Positions 1 through 64,000 are shown, counted from the stretch's first letter. The stretch is DNA of 64,000 bases from Malacoraja senta (GCA_038087875.1 CM075995.1:10666001-10730000), one strand, 5' to 3'. Numbers and translations: made by a program. Notes: a model not told the origin generated them from the letters alone.

Positions 1-955
1 GATGAAAATAGACAATAGACAATAAACAATTCGTGCATAAGTAGGCCATTCGTCCCTTCGAGCCAGCACCGCCATTCAATGTGATCATGGCTGATCATCC
101 CCAATCTGTACCCCATTCCTGCCTTCTCCCCATATCCCCTGATTCCGCTATCTTTAACTGCCCTATCTTGCTCTCTCCTGAAAGTATCCAGAGAACCGGC
201 CTCCATCACCCTCTGAGGCAGAGAATTCCACAGACTCACAACTCTCTGAGTGCAAAAATGTTTCCTCATCTCTGTTCTAAATGGCTTACACCTTATTCTT
301 AAACATTGGCCCCTGGTTCTGGACTCCTCCAACATCCTGCCTCCAGCATGTCCAAACCTTAAATCCTTCTGGACTCCAGAGTATACAAGCCCAGCCTCTC
401 CATTCTATCAGCATTTGACCGTCCTGCCATCCCGGGAATTAACCTTGTAAACCTATGCTGCACTCCCTCAATAGCAAGAATGTCCTTCCTCAAATTAGGG
501 GACCAAAACTGCACACAATACTCCAGGTGTAGTCTCACAAGGGTCCTGTATAACTGCAGAAGGACCTCTTTGCTCCTATACTCAACTCCTCTTGTTATGA
601 AGGCCAACATGCCATTCTCTTTCTGCACTGCCTGCTGTACCTGCATGCTTACTTTCATTGACTGATGAACAAGGACCCCCAGATCCCGTTGTACTTCCCC
701 TTTTCCCAACTTGACACTATTTAGGTAATAATCTGCCTTCCTGTTTTTGCTACCAAAGTGGATAACCTCACATTTGTCCACATTAAAATGCATCTGCCAT
801 GCATCCACCCACCCACCCAACCTGTCCAAGTCACCCTGCATCCTCATAGCAACCTCCTCACAATTCACACTGCCACCCAGCTTTGTGTCATCTGCAAATT
901 TGCTAATGTTACTTTGAATCCCTTCATCTAAATCATTGATTGTATATTGTAAATA

Positions 956-1359
956 TCAGATTTATATCAGATGTATATTGTATCCAGACAGAGTTGGCGT
1001 GGATAAGCTTTTCCCATTGAGAGTAGGGAAGATTCAAACAAGGGGACATGACTTGAGAATTAAGGGACAGAAGTTTAGGGGTAACATTAGGGGGAACTTC
1101 TTTACTCAGAGAGTGGTAGCTGTGTGGAATGAGCTTCCAGTGGAAGTGGTGGAGGCAGGTTCAATTGTATCCTTTAAAAATAGATTGGATAGGTATATGG
1201 ACGGGAAAGGAATGGAGGGTTGTGTTCTGAGTGCAGGTAGATGGGACTAGGGGGAAGAAAGAAGAAAGAAGGAAAAAATAATTTAAAAGTGTTCGGCACG
1301 GACTTGAAGGGCCGAGATGGCCTGTTTCCGTGCTGTAATGGTTATATGGTTATATGGTT
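956..1359 (+). mobile_element. 5'-truncated CR1 of a second family
   Basis: C-terminal TRGH...FFTQRVV..WNELP motif, (GGTTATAT)n tail, and a short aaata duplication at the flanks. A related copy lies at ~58186-58540 (-). Confidence 0.8.
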
Positions 1360-1643
1360 AAATAGCTGTGGTCCCAGCACCGAGCCTTGCGATACCCCAC
1401 AAGTCACTGTCTGTCATTCTGAAAGGGACCCGTTAATCCCTCCTCTTTGTTTCCTGTCTGCCAACCAATTTTCTATCCATGTCGGCACTCTACACCCAAT
1501 AACACGTGCCCTAATTTTGACCACTAATCTCCTATGTGGGACCTTTTCAAATGCTTTCTGAAAGTCCAGGTACACTACATCCATTGGCTCTGCCTTGTCC
1601 ATTTTCCTAGTTACATCCTCAAATAATTCAAGAAGATTAGTCA

Positions 1644-4600
1644 GAGACTTCCGGTGGCGCTATGGAGGCTTGAGTCCAGCGCCAACTAGCTCCGTGCCGA
1701 AGAAAACTGAAACGGGAGAAAAATCGGGTCTTACCTGCAGCGATCGCGATCTGAAAGGCTGCCTGCCGCGTGACGTTATCAGGAGTGCGACTTGGACGGT
1801 ATGTCGACACAACGTTCTCCCCCTCCCCTTGGTATAGATTTAGCGAAGAAAATAATATAACATGTAGAGAACAATAACGTTGTGAATTTTTGCTGTTCTT
1901 GAGTTTGTCTGCAGGGATACGTGCTTGTAAATGTACGCACATGGGTATATATACATATTTATATGTATGTATGGTGTGTGTGTGTAGGTATGGGTATGTA
2001 TATAAGTTTGTTACTCCCAAAGAAGTTATTTGAATGTTAGAAATAATCTTTTTTTTTTTCTTCGGGCACGGAGCTGGGAATTTTTTTTTTTACAAAGGCT
2101 ACGGAAGTCTTTAGAATTCTAGCCACGTTAGTGTGGCTATCACTAACTACACTAATTGTAGATGTAGTTCTTTTTCTTTCACCCTTTACTAATCAACTCT
2201 ATCACTTCTTTCACTTTAAATATTTTTATAACTCAACGTTTGAATGGAAAAACAAGTCTAATACAGGAGATGTGTTCGGAAGAGCGATGTATATGATTTT
2301 ATATTCATCTATCTGAAGCTCGGTAGCAGGATCAGGTTCTACGTGTTGTACTCTCTGCTCGGCTATAGACCACCTTAGAAACAATATGCAAGATGTTAAT
2401 ATGACAAGAGGGGGTCAGGGAATAACATTTTGTAGCTGGAATGTCAAGGGAATCAATGAACCAATTAAGAGAGGTAAAGTTTTGGCACATCTAAACCTAA
2501 TCAAAACAGATATAATATTCCTCCAAGAAACGCACCTTAAAAAGGAATCCCAACATAGACTTAAAGCAAAGTGGATCGCTGAATCATATCATTCCTCTTT
2601 TTCCCATAAATCCAGAGGAGTTGCAATATTAATTCGTAAAGGAATACATTTTACGAACTCTTCAACAATAGTGGATATAGATGGTAGATATATTATATTA
2701 GTAGGAGAGTTAAATGGAGAAAAAGTGATTCTTCTTAATGTATATGGGCCTAACTTTGATAACCCCATGTTTTTTAATAAAACATTTAACAAAATTCCTG
2801 AATTTACACAATATAAATTAATAATTGGAGGAGACTTTAACTGTACATTAGATTCATACTTAGATAGATCTTCAAGGCAAAAAAAAGTAAAATCTCAATC
2901 AAGTGTATTTTTAAATTCATTTATTAATACCACTAATATTAAAGATGTCTGGAGAATAGAAAACCCAACTGGACGGGAATACTCATTTTACTCACCAGTA
3001 CATAAAACATACTCAAGAATAGATTATTTTTTGGTTGACTCTAGGTTTATCCCATTTATTTATAATTCAAAATACCATAACATTATAATCTCAGATCACG
3101 CACCTGTAACATTCATGATTAAATTAAATGGAATGTCCGAGAAACAAACATATTGGAGATTTAACCCACAAATTTTGAACGAAAGATCATGCCAGGAATA
3201 TATTATTAAACAGATTCAAATATTTTTTGAGGTAAATGACAACCCTGACACACCTACTTCTCTTATGTGGGAAACGTTTAAAGCGTTTGTTCGTGGTACA
3301 TTAATTTCCGCTCAAGCATTTTATAATAAAGAGAACAGGATTAAACAACAAACATTGGAAAGGGAAATCAAGCAACTAGATATAGAAAATGCGAGAACGC
3401 CATCTATTTTAAAACATAATAAAATTGCTGTATTGAAATATAAATTAAATAAAATGTATTCAGAACAAGTAATAAAACTTTATCAAAAAAACAAACAATT
3501 ACATTTTGAATTTGGAGACAAACCACAAAAACTATTAGCACGTCAGTTACGAAAAATGGAAGGGGAAAAAATAATTCATAAAATTAGAACAGAGACAGGA
3601 GAATTATTAAAAATGCCCAAGGACATAAATGATAGATTTCTCCAATACTATCATAACCTTTATTCAACTAAAACCGTAGGACAATCAGAAGGAATAGCAG
3701 ATTTTTTACTAAAATGTAATTTAAAAGGTTTAGATTCAAACGATAGAGAATTATTAGAAAGGGAGATTACCATAAAAGATATTGAGGAGTCAATCGGCTC
3801 TTTAAAAAATGGGAAAGCAGTAGGACCAGATGGTTTAGGCTCCGAATTTTATAAAAAATTTCATGACTTGCTTTGTCCACGTTTACAAAGGTTGTATGAG
3901 TATATCTATACTCAACAGAAACTTCCAGACACCTTAAATGAATCTATAATAACACTTATTCCTAAAGCTGATAAAGATCTGGAAGACCCGGGATCATATA
4001 GAGCAATCGCACTTTTAAATACAGATCAGAAAATATTAACTAAAATACTAGCGAATAGATTAAGTACAATGATGAATAAATTAATACACCCTGATCAAAC
4101 AGGCTTTATTCAGAAACGGTACTCATATTATAACCTAAGAAGATTATTTAATATTATATATTCCAAGAGAAATATTAATGAAGATCTAGCAATAATCTCA
4201 CTTGACGCTGAAAAAGCATTTGATCAGGTCGAATGGTCTTATTTATTTTCGGTGATGGAAAATATGCAGTTAGGGGAGAAATTCTGTACATGGATAAAAC
4301 TGTTATATACAAATCCCACGGCTAGAATATTTACAAACCAAAGGTTGTCATCTAAATTTAGTCTATCTAGAGGTTGTAGACAAGGATGCCCGTTATCTCC
4401 ATTATTATTTGCGCTTGCTATTGAGCCACTTGCAGAAAGAGTCAGGGGGCATCCGGAAATACACGGATATAACACAAAGGACACAGTGAATAAGATTTCT
4501 CTATATGCAGATGATGTATTAATTTATATTACAAAACCAGAAATTAGTATTCCAAACTTATTAAAGCTAATAACCCAATTTGGTTCACTTTCAGGATACA

Positions 4601-6554
4601 GAATAAATTGGAATAAAAGTGAAATTATGCCAATAAGGGAACATAACAAACAGATAATACAACAATATCCATTTAAAATAGTAAAGGAAAAATTTAAATA
4701 TCTAGGTATTTATATAACTAAGAAATATACATCATTATTTAAAGCAAATTTTCCACCATTACTAAATAAACTACATAAGAATATTCAATACTGGAAAACA
4801 CTTCCTATCTCAATGGTAGGCAAAATTAATGCCATAAAAATTATTTTTTTACCGCAAATATTATACCTGTTTCAGACATTACCGATATATCTGGCAAAAA
4901 CCTTTTTTTAAAAACTGGACTCTATTGTTAATGATTTTATCTGGGATTATAAGAATCATAGGATAAACAAAAGACATTTGTGTAAATCAAAAATAAATGG
5001 AGGCTTGGTTTTACCCAACTTTTTGTTTTATTTCTGGGCAGTTAATATTAAAAATATGAATTTCTGGTTGGAAGAAATAGATCATCAACCAGACTGGTTA
5101 AAAATGGAAAAGGAAGATTGTTTACCTTTTGATATCGGTTCGATTTTATTTGCTACGTCTAAATTAAACAAAAAAATTTATAGGGAAAACCCTATAATAT
5201 TTAGTGCTATACGAATTTGGAAACAATTAAAAAAGACATTAAAATTAGATAATTTATCACTTTTTCTTCCAATTGTGAATAACCCTTTGTTTAAGCCTTC
5301 ATGGTTGGACGGGGGTTTTACACAATGGAAGAATTATGGAATTAAAAATATGGGACAACTTTACAAGGAAGGCACTTTTCTGACATTTCAGGAGTTGCAA
5401 CAGACTTACGGACTTCGAGGAAATGATTACTTCAGATATCTTCAACTTAGAGATTACGTAAAATCAAATACTCAAAATTTTAGAATTAGAAATTCAGAAA
5501 TTCTTGATGAATGTTGGAACAAACATCCTAATACAGAAAAATTAATATCTTATATATATAATATCTTATTAGACAGTGACATTCCATCGACGGACTTACA
5601 CAGACAAACATGGGAAAAAGAATTAAATCAAATAATAACGAAAGATACTTGGGAAGAAAGTTTGCAACACATACATCAATGTTCATTAAACGCCAGACAT
5701 TCTCTAATACAATTTAAAGTAATACATAGGTTACATTATTCCAAAACAAAACTACATACAATTTTTCAACATATCTCACCTATATGTGATAAATGTCAAC
5801 ATTTAGAAGCTACCTTATCTCATATGTTTGCAAACTGTATAAAAATTAAACAATTCTGGGTAAATATTTTCAGTATAATATCTAAAGTAACCAGCACACA
5901 ATTGGACCCAGACCCAAAATTAATAATACTTGGAATATTAGAATTAAATCAAACATTTAGAACAACACAAAGAAACTTTATTGATTATAGTTTAATAACA
6001 GGAAAAAAATTAATTCTAAAATTTTGGAAAGGCCCTACGACCCCCACAATCAAAATGTGGATTATAGAAATGACGGAGACCTTAAACGTGGAAAGAATCA
6101 GACTCTCCCTGTTGGACAAACAGGAATTATTCATTGGAACATGGTCTCCTTTTATTGATTACCTAAAGGGTCAGAACAGTTCAGCACAGGAACCTGACTA
6201 ACACCCGGGCTAAAGAATGGATGAAATGCTATATCTAGAAATGTACGAATATATCTCGAATGAAGTTTTCTATTTTAATAAATTTTTCCATTCTCCTTTA
6301 ACTATCTTTTCTCAATTTTTTTTTTGTTTTTTTTTTTTTGTTTTATTATTATTTTTTTTTTTTTCTCTTCTCTTTCTTTTCTTTCTTTACTTCATCTTTC
6401 TCTTTAGTTCTATTTAGTTTTAAAAAAAAGCAAAAAGTATTGGAGACATTGTAATAATATTTAACAATATTATCAATTTAAAAATGTAAGACTGTAAGAC
6501 TGTAATGATGTAACTAGGTTGTGTACGCATCTCCAATAAAAAAATATTAATTAT
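1644..6554 (+). mobile_element. L1-clade LINE, apparently 5'-complete but with no ORF1
   Basis: 14-bp TSD aagaagattagtca (1630-1643 and 6555-6568). Starts GAGACTTCCGG. Has a T-rich 3' UTR and an AATAAA/A-rich tail. Confidence 0.92.
2386..6201 (+). pseudogene. L1 ORF2 (APE endonuclease, RT, Cys-rich C-terminus) with a single in-frame stop at 4909-4911
   Basis: Motifs SWNVKG, LQETH, GGDFN, RIDY, SDH, LDAEKAFD, RQGCPLSP, YADD and CDKC..H...C. ORFs 2386-4911 and 4978-6201 share a frame, separated only by TAA in TTT TTT TAA AAA CTG. Confidence 0.92.
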
Positions 6555-8074
6555 AAGAAGATTAGTCAAGCATGATTTCCCCTTCGGAAATCCATGCTGT
6601 TCGGACCAATCATGTTACTGCTATCCAAATGTGCCGTTATTTCATCTTTTATGATTGACTCCAGCATCTTCCCCAACACCGATGTCAGGCTAACTGGTCT
6701 ATAATTCCCTGCTATCTCTCTCCTGCCTTTCTTAAAAAGTGGGATAACATTAGCTACCCTTAATCCACAGGGACTGATCCTGATTCTATAGAACATTGGA
6801 AAATTATCACCAATGCATCCACGATCTCTAGAGCCACTTCCTTAAGTACCCTGGGATGCAGACCATCAGGCCCTGGGGATTTATCAGCTTTCAGTCCCCT
6901 CAGTCTACCCAACACCATTTCCTGCCTAATGTGGATTTCCATCAGTTCCTCCATCACCCCAAATCCTCTGGCCACTAGTACATCAGGAAGATTGTTTGTG
7001 TCCTCCTTAGTGAAGACGGATCCAATGTCTGCAACAGTGGGACTATAGCCTAGTTTATGGAAGAACTGTTGATATGTCTAATAACTGAGAGGAAGAAGCT
7101 GGAGTTGCCCAATATCAATATACTTGTGCGAGGACAAAAGTTGGGCAAATGGACAGAGAAGAGAGACTAAACAGTAGGTCAACAGAATAGATCACCTTTT
7201 GGCATGCTGGCCTTCATCAGTTATGGTAAGCTGGGATGTTATAATACAATTGTATAAGACTTTGGTGTGGCGGCAGTTGGAATATTGTAGATAGGCACAA
7301 AATGCTGTAGTAACTCAGGGGATCAGGCAGAATCTCTTTAGAAAAGGAATCAAAACGTGGTCAAAATGTGGTCACCCTGTTGTCTAGGGTGAACAGAGCT
7401 GCACACAATACTCCAAATATGACCTAACCAAAGTTTTATAAATTGGAAATAGGTCTTGTTTCACAATTCCGGAAACAGTCCAACCCCTCTCAATCTCTCC
7501 TACAGTGGAAAACATTCTATGCCAAGTAACAACCCAGTCATTTTTTGCTGCTAAAAATGGCACGGTTTCACTTACTCTCTGTATAATCACAGTGCAACAT
7601 CTGGACTTAAATCCATGTGGCATAAAGGCCAAGGTCACGTTGGATTCACAGATGACATCCAGTGTGGCCTTGGGCCTCATGTCAACCAGTACCAGACATT
7701 TGGCACATGGGGAACAAGCAGGGAGATGGGGAGATGCCATGATCAGAATGGACATGATCTTGGGCCAAGTTTGGCCTGGCTGATAGGCGACTCCCTCAAC
7801 TGTTTCACAGTTTCTGTTTAACCAGCGGACATTACCATGGAACACTCCCCGCCCACTCTTCCCCAAATGTTATTTCTACTCTGACATTACTTGTGTCTCT
7901 GTAGTTTGTTGTTACAGCAAACAAGATACACCCAAGATACAGCGTTATTGATTTTAGTGGTGGGGATATTTACAATTGAATGCAATTACTTTCTTGGCTC
8001 CTCCACCCATTTGCTGATTCCTCCATCCACTTGCTGATTATGACCATCCTGGAATCAGTCCATACCAGTGCCTT

Positions 8075-8080
8075 TATAAA
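8075..8080 (+). promoter_or_regulatory. Putative TATA box of the F-type lectin gene
   Basis: TATAAA(G) about 80 nt upstream of a strong Kozak ATG (GCCATGG, ATG at 8160), in non-repetitive sequence. CCACCC box at ~8003. Confidence 0.55.
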
Positions 8081-8159
8081 GCATCAAGCTCGCAATGTGG
8101 ACATCTGCAGATGTCTGTGTGAGCTGAACGGGGCCTGTTGTTTTCCGAAGCTCGGAGCC

Positions 8160-8170
8160 ATGGCGAAGCA
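8160..8170 (+). CDS. F-type lectin gene exon 1, coding part (MAK + CA, phase 2)
   Basis: GCC ATG GCG AAG CA followed by a consensus donor GTGAGT at 8171. Phase 2 joins exon 2 in frame to give MAKQVILL... Confidence 0.7.
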
Positions 8171-8207
8171 GTGAGTGTTCATTCATCTCTGAGGAGGTTC
8201 TTTTTCA

Positions 8208-8850
8208 GAGTCGTAGAGTGATACTGTCCGAAAACAGGCCCTTTGACCCACCTTGCGCACATCGGCCAACATCTCCCAGCTACATTAGTCCCAACTGCCT
8301 GCGTTTGGTCCATATCCCTCCAAACTTTTCCTATCCATGTACCTGTCTAACAACTTCTTAAATGATGGGATAGTCCCAGCCTTAACTACCTCCTCTAGCA
8401 GCTTGCTCCATACACCCACGACCCTTTGTGTGAATGAGTTACTCCTCAGATTCTTATTAAATCTTTTCCCCTTCACCTTAAACCTATGCCCTCTACTCCT
8501 CGATTCCCCTAATCTGGGCAAGAGACTCTGTGCATCTACCCGATTTATTCGTATCATGATTTTATACACCTCTATAAGATCACCCCTCATCCTCCTGTGC
8601 TTCAAGAAATAGAGACCGAGCCTACTCAACCTCTCCTTATAGCTCAGACCCTCTATTCCTGGCAATATCCTCATAAATCTTCTCTGAATCCTTTCATACT
8701 TGACAATATCTTTCCTATAATATGCTGCCGAGAATTGAACACAAAACTCGAAATGCAGTCTCACCAATGTCTTATACAACTGCCACATGACCTCCCAACT
8801 TTTATACTCAATACTCTGACTGATGAAGGCCAATGTGTCAAAAGGCACTC
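8208..8850 (-). mobile_element. CR1 3' fragment
   Basis: LYKTLVRLHFEFCVQF...RGH...TQRVVGVW peptide in ORF 8285-8890. Confidence 0.85.
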
Positions 8851-8890
8851 CTAGATACCTGCTCTCCAACTCTCCCCAAAGGCCTACCAT

Positions 8891-9570
8891 TCACTGTGTA
8901 GGCTCTTCCCTTGTTAGTGATGCAGCATTCAAGAGCTCGGTGATTGTTGGGAAGAAACCATTCTTGAACCCGGAGGTTTTGGTTTTCAGGCTCCTGTATC
9001 TTCTACCCAATTGTAACAGTGAGACAGAGCGTGTCCGAGTGGTATGGGTATTTGTGATATTGGCTGCTGATTTATCCCAACGCCTCGTACAGATTACTCC
9101 AATGGTGGGCAGGTCAGAACCTGTGATGGGCTGGGTAGTGTCCACCACTCTCTGTAGTTTTATTTGTTCCTGGGCGTTCGAGTTGTTGATCCAGGCCAAC
9201 CAGTCAGTGTGCTCTCAATCGTACACATGTAGTTCAGTTTAGTTTATTGTCATGTGTATCGAGGTATAGAGAAATGTTTTTGTTGCGCTCTAACCAGTCA
9301 GTGGAAAGACAATACGTGATTACAATCGAGCCATTTACATGTATAGATGTATGATATATGATAAGGGAATAACGTTTAGTGCGACGTAAAACTAGTAAAG
9401 TCCGATCACTGATAGTCTGAGGGTCACCAATGAGGCCGATAGTAGTCCAGGACTGCCCTCTAGTTGTGGTAGGATGATTCAGTTGCCTGTAGAATTTTGA
9501 TAGAGTATTTGTCGACAGACCGAATCTCCTCAAACCTCTAAGGAAGTAGAGGCATTGGTGAGCCTCATGG
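8891..9570 (-). mobile_element. Rex1/Babar-like LINE 3' fragment(s)
   Basis: LQRVVDT.Q.ITG.DLPTI...GRRYRSLKTKT..FKNGFFP....LLN, the typical Rex1/Babar ORF C-terminus. Confidence 0.7.
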
Positions 9571-9734
9571 CATGTTTGAGTACAGAGTAAGGCTCCCTCC
9601 CCACTGTACCACTGGCTCTCCACCTAATCTTGGATAATCACAATGACCTTTCCCACAATATCAGGTCACGTTTTGTCAAAAGACCCAAGAGTCAAGAGTT
9701 TCATTGTCACGTGTTTATGGATAAGAGGATATAA

Positions 9735-12446
9735 GAGGATTGAAACTGGGAGTTAAATATTCAAGGCTACACATCCTATCGTAATGACTGACAGAAGGGC
9801 AGAGGGGGTGGGGTAGCACTGATGGTAAGGAATGAAATTTAGTCCTTAGCAAAGGGCATAATAGGATTAGGTGTAGAGTTCTTGTGGGTAGAGCTGAAAA
9901 ACTGCAAAGCTAAAAAGACTCTAATGGGATTATTTACAGGCCCCCAAACAGTAGCCAGGATTCGGGTACAAGTTGCATGAGGAAAAGAAATTGGCATGCA
10001 GGAAAGGTGGTCATGGGAGATTTCAATATGCAGGCAGACTGGGAGAATCAGACTGGCACTGGATTCCAAGAGAGAGAATTTGTCGAGTGCCTCCAAGATA
10101 GTTTCTTAGAGCAGCTTGTAGTGGAACTTACCAGGGATAAGGCAATTCTAGATTTAGCGTTGTGCAATAAACCAGATTTAACAAAGAGAACTTGAGGTAA
10201 AGGAACCACTCGGAGGTAGTGACCACAATATAAGATTTAACCTACAATTTGAAAGGGAAAAGGTGAAATCGGATGTGTCGGTATGACAGCTGGGCAAAGG
10301 GGACTACCGAGGCATGAAGGTGGAGCTGGCAAAGATTGACTGGAAAGGGGCTTCAGTCGGAATGGCGGTAGAGCGGCAGGAATTTCTGCGGATAAATCGA
10401 AAGGTGCAGGATGATTTCATTCCAAAGAAAGATTCCAGGGGGAGAGGAAGATGATGAATACTGACAAGGGAGGTCACGGACAATATAAAAGCAAAAGATA
10501 ATGCATGTAACATTGCAAAGATTAGTGGGAAGCCAGAGGATTGGCATGTTTTTAAAGAACAACAAAATATAACAAATAGGACAATACGGAGAGAAACGAT
10601 GAAGTACAAATGTAAGGTAGAAACATTTTTCACACAGAGAGTGGTGAATCTGTGGAATTCTCTGCCACAGAAGGTAGTTGAGGCCAGTTCATTGGCTATA
10701 TTTAAGAGGGAATTAGATGTGGCCCTTGTGACTAAAGGTATCAGGGGGTATGGAGAGAAGGCAGGTACAGGATACTGAGTTGGATGATCAGCCATGATCA
10801 TATTGAATGGCGGTGCAGGCTCGAAGGGCTGAATGGCCTACTCCTGCACCTATTTCCTATGTTTCTATGTTTCTATGTTAAACTCAGCGGGTATGGCAGC
10901 ATCTATGGAGTGAAGGAAGGCTCGACCTGAAACGTTACCTATTCCTTCGCTGCATAGATGTTGCCTCACCCGCTGAGTTTCTCCAACATTTTTATCTACC
11001 TTCGATTTTTCCAGCATCTGCAGTTCCTTCTTAAACAAGTACAAATGTAAGCTACCCAATAATATAAAAGAGGGTTACAAGAGTTTCTACAGATATATAA
11101 AGAATATAAAAGAGGCAAGAGTGGACGTTGTGCCGCTGAAGAATGATACCGGAGAAGTGAGAATGGGAAATCAAGAAATGGCAGAGGAGTTAAATACCCA
11201 GCAATGTTAGTGGCTATTACGAGATAAGGTGCTAGGAAATTTGAAAGGCCTGAGGGTGGTTAAATCACCTGGACTGGATGGATTGCACCCGGATGGACCC
11301 ACCACGTGGTTCTGAAGGAGGTGGCTGCATAGACTGTGAAGCAATTAGTTGTAATATTTCAAGAATCATTGGAATTAGGAGTGGTTCCTGAAGATTGGAA
11401 AATTGTGAATATCACCGCGCTGTACAAGAAGGGAGCAAAGAGCGGAAACTTTCGGCCGGTTAGCTTGACTTCGGTGGGTGATAAGATTTTAGTACAGTAT
11501 TGTGTACAGTTTTGGTCTCCTAATTTGAGGAAGGACATCCTTGTGATTGAGCCAGTAGGTTCACGAGATTGATCCCTGGGATGGCGGAAATGTCATATGA
11601 GAAAAGATCGAAAAGACTAGGCTTGTATTCACTGGAGTTTAGAAGGATGAGGGGATCTTATAGAAACATGTAAAATTATAAAAGGACTGGACAGGTGAGA
11701 TGCAGGAAAAATGTTCCCAATGTTGGGCGAGTCCAGAACCAGGGGCCACAGCCTTAGAATAAAGGGGAGGCCATTTAAGACTGCAGTGAGAAAAAACTTT
11801 TTCACCCAGAGAGTTGTGAATTTGTGGAATTCTCTGCCACAGAGGGCAGTGGAGGCCAAATCACTGGATGGATTTAAGGGAGAGTTAGATAGAGCTCTAG
11901 GGGCTAGTGGAGTCAAGGGATATGGGGAAAAGGCAGGCACGGGTTATTGATTGGGGACGATCAGCCATGATCACAATGAATGGCGGCGCTGGATCGAAGG
12001 GCCGAATGGTCCCCTCCTGTACCTATTTTCTATGTTTCTATGTTTCTAGAGGCAATTTTAGAAAGGATACGGTTACACTGTGCTTAGAAGATCACGATAG
12101 AGTAGGCCGAAGTCAGCATGGTTTTGTGAAGGGAAGATCTTGCCTGGCGAATCGGCTGGTGTTCTTTGAGGAAGTCAATAGCAGGACAAACAGAGTTGTA
12201 GATGTTGTTTACCTAGATTTTGAGAAGGCCTTCGATAAGGCGTCGCACGTCAGGCTGCTAGGGAAGATGTGAGCCCATGGTATTAAAAGGAAGACACTAG
12301 CATGGATAGTGGGTTGGCTGGATGGCAGAAGGCAAAGAATTGCAATAAAAGGCGCTTTTTCAGGTTGGCTGCCAGTGACTAGTGGAGTTCCGCAAGTGTC
12401 GGTGCTGGGGCTGCTTCTCTTCACGTTGTATATTAATGATTTGAAT
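9735..12446 (+). mobile_element. Cluster of degenerate and nested CR1 fragments
   Basis: Endonuclease (MGDFN) and RT (QHGF, YLDFEKAFDK, VPQ) remnants. CR1 3' ends with TTTCTATG tails at ~10875 and ~12045. Confidence 0.8.
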
Positions 12447-13767
12447 ATTGTACCTTTTTCAATCTATTCCGATATATCTTCCAAATTTTTGTTTTTATAG
12501 GTGGAATCCATCATTACTAACTTTAATTGGGATTATAAGAATCACAGAATAAGCAAAAAACATTTATGTAAATCAAAGATAAATGGAGGTTTAGCTTTAC
12601 CGAATTTTGTGAATTATTTCTGGGCAGTTAACATTAAAAATATGAACTTTTGGTTGGAAGAAATGGACCAGCAACCAGACTGGTTAAATATGGAAAAGGA
12701 AGACTGTTTACCTTTTGAAATTGGCTCGATTCTGTTTGCTCCTACAAAATTGAACAACAAAACCTATAGTGAAAACCCTAAAATACAGTGGTATACGAAT
12801 TTGGAAGCAATTAAAAAAGACTTTAAAATTGGATAATTTATCACTCTCTCTCCCCATTGTAAACAACCCTACATTTAAACCCTCAATGTTGGACAAAGGA
12901 TTTTCACAATGGAAAAATCAAGGCATTAAGAAGATGGGTCATCTCTATAGGAAAGGTACCTTTCTTTCATTTCACAACAAACTTATGGACTCCACTCAAA
13001 TGACTATTTCAGATATCTACAACTTAGAGATTATGTTAAATCAAATACACAAGACTACAGAACTGGAGACTCAGAAATTCTTGATGAATGTTTGAATAAA
13101 CATCCTAATACAGATAAATTAATATCTTATATCTATAATATCCTACTAGATAGTGAGGTACCACCGACGGAATTATATAGGCAAACCTGGGAAAATGAAC
13201 GGCCAACCAATAATGAAAGATATTTGGGATGAAAGTTTACAACATATACATCAATGCTCGTTAAATGCCAGACACTCTTTAATACAGTTTAAAGTATTAC
13301 ATAGATTACATTACTCAAAAATGAAATTAAATAGAATCTTCTCACATATATCACCTATTTGTATAAAATGTCAGCATTTAGAGGCTAATTTAACTCACAC
13401 ATTTGTAAATTGTATAAAAATTAAAACATTTTGGACGGAAATTTTTAAAATAATCTCGGAAGTTGTCAACACCCAATTGGATCCCGACTCAAAACTAATA
13501 ATATTAGGAATATCAGAACAAAGCCTAACAGTTACTGCAAGCCAAATAAACTTTCTCGACTATAGTATAATAACTGGGAAAAAATTAATATTAAAATTTT
13601 GGAAAGGCCCTATAACCCCCACAATTAAAATGTGGATTATGGAAATGTCGGAGACCTTACATTTGGAAAGAATTAGACATGTCTTAATGGACAAACAAGA
13701 ACTTTTTTCAGAATATGGTCTCCATTTATCGACTATTTGAAGGGGTAGCATGATTCCTTCAAATAGA

Positions 13768-14378
13768 GAGAGGCCCGAGAGCCGTTGGCGAGATCGCAGA
13801 GGGAGGAGCTACACCCGAGCGGTAGGAGTTAAAAAGGAGCGCGGGGCTTGTTCCTTACAGAGGCCCGAGAGCCGTTGGAGAGATCGCAGAGGGAGGAGCT
13901 ACACCCGAGCGGTAGGAGATAAAAAGGAGCGCGGGGCTTGTTCCTTACAGAGGCCCGAGAGCCGTTGGAGAGATCACAGAGGGAGGAGCTACACCCGAGC
14001 GGTAGGAGATAAAAAGGAGCGCGGGGCTTGTCCCTTACAGAGGCCCGAGAGCCGTTGGAGAGATCGCAGAGGGAGGAGCTACACCCGAGCGGTTGGAGAT
14101 AAAAAGGAGCGCAGGGCTTGTTCCTTACAGAGGCCCGAGAGCCGTTGGAGAGATCGCAGAGGGAGGAGCCACACCTGAGCGGTAGGAGATAAAAAGGAGC
14201 GCGGGGCTTGTTCCTTACAGAGGCCCGAGAGCCGTTGGAGAGATCGCAGAGGGAGGAGCTACACCCGAGCGGTAGGAGATAAAAAGGAGCGCGGGGCTTG
14301 TTCCTTACAGAGGCCCGAGAGCCGTTGGAGAGATCGCAGAGGGAGGAGCTACACCCGAGCGGTAGGAGATAAAAAGGA
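13768..14378 (+). repeat. 90-bp tandem repeat, about 6.8 copies, at the CR1 5' end
   Basis: aggcccgagagccgttgg starts at 13771, 13861, 13951, 14041, 14131, 14221 and 14311. The copies are near-identical. Confidence 0.97.
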
Positions 14379-14498
14379 ACCCAAATCTGTAACGTTCCAA
14401 GTCCCACTTCAAAAACAAGTGGGTTTGAGGAAGCCGCTGATTGGTGGACGCAGACAAGAGGGAGCAGCTGATTGGGAGTCAGATCCCTGCTGATTGTA

Positions 14499-14710
14499 CT
14501 GTATTCTAGCAGTTTGTTTTGTATTCTAGCAGTTTGTTTTTGTATTCTAGCAGTTTGTTTTGTATTCTAGTAGTTTGTTTTGTATTCTAGCAGTTTATTT
14601 TGTATTCTAGCAGTTTATTTTGTATTCTAGCAGTTTGTTTTTGTATTCTAGCAGTTTGTTTTGTATTCTAGCAGTTTGTTTTGTATTCTAGCAGTTTGAT
14701 TTGTATTCTA
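14499..14710 (+). repeat. 20/21-bp tandem repeat (tgtattctagcagtttgttt), about 10 copies
   Basis: Directly visible, with no spacers, immediately upstream of ORF1. Confidence 0.95.
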
Positions 14711-14727
14711 TCCAGGGTAAGGGGAGT

Positions 14728-15663
14728 ATGAGGGCCAGGGCAGTTTACTGTTCTGGATGTCAGATGTGGGAAGTCATGGAGTCTGATAGCCCTCCAGACG
14801 TCCACATCTGCGCCAGGTGTATCGAGATGGGGCTCCTAATGGACCATATTAGGAACCTGGAGCAGCAGCTCGATGACCTCCGTCTGGTCAGGGAGAGCAA
14901 GGAAGTCATTGAGAGGAGTTACAGGGATGTGGTCACTCCAACACCACAGGAGGCAGGCAAGTGGATCACGGTTGGGAGAGGCAAGGGGCACAGGCAGGGA
15001 CTAGAGAGTACCCCGGTGGCTGTACACCTTGACAATAAGTACTCCTGTTTGAGCACTGTTGGGGTGGACAGCCTACCTGGGGGTAGCGACAGCGGCCGGG
15101 CCTCCGGTATAGAGACCGGTCCTGTTGCTCAGAAGGGTAAGGAAAAGAAGAGGAGGGCAATATTAATAGGGGACTCTATAGTTAGGGGGTCAGACAGGCG
15201 ATTCTGTGGATGCAGTCGGGAGACCTGGATGGTAGTTTGCCTCCCTGGTGCCAGGGTCTGTGATGTGTCTCAACGTGTCCAAGACATCCTGAAAGGGCAG
15301 GGAGAGGAGCCCGAGGTCGTGATACATATAGGTACCAATGACATAGGTAAAAAAAAAGAAGAGGTCCTGAAAGGAGAATTTAGGGAGTTAGGAGGGGAGT
15401 TAAAGAGAAGGACAGCAAAGGTAACAATCTCGGGATTACTGCCTGTGCCACGCGACAGTGAGAGTAGGAATGGAGCGAGGTGGAGGATAAATGCGTGGCT
15501 GAAGGACAGGTGCAGAAGGCAGGGATTCAAATTTCTGGATCATTGGGACCTCTTTTGTGGAAGGTTCGACCTGTACAAAAAGGATGTGTTGCACTTGAAC
15601 CTGAGGGTGACCGATATCCTGGCCGGGAGATCTGCAAAGGCTACTGGGGAGACTTTAAACTAG
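14728..15663 (+). CDS. CR1 ORF1 (Cys-rich/coiled-coil N-terminus + SGNH esterase-like domain)
   Basis: CxxC...CxxC followed by a heptad region; motifs IGDSIVR, HIGTND and D(V)LHLN. Confidence 0.85.
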   Translation: MRARAVYCSGCQMWEVMESDSPPDVHICARCIEMGLLMDHIRNLEQQLDDLRLVRESKEVIERSYRDVVTPTPQEAGKWITVGRGKGHRQGLESTPVAVHLDNKYSCLSTVGVDSLPGGSDSGRASGIETGPVAQKGKEKKRRAILIGDSIVRGSDRRFCGCSRETWMVVCLPGARVCDVSQRVQDILKGQGEEPEVVIHIGTNDIGKKKEEVLKGEFRELGGELKRRTAKVTISGLLPVPRDSESRNGARWRINAWLKDRCRRQGFKFLDHWDLFCGRFDLYKKDVLHLNLRVTDILAGRSAKATGETLN

Positions 15664-15841
15664 AATGGTTGGGGGGAGGGACTCAAATAGAGAATGCTAT
15701 TAGACAGTGTGTGAGGCAGGAGGCAGAGAAGGAAAGCACTCAGACCCAACATTTAGGGGGGAAAGAAGAAAACAATAATAAACAGAGAATAAGAGGTGGT
15801 GGGGTTCTTAAATGGGTGAGCAGAGAAACAGAGGGGTGTAA

Positions 15842-18444
15842 AATGCGGGCGGAAGCAATAGGTAGCAAGGTGAAAAGTAAAAGTGGCAGGCAGACAAATC
15901 CAGGGCAAAAATCAAAAAGAGCCACTTTTCAACATAATTGTATAAGGGGTAAGAGCGTTGTAAAAACAAGCCTGAAGGCTTTGTGTCTCAATGCAAGGAG
16001 CATTCGTAATAAGGTGGATGAGTTGAACGTGCAGATAGCAATTAATGATTATGATATAGTTGGGATCACGGAGACATGGCTCCAGGGTGACCAAGGCTGG
16101 GAGCTGAACATCCAGGGATATTCAATATTCAGGAGGGATAGAGAGAAAGGAAAAGGAGGTGGGGTAGCGTTGCTGGTTAGAGAGGAGATTAACGCAGTGG
16201 AAAGGAAGGACATTAGCTTGGAGGATGTGGAATCGGTATGGGTAGAGCTGCGAAACACTAAGGGGCAGAAAACGCTGGTGGGTGTTGTGTACAGGCCACC
16301 TAGCAGTAGTAGTGAAGTTGGGGATGGCATCAAACAGGAAATTAGAAATGCGTGCAACAAAGGCAAAACAGTTATAATGGGTGACTTCAATCTACATATA
16401 GATTGGGTGAATCAAATTGGCAGGGGTGCTGAGGAAGAGGATTTCTTGGAATGTATGAGGGATAGTTATCTAAACCAACATGTAGAGGAACCAACGAGAG
16501 AGCAGGCTATTCTAGACTGGGTATTGAGTAATGAGGAAGGGTTGGTTAGCAGACTTGTTGTGCGTGCCCCCTTGGGCAAGAGTGACCATAATATGGTTGA
16601 GTTCTTCATTAGGATGGAGAGTGACATTGTTAATTCAGAAACAATGGTTCTGAACTTAAAGAAAGGTAACTTTGAGGGTATGAGACGTGAATTGGCCAAG
16701 ATTGACTGGCAATTAGTTCTAAAAGGGTTGACGGTGGATATGCAATGGAAGGCATTTAAAGACTGCATGGATGAACTACAAAAATTGTTCATCCCAGTTT
16801 GGCAAAAGAATAAATCAGGGAAGGTAGTGCATCCGTGGATAACAAGGGAAATCAGGGATAGTATCAAAGCAAAAGATGATGCGTACATATTAGCCAGAAA
16901 AAGCAGCATACCAGAGGACTGGGAGAAATTCAGAGACCTGCAGAGGAGGACAAAGGGCTTAATTAGGAAAGGGAAAATAGATTATGAAAGGAAGCTGGCA
17001 GGGAACATAAAAACTGACTGCAAAAGTTTTTATAGATATGTGAAGAGAAAGAGATTAGTTAAAACAAATGTAGGTCCCTTGCAGTCAGAAACCGGTGAAT
17101 TGATCATGGGGAACAAGGATATGGCGGACCAATTGAATAACTACTTTGGTTCCGTCTTCACTAAGGAAGACATAAATAATCTGCCGGAAATAGCAGGGGG
17201 CCGCGGGTCAAAGGAGATGGAGGAACTGAGTGAAATCCAGGTTAGTCGGGAAGAGGTGTTGGGTAAATTGAATGGATTAAAGGCCGATAAATCACCAGGG
17301 CCAGATAGGCTGCATCCCAGAGTACTTAAGGAAGTAGCTCCAGAAATAGTGGATGCATTAGTGATAATTTTTCAAAACTCTTTAGATTCTGGAGTAGTTC
17401 CTGAGGATTGGAGGGTAGCAAACGTAACCCCACTTTTTAAGAAGGGAGGGAGAGAGAAAACGGGGAATTACAGACCAGTTAGTCTAACATCGGTAGTGGG
17501 GAAACTGCTAGAGTCAGTTATTAAAGATGGGATAGCAGCACATTTGGAAAGTGGTGAAATCATTGGACAAAGTCAGCATGGATTTACGAAAGGTAAATCG
17601 TGTCTGACGAATCTTATAGAATTTTTTGAGGATGTAACTAGTAGAGTGGATAGGGGAGAACCAGTGGATGTGTTGTATCTGGACTTTCAGAAGGCTTTCG
17701 ACAAGTTACCACATAAGAGATTAGGATACAAACTTAAATCACACAGTATTGGGGGTTCAGTATTGATGTGGATAGAGAACTGGCTGGCAAACAGGAAGCA
17801 AAGAGTAGGAGTAAACGGGTCCTTTTCACAATGGCAGGCAGTGACTAGTGGGGTACCGCAAGGCTCAGTGCTGAGACCCCAGCTATTTACAATTTATATT
17901 AATGATCTGGACGAGGGAATTGAAAGCAACATCTCCAAGTTTGCGGATGACACTAAGCTGGGGGGCAGTGTTAGCTGTGAGGAGGATGCCAGGAGACTGC
18001 AAGGTGACTTGGATAGGCTGGGTGAGTGGGCAAATGTTTGGCAGATGCAGTATAATGTGGATAAATGTGAGGTTATCCACTTTGGTGGCAAAAACGGGAA
18101 GGCAGACTATTATCTAAATGGTGGCCGATTAGGAAATGGGGAGATGCAGCGAGACCTGGGTGTCATGGTACACCAGTCATTGAAAGTAGGCATGCAGGTG
18201 CAGCAGGCAGTGAAGAAAGCGAATGGTATGTTGGCCTTCATAGCAAGAGGATTTGAGTATAGGAGCAGGGAGGTTCTACTGCAGTTGTACATGGTCTTGG
18301 TGAGACCACACCTGGAGTATTGCGTACAGTTTTGGTCTCCAAATCTGAGGAAGGACATTATTGCCATAGAGGGAGTGCAGAGAAGGTTCACCAGACTGAT
18401 TCCTGGGATGTCAGGACTTTCATATGAAGAAAGACTGGATAGAC
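15842..18444 (+). CDS. CR1 ORF2 (APE endonuclease + RT), open until the insertion at 18445; remainder at 19374-19700
   Basis: Motifs LNARSI, ITETW, MGDFN, SDH, QHGF, LDFQKAFD, PQGSVL and FADD. The start codon is uncertain. Confidence 0.85.
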
Positions 18445-19373
18445 AGTCTGTAGGGGGCGCTGCTCTGGCAGCAGCCATGTCAGCAGTGCGTCAGTTTTTT
18501 CAACTTTAATTTTTATTTTTAGTATGTTTTAAAATGTGTAATTAATGTTTCTTTGTGTGTCTTGTGTGGGGGGTGGTGTGGGGGGGTAAGGGGGAAACCG
18601 CTTCGGTCGCCTCCTCCATGGAGAGGCGACTTTTTCCAGGTCGCCTCCCCCGTGGCCTAACATCAAGGATCGGCGCGGCCTTTCCCGGAGACGTGCCCGG
18701 GCTTCAGCGGCGGGCGCAGCGTGGACTCTCGGCGTGGAGCGGGTGAACCCTCGCTGGGGCTCGCTGGAGGGGAGCGCTCCGTTTCGCTGGCCCGGGGCAG
18801 CCGGCAGCCTGAAGTCGCAGCCTGAAGCCGCGGTCTGCAAAGCTCCAGCTGGTGCGGCGTCTACAGCCCGGGATCCCTCTTGGGGGACCCGGGGGAAGAA
18901 GAAGAAGCCATCATTGCCGGCCCGCGGCCAACTTCTACCGCGGGGCCGGCATGGACTTACCATCACCCCTGGAGGGGAGCTTCGACCGCCGGCCCTGCAG
19001 TCTACGGTGCTTCTGGCTGCGGCAGGGAACCTTAAATCTTGAACGCCGGCCTGCGGCCCATAACAATCTAAAGCCGCGGTCTCCGGTGAGAAAGAGCCGA
19101 TCCTGGACTGACTTGGACTCTGGTCCTGTCCACGGGGGGGAAATGGAGGAGGACTGGCCAAATTTTTGTGCCTTCCACCACAGTGATGAATGCTGTGGTG
19201 GATGTTTGTGTTACCTTTTGTGTGTTCTTTTATTGTATCGCTGCTGACAACCCAATCCATTGCCGGGTCGCTGCTCATGCGGTCGACCGGTCGGTGCAGA
19301 TTAAATGTATTGTTTGTTTAAATTGCCCCTCGGGGACAAATAAAGTGCTTGGTAATTGGTAATTGGTAAGGTA
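18445..19373 (+). mobile_element. GC-rich non-coding retroposon with a Rex/Babar-like 3' end and (GGTAATT)n tail
   Basis: Clean interruption of CR1 ORF2. Ends aattgcccctcggggacaaataaagt followed by tandem ggtaatt. Shares blocks with 47762-48586. Confidence 0.6.
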
Positions 19374-20078
19374 TACTCGCTAGAATTTAGGAGATTGAGA
19401 GGGGATCTTATAGAAATGTACAAAATTCTTATGGGGTTGGACAGGCTAGATGCAGGAAGATTGTTCCCAATGTTGGGGAAGTCCAGGACAAGGGGTCACA
19501 GCTTAAGGATAAGGGGGAAATCCTTCAAGACCGAGATGAGGAAAAAGTTTTTCACACAGAGAGTGGTGAATCTCTGGAACTCTCTGCCACAGAGGGTAGT
19601 TGAGGCCAGTTCATTGGCTATATTTAAGAGGGAGTTAGATGTGGCCCTTGTGGCTAAAGGGATCAGGGGGTATGGAGAGAAGGCAGGTACGGGATACTGA
19701 GTTGGATGATCAGCCATGATCATATTGAATGGCGGTGCAGGCTCGAAGGGCCGAATGGCCTACTCCTGCACCTATTTTCTATGTATCTATGTATCTATGA
19801 TTCGGCATAGAAAACTGACTGAAGCTCGAGCTCAGGATTAGATGAAAAGTTATACTTAATAATCTTCAAACCTATCTCCAATGTTGTAGTATTAGTAAAT
19901 TATTCCATTCCTTTTTTTACCATGCTTTTTTTTCTTTCTCTTTATTATTTTCTATATTTAAAAAAAAATAATAGAAGCAGAGTTATTAAATAATTGATAA
20001 TATTTGCAATGTATGATTGATATATATGAAATGTTTTTATTATGTACTAATTAAAAAATTGTAAACAAATAAAAAATA

Positions 20079-22255
20079 ACTAGAGGATTTGCATAAAGGA
20101 GTAAAGGGGTCTTTTTGCAGTTGTACAGGGCCCTGGTGAGACCACATCTGGAGTATTGTGTGCAGTTTTGGTCTCCTGATTTGATGAAGGACATCCTTGC
20201 TATATGGGGAGTGCAGCGTAGGTTCACAAGATTAATCCCTGGGATGGCGGGACTGTCATATGAAGAAAGATTGGAAAGACTGGACTTGTATTCACTGGAA
20301 TTTAGAAGGATGAGAGGGTATCTTATAGAAACGTATAAAATTATAAAAGGACTGGACAAGCTAGATAGGAAAAAAAATTCCAATGTTGGGGGAGTACAGA
20401 ACCAAGGGCCACAGTCTACGAATAAACGGGAGGCCATTTAAAACTGAGATGAGAAAACAAACTTTTTCACCCTGAGAGTTGTAATTTGTGGAATTCTCTG
20501 CCACAGAGGGCAGTAGAGGCCAATTCACTGGATTAATTAAAAAGAAAGTTGGACAGAGGTCTAGCGGCTCGCGAAATCAAGGGATTTAGGGAGAAGGCAG
20601 GCACGGTCTACTGATTGTGGATGATCATCCATGATCACAATGAATGGTGGTGCAGGTTCGAAGGGCCAAATGGCCTCCTCCTGCACCTATTTTCTATTAG
20701 GGATAGTCAGCATGGTTTTGTACGTGAGAGGACGTCTCCCAAATCTGATTGATTTTTTTGAAGACGTGACCAAAATGGTTGATGATGGCAGAGCTGTAGA
20801 TGTTGCGTAAATTGATTTCAGAAAGGCATTCGACAAGGTTCGCCATGGTAGGCTGCTCTGGAAGGTTAGATCGCATGGGATCCACAGAGAGTTAGCAGAA
20901 TGGATAGCAAATTGGCTCATTGGAAGGAAGCAGAAGGTGATGGTGGAAGGTTGCTTCTTGGACTGGAGGCCTGTGACTAGTGGTGTGCCTCAGATTTCGG
21001 TGCTGGGCCCGTTACTGTTTGTCATCTACATCAATGATTTGGATGAGAACATGCAGTGCAAGATTAGCAAGTTTGCTGATGATACAAAAGTAAGCGATTT
21101 TGCAGGTAGTGAAGATGGTTGTGAAGGATTGCAGCAGGATCTGGATCTGGATCGATTAGCCAGATGGGCAGTGGAATGGTTGACACAATGTAATACAGAG
21201 AAGAGTGAAGTGTTGCATTTTGGGACGTTGAACAAGGGCAGGACTTACACCATAAACGGTAGGCCTCTGGGTAGTTCTGTAGATCAGAGAGATCAAGCAG
21301 TACAGATGAATGGTTCCTTGAAGGTCGAGTCGCAGGTACGTTGATAACGTGGTCAAAAAGGCTTTTGGCACTTTGGCCTTCAACAGTCAGACTATTGAGT
21401 GTAGAAGTTGAGAGGTCATGTTGCAGTTGTATAAGACGTCAGTGAGACTGCATTTAGAATATTGTGTTCATTTCTGGGCAGCATTTTATAAGAAAGATAT
21501 TGTCAAGCTTGAAAGGGTTCCGCAAAGATTTACAAGGATATTGCCAGGACTAGAGTGTGTGAGCTATAGGGAGAGGTTGAGTAGGCTGGGTCTCTATTCC
21601 ATGGAGCGCAGGAGGATGAGGGGGGATCTTATAGAGTTGTACAAAATCATGAGAGGAATAGATCTGGTAGATGTACAGAGTCTTTTACCCAGAGTAGGGG
21701 AATCGAGAACCAGAGGTCATATGTTAAAGGTAAAGGGGGAAAGATTTAATAGGAATCCGAGTATAACTTATTCACACAAAGCGTGGTGAGTTTATGGAAC
21801 AAGCTGCCAGAGGCAGTAGTTGAGGCTGGGACTATCTCGTCATTTAAGAAACAGTTAGATAGGTAGATGGGTAGGACAGGTTTGGAGGGATATGGACCAA
21901 GTGCAGGCTAGTGGGAATAGTGTAGCTGGGACATTGTTGGCTGGCGTGGGCAAGTTGGGCCGAAGGGCTTGTTTCCACACTGTATCACTCTGTGCCTCTT
22001 TAACTCTATGACTCTTTTAGAAAGGAGATGAGGAGCAACTTCTTTAGTCAGAGGGTAGTCAATCTGTGGAACTCATTGTCACAGAGGGCTGTGGATTCCT
22101 AGTCAGTGGATATTTTAAGGCAGAGATAGACAAGTTCTTAATTTGAATGGGTGTCAAAGGTTATGGGGAGAAGGCAGGAAAATGGGATTAGGAGGCAGAG
22201 ATCAGCCATGATTGAATGCGGGAGTAGACTCGATTGCCTAATTCAACTGACTGTT
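20079..22255 (+). mobile_element. Older CR1 fragments of several families
   Basis: RT and C-terminal CR1 peptides (20115-20441, 20937-21344, 21418-21789) with stops and frameshifts. Confidence 0.8.
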
Positions 22256-22256
22256 G

Positions 22257-25200
22257 AAGGCTACTGGGGAGACTTTAAACTAGAATGGTTGGGGGGAGGG
22301 ACTCAAATAGAGAATGCTATTAGACAGTGTGTGAGGCAGGAGGCAGAGAAGGAAAGCACTCAGACCCAACATGTAGGGGGGAAAGAAGAAAACAATAATA
22401 AACGGAGAATAAGAGGTGGTGGGGTTCTTAAATGGGTGAGCAGAGAAACAGAGGGGTGTAAAATGCGAGCGGAAGCAATAGGTAGCAAGGTGAAAAGTAA
22501 AAGTGGCAGGCAGACAAATCCAGGGCAAAAATAAAAAAGGGCCACTTTTCAACATAATTGTATAAGGGGTAAGAGCGTTGTAAAAACAAGCCTGAAGGCT
22601 TTGTGTCTCAATGCAAGGAGCATTCGTAATAAGGTGGATGAGTTGAACGTGCAGATAGCAATTAATGATTATGATATAGTTGGGATCACGGAGACATGGC
22701 TCCAGGGTGACCAAGGCTGGGAGCTGAACATCCAGGGATATTCAATTTTCAGGAGGGATAGAGAGAAAGGAAAAGGAGGTGGGGTAGCGTTGCTGGTTAG
22801 AGAGGAGATTAACGCAGTGGAAAGGAAGGACATTAGCTTGGAGGATGTGGAATCGGTATGGGTAGAGCTGCGAAACACTAAGGGGCAGAAAACGCTGGTG
22901 GGTGTTGTGTACAGGCCACCTAGCAGTAGTAGTGAAGTTGGGGATGGCATCAAACAGGAAATTAGAAATGCGTGCAACAAAGACAAAACAGTTATAATGG
23001 GTGCCTTCAATCTATATATAGATTGGGTAAATCAAATTGGCAGGGGTGCTGAGGAAGAGGATTTCTTGGAATGTATGCGGGATAGTTATCTAAACCAACA
23101 TGTAGAAGAACCAACGAGAGAGCAAGCTATTCTAGACTGGGTATTGAGTAATGAGGAAGGGTTAGTTAGCAGTCTTGTTGTGCGTGCCCCCTTGGGCAAG
23201 AGCGACCATAATATGGTTGAGTTCTTCATTAGGATGGAGAGTGACATTGTTAATTCAGAAACAACGGTTCTGAACTTAAAGAAAGGTAACTTTGAGGGTA
23301 TGAGACGTGAATTGGCCAAGATTGACTGGCAATTAGTTCTAAAAGGGTTGATGGTGGATATGCAATGGAAGGCATTTAAAGACTGCATGGATGAACTACA
23401 AAAATTGTTCATCCCAGTTTGGCAAAAGAATAAATCAGGGAAGGTAGTGCATCCGTGGATAACAAGGGATATCAGGGATAGTATCAAAGCAAAAGATGAT
23501 GTGTACAAATTAGCCAGAAAAAGCAGCATACCAGAGGACTGGGAGAAATTCAGAGACCAGCAGAGGAGGACAAAGGGCTTAATTAGGAAAGGGAAAATAG
23601 ATTATGAAAGGAAACTGGCAGGGAACATAAAAACTGACTGCAAAAGTTTTTATAGATATGTACTACTTTGGTTCCGTCTTCACTAAGGAAGACATAAATA
23701 ATCTGCCGGAAATAGCAGGGGGCCGCGGGTCAAAGGAGATGGAGGAACTGAGTGAAATCCAGGTTAGTCGGGAAGTGGTATTGGGTAAATTGAATGGATT
23801 AAAGGCCGATAAATCACCAGGGACAGATAGGCTGCATCCCAGAGTACTTAAGGAAGTAGCTCCAGAAATAGTGGATGCATTAGTGATAATTTTTCAAAAC
23901 TCTTTAGATTCTGGAGTAGTTCCTGAGGATTGGAGGGTAGCAAACGTAACCCCACTTTTTAAGAAGGGAGGGAGAGAGAAAACGGGGAATTACAGACCAG
24001 TTAGTCTAACATCGGTAGTGGGGAAACTGCTAGAGTCAGTTATTAAAGATGGGATAGCAGCACATTTGGATAGCGGTGAAATCATTGGACAAAGTCAGCA
24101 TGGATTTACGAAAGGTAAATCGTGTCTGACGAATCTTATAGAATTTTTCGAGGATGTAACGAGTAGAGTGGATAGGGGAGAACCAGTGGATGTGTTGTAT
24201 CTAGACTTTCAGAAGGCTTTCGACAAGGTACCACATAAGAGATTAGGATACAAACTTAAATCACACGGTATTGGGGGTACAGTATTGATGTGGATAGAGA
24301 ACTGGCTGGCAAACATGAAGCAAAGAGTAGGAGTAAACGGGTCCTTTTCACAATGGCAGGCAGTGACTAGTGGGGTACCGCAAGGCTCAGTGCTGGGACC
24401 CCAGCTATTTACAATTTATATTAATGAACTGGATTAGGGAATTGAAAGCAACATCTCCAAGTTTGCGGATGACACTAAGCTGGGGGGCAGTGTTAGCTGT
24501 GAGGAGGATGCTAGGAGACTGCAAGGTGACTTGGATAGGCTGGGTGAGTGGGCAAATGTTTGGCAGATGCAGTATAATGTGGATAAATGTGAGGTTATCC
24601 ACTTTGGTGGCAAAAACGGGAAGGCAGACTATTATCTAAATGGTGGCCGATTAGGAAATGGGGAGATGCAGCGAGACCTGGGTGTCATGGTACACCAGTC
24701 ATTGAAAGTAGGCATGCAGGTGCAGCAGGCAGTGAAGAAAGCGAATGGTATGTTGGCTTTCATAGCAAGAGGATTTGAGTATAGGAGCAGGGATGTTCTA
24801 CTGCAGTTGTACAGGGTCTTGGTGAGACCACACCTGGAGTATTGCGTACAGTTTTGGTCTCCAAAACTCAATAAACTCACTAAAAAATGGAAAAACACCA
24901 GGCCCTGATGGATTTACTAATGAATTTTATAAAAGCTTTTATGATAAAATAATACCAAGATTACAAAAAATGTACCAATACGCTTTTAAAAAACGAATAC
25001 TACCTGATACATTAGCGGAATCAACGATTACATTAATACCTAAGAAAAATAAGGATTTAGAAGAACCTGGCTCATATAGAGCTATAGCATTGTTAAACAC
25101 AGATCAAAAAATATTAGCGAAAACATTAGCCAGAAGATTAAGTAAATACATTAGTAAATTAATAAACCCAGATCAGACAGGGTTTATCCCTAAGAGATAC

Positions 25201-26006
25201 TCCTCTAATAATATGAGACGTCTACTCAACATAATGCACTCACACAAATCTGAAGATCAAGAATTATCAATTATTTCGCTGGATGCTGAAAAAGCATTTG
25301 ATCAAGTAGAATGGAATTATATGGATAAAGTATTACAAAAATTTCAACTGGGAGAGAATTTTATTTTATGGATTAAGTTACTATATAACAAACCTACAGC
25401 TAGAATACTTACTAATAACATATTATCCTCGAAATTTCAACTATCAAGGGGAAATAGACAAGGATGCTCATTATCACCACAGCTGTTTGCTCTCATTATT
25501 GAACCGCTAGCAAATCTGAGGAAGGACATTATAGCCATAGAGGGAGTGCAGAGAAGGTTCACCAGACTGATTCCTGGGATGGCAGGACTTTCATATGAAG
25601 AAAGACTGGATAGACTTGGCTTGTACTTGTATTCTTATGGGGTTGGACAGGTTAGATGCAGGTTGATTGTTCCCGATGTTGGGGAAGTCCAGGACAAGGG
25701 GTCACAGCTTAAGGATAAGGGGGAAATCCTTGAAGACCGAGATGAGGAAAAACCTTTTCACACAGAGAGTGGTGAATCTCTGGAACTCTCTGCCACAGAG
25801 GGTAGTTGAGGCCAGTTCATTGGCTATATTTAAGAGGGAGTTAGATGTGGCCCTTGTGGCTAAGGGGATCAGGGGGTATGGAGAGAAGGCAGGTACGGGA
25901 TACTGAGTTGAATGATCAGCCATGATCATATTGAATGGCGGTGCAGTCTCGAAGGGCCGAATGGCCTACTCCTGCACCTATTTTCTATGTATCTATGTAT
26001 CTATGT
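22257..26006 (+). mobile_element. 5'-truncated CR1, same young subfamily as 13757-19796
   Basis: Near-identical to 15637-19796. Has a ~98-nt deletion at 23661, a stop at ~24434, an L1 insert at 24866-25510, and a TATCTATG tail. Confidence 0.9.
24866..25510 (+). mobile_element. Internal L1 RT fragment lacking the 3' end and poly(A)
   Basis: Encodes NGKTPGPDG...YRAIALLNTDQK...LDAEKAFD...RQGCSLSP...IEPLA. Flanked by caaa on both sides inside CR1. Confidence 0.88.
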
Positions 26007-26159
26007 AACTCCTATAATTTGTGAACGTGAACTTGTGATAGAAAAATGTTTAGAAGAATTTGGACCAAATGGGAAAATTGGACTAGTTTAGATACGGCAT
26101 CTTGGTTGGCATGGACGGGTTGCGACAGAGGGCCTATTTCAGTGCTGTATGACACTTTA

Positions 26160-26735
26160 TGTACTGGAAACGGAACAATGAAATTCTTACTAGAATCAGG
26201 CCTGCAAACACAATAGTCTTAGAATGATAACACTCTAATGATATTATATAGAGCAATAACGTGGAGATAAATAAATAATATTCTATTATACAATAAATTA
26301 ATATTAATATTTTATAATACAATAAATGAATATTCAGTAATGCGAAGATGGACACAAAAAAGTGGAGGAACTCAGCGGGATAGGCAGCATATCTGGAGAG
26401 AAGGAATGAGTGACGTTTCGGGTGCAAAACCAAAGTCATAGTGCATCAAAAGACAATGTCCACAGAGGATCATAATTGCTGGGGTTAGTGTTGTGCAGTG
26501 TTCATGAGGCTAATGGTTACTGGGAAGAAGCTGCTCTGTAACATGGTGATCACAGTTTTCAGGCTCTTGTTCCTTCTTCCCCATGGTAGCAGCGAGATAG
26601 GGTGGTGTGACTTGATGATGATGCTGGCTGCCTTTTGGAGGCAGCCCCCCCAAAATATCCCTTGGATGGTGGTGTGGTCGGTGCCTGTCATGGACCGGGC
26701 AGTGTCCAACACTCTCTGTAGTCTCTTGTCCAAGA
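26160..26735 (-). mobile_element. Rex1/Babar-like 3' fragment
   Basis: LQRVLDTARSMTG...CLQKAASII...LLPWGRR.KSLK...SFFP peptide. Confidence 0.7.
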
Positions 26736-26971
26736 TGGGAACAGCTTCCAGACAATCGCCAAAGGGCTCTCAAACACGTGAAATGAGATTGAGATTTAGG
26801 TTTGATTCGTTGCTACCAACTGGGGAAGATCTGGCCCGAGATGGAAACAAGAACATTCATGGGTTGCTGGGGACTGGGCCAGGGCTGAGAGACTGTCCTG
26901 GAGATGAGACGTGATCTCACTGGACCCAGTGAAACTGACAGGTTCTGATCATGTTGTTTATTCCTGCACAG

Positions 26972-27036
26972 AGTGATTCTGCTCTACCTGCTGGCATTGA
27001 GCTGCCAGCCCTCCACATCCACCCAACAGAGAGAAG
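26972..27036 (+). CDS. F-type lectin gene exon 2: signal peptide (Q)VILLYLLALSCQPSTSTQQRE, phase 2 to 1
   Basis: Acceptor ttgtttattcctgcacAG and donor GTAAGT at 27037. Encodes a hydrophobic core typical of a signal peptide. Its phase-1 end matches the phase-1 start of the FTLD exons. Confidence 0.75.
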
Positions 27037-27065
27037 GTAAGTTGCAATTCTGTAGTTAAGGTCAT

Positions 27066-27266
27066 GCGTCAAGAGTGTTTTATTGTCATATGCCCCAGAT
27101 AGAACAATGAAATTCTTACTTGCAGTAGCACAACAGAATGTGAAAAAATTAGTACATTGTAAATATAATAACGAGAGAAAAAAAGTTTAGCGAGTGTGTA
27201 TATATACACAATACTCACAAATACACACATATATATATATATAATATATATATACAGATCATGTAG

Positions 27267-27301
<35 letters not shown>

Positions 27302-27620
27302 TGCACACATACTTGCACGCAAAAAAACAATAATAGTGCAATAATAACAATAATAGTCTATGTTGTCCAGAGCTTAGTTGAGGTTGTAGTGTTTAATAGC
27401 CGAACGGCTATAGGGAAGAAGCTATTCCCGCACCTGGAGATTGCAGTTTTCAGGCTCCTGTTCCTTTTTCCCCAATGGCAGGGGTGAAGTGAGTGTGCAG
27501 CCAGGGTGGTGTGGGTCTCTGATTATGCTGGCTGCCTTTTTGAGACGGCGATTCCGGTAAATCCCTTCGATGGTGGGAAGATCACAGTCAGTGATGGAAT
27601 GGGCAGTGTTCACAACTTTT
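27066..27620 (-). mobile_element. Rex1/Babar-like 3' fragment with AT/AC microsatellites
   Basis: QKVVNTAHSITDCDLPTIEGIY..R.LKKAASIIRDPHHPG peptide. Confidence 0.7.
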
Positions 27621-27629
27621 TGAATACAG

Positions 27630-27944
27630 AGTGGCACAGCGGTAGATTTGCTACCTTACAGCGCTTGCAGCACCAGAGGCCCAGGTTCATTCCCGACCAT
27701 GTGTACTATCTCTGCTGAGTTTATATGTTCTCCCCATGATCGCGTGGGTTTTCTCAGAGATCTTCAGTTTCCCCCCACACTCCAAAGATGTACAGGTATG
27801 TAGGTTAATTGGCTGGGCGTATGTGTAAACAGAATTGTTCATAGTGTGTGTAGGATAATGTTAATGTGCGGGGATTGCTGTCGGCCGAGTACAGTGGGCT
27901 GAAGGGCCTGTATTCGTGTTGTATTACTAAACTAAACTAAACTA
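27630..27944 (+). mobile_element. tRNA-derived V-domain SINE (HE1-like) with a CR1-type tail
   Basis: A-box gtggcacagcggtag and B-box-like ggttcattccc. V-SINE core ttctcccc..cgcgtgggttttctc...cacactccaaaga..t.caggt..taggttaattgg. (CTAAA)n tail. Confidence 0.75.
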
Positions 27945-29608
27945 GAGGTTGAGGGGACATCTGATAGAAGTACATAAAATTATAAGAGGCATAGATAGGG
28001 GAGACAGACAAACCTTATTCCCAGGGGCGTGTAAATATCAAAGACACAGAGGACACAACGTTACGTGAGACGGAGACAGTTTCAAGGAGATGTGTGGGAG
28101 ATTGTTTTAACAGAGAACGCGCTGCCAAAGGTAGTGTTGGAGGCAGACTCGAGTCTGGAGGCAGTGTGTGAGAGGCTTTTAGATTGGCACATGGAAAAAT
28201 CATGGAATCAAAGGATATGGCTCATGTACAGGCAGAGAAGATTAGTTTAACTAGGCATTGTGTTCACGTGGGCCTGTTCACGTGCGATACTGTTTATGTG
28301 TCCCATGAAGCTACAGCGGGAGGAGGGGGTTGAGGGGCAACTGCGTATGAAGACGGGTCTGTTAATGCGAGGCAATGGGCAGCGGGCATCAACGGACCTG
28401 GTCAAAGCCACAGGGCTGAATGATCAAAGGCATGAGTCAACTTCCCGCCTGGGTTGGGGGGGGGGGGGGGGGACTAAAGGGTTAGCATCTGGAGATAAAT
28501 TGGGGGGGTGTTGCAAGTAAGATAAATGAAAAGTAAAACTGTGGAGGGAAAAGACAGACGATGTTTCCAGGGCAGAAATCGCTATCAAAGCATGGGAGGG
28601 TGTACTTCCTTGGCTTCAGCCGTAAGTCCTGTGGATGTTAATTAGCTCAGGATTCTTCTCGTTTCCAGCCCCGCGTCGTGGACGCTTCTACTATGGGGCC
28701 ATTAGAATGAGTTGACTAGTGCAGATCTGTACCACAGATTTAAAATACACTGGACAACATGCTAGACAACAAAATATAGGACAGGACACTTTCAAGACAG
28801 GAAACCAAGCTATTAAAACCAAGCAATATATAAATAATCTGCATTATAAGCAGCCTGAAACTATGTATTCTTGGATGTATTAAACACAATTATATTTACT
28901 AAAGATTAAGGAATGCATATCGATGTAGCAGTTAAAAGTGACAGTTAACAGTGACATCGTTTTCGTCTCAGTCAGACGAATTAAGTAATAAACGATTCAT
29001 TCTGCAATACACTACTCATTAAACCCGACACAATACTTTACAAAGCTTGTAATGAATATGGAATGGATGAGCATTTATCATTAACAAAGGATGACATTTT
29101 CAGAGTATTTTCTTTTCAGAGTCTGAGACAGCTGATCATCTCATCAGCATGCGGCCGCGACTCCGCAGCGGTCGGTCGGATGGGAGCTGATTGCAAAATA
29201 CATGTTTCACAAAACATGGGGGGGGGATTGTGCCCCACCTCAGAAAACATGGTGGGGGGCACGTCCCCCTTTAAGGTGAGAGGGGGGGGGGTCTAAAAGA
29301 AATGTGCAAGGCAAGTTTTAAACAGAGTGGTGGGTGTCTCGAACGTGGTGGTGGTGGAGGCCGACACGATTATGGCGTTCAAGGGTTTTTCGGGCAGGAA
29401 CATGCACATGTATGGTGTAGATGGATCTGGATCTAGTTCATTCTGATGAGATGAGTTCATCTTCGCATCATCATCGGTAAAAACATTGTGGGCTGAACAG
29501 CCGCATCCTGTGCTGTGCTGTGTTGTAAGACATTGGTGATGCCAAACTTTGAGAATTGTATTCAGTTCCCCTCGCACGGCTATAGGAAAGATGCCATCAA
29601 GCTGGAAG

Positions 29609-30135
29609 TAGACACAAATGCTGGAGAAACTCAGCGGGTGAGGCATCTATGGAGCGAATGCTTCGGGTCGAGATCCGTCTTCAGACTGATGTGGGGGTGG
29701 GGGGGAGGGAAGGAGAAAGGAAGAGGCAGAGACAGTGGGCTGTGGGAGAGCTGGGAAGGGGAGGGGAAAGAGGGAGAAAGCAAGGACTACCTGAAATTGG
29801 AGAAGTCAATGTTCATACCGCTGGGATGTGAACTACCCAAGCAAAATATGAGGTGCTGCTCCTCCAATTTGCGGTTGGACTCACTCTGGCCATTGACGAG
29901 TTGAAGTGTTGAGCCATGGGAGATCAGGTTGGTTATTGCGAACTGAGCGAAGGTGTTGGGCAAAGCGATCGCCAAGCCTGCGCTTGGTCTCACCGATGTA
30001 GAGCAGTTGGCACCTAGAACAGCGGATGCTTTAGATGAGGTTGGAGGAGGTGCAGGTGGAAAGACTGCTTGGGTCCTTGGATGGAGTGGAGGGGAGAGGT
30101 AAAGCAACAATGGGCCTCCTCCATGGCCAGAGCAA
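29609..30135 (-). mobile_element. Penelope-like element 3' fragment (GIY-YIG endonuclease)
   Basis: The minus strand encodes CSRCQLLYIGETKRRLGDRFAQHLRSV and RKLEEQHLIFCLGS..P.GMNIDFSNFR, followed by the terminal region with a hammerhead-like motif. Confidence 0.8.
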
Positions 30136-30146
30136 AGGCATTGTGG

Positions 30147-32370
30147 CGTCATGCAGGTGCAGCAGGCAGTGCAGATAGCGAATGGTAAGTTAGCATTCAT
30201 AGCAAAAGTATTTGAGTAGAGGAGCAGGGAGGTTCTACTGCAGTTGTACAGGGTCTTGGTGAGACCACACCTGGAGTATTGCATACAGTTTTGGTCTCCA
30301 AATCTGAGGAAAGACATTCTTGCCATAGAGGGAGTACAGAGAAGGTTCACCAGACTGATTCCTGGGATGTCAGGACTTTCATATGAAGAAAGACTGGATA
30401 GACTCGGCTTGTACTCGCTAGAATTTAGAAGATTGAGGAGGGATCTTATAGAAACTTACAAAACTCTTAAGGGGTTGGACAGGCTAGATGCAGGAAGATT
30501 GTTGCGATGTTGGGGAAGTCCAGGACAAGGGGTCACAGTTTAGGGATAAAGGGGAAATCTTTTAGGACCGAGATGAGAAAAACATTTTTCACACAGAGAG
30601 CGGTGAATCTCTGGAATTCTCTGCCACAGAAGGTAGTTGAGGCCAGTTCATTGGCTATATTTAAGAGGGAGTTAGATGTGGCCCTTGAGGCTAAAGGGAT
30701 CAGGGGGTATGGAGAGAAGGCAGGTACAGGATACTGTATTGGCACTGTACCCACCTGCTTCAAGCATGCGGTGGTCCAGCCACTCCTGAAAAAACCTAAC
30801 CTTGACCCCACCTTGCCAAGCAACTACAGACCCATTTCTAAACTGCCTTTCCTCTCAAAAGCCCTTGAAAAGGTAATTTTAAGTCAACATGCCTTACCTT
30901 CACCAAAACACTATCTTGGAAACTTTCCAATCAGGTTTCAGGGCTCTCCACAGCACTGTTGAAGGTACCTAATGACCTAGTGCTCACCGTTGACTCCGGC
31001 GACTGTGCAATCCTGTTCCTTCTTGACCTCAGTGCAGCATTTGATTCTGTCGACCACACCATCCTAATTGACCTTCTCCGGTACGGGGTTGGTATTGATT
31101 GCACTGCCCTGACCTGGTTCATCGCCTACCTCAAACGTAGGAGTTTCTCGACTAACATAGGCAACTCTTTCTCCTCCCCAGCTAATCTCTGCTGTGGGGT
31201 TCCACAAGGTTCCATCCTTGGCCCCATTCTCTTCTCCCTTTATATGCTTCCCTTAGGCCAAGAGATTGAAAGGCACGGCATTTCCTTCCATTGCTACGCA
31301 GGCGATACACAACTCTATCTCCCCCTGAAGCCCAAAAACCAATCAAATCTGCTTAACCTTACCTGCTGCCTCGAGGATATAAAGTGTTGGATGGCCCAGA
31401 ACTTCCTCCAATTAAACGAGAGTAAGTCTGAGGTCATACTTCTCGGCCCCTCGGACTCAATCAAAATGATAGCAGGCAGCCTTGGAAGCCTTACCCCACT
31501 ACTCAAACCTCACATCATAAACCTTGGCGTGATATTTGACTCAGCACTGAAATTTGACAAACAAGTCAATGCCGTGGTAAAAGCTAGCTTCTTTCAGCTT
31601 CGGACGATAGCTAAAATAAAACAATTCCTCCACTTTGATGACCTCGAAAAGATCATCCACACATTTATCTCCTCCCGCCTAGATTACTGCAATTCCCTTT
31701 ACACTGGCATCAGCCAATCTTCCCTGTCCTGCCTGCAACTGGTCCAAAATGCTACAGCAAGACTCCTGACGGGCACCCGAAAAAGGGACCACATCACCCC
31801 AATCCTGGCCTCTCTCCACTGACTCCCTGTGCGGTTCTGTATACATTTCAAGATCCTCCTCTATGTCGACAAAGCCCTCAATGGGCTTGCCCCCACCTAC
31901 ATAAAAAGTCTTCTCACCCACCACTCCACCTCCAGGTCCCTCAGATCGGCCGACTTGGGGTTGCTGAATATCCCGCGGTCTAGGCATAAGCTCAGGGGCA
32001 ACCGCGCCTTTGCGGTTGCAGCTCCTAGACTGTGGAACAGCATCCCCCTTCCCATCAGAACTGCCCCCTCCATCGACTCCTTTAAGTCAAGACTAAAAAC
32101 GTATCTATACTCCCAAGCCTTTCTTGACATCCTCGAGCGAGGGCTATATGTATATATGTATATATGTATGTAGTTTGTTTGTTTATATTATTCTATAACA
32201 AATGTAAAGCACTTTGGCCAACGAGAGTTGTTTTTTAAATGTGCTATATAAATAAATGTGACTTGACGGAGTTGGATGATCAGCCATGATCATATTGAAT
32301 GGCGGTGCAGGCTCGAAGGGCCGAATGGCCTACTCCTGCACCTATTTTCTATGTTTCTATGTTTCTATGT
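30147..32370 (+). mobile_element. CR1 3' fragment (30147-30736 and 32268-32370) split by L2
   Basis: ggatactg ... gagttggatgatcagcc is continuous across the insert; TTTCTATG tail. Confidence 0.85.
30737..32267 (+). mobile_element. 5'-truncated L2-clade LINE (RT + 3' UTR)
   Basis: Motifs LDLSAAFD, VPQGSILGP, YAGDTQLY, SRLDYCNSL, HITPILASLH and AFAVAAPRLWN. 3' end tgtaaagcactttg...tgctatataaataaa. Confidence 0.9.
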
Positions 32371-32825
32371 CATCAGCTCGCTTCAGCATGTTAGATTTTA
32401 AAATGATGTCAGATTGGTGAACAATTTTGGTAAAAAACTAGGGAAATAATGAATCAAAATTTCTGACGATTGGATTTTTGAAATTATGACATAAATCTCT
32501 ACCGGAATATGTAAAAATTCCACCGTTACCGCGTCCGGTTTTCGAGGAGATGTGAATCAAAGGAAAAGTTCAAGCAAGCATCCCCACAAGTAAACATCCA
32601 AGATCAGGGTTTTATAATATAAACTAGACCAAGTGCAGACCCGTTGGGTCTGTTCCCCTACCGTGCGGTTTTCGGGGGGGAGGCATGCGGCATCACACAC
32701 ACTAACCACACCCACACATGCACTAACTACCCCCCTTGATATTATATTAATATCATTAATTTGCTCCTTTTACCCCATAACCGCCCTATCTACTGACGCA
32801 TGGCCCCCAACTCGCAGGCACGTCT

Positions 32826-34035
32826 AGAGAGGGAGGGGGATAGTGAGGGTAGAGAGAGAAGAGGCAGAGACAGAGAGAGGGGCAGACAGATAGGGGGGCA
32901 AGAGACAGAGGGAGAGGGGGGAGGAGGAGAGGGAGGGTGGGTGAGGGGGGAAGGTGGGGAGATGGGAAGAGAGGGGAGGAGCGAGAGAGAGGAGGAGCGA
33001 GAGAGGGGAGGAGAGAGAGGGGGAGGAGAGAGAGGGGGAGGAGAGAGAGGGGGAGAGGGGATGTGGGGAGGGGGGTTAGGGGAGGAAAGGAGGGTGAGGG
33101 GGTGGAGGGGAGAGGTGGAGAGAAGTGGGTAGGAAAGGGGGTGGAGGGGACGGGGTGGAGGGAAGGGGGTAGGGGAGGGTGTGGAGGGGAGGGTGGTTCA
33201 GGGGAGGGAGGGTGGGTGAGGGGGGTGGAGGGGAGAATGGGGGGAGAGAGAGGGGGGAGAGAGAGGGGGGAGAGAGAGGGGGGAGAGAGAGGGGGGAGAG
33301 AGAGGGGGGAGAGAGAGGGGGGAGAGAGAGGGGGGAGAGAGAGGGGGGAGAGAGAGGGGGGAGAGAGAGGGGGGAGAGAGAGGGGGGAGAGAGAGGGGGG
33401 AGAGAGAGGGGGGAGAGAGAGGGGGGAGAGAGAGGGGGAGAGAGAGAGGGGGGAGAGAGAGAGGGGGGAGAGAGAGAGGGGGGAGAGAGAGAGGGGGGAG
33501 AGAGAGAGGGGGGAGAGAGAGAGGGGGGAGAGAGAGAGGGGGGAGAGAGAGAGGGGGGAGAGAGAGAGGGGGGAGAGAGAGAGGGGGGAGAGAGAGAGGG
33601 GGGAGAGAGAGAGGGGGGAGAGAGAGAGGGGGGAGAGAGAGAGGGGGGAGAGAGAGAGGGGGGAGAGAGAGAGGGGGAGAGAGAGAGGGGGGAGAGAGAG
33701 AGGGGGGAGAGAGAGAGGGGGGAGAGAGAGAGGGGGGGAGAGAGAGGGGGGAGAGAGAGAGGGGGGAGAGAGAGAGGGGGGAGAGAGAGAGGGGGGAGAG
33801 AGAGAGGGGGGAGAGAGAGGGGGGAGAGAGAGAGGGGGGAGAGAGAGAGGGGGGAGAGAGAGAGGGGGGAGAGAGAGAGGGGGGAGAGAGAGAGGGGGGA
33901 GAGAGAGAGGGGGGAGAGAGAGAGGGGGGAGAGAGAGAGGGGGGAGAGAGAGAGGGGAGAGAGAGAGGGGGGAGAGAGAGAGGGGAGAGAGGGGGGAGAG
34001 AGAGAGGGGAGAGAGAGAGGGGGGGAGGAGAGGGG
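32826..34035 (+). repeat. Polypurine GA-rich minisatellite (13-mer then 15-mer G5-6(AG)n units)
   Basis: Purine-only from ~33240 to 34034. Similar degenerate tracts at 35505-35740, 36520-37045 and 37920-39070. Confidence 0.95.
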
Positions 34036-35505
34036 TGATGGTGCTAAAAGGACTTTGGAGTTATGAGCGTTTGGAAATAAGGGTGGAAAAGTATTTTGTT
34101 CTTGCAGATTTTACTGCTTCCTGTTATTTGTGAAGATTGTTTTTCAGGAGTTCAAAGGAAATTTGAAACTTATCAGATTTGTACTTCCGTTCTGATTTTC
34201 TGCATTCTCTTCTTAGGGCTCTGGTGGTGTCATTGAGCCACGGCCAGCCATTAGGCTTAGGCCTTTTCATTTTAAGAGGAGCAACAGAATCCAGGATGGA
34301 AGAGCAAGTAGTATTGAATGAGGTCGTCGGTGCTGAGATGGAGGGGAGACGCCTCAATAGTGCAGATGTCGGGCGCGGCTATGAGTGCCTCAGAGAACTT
34401 ACTGGCCATCGTGGAATTAACGTAGCGGGAGTAGCGAGCAGGGAGATGGGATTTTGAGGGAGAGAAAGGCAGAGATGTATCGAATATAATTGCACTATGA
34501 TCAGACAGTCAGGCATCAATAATATCGGTATTACAAATTGGGGGACGAGACGAAAGCACTAGGTCTAGTGTATGGCCAAGCTTATGCGTGGGTCCAGTGG
34601 TGAGTAGAGACAGATTGAAGGACTCAACCAGGTTCATAAATTCACTCACAAGAGGGTTAGTGGGACAGCAGACATGAATGTTAAAGTCACCAAGAATCAG
34701 GACCCAGTCAAATTTGGGCAACAAGCCAGCGATAAGATCAGCAAATTTTGAGATAAAGTCCTTATGCATTTTTGGTGGGCGATGCACAAGAACAATTAAA
34801 AGTGGAGAGATTAGACCAACTATGATTAGTTGATGTTCAAAACTGGAGACATGATCAGCGTTCAGAAGGCGGCAGTTGAAATGCTTCTTAAACACAGTGG
34901 CTAGGCCCCCACCGTGACCGGAGAGCTGAAAAAGTTACAGGTATCAGGACAGAGTTCCACGAATGGAGCAAGCTCACCAGGATTTAGCCAGGTTTCTGTG
35001 ATCAGTAGGAAGTCCAATCCACATGCAGTGAAGAAGTCATTGAGGACGAAGGTTTTGTTCAGCACTGATCTCGTGTTGATCAGGGCCACTTTTGCAGGGA
35101 CTGCAGGTGAGTTGTGGTCCGGTAGCGGCTCCCACTCCAGCGGGCGGAGGTTCAGGGAGACCACGCCGCTGCGCTTCACACAGGGCCCGGCTGGGTGCCC
35201 GCGTGCTGACAGACACATCGGGAACCGGGACTGGGAAAATCGACCGGAGAGAAGCATATCTGGGCTCGAGGGACCGCCGATGGATGGAGTGGTAGGGCCG
35301 ACCAGGTCCGTCCTCAGAACACTGGGCAAGGTAAGCAGATGTTAAACGGGCGAGGGCGAGGTTCTTCAACCTAACCAGGGTGCCCGCGCGTTTACCCCGC
35401 ATCCTGGCTCGGCGCGTGCGGCGGCCGCCGCAAGGCCAAGTCCATTCATCCATCGGGAGCCGAACAAGGAGTGAACGGTAAGGGAAGCCTTGTCCGGGGC
35501 TCAGT
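34036..35505 (-). mobile_element. L2 5'/endonuclease fragment embedded in a Helitron unit
   Basis: Motifs ALINTRSVLNK, LITETWL, VHRPPK, LGDFNIH, THKLGHTLDLV and PWLNDTTRALRRECRK. No RT and no 3' tail. Confidence 0.8.
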
Positions 35506-38500
35506 CAGAGAGAGAGGGTAGAGAGAGGGTGGAGAGAGAGGGGGGTGAGGGGAGGATGAGGGGAGGGAGAGAGGGGGAGAGGGGAGAGTGAGAGGGGGAG
35601 AGAGAGGGGGTGAGGGGGTGAGGGGAGTGGGGAGAAGTGGGGGGAAGGGAGGGGGGAGAGAGAGAGAGGGGGAGAGAGAGAGGGGGGAGAGATAGAGAGA
35701 GAGAGGGGGAGAGAGAGAGGGGGAGAGAGAGTGGAGGGGGTCGCAAGGTTTTTTTCAAAGCTCGCTTGTCCGCTCGCCATGTTCTACCATCGGGCGGGGA
35801 GACCGAGCGGATTCCGACGCAAGCCGGTGGCCTCCGGTGACCGGCTGTGACCTCCGGATCTGCAGATCGCTCGTTCTTTCTGCGCGTTTTGAAGAACGGG
35901 GGGGGGGGGAAGGGCGAGAGTGTTAACTTACCTCGTGGAAAACTGCGCCTGCGCGTTCACAGCACCTACATTAATCCACAGCGGGGGGCGGGGCCAGGAG
36001 GCAGGTGGGCTTCAATTGGTGAGCATGTGGGCATTGTGACGTCAGCAGCTGGCAAGCGGTGATTATTTTTTTTAGGTTTGTGAAAAATGTTATTCAAAAT
36101 CTGGGGAAATAATTGACCAAATTTAGAGAGGAGTGGCTTTCTGAAATTATAAGTTAAATCCCTACCGAATTTTTGAAATCATGAGGTAAATCTCTACTGG
36201 AATATGTAAAAATCTCCCCTTTTTGCATGTGGTTTTCGAGGAGATACGTTTCAAAGGCAAAATGACACCCACACCCAGAGTTTTAAAAGTATACTAGACC
36301 AAGTGCAGACCCGTTGGGTCTGTTCCCCCAACGTGCGGTTGCCGGGGGGGGGGCAGCATGCGGCGTCACACACACTAACCACCCCCACACACCCATTACC
36401 TGCCCCCCCGCACCCACTCTAACTACTCCCTTGTTATTATATTAACATTACTAATTTGCTCCTTTTACCAATAACCACCCTATCTACTGACGCATAGCCC
36501 CCAACTCGCAGGCGCGTCTAGAGAGGGGAGTAGAGAGTGAGGGCAAGGGTAGAGAGTGAGGGAGAAGGGGAAGAGACAGAGAGAGGGGGGCAGACAGTGA
36601 GGGGTGGAGGGGAGGAGGAGAGGGAGGGTGGGTGAGGGGGGAGGTCGGGAGAGAGAGAGGGGAGAGAGGGGGGAGGTAGTGGGGGGGAGAGAGGGGGTAG
36701 AGAGGGGGTAGAGAGGGGACAGAGGGGAAAGAGAGATAGGAGAGAGAGAGAGGGGGGGATAGAGAGAGGGGAAGAGAGAGAGGGGGAGAGAGAGGGGGCG
36801 AGAGAGAGACAGAGGGGAGAGCGAGAGAGATGGGGAGAGAGAGGGGGTGAGAGAGATGGGGAGAGAGAGGTGGGGGAGAGAGGTGGGGGAGAGAGAGAGG
36901 TGGGGGAGAGAGAGAGGTGGGGGAGAGAAAGAGGGGGGGGAGAGAGAGAGAGAGGGGGAGAGAGAGATGGGGAGAGAGAGAGGAGAGAGGAGAGAGAGAG
37001 AGAGGAGTGGAGAGAGAGGAGGGGAGAGCGAGAGAGGGAGGGGGGTCGCAAGGTTATTTTCAAAGTTCTCTTGCCCACTCGCAAGATTTTTTTCAAAGGA
37101 CTTGTGAGTGGCGCGACTGGCAGCACCTTTGGTTTGCAGCGGGAGGGTGGGAGGGAGGGGCGTGACTTCACTCGCTGCGCCGGGGGCAGGTTTCCAAGAG
37201 GGAGTCATGGCCTTCTCATCGCGTGCCCCGCGCGAGGACAAAGGCCGCCGCTGCCACGTTCTACCATCGGGCGGGGAGACGGAGAGGGTTCAGATGCAAG
37301 CCAGTGGCCTCCGGTGACCGGCTGAGACATCTGGATCTGCAGAACGCTCGTTCTTTCTGTGCACTTTGAAGAACGGGGAGGGGGAGAGTGGTAACGTACC
37401 TCATGGAAAACTGCGCATCAGCTGCATAATCCATAGCGGCGGGGCCACGAGGCAGGTGGGCTTCGAATGGTGGGCATGTGGGCATTGTGACGTCAGCAGC
37501 TGGCTAGTGGCGATTATTTTGTGAACAATTTTATTCAAAATCTGGGGAAATAATTGACCAAATTTAGAAAGGAGTGGCTTTCTGAAATCATAAGATAAAT
37601 CCCTACCGAAATATGTAAACATCTCCCCGTTTTTGCGTGTGGTTTTCGAGGAGATACGTTTCAAAGGCAAAATGACACACACAGAGTTTTAAAAGTATAC
37701 TAGACCAAGTGCAGACCCATTGGGTCTGTTCCCCCAACGTGCGTTGGCGGGGGGGGGGCGACATGCGGCGTCACACATACTAACCACCCCCCTCACACAC
37801 ACTAACTACCCCCCGCACACACGCTAACTACCCCCTTATTATTATATTAATATTAATTTGCTCCTTTTACCCCATAACCGCCCTATCTGCTGACGCATAG
37901 CCCCCAACTCGCAGGTGTGTCTAGAGAGGGAGGGGGGTAGAGAGTGAGGGCAGAGAGAAGGGGCAGAGACAGAGAGGGGCAGAGACAGAGTGGGGCAAGA
38001 GGCAGAGGGAGTGGAGGGGAGGAGGAGAGGGAGGGTGGGTGAGGGGGGAGAGACAGAGAGGGGAGGAGAGTGAGGGGATGAGAGAGGGGAGATGAGAGAG
38101 GGGGGATGAGAGAGGGGGAGAGGAGGGAGAGAGAGAGGGGAGAGGGAGGAGAGAGGGGGAGAGGAGAGAGGGTGGAGAGAGAGGGGGAAAAGAGAGAGAG
38201 GGGAGGAGAGAGAGAGGGGAGGAGAGAGAGAGGGGAGAGAGAGTGAGGGGGAGAGAGAGGGGGAAAGAGAGAGGGAGGCGAGAGATAGGGAGGTGAGAGA
38301 GGGATATAGGGGGAGAGGGATTTAGGGGTAGAGAGAGGGGGAGAGAGAGAGGTGGGGAGTGAGAGAGGGGGAGAGGGGGAGGGAGAGAGAGACAGGGGGA
38401 AGAGAGGGGGGAGAGGTGCGGCATCACACACACTAACCACCCCCTTGTTATTATATTAATATTATTAATTTGCTCCTTTTACACCATAAACGCCCTATCT

Positions 38501-40032
38501 GCTGACGCATAGCCCCCAACTCGCAGGTGCGTCTAGAGAGGGAGGGGGGGGGGGTGTTGAGAGTGATGGCAGAGAGAGAATGGGGATGGGCAGAGAGAGG
38601 GGCAGAGGTGGAGGGGAGGAGGAGAGGGAGGTGGGTGAGGGGGGAAGGTGGGGGAGAAGGGGAGGGGTGGGTGAGGGTGGAAGGTGGGGGAGAAGGGGAG
38701 AGAGGGGGGAGAGAGAGGGAGGAGGGAGATAGGGGGAGAGTTAGGGGAGCAGAGGGATATAGGGGGGAAGAGAGAGGGGGGTAAAGAGAGAGGGGGAGAG
38801 AGTGGGGGGCAGAGAAAGGGGGAGAGGGGGGAAGAGGGAGGGGAGAGAGAGGGGGAGAGAGAGGGAGGGGGAGAGAGAGAGGTGGGAGAGAATGGGGAGA
38901 GAGAGTAATGGGGGGGGAGAGAGTGAGGTGGGGGAGAGAGAGTGAGAGAGGCAGAGAGAGAGAGAGGGTGAGGGGAGATAGAGAGAGAGGGGGGTGAGAG
39001 ATTGGGAGAGAGAGGTGGGAGACAGAGAGATGGGGAGAAAGAGGTGGGGAGAGGGAGAGGAGGGGGGGGGTCACAAGGTTTTTTTTCAAAGCTGGCTTGC
39101 CCGCTCGCAAGCTTTTTTTTCAAAGAACTTGCGAGCGGCGCGACTGGCTGCGCGTTGGATTTGCAACGGGTGGGTGGGAGGGAGGGGCGTTGCTTCACTC
39201 GCTGCGCCTGGGGCAGGTTTCCCAGAGGGAGTAATGGCCGCGAGGGCCAACTTCTCATCGCGACGATAACGGCCGCCGCCGCCATGTTCTACCATCGGGT
39301 GGGGGAGACGGAGAGGATTCAGAAGAAAGCGGGTGGCCTCCGGTGACCTCCCGATTTGCAGAACGCTCGTTCTTTCTGCGCATTTTGAAGAACGTGGTGG
39401 GGTTGGAGTGGGCGGCGGGTGTGGGCCCGCGTGAGGACAGTTGAGGCCGCCGCCGCAATGTTCTAGAAGCCGAGCCGAAGCGCGAGCGGACTTTTGTGGG
39501 AGTCCAGCTGCGTACTTGGGCTGGGCGCGGGGCGTGACTTCACAAAAGAAAGCAGGTGTCCTCAGGATCTGAAGAACCTGCTACTTCTTTCTGCGCCTTT
39601 TAAGGAACGGGAGGGTGGGCTTTGTGAAAATTGTATTCAAAATCTGGGGAAATAATTGACCAGATTTAGAGAGGAGTGGATTTTACTGAAATCATAAGGT
39701 AAATCCCTACCGAAATTTGTAAAAATCTCCCCGTTTTTCCGTCTCGTCTTCGAGGAGATACGTTTCAAAGGCAAAATGACACACACACACACACACACAC
39801 AGAGTTTTAAAAATAGATAGATAGATAGATAGATATGATGGCTCAGGCCTGGACGAATGGGACAAGCTTGGATGGGGCATCCTGGTTGTCATGGACGTTG
39901 GGCCAAAGGGCTTGTTTCCGTGCTGTGGGGGGTCTATAACAATAATAATTGATTGAGATGCGAGACAGACTGATGTCGGCTGTGTCATGAGTTAACTCTT
40001 GTTGATGAGCGCATTATTTTTGCATTCAACAG

Positions 40033-40286
40033 TAAACGTGGCACGTTTCTGGAATTTCGGCACAGGCCAGCACCAATCGGCATCCCTCCATCCTAGCTCG
40101 TGATAACAACAAGAAAACCTGTTCATTAACGTGGAAAAGCGAAAACCCATGGATGAATCTTAATTTACGCAGAGAATACTCTGTGAGAGAGGTCCGAATC
40201 ACCTACAGAAGGGATTGCTGCTCTGAACTAATTCTGGGAGCTGAGATCTACATCGGGAGCTCAGCAAATGGGACTTCCAACAATTT
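40033..40286 (+). CDS. F-type lectin exon 3: N-terminal part of FTLD D1, with a +1 frameshift near 40044-40048
   Basis: Acceptor ttcaacAG and donor GTGAGT. Reads (V)NVAR, then after one extra base SGISAQASTNRHPSILARDNNKKTCSLTWKSENPWMNLNLRREYSVREVRITYRRDCCSELILGAEIYIGSSANGTSNN, which contains the FTLD motifs NVA, PW, RxDCC and GAEIxIG. The unshifted frame stops at TGA 40101-40103. Confidence 0.85.
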
Positions 40287-40894
40287 GTGAGTGTCCAGGG
40301 CAAGGGATGGGTCTTTTCCATCGGGGGTGTGGTGGGCAGCCTATCCTTTCTCCAGCTGGGGGAAGGGGGTGCGAGGGTAGAACTGCGGGTAGAAGACAGG
40401 GGTGAGGTATCCATTTACAACAGCAGGAGGAAACCACGTTTACTATAGAGAGGCCATCACAGATGTCCTAGAATAGAAAGGTTCCTAGTGAGGAGTTGCG
40501 GCAGAAACAGATAAATTTGTTGTCGCAGTTGGTGGACTTGCAAGTTGTAGGGAGGGAGGACGTGTATTCCAGAAAAACGTGGGTCATCCCAAGCACTCAG
40601 CTTTGGGTAGGGCTGCATTGTGTAAGGCTGCATTGTCTTTTTCCCCTTCATCTATGTCCTTTGGTCTTCAATTCACCTAATCTGGCCAAGAAACTCTGTG
40701 CCACAACACTATCTATTCCTCTCATGATTCTATAGAAACATAGAAAATAAGTGCAGGAGTAGTCCATTCAGCCCTTCGAATCTGCACCTCCATTCAATAT
40801 GATCACGGCTGATGGCAATATGATTATACACCTCTTTTAGATTACCCCTCATCCTCCTGCAAATCCTCTCTGTACCCATTCCAACTTGACAACA

Positions 40895-42675
40895 TCTATA
40901 TTACTAAAAGTCTCATCTTGACCATTTCCTGTTGCACTGCATATTGATTTTAGAAAAAAAGCTGCCACTTACAGCTGTGATTTTTGGCCATCTTACTCAG
41001 AGTCCCCATCCGCTGGTCAGAACAAGAGGATTTTTCCCATCGATGAAAAATAAAAGACTTATTAATGTTTAAAAAATGTTGAGATTTTCTCTCCTGAAGG
41101 CCACGCCCCTTCCGGAGGGACTACAAAACCCGGAAGTGTGGAGGTGCCTCAGTTCTCTGCAAGATGGGGGAGCGAGAGGTCACAATTCTCAGTCTGAGCT
41201 GTGAATAATACTGAACACATGTCTACTAAATTGTGAGTGGTTTTACTGACTTGTCAGTACCCTTAATGTGGTTTGAAAATGTTTGAAAATGCAAATATGT
41301 ATTTGGGTTTCAAAATGCAAAGTGTGTTTTGGTTTGAAAATGCAAAAGTGTGTTTTGGTTTGAGAATGCTAAAGTTGTCTTGCCTAATTGAAAAGTTGGT
41401 TTAAGAATGTTAAAGTTGCCTTGCCTAATTGAAAAGTTGGTTTGAGAATGCTAAAGTTGCCTTGCCCAATTGAAAAGTAGGTTTGAGAATGCTAAAGTTG
41501 CCTTGCCTGATTGAAAAGTTGGTTTGAGAATGCTAAAGTTGCCTTGCCTAATTGGAAAGTTGATTTGAGAATGCCTTGCCTAATTGAAATGTTGGTTTGA
41601 GAATGCTAAAGTTGCCTTGCCTAATTGAAAAGTTGGTTTGAGAATGCTAAAGTTGCCTTGCCTAATTGAAAAGTTGGTTTGAGAATGCTAAAGTTGCCCT
41701 GCCTAATTGAAAAGTTGGTTTCAGAATGCTAAAGTTGCCTTGCCTAATTGAAAAGTTGGTTTGAGAATGCAAAAGTTGCGTTGCCTAATTGAAAAGTTGG
41801 TTTGAGAATGCAAAAGTTGCGTTGCCTAATTGAAAAGTTGGTTTGAGAATGCAAAAGATGCCTATATAATTAAAAGTCTAATCTTGACCACTTCCTGTTT
41901 GCGCTCTATATTGATTTTAGGAAAATCGCTACCACGTACGATTGTGATTTATACCCATCTTACTCACTCCCCCTCCGCTCATTAGGTGTCGAGGACTTTT
42001 CCCATCGATGAAAAGTAAAAGAGTTATTAGTGTTTAAAAAATGTTGAGATTCGCTCTGCTGTCAATCACGCCATGAAGACCACGCCTCTTCTCGTGAGAG
42101 GGACAATAATACCTGGAAGTGTGGGCGTGGCTCAGTCTCTGCAAGAAGGGGGAGGGGGAGGTCACGACTCTCTGTCTTTAGTGGCCTTGCTCCCTGCTTG
42201 AAATGGTATGAAACTGCATTTGAATTTGCCTGCTTGAAATGGTAGGAAACTGCACTCGAATTTGGTGGCCCTGCACCCTGCTTGAAGTGGTATGAAACTG
42301 CACTCGAATTTGGTAGCCTTGCACCCTGCTTGAAGTGGTATGAAACTGCACTCGAATTTGGTGGCCTTGCACCCTGCTTGAAGTGGCATATAAAGTAATA
42401 GCCGTGTCAACTGCCAGCCCATCTGCCTTGAGTGAGTGAGCTGCCAGCACACCAGGCTTGAGTGACTGAGCCGCCAGCCCAAGAATCCATTCGGCCCACG
42501 ATGTCCATACCAGCCCTCTGGAAACCAGTCCCTTCAGCCCACAACACCCATACTAGCGCTCCAGAAAGCCCCCCACTGGCCACCAATATTGGAATTGGAG
42601 GAGAGGTGGAATATTGTGTTGGGGGACCAGCCCTCCCGTGTGAATCTGGGACCCAACGGGTCCCACTTCGTCTAG
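40895..42675 (+). mobile_element. Non-autonomous Helitron (composite, two 5' modules)
   Basis: 5' TCTATATT; 3' GGGACCC-AAC-GGGTCCC hairpin (42648-42664) then CTAG. Inserted between A and T of a host CR1 (ttgacaaca|tctttcctataac) with no TSD. A second head starts at ~41861. Confidence 0.88.
41357..41861 (+). repeat. 41-bp minisatellite, about 12 copies, inside the Helitron
   Basis: Unit gaaaagttggtttgagaatgctaaagttgccttgcctaatt, for example at 41390 and 41431. A separate 48-bp repeat lies at 42181-42390. Confidence 0.95.
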
Positions 42676-42840
42676 TCTTTCCTATAACATGGTGCCCAGA
42701 ACTGAACACGATACCCTAAATGCGGCCTCACGAACGTCTTATACAACTACTATATGACCTCCTAACTTCTACACTCAATATAGATACAAAATGCTCGAGT
42801 AACTCAGTGGGACAGGCAGCATCTCTGGAGAGAAGGAATG

Positions 42841-42874
42841 GGTGACGTTTCGGGTCGAGATCCTTCTTCAGACT
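42841..42874 (-). ncRNA. Minimal hammerhead ribozyme motif in a Penelope-derived short repeat (42781-42910)
   Basis: The minus strand reads AGU-CUGAAGA-AGGAUCUCGACCC-GAAA-CGUC-ACC: CUGAnGA and GAAA core boxes, stem II, palindromic ACGU stem III, and a GUC cleavage triplet. Confidence 0.6.
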
Positions 42875-43870
42875 TTTGTTTAAACCAGCATCTGCAGTTC
42901 CTTCCTTCACATTCTATATTCAATAACCTGTTTGATGAAGGGCAATGTGTCAAAGCCATTTTGACCACCCTATCTATCTGTGACTCCACCTTCAAGGAAC
43001 CACACACTGCACTTCTAGATCCCACTGCTCTACAACACGCCCCAGAGCCTTCTGTTTTAAATTTCACCAACCATTCCCCAGCCCACCTGATAGATCAAGC
43101 TCCTGCCGCAATTTTTCACAAATAACTTCACAATCTGCAAAACCATCCACCTTTGTATCATCTGCAACCTTCCTAATCTTGTCATGTGTGTTATCTTCCT
43201 AATCATTGATATAAATGACAAACTTAAACGGGCCCAGCATCGAACCTTGAGGCACACCACTAGTCACAGGCCTCCAGTCCGAGAATCAACCCCATCACTC
43301 TCTGCTTCCTTCCATGAAGCCAATGATGTATCCATTCAGCTATCTCTCCTTGGATCCCATGCGATCTAACGTTCGAGAACAGCCTACCATGTAGGACCTT
43401 GTCAAATGTTTTGCTGAACATATAAACAAGATCTACTGCTCTGACCTCATCAACCTCTTTGGATATCTTCCACACACTCAGTCAGATTTGTGAGACATGA
43501 CCTCCCACGTACAAAACCATGTCGACTCTCCCTAATCAGTTCTTGTACATCTAAATGCATGTATATACTATCCCTCAGACTAATCTCCAGTGACTTTCCA
43601 AATACAGATGTTAAGATGACAGCATAATTGTTATGTTATTGTTAGGGACCAATGCGGCTGTCCCATCCTAGACTAAGTATGTTCAGCATTCTAGAAGATT
43701 CTTCTCTCAGCTCCGGAAAAAGAAGGGGAGCCACACAAACCAGAACAACAACCCAACGTTTCACATAACTTGAGGACAAATTCAGCTGGACCACTTCCCT
43801 GGCTCCAGGCGTTTGATGAGTGTGGTATTACAGGTGATGAATCTCACCATGTGACTCCCATATCTTTCAG

Positions 43871-44028
43871 CTGTGGAACCATCCAGAATGGGTCCGAAAC
43901 AATCAGCATCCGATGCGATGGACTCGCGGGAAAATATGTGTTTATTTCGCTCCCAGGAAAAAAGAGAGCACTGAGTATCTGCGAGTTGGAAGTCTTTGCT
44001 TCAAAGGTCCCGGAATTACATTACATAG
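43871..44028 (+). CDS. F-type lectin exon 4: C-terminal part of FTLD D1
   Basis: Acceptor atctttcAG and donor GTAGGT. Encodes CGTIQNGSETISIRCDGLAGKYVFISLPGKKRALSICELEVFASKVPELHYI, matching the FTLD C-terminal pattern C-x-G-x-G-[RK]-YV ... L-x-[LI]-CE-[VL]-EV. Phase 2 to 1. Confidence 0.9.
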
Positions 44029-44439
44029 GTAGGTGCAAACCCCGCTCCATTTCTGGGTGTGCAGCCTTCGGGCCGCAGTCCATACGGAATGGGTGCAGAG
44101 GACCCAGCCTCAATTCCATTACTCCGGCCATTGTACGAGCTCAGACACATTCTCCGCCACGACCTCACTCACGAGCATCCCCAGGTCTGACTCCGTTCTG
44201 GTCACCCCATTGCAGGAAGGAAGTGGAGGTTTTGGAGGGTGCAGAGGGTTTACCAAAATGATTCATAGATTAGGAGGTGTTATCTGTAAGAAGAGGTTAC
44301 ACATACTTGCATTGTTTTCTCTGTCGCATTGGAGGTTGAGGGGAGACCAGATAGAAGTATATAACATTGTGAAAGGCATTAGATAGTCCGGAGCTTTTTC
44401 CACAGGTCGGAAATAGAGTATATACATATATGAATGACC

Positions 44440-45740
44440 ATAAAAGAAAACAAAACTGAAAGGTCTGAAGGTGGAAAAGTCTCCTGAACTGGATGGAATG
44501 CACCCTTGGGCTCTGAAAGAGGTGGCTTCAAAGATTGTGGAGGCATTAACTGATTTTTCACGAATCAGGAGGTGTTCCATATGATTGGAAAATTGCAAAT
44601 ATTACTCTGTTGTACAAGAAGGGAACAAAGCGAAAGAGTGGAAACGATAGGCTAGTTAGCCAGAATTCAGTCGCAGGGCAGATTTTAGCGTCCATCTTAA
44701 AGGATGAGCATCCAGAGTTTTTCGAAGCCCATGATCAAATAGGCCAATAATCAGCATGGTTTTGTTTAAGGGAGACCATGCCTGATGAACCTATTGGAAT
44801 TATATGAGGATGTAAACTGCAGGAATAGACGAAGTATAGTGGTATGTGGTTTGCGTGGATTTGTAAAACGTCTTTGCTAAGGTGCTGCCAGGTGGGTTGC
44901 TGAAGATGATGAGAGCCGATGGTATCAGGGGGAGATACTAGCATGGATAGCAGGTTGACTGGATGACAGAAGGCAAACAGTGTCAATAAAAGGGGCTTTT
45001 TAATGGTCGACTGCAAGTGACTCGACTGCGTGTTCCGCTGCTGTTGATGGTGGGGCCGCTTATCTTCGCGTGTTTATCAATGATTTGGATGAGGGAGTTG
45101 AAGGCTTTGTGGCCAAGTTTGCAGATGACACGAAGATAGGTGGGGGGGGCAGATAGTGTAGAGAAAGCAGGGACTCCGCAAAAAGACTTGGACAGGTCGG
45201 GGGAGTGGGCTGAGAAGTGGCAGATGGAATACAGCGTAGCAAAGTGTGGAGTGATGCATTTTGGCAGAAGTCTGGCGTAGACTATTTTCTAAGTGGGAGA
45301 GAATTCAGGTATCGTGGGGTGCAATGGGACTTGGGAGTGCTGGTGCAGGATTCCTCAAAAGTTAATTTGCAAGTTGAAACGGTAGGAAGGAAGGCAAATG
45401 CAATACTAGCATTTATTTTGAAAGAATACAAAAACAGGGATGCAATGCTGAAGTTTCATAAGGCAATGGTCAGACCACATTTGGAATATTGAGAGCAATG
45501 TTGTGCCCCATATCTGAGGAAGAATGTGCTGGCATTGGAGTGGATCCGTAGGAGGTTTACAAGAATGATCCCATGAATGACTGCAATAATATGTGTGTTT
45601 GATGGCACTGGACATGTACTCATTGGTGCTTAGAAGGATGAGTGGCCACTTCATTGAAACTTATTAAATAGTTATAGGCCTGGATGGAGTAGATGTGGAG
45701 AGAATGCTTCCACTAAGAGGAGAGGCCAGGACCAGACGCC
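44440..45740 (+). mobile_element. Old degenerate CR1 RT region
   Basis: Eroded KSP.LDG.HP, QHGF, FADDTK and VRPHLEY motifs. Confidence 0.75.
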
Positions 45741-45744
45741 ATTG

Positions 45745-46135
45745 TTGGTGTTGTTCATCCTTTGTAGTCGAAGAAGACCATGACTGCAGTGTTTTTGTTT
45801 GTGGGTCCAGATGTGACTGGTGAGACCGATCCAGGCCCGGAATGCTCGCCTGCATATGGGACACAACTGGGTGGGCGCCGCAGTAGAAGCCAAAGTGGCC
45901 CAAGCCCCGCGCGCGGCGTGTTCCTCCGAGCTTCTGTGGTGCGCCCCTTCCCAGCTGCACACGCTCCCGTAGCGATCCTGCTTCGCCTAGTTGGGCTGTA
46001 TGGGGCCTAAAGTCATGACGCGCTTGACTTGGATTAAAGTGAGGGGCAGTTGCGCAAATCGTCAGCCTCACTCTCTCGTCCCGGCCTATCTGGATCCAGT
46101 GGCAAGACATAGTCAAGACGGCTGGCGATAAGTCA
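45745..46135 (-). mobile_element. Internally deleted (bipartite) RTE-derived element
   Basis: RTE C-terminal CPICRRAFRAWIGLTSH..TH and a (CAA)n-like tail, fused directly to an RTE 5'-UTR-like block. Confidence 0.65.
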
Positions 46136-47761
46136 GGATCCAATGTTCTACGTGAACATTGTGCCCTAATTGCGCTCCACGTTGATTTGCTGGGTCCACC
46201 TTCCTACCCGTTGGACCGCCAAATGGTGGTCTACTCCACTCGATGAGTCCTACAGCAAGATTGTTACACCTAAGGTACTGGAAGAGAGAAGGTGGGTGAC
46301 AGTGAGAAAGGGAAGTAAACATGGAATGCACAGGTCCCCGGGTGTTGTACCTCTTGTGAACAGGTTCACCCACTTAAAAAGCTGTCAGGACAGAGGATGT
46401 TGATGCACTGAGCGGCGTACTGGCTTGCGATGCAAAAAGTGCTGTTGAGCCAAAACCAAAGAGGCCGACGTCAGGCAACGCCGTGGTAGTTGGAGACTCC
46501 ATTGTGAAAGGTACGGACATGGGTTTCTGCGGCAACAGACGGGATTCGAGGATGGTGTGCTGTCTCCCTGGTGCCAGGATCCAGGATGTCACGGACAGAG
46601 TGCAGAAAATCCTCAAGGGTGAAGGTGAACAGCCGGATGTTGTAGTGCATGTGGCACAAACGATGTCGGAAAGAAGGGGATGAATATTCTGAAGCATGAC
46701 TTTAGAGAGCTCGGAAAAATGCTGAAAAGCAGGACCTCCAGGGTGGTTATCTCCGGTTTGCATCCAGTTCCTCGTGCTGGCAAGAGCAGGAACAGGGAGA
46801 TACAGGACCTGAATGTGTGGCTGAGGAACTGGTGCAGGAGGCAGCGATTTAGATTCTTCGACCACTGGGATCTGTTTTCGAGTATGGGGGAACTGTACAA
46901 AAGGGATGGATTGCACCTTAACAGGTGGGGGACCGGCATTCTGGCAGGCAGGTTTGCCACTGCGACACAGGTGGTTTTAAACTAAATAAGGGGGGGGGGT
47001 GTCAAATGGGATAGTCAAGGACGGAGTTAAAGGGAAATGGAGTAAAGGGATAGTTAATGACCCCAGAATTAACGGGAAAGAAAGCTCACAAAGGGATAGG
47101 AGAGTATGGCGAAGTGTAATAGGGATCGATGTGAAAGGTGAGATGTGGAAGGAATTAAAAATATTGTATATGAATGTGCGAAGTATAAGAAGTAAAGTAG
47201 ATGAGCTTGAGGCTCAGTTAGAGGTTGGTAGATATGACATTGTGGGGATTACTGAGACGTGGCTGCAGGAGGATCTGGCATGGGAACTTAATATTCAGGG
47301 TTATACATCCTATAGAAAGGACAGGCAGGTGGGCAGAGGAGGGGGTTAGCTCTGCTGGTGAGGGATGGAATTCAGTCCCTTGCGAGGGAAGACATAGGGA
47401 CTGACGAAGTAGAGTCACTGTGGATTGAGTTGAGGAATTGCTAAGGCAAGAAGACACTAATTGGTGTTATATACAGACCCCCAAATAGTAGCCCGGTTGT
47501 AGGGTGTAAGTTGCAGCAGGAGTTAAAACTGGCATGTAACAAAGGTAATGTCACTGTGGTGATGGCGGATTTCAATATGCAGGTATACTGGGAAAATCAG
47601 GTTGGTTCAGGACCCCAAGAAAGAGAGTTTGTAGAATGCCTCCGAGATGGATTCTTAGAGCAGCTTGTAAGGGAGCCGACCAGAGCAAAGGCAATTCTGG
47701 ATTTAGTGTTGTCCAATGAACCAGATTTGATAAGGGAAGTAGAGGTAAAGGAGGTAGTGAT

Positions 47762-48586
47762 GTGCAGGAGTGGGCGCCGTTTGTATGGCTGCCTGCCTGC
47801 AGTCTGTCCTCTAACTTTTTTATTGTCTAAAACATTATTTTTTTTTGGAGTTTATTCTTTCTATGTGTGGGGGGGGGGGGGGACTGTTTTAACCCCAGTC
47901 CTAGCTGGTCGGAGATGCGGTTTTCCTCCAAATCGCATCCCCGATCTCCCCATGCGGCCTTCCATCGGGCTGGAGCGGCGTTCCTGCCGGGACCACAGCT
48001 TCGGCGGCACAGCGCTGGGACACCAACAAGGAGCGGGCGATGCCTTGCCGGGTTGCCGCTCCGGAGTGCTGTGACCGCCGACCACCAACATCGAGCAGCC
48101 GCGGTCTGCGGTCTGTGGTTTGAGGGCATCCCGCCGCGGGCGGGCGGCGCTGCATCGGAAGCACCGCGGAGTCGAAGCTCCAACTGGCACGGCCTAAAGT
48201 CCATGGGCGTCGCAGTCTCCGGGGAAGGAGCGGCCGCTCCAGACATTTCTAAGCTGCTGAGGACCTTTCCACCCGATGCGGGTGGGGCCTATAATCATCG
48301 GGCTGCCGTTGCGGCGACTGGCTGCAGTGGCCTCAAACTGGCCCCGACCTCGGGTGGACTAGGAGGAGGAGGAGGACTGGACATTTTGGTGCCTTCCCTC
48401 ACAGTGGAGAGTGTAGATCCTACTGTGGGGGGATGTTCGTGTTGAATTTCCTATAGTGTGTTGTGTCATTTTTTTCTACTTCTTTTTATTATTTGTATGG
48501 ATAGTCTTCCCTGTAAAGCACTTTGGCTTTTGATTGAAATCGACTGAAAAGTGCTATATAAATAAACTTACTTTACATTACTTTAC
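47762..48586 (+). mobile_element. GC-rich non-coding retroposon with an L2-type 3' end
   Basis: tgat duplication (47758-47761 and 48587-48590). Ends ctgtaaagcactttgg...aagtgctatataaataaa + (TTACTTTAC)-like tail. Confidence 0.65.
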
Positions 48587-50603
48587 TGATCATAATATGA
48601 TTAGTTTTAATCTGCAATTTGAGAAGGAGAAGGTTAAATCGGAAGTGTCAGTGATGCAGTTGAACGAAGGGGACTATAAAGGCATGAGGGAGGAGCTGGC
48701 CAAGGTAGACTGGAAAGGGATCCTAGCAGGAATGATGGTGGAACAGCAATGGCAGGAATTTCTGAGCAAAATCCGGAAGACACAGGATCATTTCATTCTA
48801 AAAAGGAAGAAAGATTCTAAGGGGAGTAGGAGGCAACTGTGGCTGACAAGAGAAGTTAGGGATAGAATAAATCTAAAAGAAAAGATGTATAACACAGCAA
48901 AGAGTAGCCGGAATCCAGAGGATTGGGAAACGTTCATAGGACAACGGAAGGAAACAAAACGGGCAATATGGGCTGAAAAGATGAAGTACGAGGGGAAGTT
49001 GGCCAGGAATATAAAGAAGGACAGTTAAAGCTTATTTAGATATGTTAAGGGAAAAAGAATAGCAAAGTCAAATGTGGGTTCCTTGAAGGCAGACACGGGT
49101 GAAATTATTATGGGGAACAAGGAAATGGCAGAAGAGTTGAACAAGTACTTTGGATCTTTCTTCACTAAGGAAGACACAAACAATCTCCCAGAAGTACTGG
49201 AGGACAGAGGATCTAAGGGGGTCGAGAAACTGAGAGAAATTTTCAATAGGCGAGAAATAGTATTGGGTAGGCTAATGGGACTGAAGGATGATAAATCCCC
49301 TGGGCCTGATGGTCTGCATCCCAGGGTCCTCAGGGAGATGGCTCTAGAAATAGTGGACGCATTGGTGATCATTTTCCAATGTTCAATAGATTCAGGATCA
49401 GTTCCTGTAGATTGGAGGACAGCTAATGTTATCCCACTTTTCAAGAAAGGAGTGAGAGAGAAAACGGGGAATTACAGACCAGTTAGCCTGATTTCAGTGG
49501 TGGGAAAGATGCTGGAGTCAATTATTAAAGAGGTAATAATGGGGCATTTGGATAGCAGTGAAAGGATTGATCCAAGTCAGCATGGATTTATGAAAGGAAA
49601 ATCATGCTTGACTAATCTTCTGGAATTTTTTGAGGATGTGACAAGTAAAATGGATGAAGGAGAGCCAGTGGATGTAGTGTATCTAGACTTTCAGAAAGCC
49701 TTTGATAATGTCCCGCACGGGAGACTGGTGACTAAAATTAGAGCACATGGTATTGGGGGTAGGGTGTTGACATGGATAGAAAATTGGTTGGGTGACAGTA
49801 AGCAAAGTGTAGGAGTGAACAGGTCCTTTTCAGAATGGCAGGCAGTGGCGAGTAGAGTGCCGCAAGGTTCGGTGTTGGGGCCGCAACTGTTTACCATTTT
49901 TAGTAATGATTTGGAAGAGGGAATTAGGAGCAACACTCGCAAGTTTGCAGATGACACAAAGCTGGGTGGCAGTGTGAACTGTGAAGAAGATGTTAGGAGG
50001 TTGCAGGGTTGTTGAGTGGACAAGTTGAGTGAGTGGGCAGATGTGTGGCAGATGCAGTATAATATAGATAAATGTGAGGTTATCCACTTTGGTGGCAAAA
50101 ACAAGGGGCAGATTATTATCTCAACAGGTCCTTTTCAGATTGGCAGGCAGTGGCGAGTAGAGTGCCGCAAGGTTCGGTGTTGGGGCTGCAACTGTTTACC
50201 ATTTTTAGTAATGATTTGGAAGAGGGAATTAGGAGCAACACTCGCAACTGTGAAGAAGATGTTAGGAGGTTAGAAACATAGAAACATAGAAAGTAGGTGC
50301 GAGAGTAGACCACCAGGCCCATCGAGCCCGCACCGCCATTCGCTCATGGCTGAACACTAAACAGACACCCTTACCCACAAACAGTAGACACAAGACACAG
50401 AACACAAGACACTACCCTCCCCTTTATATCGCTATCACCCCTCTCCACCCCAAGAACCGCGTGATCTCCTGGGGGAGGCAAAAAACCGGATAAAAACCCA
50501 GGTCCAATTCGGGAAAAAAATCCGGGAAATTCCTCTCCGACCCCAATCCAGGCGATCGACACTTGTCCAGGAGATCACTCAGGTCTTACTATACTAACCA
50601 TAC

Positions 50604-53498
50604 CTAGGTCCATATCCCTGCCCTCTCCCCGTAGCCCCTTATCCCCTTGGCAGCTAAAAAACCATCTATTTTAGACTTAAATATATTTAATGTTTCTGCT
50701 TCCACTGCTCCCTGGGGCAGTGAATTCCATAAATTAACCACCCTCTGGGTGAAGAAGTTCTTCCTCATCTCAGTTTTAAAAGAGCCCCCTCTTATTCTAC
50801 AACTATGTCCCCTAGTTCTAGTTTCCCCGATCATTGGGAACATCCTCGGTGCATCCACCCGATCAAGGCCCCTCACGATCTTATATGTTTCAATGAGATC
50901 GCCTCTCATTCTTCTAAACTCCAAAGAGTAGAGTTCCAGCCTACTTAACCTTTCCTCATATGTCAATCCCCTCATTGCAGGAATTAATCTTGTAAACCTT
51001 CGCTGCACTGCCTCCAGGGCCAGTACATCCTTTCTTAAGTATGGACCCCAGAACTGTACAGAGTATTCCAAATGTGGTCTCACTAATACTGTGTACAGCT
51101 GCAGCAAGACCTCCGTGTTTTTATACTCAATCCCCCTAGCAATAAAGGCCAAAACTCCATTGGCCTTCCTGATTGCTTGCTGCACCTGCATACTAACTTT
51201 TAGTGATTCATGTACTACTACCCCTAGATCCCTTTGTGTTGCATTACAACGCAGCTCCACCTCATTTAGAAAATAACTTGCCCTATCATTTTTTTTCCCA
51301 AAGTGAATGACTTCACATTTATTAGTATTAAATTTCATCTGCCAAGTTGTTGCCCACTCACCTAGCTTATCTATATCCTTTTGCAGACTCTTCCTATCCT
51401 CCTCATCCCCTACTTTTCCTCCCATTTTTGTATCGTCCGCAAATTTTGATATATTACACTTGGTTCCCTCCTCCAAATCATTTATATAAATTGTGAACAA
51501 CTGGGGTCCCAGCACCGACCCTTGCGGAACCCCGCTAGTTACCGGTTGCCATCCCGAGTATGAACCATTTATCCCCACTCTCTGCTTCCTATTTGTTAGC
51601 CAATCCTCTACCCATGCTAATATATTACCCCCAATCCCATAATTTTTTATTTTTAGCAATAGTCTCTTATGTGGCACCTTGTCAAAAGCCTTTTGGAAGT
51701 CCAAGTATACCACATCCACCGGTTCCCCTTTATCCACCCGGGTTGTTACTTCCTCAAAGAATTCGAGCAGATTCGTTAAACAGGACTTCCCCTTCACAAA
51801 ACCATGCTGGTTCTGTCCGATGAAGTCATGTTTATCCAAGTGCCCCGTTAGTGTTTCTTTAATAATTGTCTCTAACATTTTACCCACCACCGATGTTAGA
51901 CTAACCGGTCTATAGTTACCCGCCTTCTGTTTACTTCCTTTTTTAAATATAGGTGTTACATTGGCCATTTTCCAATCCACTGGGACCGTTCCTGCCTCCA
52001 GGGAGTTTTGGAAAATTATCACCAATGCATCCACAATCCCCACCGCTATCTCCCTCAAGACCCTTGGATGTAATCCATCAGGCCCAGGGGATTTATCCTC
52101 CTTCAGTCTCATTAATTTCCCTAATACCACCTCCTTGGTGATCTTAATAGTATTTAGCCCCTCCATTCCTACCGCCCCCTGTTTATCCAGCGTTGGAATA
52201 TTTTTTGTGTCTTCTATGGTGAAGACTGATACAAAATACTCGTTTAATGCCTTTGCCATTTCCATGTTCCCCACCAACAACTCTCCAGTCTCACCCTCCA
52301 ATGGACCAACGTTCACCTTAGCCACCCTTTTTCTTTTTATATAGCTATAAAAACTCTTACTATTAGTTTTTATGTTGTTAGCTAAATTCCTTTCATAGTC
52401 TATTTTCCCCGTCTTAATTAATCTCTTAGTTATTTTTTGCTGACCTTTAAATGCTTCCCAATCCTCTACCCTCCCACTATCTCTAGCTACCTTATATGCC
52501 CTTGCCTTCAGCCGAATACTATCCTTTATAGTTTTACTGAGCCATGGCTGACTGTTCTTTCCCTTACCCCTTTTTTTCTTCATAGGAATAATTTTTTCTT
52601 GAAGGTTATACAGTAGATCCTTAAACGTACACCACTGCTCATGTACCGTCTTATTCTTGAGTCTGCTATCCCAGTCAACTTTGATCAGCTCAGTCCTCAT
52701 ACCTTCATAATCCCCTTTATTTAGACTAAGTACCCTAGCCTGAGTTTCAACCTGCTCTCCTTCTATTTGAATATGGAATTCGACCATATTGTGGTCACTT
52801 GTTCCCAACGAGTCCCTAACTATGACATTTTTAATTAATCCTGCTTCATTACACAGGACCAGATCCAAGATTGCCTCCCTCCTTGTCGGTTCTGTGACAT
52901 ACTGTTCTAGGAACCCGTCTCTAATACATTCTATAAACTCTTCCTCTAGTCTACCCTGCCCAGTTTGGTTTGCCCAATTAATATGAAAATTGAAGTCCCC
53001 CATGATTACAGCAGTTCCCTTTTTACATGCGTCAACTATTTGCAGATTTATGTTCTGACTAACAGCGTCACAGCTATTTGGAGGTCTATAAATTACACCC
53101 ACTAGTGTTTTTTTCCCCTTGTTATTCTCTATCTGTACCCAAGCTGTTTCACTATCCTGATCCTTCAACGCAATATCCTTCCTCTCTATTGCCGTTATTC
53201 CCTCCCTTATTAAAAGGGCCACTCCTCCTCCCTTTCTTTCCTGTCTATCTTTTCTAATTGTCGAGTACCCCTCTATATTTAACTCCCAATCCTGATCCCC
53301 TTGCAGCCATGTCTCCGTAATGGCCACGATATCATAACTATATGTACTTAATTGCACCGTTAATTCATTTATCTTATTTCGAATACTCCGTGCATTTAGA
53401 TACAGCACTTTCAGATGATTTTTACTACCCTTCCTTTCTGTTTTTGCCCCTTTTACATCTAGAGCTTTATCTTCACACATTCTGGATCCTCCTGTCAC
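50604..53498 (-). CDS. CR1 ORF2, about 960 aa (APE endonuclease + RT)
   Basis: Motifs LNARSI, ITETW, MGDFN, SDH, QHGF, LDFQKAFD, PQGSVLGP and FADD, all intact. Confidence 0.93.
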   Translation of the reverse strand: MTGGSRMCEDKALDVKGAKTERKGSKNHLKVLYLNARSIRNKINELTVQLSTYSYDIVAITETWLQGDQDWELNIEGYSTIRKDRQERKGGGVALLIREGITAIERKDIALKDQDSETAWVQIENNKGKKTLVGVIYRPPNSCDAVSQNINLQIVDACKKGTAVIMGDFNFHINWANQTGQGRLEEEFIECIRDGFLEQYVTEPTRREAILDLVLCNEAGLIKNVIVRDSLGTSDHNMVEFHIQIEGEQVETQARVLSLNKGDYEGMRTELIKVDWDSRLKNKTVHEQWCTFKDLLYNLQEKIIPMKKKRGKGKNSQPWLSKTIKDSIRLKARAYKVARDSGRVEDWEAFKGQQKITKRLIKTGKIDYERNLANNIKTNSKSFYSYIKRKRVAKVNVGPLEGETGELLVGNMEMAKALNEYFVSVFTIEDTKNIPTLDKQGAVGMEGLNTIKITKEVVLGKLMRLKEDKSPGPDGLHPRVLREIAVGIVDALVIIFQNSLEAGTVPVDWKMANVTPIFKKGSKQKAGNYRPVSLTSVVGKMLETIIKETLTGHLDKHDFIGQNQHGFVKGKSCLTNLLEFFEEVTTRVDKGEPVDVVYLDFQKAFDKVPHKRLLLKIKNYGIGGNILAWVEDWLTNRKQRVGINGSYSGWQPVTSGVPQGSVLGPQLFTIYINDLEEGTKCNISKFADDTKMGGKVGDEEDRKSLQKDIDKLGEWATTWQMKFNTNKCEVIHFGKKNDRASYFLNEVELRCNATQRDLGVVVHESLKVSMQVQQAIRKANGVLAFIARGIEYKNTEVLLQLYTVLVRPHLEYSVQFWGPYLRKDVLALEAVQRRFTRLIPAMRGLTYEERLSRLELYSLEFRRMRGDLIETYKIVRGLDRVDAPRMFPMIGETRTRGHSCRIRGGSFKTEMRKNFFTQRVVNLWNSLPQGAVEAETLNIFKSKIDGFLAAKGIRGYGERAGIWT

Positions 53499-53587
53499 AT
53501 TTTGATTTTCCGTTTCCCCACTGATACCCTGCTCTATTTCCTCTACCCCTGCCGTTATTACCCCCCTTGATACCTCCCCCCCGCTAC

Positions 53588-54541
53588 TTAGTTTAAAGAC
53601 CTCTCTACTGCCCTAGTTATATGATTTGCCAGGACCCCAGTCCCAGCACCGTTCAGGTGAAGTCCGTCCTTACAGAACAGATCCCCCCTGTCCCAGTACT
53701 GGTGCCAGTGGCCCAAGAAACCAAACCCATTTTTCCCACACCAGTCTTTGAGCCACGCATTCAGCTTTTTAATTTTTCGTACCCTCGCCGATTTGGCCCG
53801 TGGCTCAGGTAGCAATCCGGAGATCAGTACCCTCGAGGTTCTGCTTTTTAATTTATTCCCTAACTGCTCAAACTCGTTCAGCAGATCCTCCTTCCTCGTC
53901 CTTCCTATGTCATTGGTCCCCACATGGACCACGACCACTGGATCCTCCCCCTCACTCTGCAAATTTCTCTCCAGCATCGCAGAGATATCCTTAACCCTAG
54001 CACCGGGTAGGCAACACAGCCTTCGGGACATGTTCTGCTGGCCGCAGAGAACCTTATCTACCCCCCGAATAATACTATCCCCTATCACCACGGCATTTCT
54101 TCTAACTCCCCCCTCTTGAATGGCCCCCTGATCCACGGTGCTGCAGCCAGGTTGCTCATCCCTCCCACAGCCCCTGATCCCGTCCTCACATTGAGTAAGA
54201 GCCTCGGTCATGCTCGTCAGGGACAAGGGCTGTGGCTCCTGCCGCATCTCCTCCTGGTTCCCCCTACCTGCCTCGCTTATGGCCACACCTTCCTTTCCCT
54301 GCTCACTAACTACTGAATTAGTTAAACTGGTCGGTGTGACCATCCCCTGGCACAAAACATCCAGGTAATACTCCCCCTCCCTGATGCACCGCAGCGTATG
54401 AAGTTGGGTCTCCAGCTCATCAATGCGGAGCTCGAGTTCCGCTAGCTTCAAACACTTACTGCAGCTGTAGGGATCATCTACATCAATGGTGTCGACAATT
54501 TCCCACATCTCACAGTATTGGCACATCTCCTGGCCACCCAT
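53588..54541 (-). CDS. CR1 ORF1, 317 aa (zinc-finger-like + coiled coil + SGNH esterase)
   Basis: Motifs CQYC...CSKC, IGDSIIR, HVGTND and DGLHLN; no stops. Confidence 0.9.
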   Translation of the reverse strand: MGGQEMCQYCEMWEIVDTIDVDDPYSCSKCLKLAELELRIDELETQLHTLRCIREGEYYLDVLCQGMVTPTSLTNSVVSEQGKEGVAISEAGRGNQEEMRQEPQPLSLTSMTEALTQCEDGIRGCGRDEQPGCSTVDQGAIQEGGVRRNAVVIGDSIIRGVDKVLCGQQNMSRRLCCLPGARVKDISAMLERNLQSEGEDPVVVVHVGTNDIGRTRKEDLLNEFEQLGNKLKSRTSRVLISGLLPEPRAKSARVRKIKKLNAWLKDWCGKNGFGFLGHWHQYWDRGDLFCKDGLHLNGAGTGVLANHITRAVERSLN

Positions 54542-55859
54542 CTTATATAAGTAATTAACTGGTCCTATTAAGAATAAAGTCTGCCTGTGCTTGGCTTCTA
54601 CTTTTCAACTGTTTTTCCCCCCTCTGACTCACTTCTCTCCTCCCACTCGGGCTAGAGGTTGCAGGGTTGTTGAGTGGACAAGTTGAGTGAGTGGGCAGAT
54701 GTGTGGCAGATGCAGTATAATATAGATAAATGTGAGGTTATCCACTTTGGTGGCAAAAACAAGGGGCAGATTATTATCTCAACAGGTCCTTTTCAGAATG
54801 GCAGGCAGTGGCGAGTAGAGTGCCGCAAGGTTCGGTGTTGGGGCCGCAACTGTTTACCATTTTTAGTAATGATTTGGAAGAGGGAATTAGGAGCAACACT
54901 CGCAAGTTTGCAGATGACACAAAGCTGGGTGGCAGTGTGAACTGTGAAGAAGATGTTAGGAGGTTGCAGGGTTGTTGAGTGGACAAGTTGAGTGAGTGGG
55001 CAGATGTGTGGCAGATGCAGTATAATATAGATAAATGTGAGGTTATCCACTTTGGTGGCAAAAACAAGGGGCAGATTATTATCTCAATGGGGTTAGGTTA
55101 GGTAAAGGGGAGGTACAGCGAGACCTGGGAGTCCTTGTACACGGATCACTGAAAGTTGGCGTGCAGGTACAGCAGGCAGTAAAGAAAGCTAATGGAATGT
55201 TGGCCTTCATAACAAGAGGATTTCAGTATAGGAGTAGAGAGGTTCTTCTGCAGTTGTATAGGGCTCTGGTAAGACCACATCTGGAGTATTCCGTACAGTT
55301 TTGGTCTCAATTTGAGGAACGACATCCTTGTGATTGAGGCAGTGCAGCGTGGGTTCACGAGATTGATCCCTGGGATGGCGGGACTGTCATATGAGGAAAG
55401 ATTGAAAAGTCTTGGCTTGTATTCACGGGTTTAGAAGGATTAGGGGAGATCTTACAGAAACATATAAAATTTTAAAAGGACTGGACAAGCTAGATGCAGG
55501 AAAAATGTTCCCAATGTTGGGCGAGTCCAGAACCAGGGGCCACAGTCTTAGAATAAAGGGGAGGCCATGTAAGTGTGAGGTGAGAAAAAACTTTTTCAGC
55601 GAGAGAGTTGTGAATTTGTGGAATTCCCTGCCACAGAGGGCAGTGGAGGCCAAATCCCTGGATGGATTTAAGAGAGAGTTAGATAGAGCTGTCGGGGCTA
55701 GTGGAATCAAGGGATATGGGGAGAAGGCAGGCACGGGTTATTGATTGGGGACGATCAGCCATGATCACAATGAATGGCGGGGCTGGCTCGAAGGGCCAAA
55801 TGGCCTCCTTCTGCACCTATTTTCTATGTTTCTACGCTTATTCCACCGGATCCAGTCTT

Positions 55860-56310
55860 CACCTTTCCTGAATAAGGTAGTAGCCACAAACCAGTGGAGG
55901 TTTGCATTTGGTGTTTTCCTTCACCCCTCCAGGGTGATATATGGAGGACGTCTGTGCGTGGCTTTGTTTATCGTGGGGAGACTGGTGCACAGACAGCCAC
56001 CCCACGGTCCTTGACAGATCCGGGACAGGATCCAGTGGCATGGAGTCCAAGACGACCGGTGACCCTTTTCTGCCGCAGCCTTCATCCACTTTCCTAGCCG
56101 TTGTGACGCTCCACTAAGGTCAGACATCATCCTCTGCCCATTCCACCACTGAGGTCTTGGTTGGATTGCTCTTTGTCAGATACCTCCCACTCGACCTTAC
56201 AGCCTTGGATGGCCCTATGAGGAGCATAGCTCCAGACGGCGTCGCTCTCAGGATCTCAGGTCCACACAAGCTTCTCCACCACGATAAGGTGACAATCCAC
56301 GGTGAAGCTA
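55860..56310 (-). mobile_element. RTE-clade LINE 5' UTR fragment
   Basis: The minus strand begins tgtcaccttatcgtggtggagaagcttgtgtggacctgagatcctgagagc, resembling RTE/Rex3 5' ends as I recall them. It shares ggatccagtggca..caagacg with 46092-46120. Confidence 0.5.
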
Positions 56311-57442
56311 TGACCTCCCCAGAGGCCATAGCTTCACAATGAAGGGACGCATCTTTAGAAAAGAGAGAAGGAAGAATGTATTTAGTCAGAGGGTGGTGAA
56401 TCTGTGGAATGCATTGCCACAAAAGGTTGTGCAGGCAGAGTCGATTGATATTTTTAAGGTGGAGATTGATAGGTTATTAATTTGTAAGAGTGTTGAGGGG
56501 TACAGGTAGAACGCTGGAGAATGGGTTGCGAGGAATCGATTTGCCACGATTGAATGGCAGAGTATATTTCATGGTCCGAATGGTCTAATTCAGCTCCCAC
56601 AACATATGAACTTATTATTAGATACCATAGCTTTCAGGTTATAGGAAAGACGTTTAAAGCTGTGAGATAGACACAAAATCCTGGTGTACGTCAGCGGGAC
56701 AGGAAGCGTCTCTGGAGAGAAGGAATGGATGACGCTTGTGGTCCAGACCCTTCTTTAGACTGAGTCTGCAGGGTCTCGAACCGGAACGTTACTAATTCCT
56801 TCTCTCCAGAGATGCTGCCTGTCCCTCTGAGTTACTCCAGCATTTTGTGTCTATTTTCGGTTTAAACCAGCATCTGCAGTTCCTTCCAACACGTTTGAAA
56901 CTGTGGGACAAGTGCTTTACACAGAGTGTGATGGGAGCCTGGAAGGTGCTGCAGTTGGTGGCGTGGGGTGGTGGAAGCAGATACGATAGTGATGTTTAAA
57001 GGGTTGTAGATATGCAGGGAATAGAGATTAGTTTAAATTGGTATCATGCTCGGCACCGACATTGTGGGCCGAAGCGCCTGTTCCTGTGCCGTGCTGTACA
57101 ATGTTCGAGGAACTCTGTTCCAAGATCCAAATTCATCCACAAACACGGATCTTCTCCCTGCCCTAGTCAAGGAAGGGCATGCGCTACAATGCTGAGAACT
57201 ATATTCTGCACATCGTAGCTTCCCCTTTGCTGTATCTATTGAATGAGTTTGACGATGGCATTTGTGTATATTATTATCTGATCTGACTGGATAGCGCGTA
57301 AAACAAAGCTATTCACCGCACGTTTACACGTGACAATAAGCCTAATCCCAAGCACCTGGTTTGAACGGGAGGCTGGTCAATTGTAGGGGTGCACTTGACC
57401 TTTAACGCCTCTTGTTGACGGAATGACTTTTACCTCCAACAG

Positions 57443-57722
57443 TAAACCTGGCCTTGAGTGCCTGGGCGACACAGTCAAGCACCAGGAAGTCCGCCGAAGC
57501 TTATCTCGCCATTGATGGCCGGGCGAGTACATTAAGGAAGTTGAAATCATGTACTGAAACAAACCCGACCAACGATCCCTGGTGGATGGTCGATCTGAAT
57601 GGAATCTACCAGGTGTCTGTTGTTCGAATCACCAACCGAAGAGACTGCTGCTCTGAACAGCTCCGGGGAGCTGAGATCCGCATCGGGAACTCGTCCATGG
57701 ACGGTGGGATGTCCAACCAACT
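57443..57722 (+). CDS. F-type lectin exon 5: N-terminal part of FTLD D2
   Basis: Acceptor cctccaacAG and donor GTGAGT. Encodes (V)NLALSAWATQSSTRKSAEAYLAIDGRASTLRKLKSCTETNPTNDPWWMVDLNGIYQVSVVRITNRRDCCSEQLRGAEIRIGNSSMDGGMSNQ, with fucolectin motifs AIDG, PWWxVDL, ITNRxDCC and GAEIRIGNS. Confidence 0.93.
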
Positions 57723-59643
57723 GTGAGTGTCCAGTGGCGAGGAACAAAGACCAGCTCATTTCCAATCTCTGCAGGGATTCAGTGGGTCAGGCAGCTTCTG
57801 GGAAGAAATTCACAGGCATAGTGTCGATTCGAGACAGTTGTTCAGACTGAGAGAGTGGCGTTGAGTTGGGGGGGGGGGAGTGGGGGTGGAAGTAGGGTGC
57901 TTCAAAAGAGAGGTGGGAGTGGGTAAAATTCTGCCAAGTGATAAAAGGATACAGGTAAGATGAGATTGACAGATGTGTTGAGTCCGTGGATCGAGGCAAG
58001 AGTTTTGACGAAACGTGCCGACCAAGACATTTTACAAGACATTGGTGAGGCCACATTTGGAATATTGTGTTCAGATCCTATTTACGAGGATGTTTCCAGG
58101 ATTCGAGGGCCTGAGATATCGGGAGAGCTTGAGCAGGCTAAAACTTTATTCCTTGGAGTGATCATATAGAGGTGTTCAAAATAGCCATATAACCATAACA
58201 GCACGGAAACAAGCCATCTCGGCCCTTCAAGTCCATGCCGAACACTTTTTTTAAATTACATCCCCCTAGTCCCATCTACCTGCACTCAGACCATAACCCT
58301 CCATTCATTTTCCGTCCATATACCCATCCAATCTATTTTTAAAGGATAAAATCGAACCTGCCTCCACCACTTCCACTGGAAGCTCATTCCACACAGCTAC
58401 CACTCTCTGAGTAAAGAAGTTCCCCTAATGTTACCCCTAAACTTCTGTCCCTTAATTCTCAAGTCATGTCCCCTTGTTTGAATCTTCCCTACTCTCAATG
58501 GGAAAAGCTTATCCACGTCCACTCTGTCTAACCCGCTCATATGAGGAAATAATGAGGAAAGGATCATGTAAATGTAAGTTCTTTTGCCCAGAGGTGGGGA
58601 ATTGAGAAACCGAGGACATAAGTTTAACGAGAGGGGAGGAGGGTGGGGGGGTAAGATTTAATGAGAACCTGAGTGATGATTTTTTAATGAAAGAGTAGTG
58701 GATGCATGCAACGAGCTGCCAGTACTTGCGGCAGGTACTATCATATCACTTGGTACATGAATAGGATTGAATTTACAGGTGATGGGCAAATCGCGGCAGA
58801 TGGGACTAGTACAGTTGGGCATGTTGGTCAGCGTGTGCAAGTTAGGCCGATGGGCCTGTTTCCAGAGAAACAAGGAACTGCCAATACTCTGACACAACGA
58901 GGCCATCCCGGGAAAAAGTGGTGGCAGTAGATTGCGATGGCAAGTCGCCTGGTCTACTGGAAAAGTGCAATAAGTATTGGCAGTTCCTTGTTTCTCTGCT
59001 TTTCAAACTGTGAGGCTGTAGCGATTGTTTGGAGCATTGGTTGTTCCTCCGGCAGTGAAGATGTCATGGGAAATGCGTTCACTTGACCATTGAATTCCAC
59101 AATTCCAAGTCATACCCACACCCTACTGCCACTACTTTCCCTTCCTCCCTCCCACGCTGATGCACACACACATCTCTCACTATCTGCCACTACCGCGGTA
59201 TCCCAGTCACCCATCTCAGTGCACTCACCTCCCATACTCCATCTCCTAATTTCCTTTTATTCTCTCCGAACCTCACCCAATCCCCCCCCTCCCTTTTTCA
59301 CCTCTATCCTTTATCACTTTTTCCATCCATCTGCACCTCACCTATCACTTGCTACTCCTTCTCTCTTTCCCAACTTTCTCCACGCTACTCCATCAGTCGG
59401 AGAATGGGTCCCCACCCAAACCGCCACCTGTCCATTCCCTCCGCATATCCTGCCTGACCAGCTGCTTCTCCAGCAATTTGTGTTTTGATCCCGAGATTTC
59501 TTCATCCTTTTATCTCTTGTTCACCATTCGTGGTGACGGAGACGGGCGGTGGTCCCGCGTACTCAGCGCCCCGGCACCACCTTTCAGCAGGTAACTGAGT
59601 CCCAGTCACCAGTCATTCACGGTGTCATGCCCGTTTCTTTCAG

Positions 59644-59804
59644 CTGTGGGACAATCCAGGTAATATCTGCTCAGCGACTCACCTTCGTCTGTGAGGATTT
59701 CACGGGTCGATTTGTGAGTGTCATTATCCCGGGCAAGAATAAAACACTGACACTGTGTGAGGTGGAGGTCTATGGTGAGAAACTGGCTTCGCTGAACATT
59801 GAAG
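59644..59804 (+). CDS. F-type lectin exon 6: C-terminal part of FTLD D2
   Basis: Acceptor gtttctttcAG and donor GTATGT. Encodes CGTIQVISAQRLTFVCEDFTGRFVSVIIPGKNKTLTLCEVEVYGEKLASLNIE; LTLCEVEVYG is the fucolectin C-terminal signature. Confidence 0.93.
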
Positions 59805-60044
59805 GTATGTTCCTGTACACATCCCATGCATTCAGTCAAGGGCACTCTGTAGGGGCTGTGTTTGGAGTACTGTGTTCAGTGTTGGTCACCTACTATAGGA
59901 AAGATGACTTTAAACAAAAACTCCAGAGAAGATTAGCAAGGATAACAGAACTCACTTGGTCTTTACATTTCACCCCATCAGTCTGCACAAGTTAGGGGAC
60001 ATTCCTATTTCCCTCCACCTCAGTGCGGACATTGGATTTTGTTT

Positions 60045-60990
60045 CGTTTTAGTTTAGTTTAGTTTATTGTCACGTGTACCGAGGTACAATGTAAACCTTC
60101 GTTGCATGGTAACCAGTCAGCGGAAAATCAATACATGATTACGATCCAGCCATCGACATTGCACAGCGACATGATAAAATGAATAACATGAATAACATTT
60201 ATTGCAAGATAAAGCCAGTACAATCTGATGAAAGATCGCCAGAGGGTGTCCAGTGAGGTCGATAGTAGTTCAGGACTGCTCTCCAGTTATTGTTACCAAG
60301 GTGCAGCTGCCAAATAACTGTCACTGAATCTGGAGTTGTGCATTTACACACTTCTATACGTTTTGCCCGATGGGAAAGGGGAGAAAAGGGAGTGGCCAGG
60401 GTGCGACTTGTCCTTGATTATACTGGTGGGCTTGCCAAGGCAGCGTGAGGTTGAAATTGAGTCAATGTAAAGGTGGTTGGATTGCGTGATGGTCTGAGCT
60501 GCGTCAGCAAATCTGAGCAATTTCCTACAGGGTCGTGGATGGAGCTGTTTCCAAACCATGCTGTGGTGCATCCCGATAAAAAAGCTTTCTACCTGGCATC
60601 TGTAGAGGTTGGTGACAATTGTCGGGGACATGCCGAACTTCGAAGGAAGTAGAATAGTGGGTATGCTTTCTTGGCCATTGCTTCAATATGGGTGGTCCAC
60701 GAGAAGGTGTTGGTGATACTTACTCCTTGGAATTTAAAGCTTTAAACCATCTCCTCTTCTGTGCCAGCAATGCAAACTTGGGTATGTGTACCGCTTCCCT
60801 ACCTGAAGTCGATCAGCATCTCCTTTGTCTTGCTGACATTTAGAGAAAGGTTGTTGTCTGGACACTGGGTCACGACGTTCCCATTCTCCTTTTACTCACT
60901 GTTATCATTATTTGATATCCGGCCCACAATGGTGGTGTCGTCTGCGAATTCGTAAATTGAACCGGATTTGTGCATGGCTGCACACAGAGT
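60045..60990 (-). mobile_element. Rex1/Babar-like RT fragment
   Basis: FADDTT-like segment at ~60930, then LYRCQVES...AAQTITQ...RCLGK..SIIKD.SHPGHSLFSP.PSG..YRS. Confidence 0.75.
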
Positions 60991-61244
60991 ACTGGAGGAC
61001 CTGAGTGGATTGGGCAGAATCTATGGAGTGGATGCACAGGGTCTGAGGAAGGATCCTAACCCGAAATGCTATCTGTCCATTCCCACACCAGATGCTGCAT
61101 GAACTGCTGAGTTCCTCCAGCACTTTGGGTTTTGCTTCAGGAATGGAGATTCCCCTCTCTGGAGGTCGGATGGAAATCCGCAGCTTGAAGAAGTGACCTG
61201 ATGTTTAATCCTTATTGATGAGTGAACTCCCTCCTCCCCAACAG

Positions 61245-61530
61245 TGAACGTGGCTTTGCGGGGCACTGCCTCTCAGTCCAGCACCCATCGTTCTGGTGTA
61301 GCCTCCAAAGCCATTGATGATAATACCAAAACAGATGGGAGCTCGGGTATGTGTTCGCAAACAGAACCAACCAACGATCCTGGGTGGAGGGTCGATTTGA
61401 AGATATCCCACGTCGTGACCTCAGTAATCATCATGAACAGGGAGGACTGCTGCAGTGAACAGCTTCTGGGAGCTCAGGTCTACATCGGGGATTCACTGAT
61501 GCACAATGGGAACGATAACAATAACAGACA
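61245..61530 (+). CDS. F-type lectin exon 7: N-terminal part of FTLD D3 (gene continues beyond the window)
   Basis: Acceptor ctccccaacAG and donor GTGAGT. Encodes (V)NVALRGTASQSSTHRSGVASKAIDDNTKTDGSSGMCSQTEPTNDPGWRVDLKISHVVTSVIIMNREDCCSEQLLGAQVYIGDSLMHNGNDNNNR. No matching C-terminal exon was found before 64000. Confidence 0.92.
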
Positions 61531-61796
61531 GTGAGTACTCAGTGTTAAACCATGGCTCGGGGATTCGGGACATTTTACTGTTCTTGAGGCACCGCATACA
61601 TCATGCAAATGTAGAGGTTTTGCTGAATGGAACATAGAATGTAGAACAGAACAGCACATGAACTATCCCTTCTGCCCAACCCGTCCATGCTGAGCAAGAT
61701 ACCCCATTGAATCGAGTCTGTCCTGCCTGCTTTGGCTCATATTCCTTAAACCTTTCCATGAAACCGTCCAAGTGTCTATTAAATGCTGTTTTTGAA

Positions 61797-62059
61797 CCCT
61801 GGCTCGTGTTGATCTGGTTGCCGTCAATAGTTTGGATGGCAACTCTCCGGCCAGAGGTGCTTGAGTGACTCGCCATTCCAGTGAACTGCCACGTTTGCTG
61901 ATGAACACAAACATAATGTGTTCATCAACAAGAGTTAGCTCACAATTCAGCTCACATCAGTCAGTCTCCCATCCCATTCAATTCTGAGCGATATAGACCC
62001 CTGCAGCACAGAAAAATGGCCTTCGGCCCAACTTGTCCTTACTGATCAAAATGCCCCAT
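61797..62059 (-). pseudogene. Inverted, truncated FTLD pseudo-exon plus upstream intron, paralogous to exon 3 and its flank
   Basis: The minus strand reads ...gagctaactcttgttgatgaacacattatgtttgtgttcatcAG-CAAACGTGGCAGTTCACTGGAATGGCGAGTCACTCAAGCACC..., encoding NVA/TGMASHSSTSGRRVAIQTIDGNQINT. It is colinear with 39870-40075. Confidence 0.85.
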
Positions 62060-63658
62060 GTCTGTGGAATTCTCTGCTTCAGAGGGCGGTGGAGGCAGGT
62101 TCTCTGGATGCTTTCAAGAGAGAGCTAGATAGGGCTCTTAAAAATAACAGAGTCAGGGGATATGGGGAGAAGGCAGGAACGGGGTACTGATTGGGGATAA
62201 TCAGCCATGATCACATTGAATGGGGGTGCTGGCTCGAAGGGCCGAATGGCCTACTCATGCACCTGTTGTCTATTGTCTAAGCTGGTTCCATTTACCTGTG
62301 TTTGGCCCCTGTCACTCTAAACATTTCCTATTTATGTACCTGTCCAAATGTCTTGTAAATGTTATTACTATACCTGCCCCAACTATCTCCTCTGCCAGCT
62401 CGATCCATTAACCTACCACCCTCTGTGTGAAGATCCTGCCCCACAGGTTCCTATTGTATCTTCCCCTCCCACCTTAGAACAGTACAGCACAGAAACAGGC
62501 CCTTTTACTCACAATGTCTATGCCGAACATGATGCCAAGTTAGTTTCCTCTGCCCGTCTGTGATCCTTATCCCTCCATTCCACTTTATTCATAGATTCTA
62601 TCACCTTGCTCCAGTTTCCAGTGGACCACTATTCCTGTGGAGTGATTTTCAACCTAACCTCAGCAATTGGATAAGGTCAATTCAGAATTTAAACAAACCT
62701 GTGGTTTAACACTGACGTCCTCTCAATGATCATGGGGCCATTTGATTGTGGTAACAATGTCCTGCAGAGTCTGAACAAGGGTTCCAACGCAAATTGCCAT
62801 CTGTGCATTCCTTCCACATATTCTGCCTGGCCCACTGAGATCCTCCAACACTTTGTCTTCTGGTCAAACCAATGTCCCTACCCGCCAAGTTTACGTGTGA
62901 TCCAGAAATACTACTGGAGTTAATTGTCACCTCAGCTACCGTAAATCATTTACCTGTTATCTCCACATGCCCTGAATACATGAACATTTCATGCAAATGC
63001 AATTTCCCCTTTCTCTAACCCAATGAAACAGATTTTCGCAATTTGCTTAAATCCCACCATCGTCATATGGTGCCTGCCATCATATCCCAGCCTGGGGGCA
63101 CAAAGAAAGGTCCTTCGCGAACTATTCTGGTGACATCTGACCATCTAACATGATGCACAAGGTTGAAAGCGCGTACCACCAGGATCAGGAACTGCTTCTT
63201 CCCCGCTGTTATCAGACAACTGAATGGTCTTCCCATAAGCTAGAGTGTCGTCCCGATATTCCAAGTGTCATCATTGCAGCCCTTGCACGTTTTCCCCTGG
63301 AACTGTAACATTATATTCTGCATGCTGGTAGTTTTCTCTTTGTACCACTCCCTGTACTTGTTTGTGGCTTGATTGTACTCATGCATAGTGTGATTTGACT
63401 GGATAGCACAAAGCAAAGCTTTTCACTGTATCTTGGTGCAAGTTACAATAATAACCGATACCAGTACAAAGTGCTGGAGGAACACAGCAGGTCAAGCAGC
63501 ACCTATGGAGGGAATGGCCGGACTGAAGAGGGGTGCCGACCCGGAACATTATCTGTCCATTCTCTCCAAAAATGCTCCTCCAGCACTTTGTGTAAACTCA
63601 AGGTTCTGCAGTTCCTCGTGTTTATGACATGGAGAGACAGTGAGTGAACCAAACGTGA

Positions 63659-64000
63659 AGTATTGCGTACAGTTTTGGTCACCAAATCTGAGGAAAGACA
63701 TTCTTGCCATGGAGGGAGTACAGAGAAGGTTCACCAGACTGATTCCTGGGATGGCAGGACTTTCGTATGACGAAAGACTGGATAGACTCGGCTTGTACTC
63801 GCTAGAATTTAGAAGATTGAGGGGGGATCTTATAAAAACGTACAAGATTCTTAAGGGGTTGGACAGGCTAGATGCAGGAAGACTGTTCCCGATGTTGGGG
63901 AAGTCCAGAACAAGGGGTCACAGTTTAAGGATAAGGGGGAAGTCTTTTAGGACCGAGATGAGAAAATCATTTTTCACACAGAGAGTGGTGAATCTGTGGA
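63659..64000 (+). mobile_element. CR1 3' fragment running off the window end
   Basis: [28 protein letters not shown], nearly identical to the other young CR1 copies. Confidence 0.9.

What the first reader, a model, noticed from the sequence alone, without database searches (positions are those of the whole stretch)
40033..61530. All three FTLDs have lost two of the three canonical fucose-binding residues
Established: the fucose-recognition motif is H-x26-R-x-D-x4-R/K. Seen, with exact 26-residue spacing: D1 L-x26-RRDCCSE-L, D2 E-x26-RRDCCSE-Q, D3 Q-x26-REDCCSE-Q. The His and the last Arg are replaced in every domain, while the first Arg, the Asp and the CC pair are kept. The Ca-site motif also varies (ARDNN, AIDGR, AIDDN). 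Inference: a non-fucose or non-carbohydrate-binding FTLD subfamily, with a different pocket in each domain.
Basis: partly seen in the sequence, partly recalled or inferred. Interest (0 to 1): 0.7.

Follow-up and report, generated by a model that had tools for sequence, protein, structure and literature searches.

The report
Skate lectin with remodelled sugar pocket
This skate gene encodes a lectin whose three visible sugar-binding domains have lost the residues that normally grip fucose; such losses are known in this family, but they appear to be the rule in skates and rays, whose lectins may recognise something else.

Summary
All three F-type lectin domains (FTLDs) keep Arg-x-Asp-Cys-Cys but lack the His and the last Arg (L/R/L, E/R/Q, Q/R/Q). 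They also lack the methyl-pocket aromatic. This is not special to the gene. Reviews describe such domains (Drosophila furrowed, oyster bindin), and 106 of 661 FTLDs scored here show the same pattern. The little-skate orthologue shares the D2 and D3 states, so these losses are inherited. The wider result is lineage-level: 1 of 51 batoid domains from four orders has the full triad, against 231 of 317 in ray-finned fish; no sharks were sampled and short proteins were under-sampled. A frameshift in the window's D1 exon is absent from a short-read contig, so it is probably an assembly error. Against an intron baseline, D2 is constrained and D1 evolves faster than neutral. Caveats: the start codon reads GTG (unchecked), and the gene runs past the window, where a relative has a canonical domain. 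Best reading: a functional secreted tandem FTL with remodelled, probably non-fucose pockets. No ligand is shown.

The parts
26972..27036 (+). Signal-peptide-like first coding exon (AG..GT, 65 nt, ends in phase 1, compatible with D1a). First codon reads GTG where Leucoraja P0006 has Met and Narcine P0034 begins M-I-L-L.
   Evidence: start codon not checked in reads
40033..40286 (+). D1 5' exon (triad L/R/L, Ca word ARDNN, CDR2 shortened by 6 profile positions). One extra base near 40046 shifts the frame in the assembly; the X1 contig lacks it.
43871..44028 (+). D1 3' exon (158 nt, phase 2 to phase 1, open)
57443..57722 (+). D2 5' exon (triad E/R/Q, AIDGR; 280 nt, open; 85 of 92 residues identical to Leucoraja LOC129706219)
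59644..59804 (+). D2 3' exon (161 nt, open; 50 of 53 identical to LOC129706219)
61245..61530 (+). D3 5' exon (triad Q/R/Q, AIDDN; 286 nt, open). Its 3' exon is not in the window.
61793..61942 (-). Inverted, truncated relic of a D1-type 5' exon with its acceptor flank (82% to the D1a flank over 68 nt); out of frame, stops before the Arg-x-Asp-Cys-Cys part

Best explanation
The gene is a member of a skate/ray cluster of secreted, tandem F-type lectin genes, each domain split over two exons. Shown: the F-type fold and the Arg-x-Asp-Cys-Cys loop are kept, while His52, Arg86 and the Phe45 methyl pocket are replaced; in batoids this is the normal state. Inferred: with two of three hydrogen-bond donors for the fucose 4-OH gone and no methyl pocket, these domains bind free L-fucose weakly or not at all. 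They would use the same loop-ringed face for other surface ligands (other glycans or proteins). Inferred: it acts as a multivalent recognition protein in mucus or serum, with D2 a constrained module and D1 a fast-changing, specificity-tuning module whose CDR1-3 loops diversify among copies.
For: Triad states are shared with the Leucoraja orthologue (D2 ERQ, D3 QRQ), its paralogue (ERQ) and Rhinoraja LOC144607535 (QRQ). Batoids have the full triad in 1 of 49 domains (13 proteins), or 1 of 51 with Pristis, against 231 of 317 in ray-finned fish. All exons are open with compatible phases except one extra base, which the X1 contig lacks at full depth (19.8 of 19.8, no other difference over 791 bases). 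Identity to P0006: intron read-through baseline 178/217; D2 135/145 (p 0.003); D1 83/131 (p 0.0002); D3a 76/94 (p 0.87). The AlphaFold model of the D2 paralogue P0010 is confident over the domain and matches 1K12 (E 3.3e-12, TM 0.80 by target). In one organism-B contig the flank and strand core of D1a align while the CDR1-3 part does not reach 80%. An FTP-domain protein is reported in catshark skin mucus (PMC10707392, passages).
Against: No binding data exist. No RNA evidence was obtained. The first codon of the signal exon is GTG and was not checked in reads. D1 has lost conserved structural letters that Leucoraja keeps (AIDGN to ARDNN, WW to WM, TNR to TYR, last Arg to Leu), and its end branch is 0.6 against 0.25. 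D3a evolves at the neutral rate. Against the second paralogue P0010, D2's constraint is not significant (132/145 vs 82/96, p 0.21). D1's fast rate may partly reflect paralogy or gene conversion, since several D1-like copies exist. X1 may be the source of the assembly, so it is not independent, and X2 and X9 do not cover the place. The D3 orthologue in Rhinoraja is followed by a canonical HRR domain. Batoid domains are partly near-copies (14 RRQ), so the counts are not independent.
Confidence: 0.55

Rival explanations
1. Still a fucose lectin overall: the atypical domains keep weak, avidity-boosted binding to fucosylated glycans, or act as spacers, while a canonical domain beyond the window does the binding.
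For: Rhinoraja LOC144607535 begins with the D3 orthologue (73% identity; tree support 99) and continues RGP, HRR, QRN. Mixed canonical/atypical arrays are common in the proteins. Arg79, Asp and Cys-Cys are kept. Fucosylated glycans are reported as common on skate mucus proteins (PMC10707392 passage).
Against: The Leucoraja model P0006 ends after D3 with no canonical domain. 12 of 13 batoid proteins scored have none. Phe45 is lost too. The CDR5 Glu, recalled from Khairnar 2019 as able to stand in for the His, is absent from D1 and D2 and present in only 3 of 46 batoid loops against 196 of 294 in ray-finned fish.
Confidence: 0.2
2. This copy, or its D1, has recently become non-functional in this species; the conserved D2 reflects past selection only.
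For: GTG in place of the start ATG; structural substitutions in D1; D3a at the neutral rate; an inverted D1 relic nearby shows birth-and-death turnover; no database protein was listed as encoded by the window.
Against: The only frameshift is absent from the X1 contig. There are no stops in the five FTLD exons and the splice sites are intact. D1 diverges more than neutral introns, which decay alone cannot give. The triad losses in D2 and D3 predate this lineage.
Confidence: 0.15
3. The batoid FTLDs are non-binding structural or adhesive repeats (protein-protein or homophilic contacts) and have no glycan ligand.
For: The furrowed FTLD has two of three triad residues replaced (PMC12221842 section 8). 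The same fold in factor V C2 lacks the triad and binds phospholipid (PMC5712786 passage). Marsupial FTLDs show 0 of 22 full triads, mostly QRQ/QRE.
Against: The replacements are mostly polar (Arg, Gln, Glu), unlike the aliphatic ones in furrowed. Arg79 is kept in 46 of 49 batoid domains. Variation in D1 concentrates in the loops around the pocket.
Confidence: 0.1

Closest known systems
F-type lectins AAA (PDB 1K12) and MsFBP32 (PDB 3CQO)
   Same: Fold, Arg-x-Asp-Cys-Cys loop, 26-residue spacing, tandem domains
   Different: His52, Arg86 and Phe45 equivalents are replaced in all three domains; the Ca word is altered in D1 and D3
Leucoraja erinacea LOC129706219 and LOC129706245 (uncharacterised gene models)
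   Same: Same exon order; D2 91-94% identical; ERQ and QRQ triads
   Different: Leucoraja D1 keeps the last Arg (LRR) and AIDGN; D1 is only about 63% identical; Met at the start of the signal exon
Pacific oyster bindin FTLDs
   Same: Tandem FTLDs with a mid-domain intron, isoforms lacking the triad, accelerated change around the pocket (PMC5712786 passages)
   Different: Bindin is a sperm acrosomal protein with shown positive selection; here the tissue is unknown and selection is inferred from a protein-level proxy
Drosophila CG9095/furrowed FTLD
   Same: Two of three triad residues replaced
   Different: Furrowed has aliphatic replacements; by recall it is a multidomain membrane protein. Here the replacements are mostly polar and no other domain type is in view.
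Marsupial FTP-domain proteins (Monodelphis LOC103103854, Sarcophilus)
   Same: Q/R/Q-type triads; 0 of 22 canonical
   Different: Separate clade in the tree, so probably an independent loss; they mostly keep the Phe45 aromatic (18 of 22)

Membership tests
F-type lectin domain family | F-type jelly-roll fold and sequence homology | tested here: met
   Pfam PF22633 above cut-off in all three 5' exons; phmmer to 3CQO and 1K12; model of the 91%-identical paralogue P0010 matches 3CQO and 1K12 first. The window's own spliced protein was not folded.
F-type lectin domain family | Vicinal Cys82-Cys83 and Arg79-x-Asp81 | tested here: met
   RRDCC, RRDCC, REDCC
Canonical fucose-binding FTL | His-x26-Arg-x-Asp-x4-Arg/Lys triad | tested here: not met
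   L/R/L, E/R/Q, Q/R/Q
Canonical fucose-binding FTL | Aromatic methyl pocket (AAA Phe45) | tested here: not met
   Deleted in D1, Arg in D2, Gly in D3; aromatic in 215 of 230 canonical ray-finned domains
Canonical fucose-binding FTL | Ca-binding motif h2DGx | tested here: inconclusive
   D2 AIDGR keeps DG; D1 ARDNN and D3 AIDDN do not; such replacements are called frequent in PMC12221842
Canonical fucose-binding FTL | Fucose-inhibitable binding | not testable with these tools
   needs recombinant protein
Secreted vertebrate FTL | Signal peptide with ATG start, expression | tested here: inconclusive
   Hydrophobic exon in phase with D1, but first codon GTG; expression not assessed
Pentraxin-fusion FTL (X-PTX type) | C-terminal pentraxin domain | tested here: inconclusive
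   No PF00354 listed for the skate homologues; the gene runs past the window
Bindin-like diversified FTL | Positive selection on pocket loops | tested here: inconclusive
   D1 diverges about 2.2 times the intron baseline; no codon-based test; paralogy not excluded

The most novel reading that the evidence does not exclude
Batoids rebuilt nearly their whole F-type lectin cluster into a non-fucose recognition family early in their history. In this gene a constant domain (D2) is paired with a hypervariable, multi-copy N-terminal domain (D1) under diversifying selection, making a germline-encoded variable receptor for microbes or gametes, a vertebrate parallel to oyster bindin; marsupials converged on the same Q/R/Q pocket.
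Probability: 0.2. Interest if true: 0.7.

Novelty: new variant of a known kind. Interest (0 to 1): 0.35.

Why it matters
The finding as stated is ordinary: atypical FTLDs are described, and about half of the domains sampled deviate from the triad. What would matter is the lineage pattern. If skates and rays have almost no canonical FTLD, 'fucolectin' annotations in these genomes mislead, and the repeated RRQ, ERQ and QRQ pockets are ready targets for finding what else this fold binds. A constrained D2 beside a fast-evolving D1 gives a direct test of divided roles in a tandem lectin.

Tried and rejected
No whole genome is held for this window, so the 3' end of the gene was not followed. No RNA holder was listed among 24 runs; this is no evidence on expression. 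Runs X2 and X9 did not cover the frameshift site. The second X1 contig at the D1 acceptor first looked like an intact paralogue; its letters match the inverted relic in the window, so that reading was rejected. The idea of a cationic, polyanion-binding face is not supported: loop charge is +3, +3 and -2, and 38 of 313 ray-finned domains reach +4 or more. The D1 frameshift as proof of a pseudogene was rejected. The first intron baseline used 7 pieces. Four more gave 97/122 identical, so the baseline stays near 81%; a multi-copy LINE piece, a piece spanning a frame change and weak hits (E 44 or more) were left out. D1's excess loses significance if the true baseline is 72% or less. No shark FTLD was identified: none among the named hits or the 20 proteins looked up. 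The careful tree did not finish (the quick IQ-TREE tree was used). With all 583 rows FastTree needs 2 changes for the batoid label, not 1. Earlier findings of the scan: none. Khairnar 2019 and Mahajan 2018 are not held. No complex prediction was run.

Full report
Setting. The window is repeat-rich animal DNA. Its closest proteins are little-skate gene models, LOC129706219 (P0006, 92% to D2) and LOC129706245 (P0010, 91%), so the source is most likely a skate. A six-frame profile scan finds three FTLD 5' exons, two 3' exons and one weak inverted relic. A short hydrophobic exon at 26972-27036 matches residues 97-118 of P0006. All six exons have AG/GT ends and compatible phases, except D1a. D3's second exon is not in the window.

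Observation. The triad positions read L/R/L, E/R/Q and Q/R/Q with 26-residue spacing. The alignment of D2 to 1K12 places them on His52, Arg79 and Arg86. The 2025 review prints the spacing as 24, but 572 of 661 domains scored here have 26. The aromatic at the AAA Phe45 position is also absent (deleted, Arg, Gly), whereas 215 of 230 canonical ray-finned domains have it.

Is the gene intact? As assembled, D1a is 254 nt and shifts frame near 40046. One contig of run X1 spans the 791 bases laid with no substitution and lacks one base at 40046, at the full depth of that place (19.8 of 19.8). X1 may be the assembly's own source, and X2 and X9 do not cover the site, so this is one witness; an assembly error is the simplest reading. 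The first codon of the signal exon is GTG where P0006 has Met and the Narcine protein starts M-I-L-L; this was not checked in reads.

Selection, by proxy. No orthologous coding DNA was available. The Leucoraja model reads through several intron pieces, which give a neutral baseline of 178/217 identical residues from 7 pieces; four further pieces gave 97/122. D2 is 135/145 identical (p 0.003), D1 83/131 (p 0.0002) and D3a 76/94 (p 0.87). Minimum nucleotide changes per codon are 0.06-0.08, 0.44 and 0.20, against 0.20 for introns. Against P0010, D1b is still fast (33/52 vs 82/96, p 0.003) but D2's constraint is not significant (p 0.21). The baseline pieces were found by similarity, which biases it upward; this makes the D2 test conservative and the D1 test generous. 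In organism B one contig aligns over 66 bases at the D1a acceptor and over the strand core (8 differences in 94), but not over the 118 window bases between, which hold CDR1-3; other contigs show similar joints. Paralogy or conversion may explain part of D1's divergence.

How unusual? Among 661 scorable domains (of 724 found, in 163 proteins, biased to multi-domain proteins), 330 have the full triad and 106 show the window's pattern. PMC12221842 (passages and section 8 read) and PMC5712786 (passages) describe furrowed with two of three residues replaced, oyster bindin isoforms without the triad, and frequent Ca-site changes. They also give the Arg-Asp salt bridge and the Cys-Cys disulfide, which can explain why those letters stay. 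Khairnar 2019 was seen only as a reference entry; from recall it reports about a third of FTLDs as atypical and most His replacements as abolishing binding.

The lineage pattern. With named proteins, full triads number 1 of 49 in batoids, 231 of 317 in ray-finned fish, 26 of 80 in birds, 35 of 60 in amphibians, 21 of 22 in reptiles, 18 of 28 in coelacanth and 0 of 22 in marsupials. Adding Pristis gives 1 of 51 over four batoid orders. In a 98-row tree without the triad columns, all 52 batoid rows form one group (SH-aLRT 97). FastTree on 583 rows needs 2 label changes against 51.9 for shuffles. Limits: the queries were batoid; one search covered 305-973 residues and listed 120 of 1593 hits; short single-domain fucolectins and sharks are unsampled; many rows are tandem near-copies; all are automatic gene models. 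D3's orthologue opens Rhinoraja LOC144607535, whose third domain is the one canonical batoid domain, so this gene may hold a canonical site past the window.

Print. Searches for fucolectin+skate (3 papers), fucolectin+ray+batoid (0), fucolectin+stingray+venom (0) and F-type lectin with shark or elasmobranch terms (25 of 4,863 listed) showed no account of a batoid-wide loss. PMC5712786 only lists skate as having the motif, and PMC10707392 (passages) reports an FTP protein in catshark mucus. Most subscription papers, including Bishnoi 2015 and Khairnar 2019 and their supplements, were not seen and may cover this.

Mechanism and verdict. Shown: fold (model of the paralogue P0010), residue losses, their sharing among batoids, open exons. 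Inferred: weak or no L-fucose binding, secretion, use of the same loop face for another ligand, constant D2 with variable D1. I give this 0.55; residual or downstream fucose binding 0.2; recent pseudogene 0.15; non-glycan structural repeat 0.1. The gene-level finding is a known kind of variation; the batoid-wide pattern and the D1/D2 contrast are the parts worth following. Interest 0.35.

Noticed in passing
window 61793-61942, - strand: Inverted, truncated D1-type exon relic in the intron after D3a; its 5' coding part resembles Leucoraja D1 more than the window's own D1 does.
   Followed up: partly
window 26973-26975: GTG at the expected start codon; the whole signal exon is also fast-changing (10 of 21 residues differ from P0006).
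   Followed up: partly
window 32826-39068: About 6 kb of GA-rich tandem arrays in intron 1, ending about 1 kb before D1a. GA microsatellites precede bindin FTLD exons, but none were listed before D2 or D3, so this is probably coincidence.
   Followed up: no
proteins P0029, P0040, P0045, P0068: Marsupial tandem FTLD proteins have 0 of 22 canonical triads, mostly QRQ/QRE, apparently an independent loss.
   Followed up: partly
proteins P0003, P0202, P0219, P0231: Skate cluster paralogues repeat an R/R/Q pocket (14 of 40 rajiform domains) and keep Phe45; a good candidate for a new specificity.
   Followed up: no
window 2317-6198, 15468-18506, 22535-25806, 49029-50012, 50607-54604: Long retroelement-like ORFs (endonuclease/reverse-transcriptase-like by eye; 864, 1013 and 1002 codons among them), some within the gene's introns.
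   Followed up: no
window 13769-14710 and 41355-41863: Minisatellites: 90 bp x 6.8, 20 bp x 10.4 and 41 bp x 12.6.
   Followed up: no
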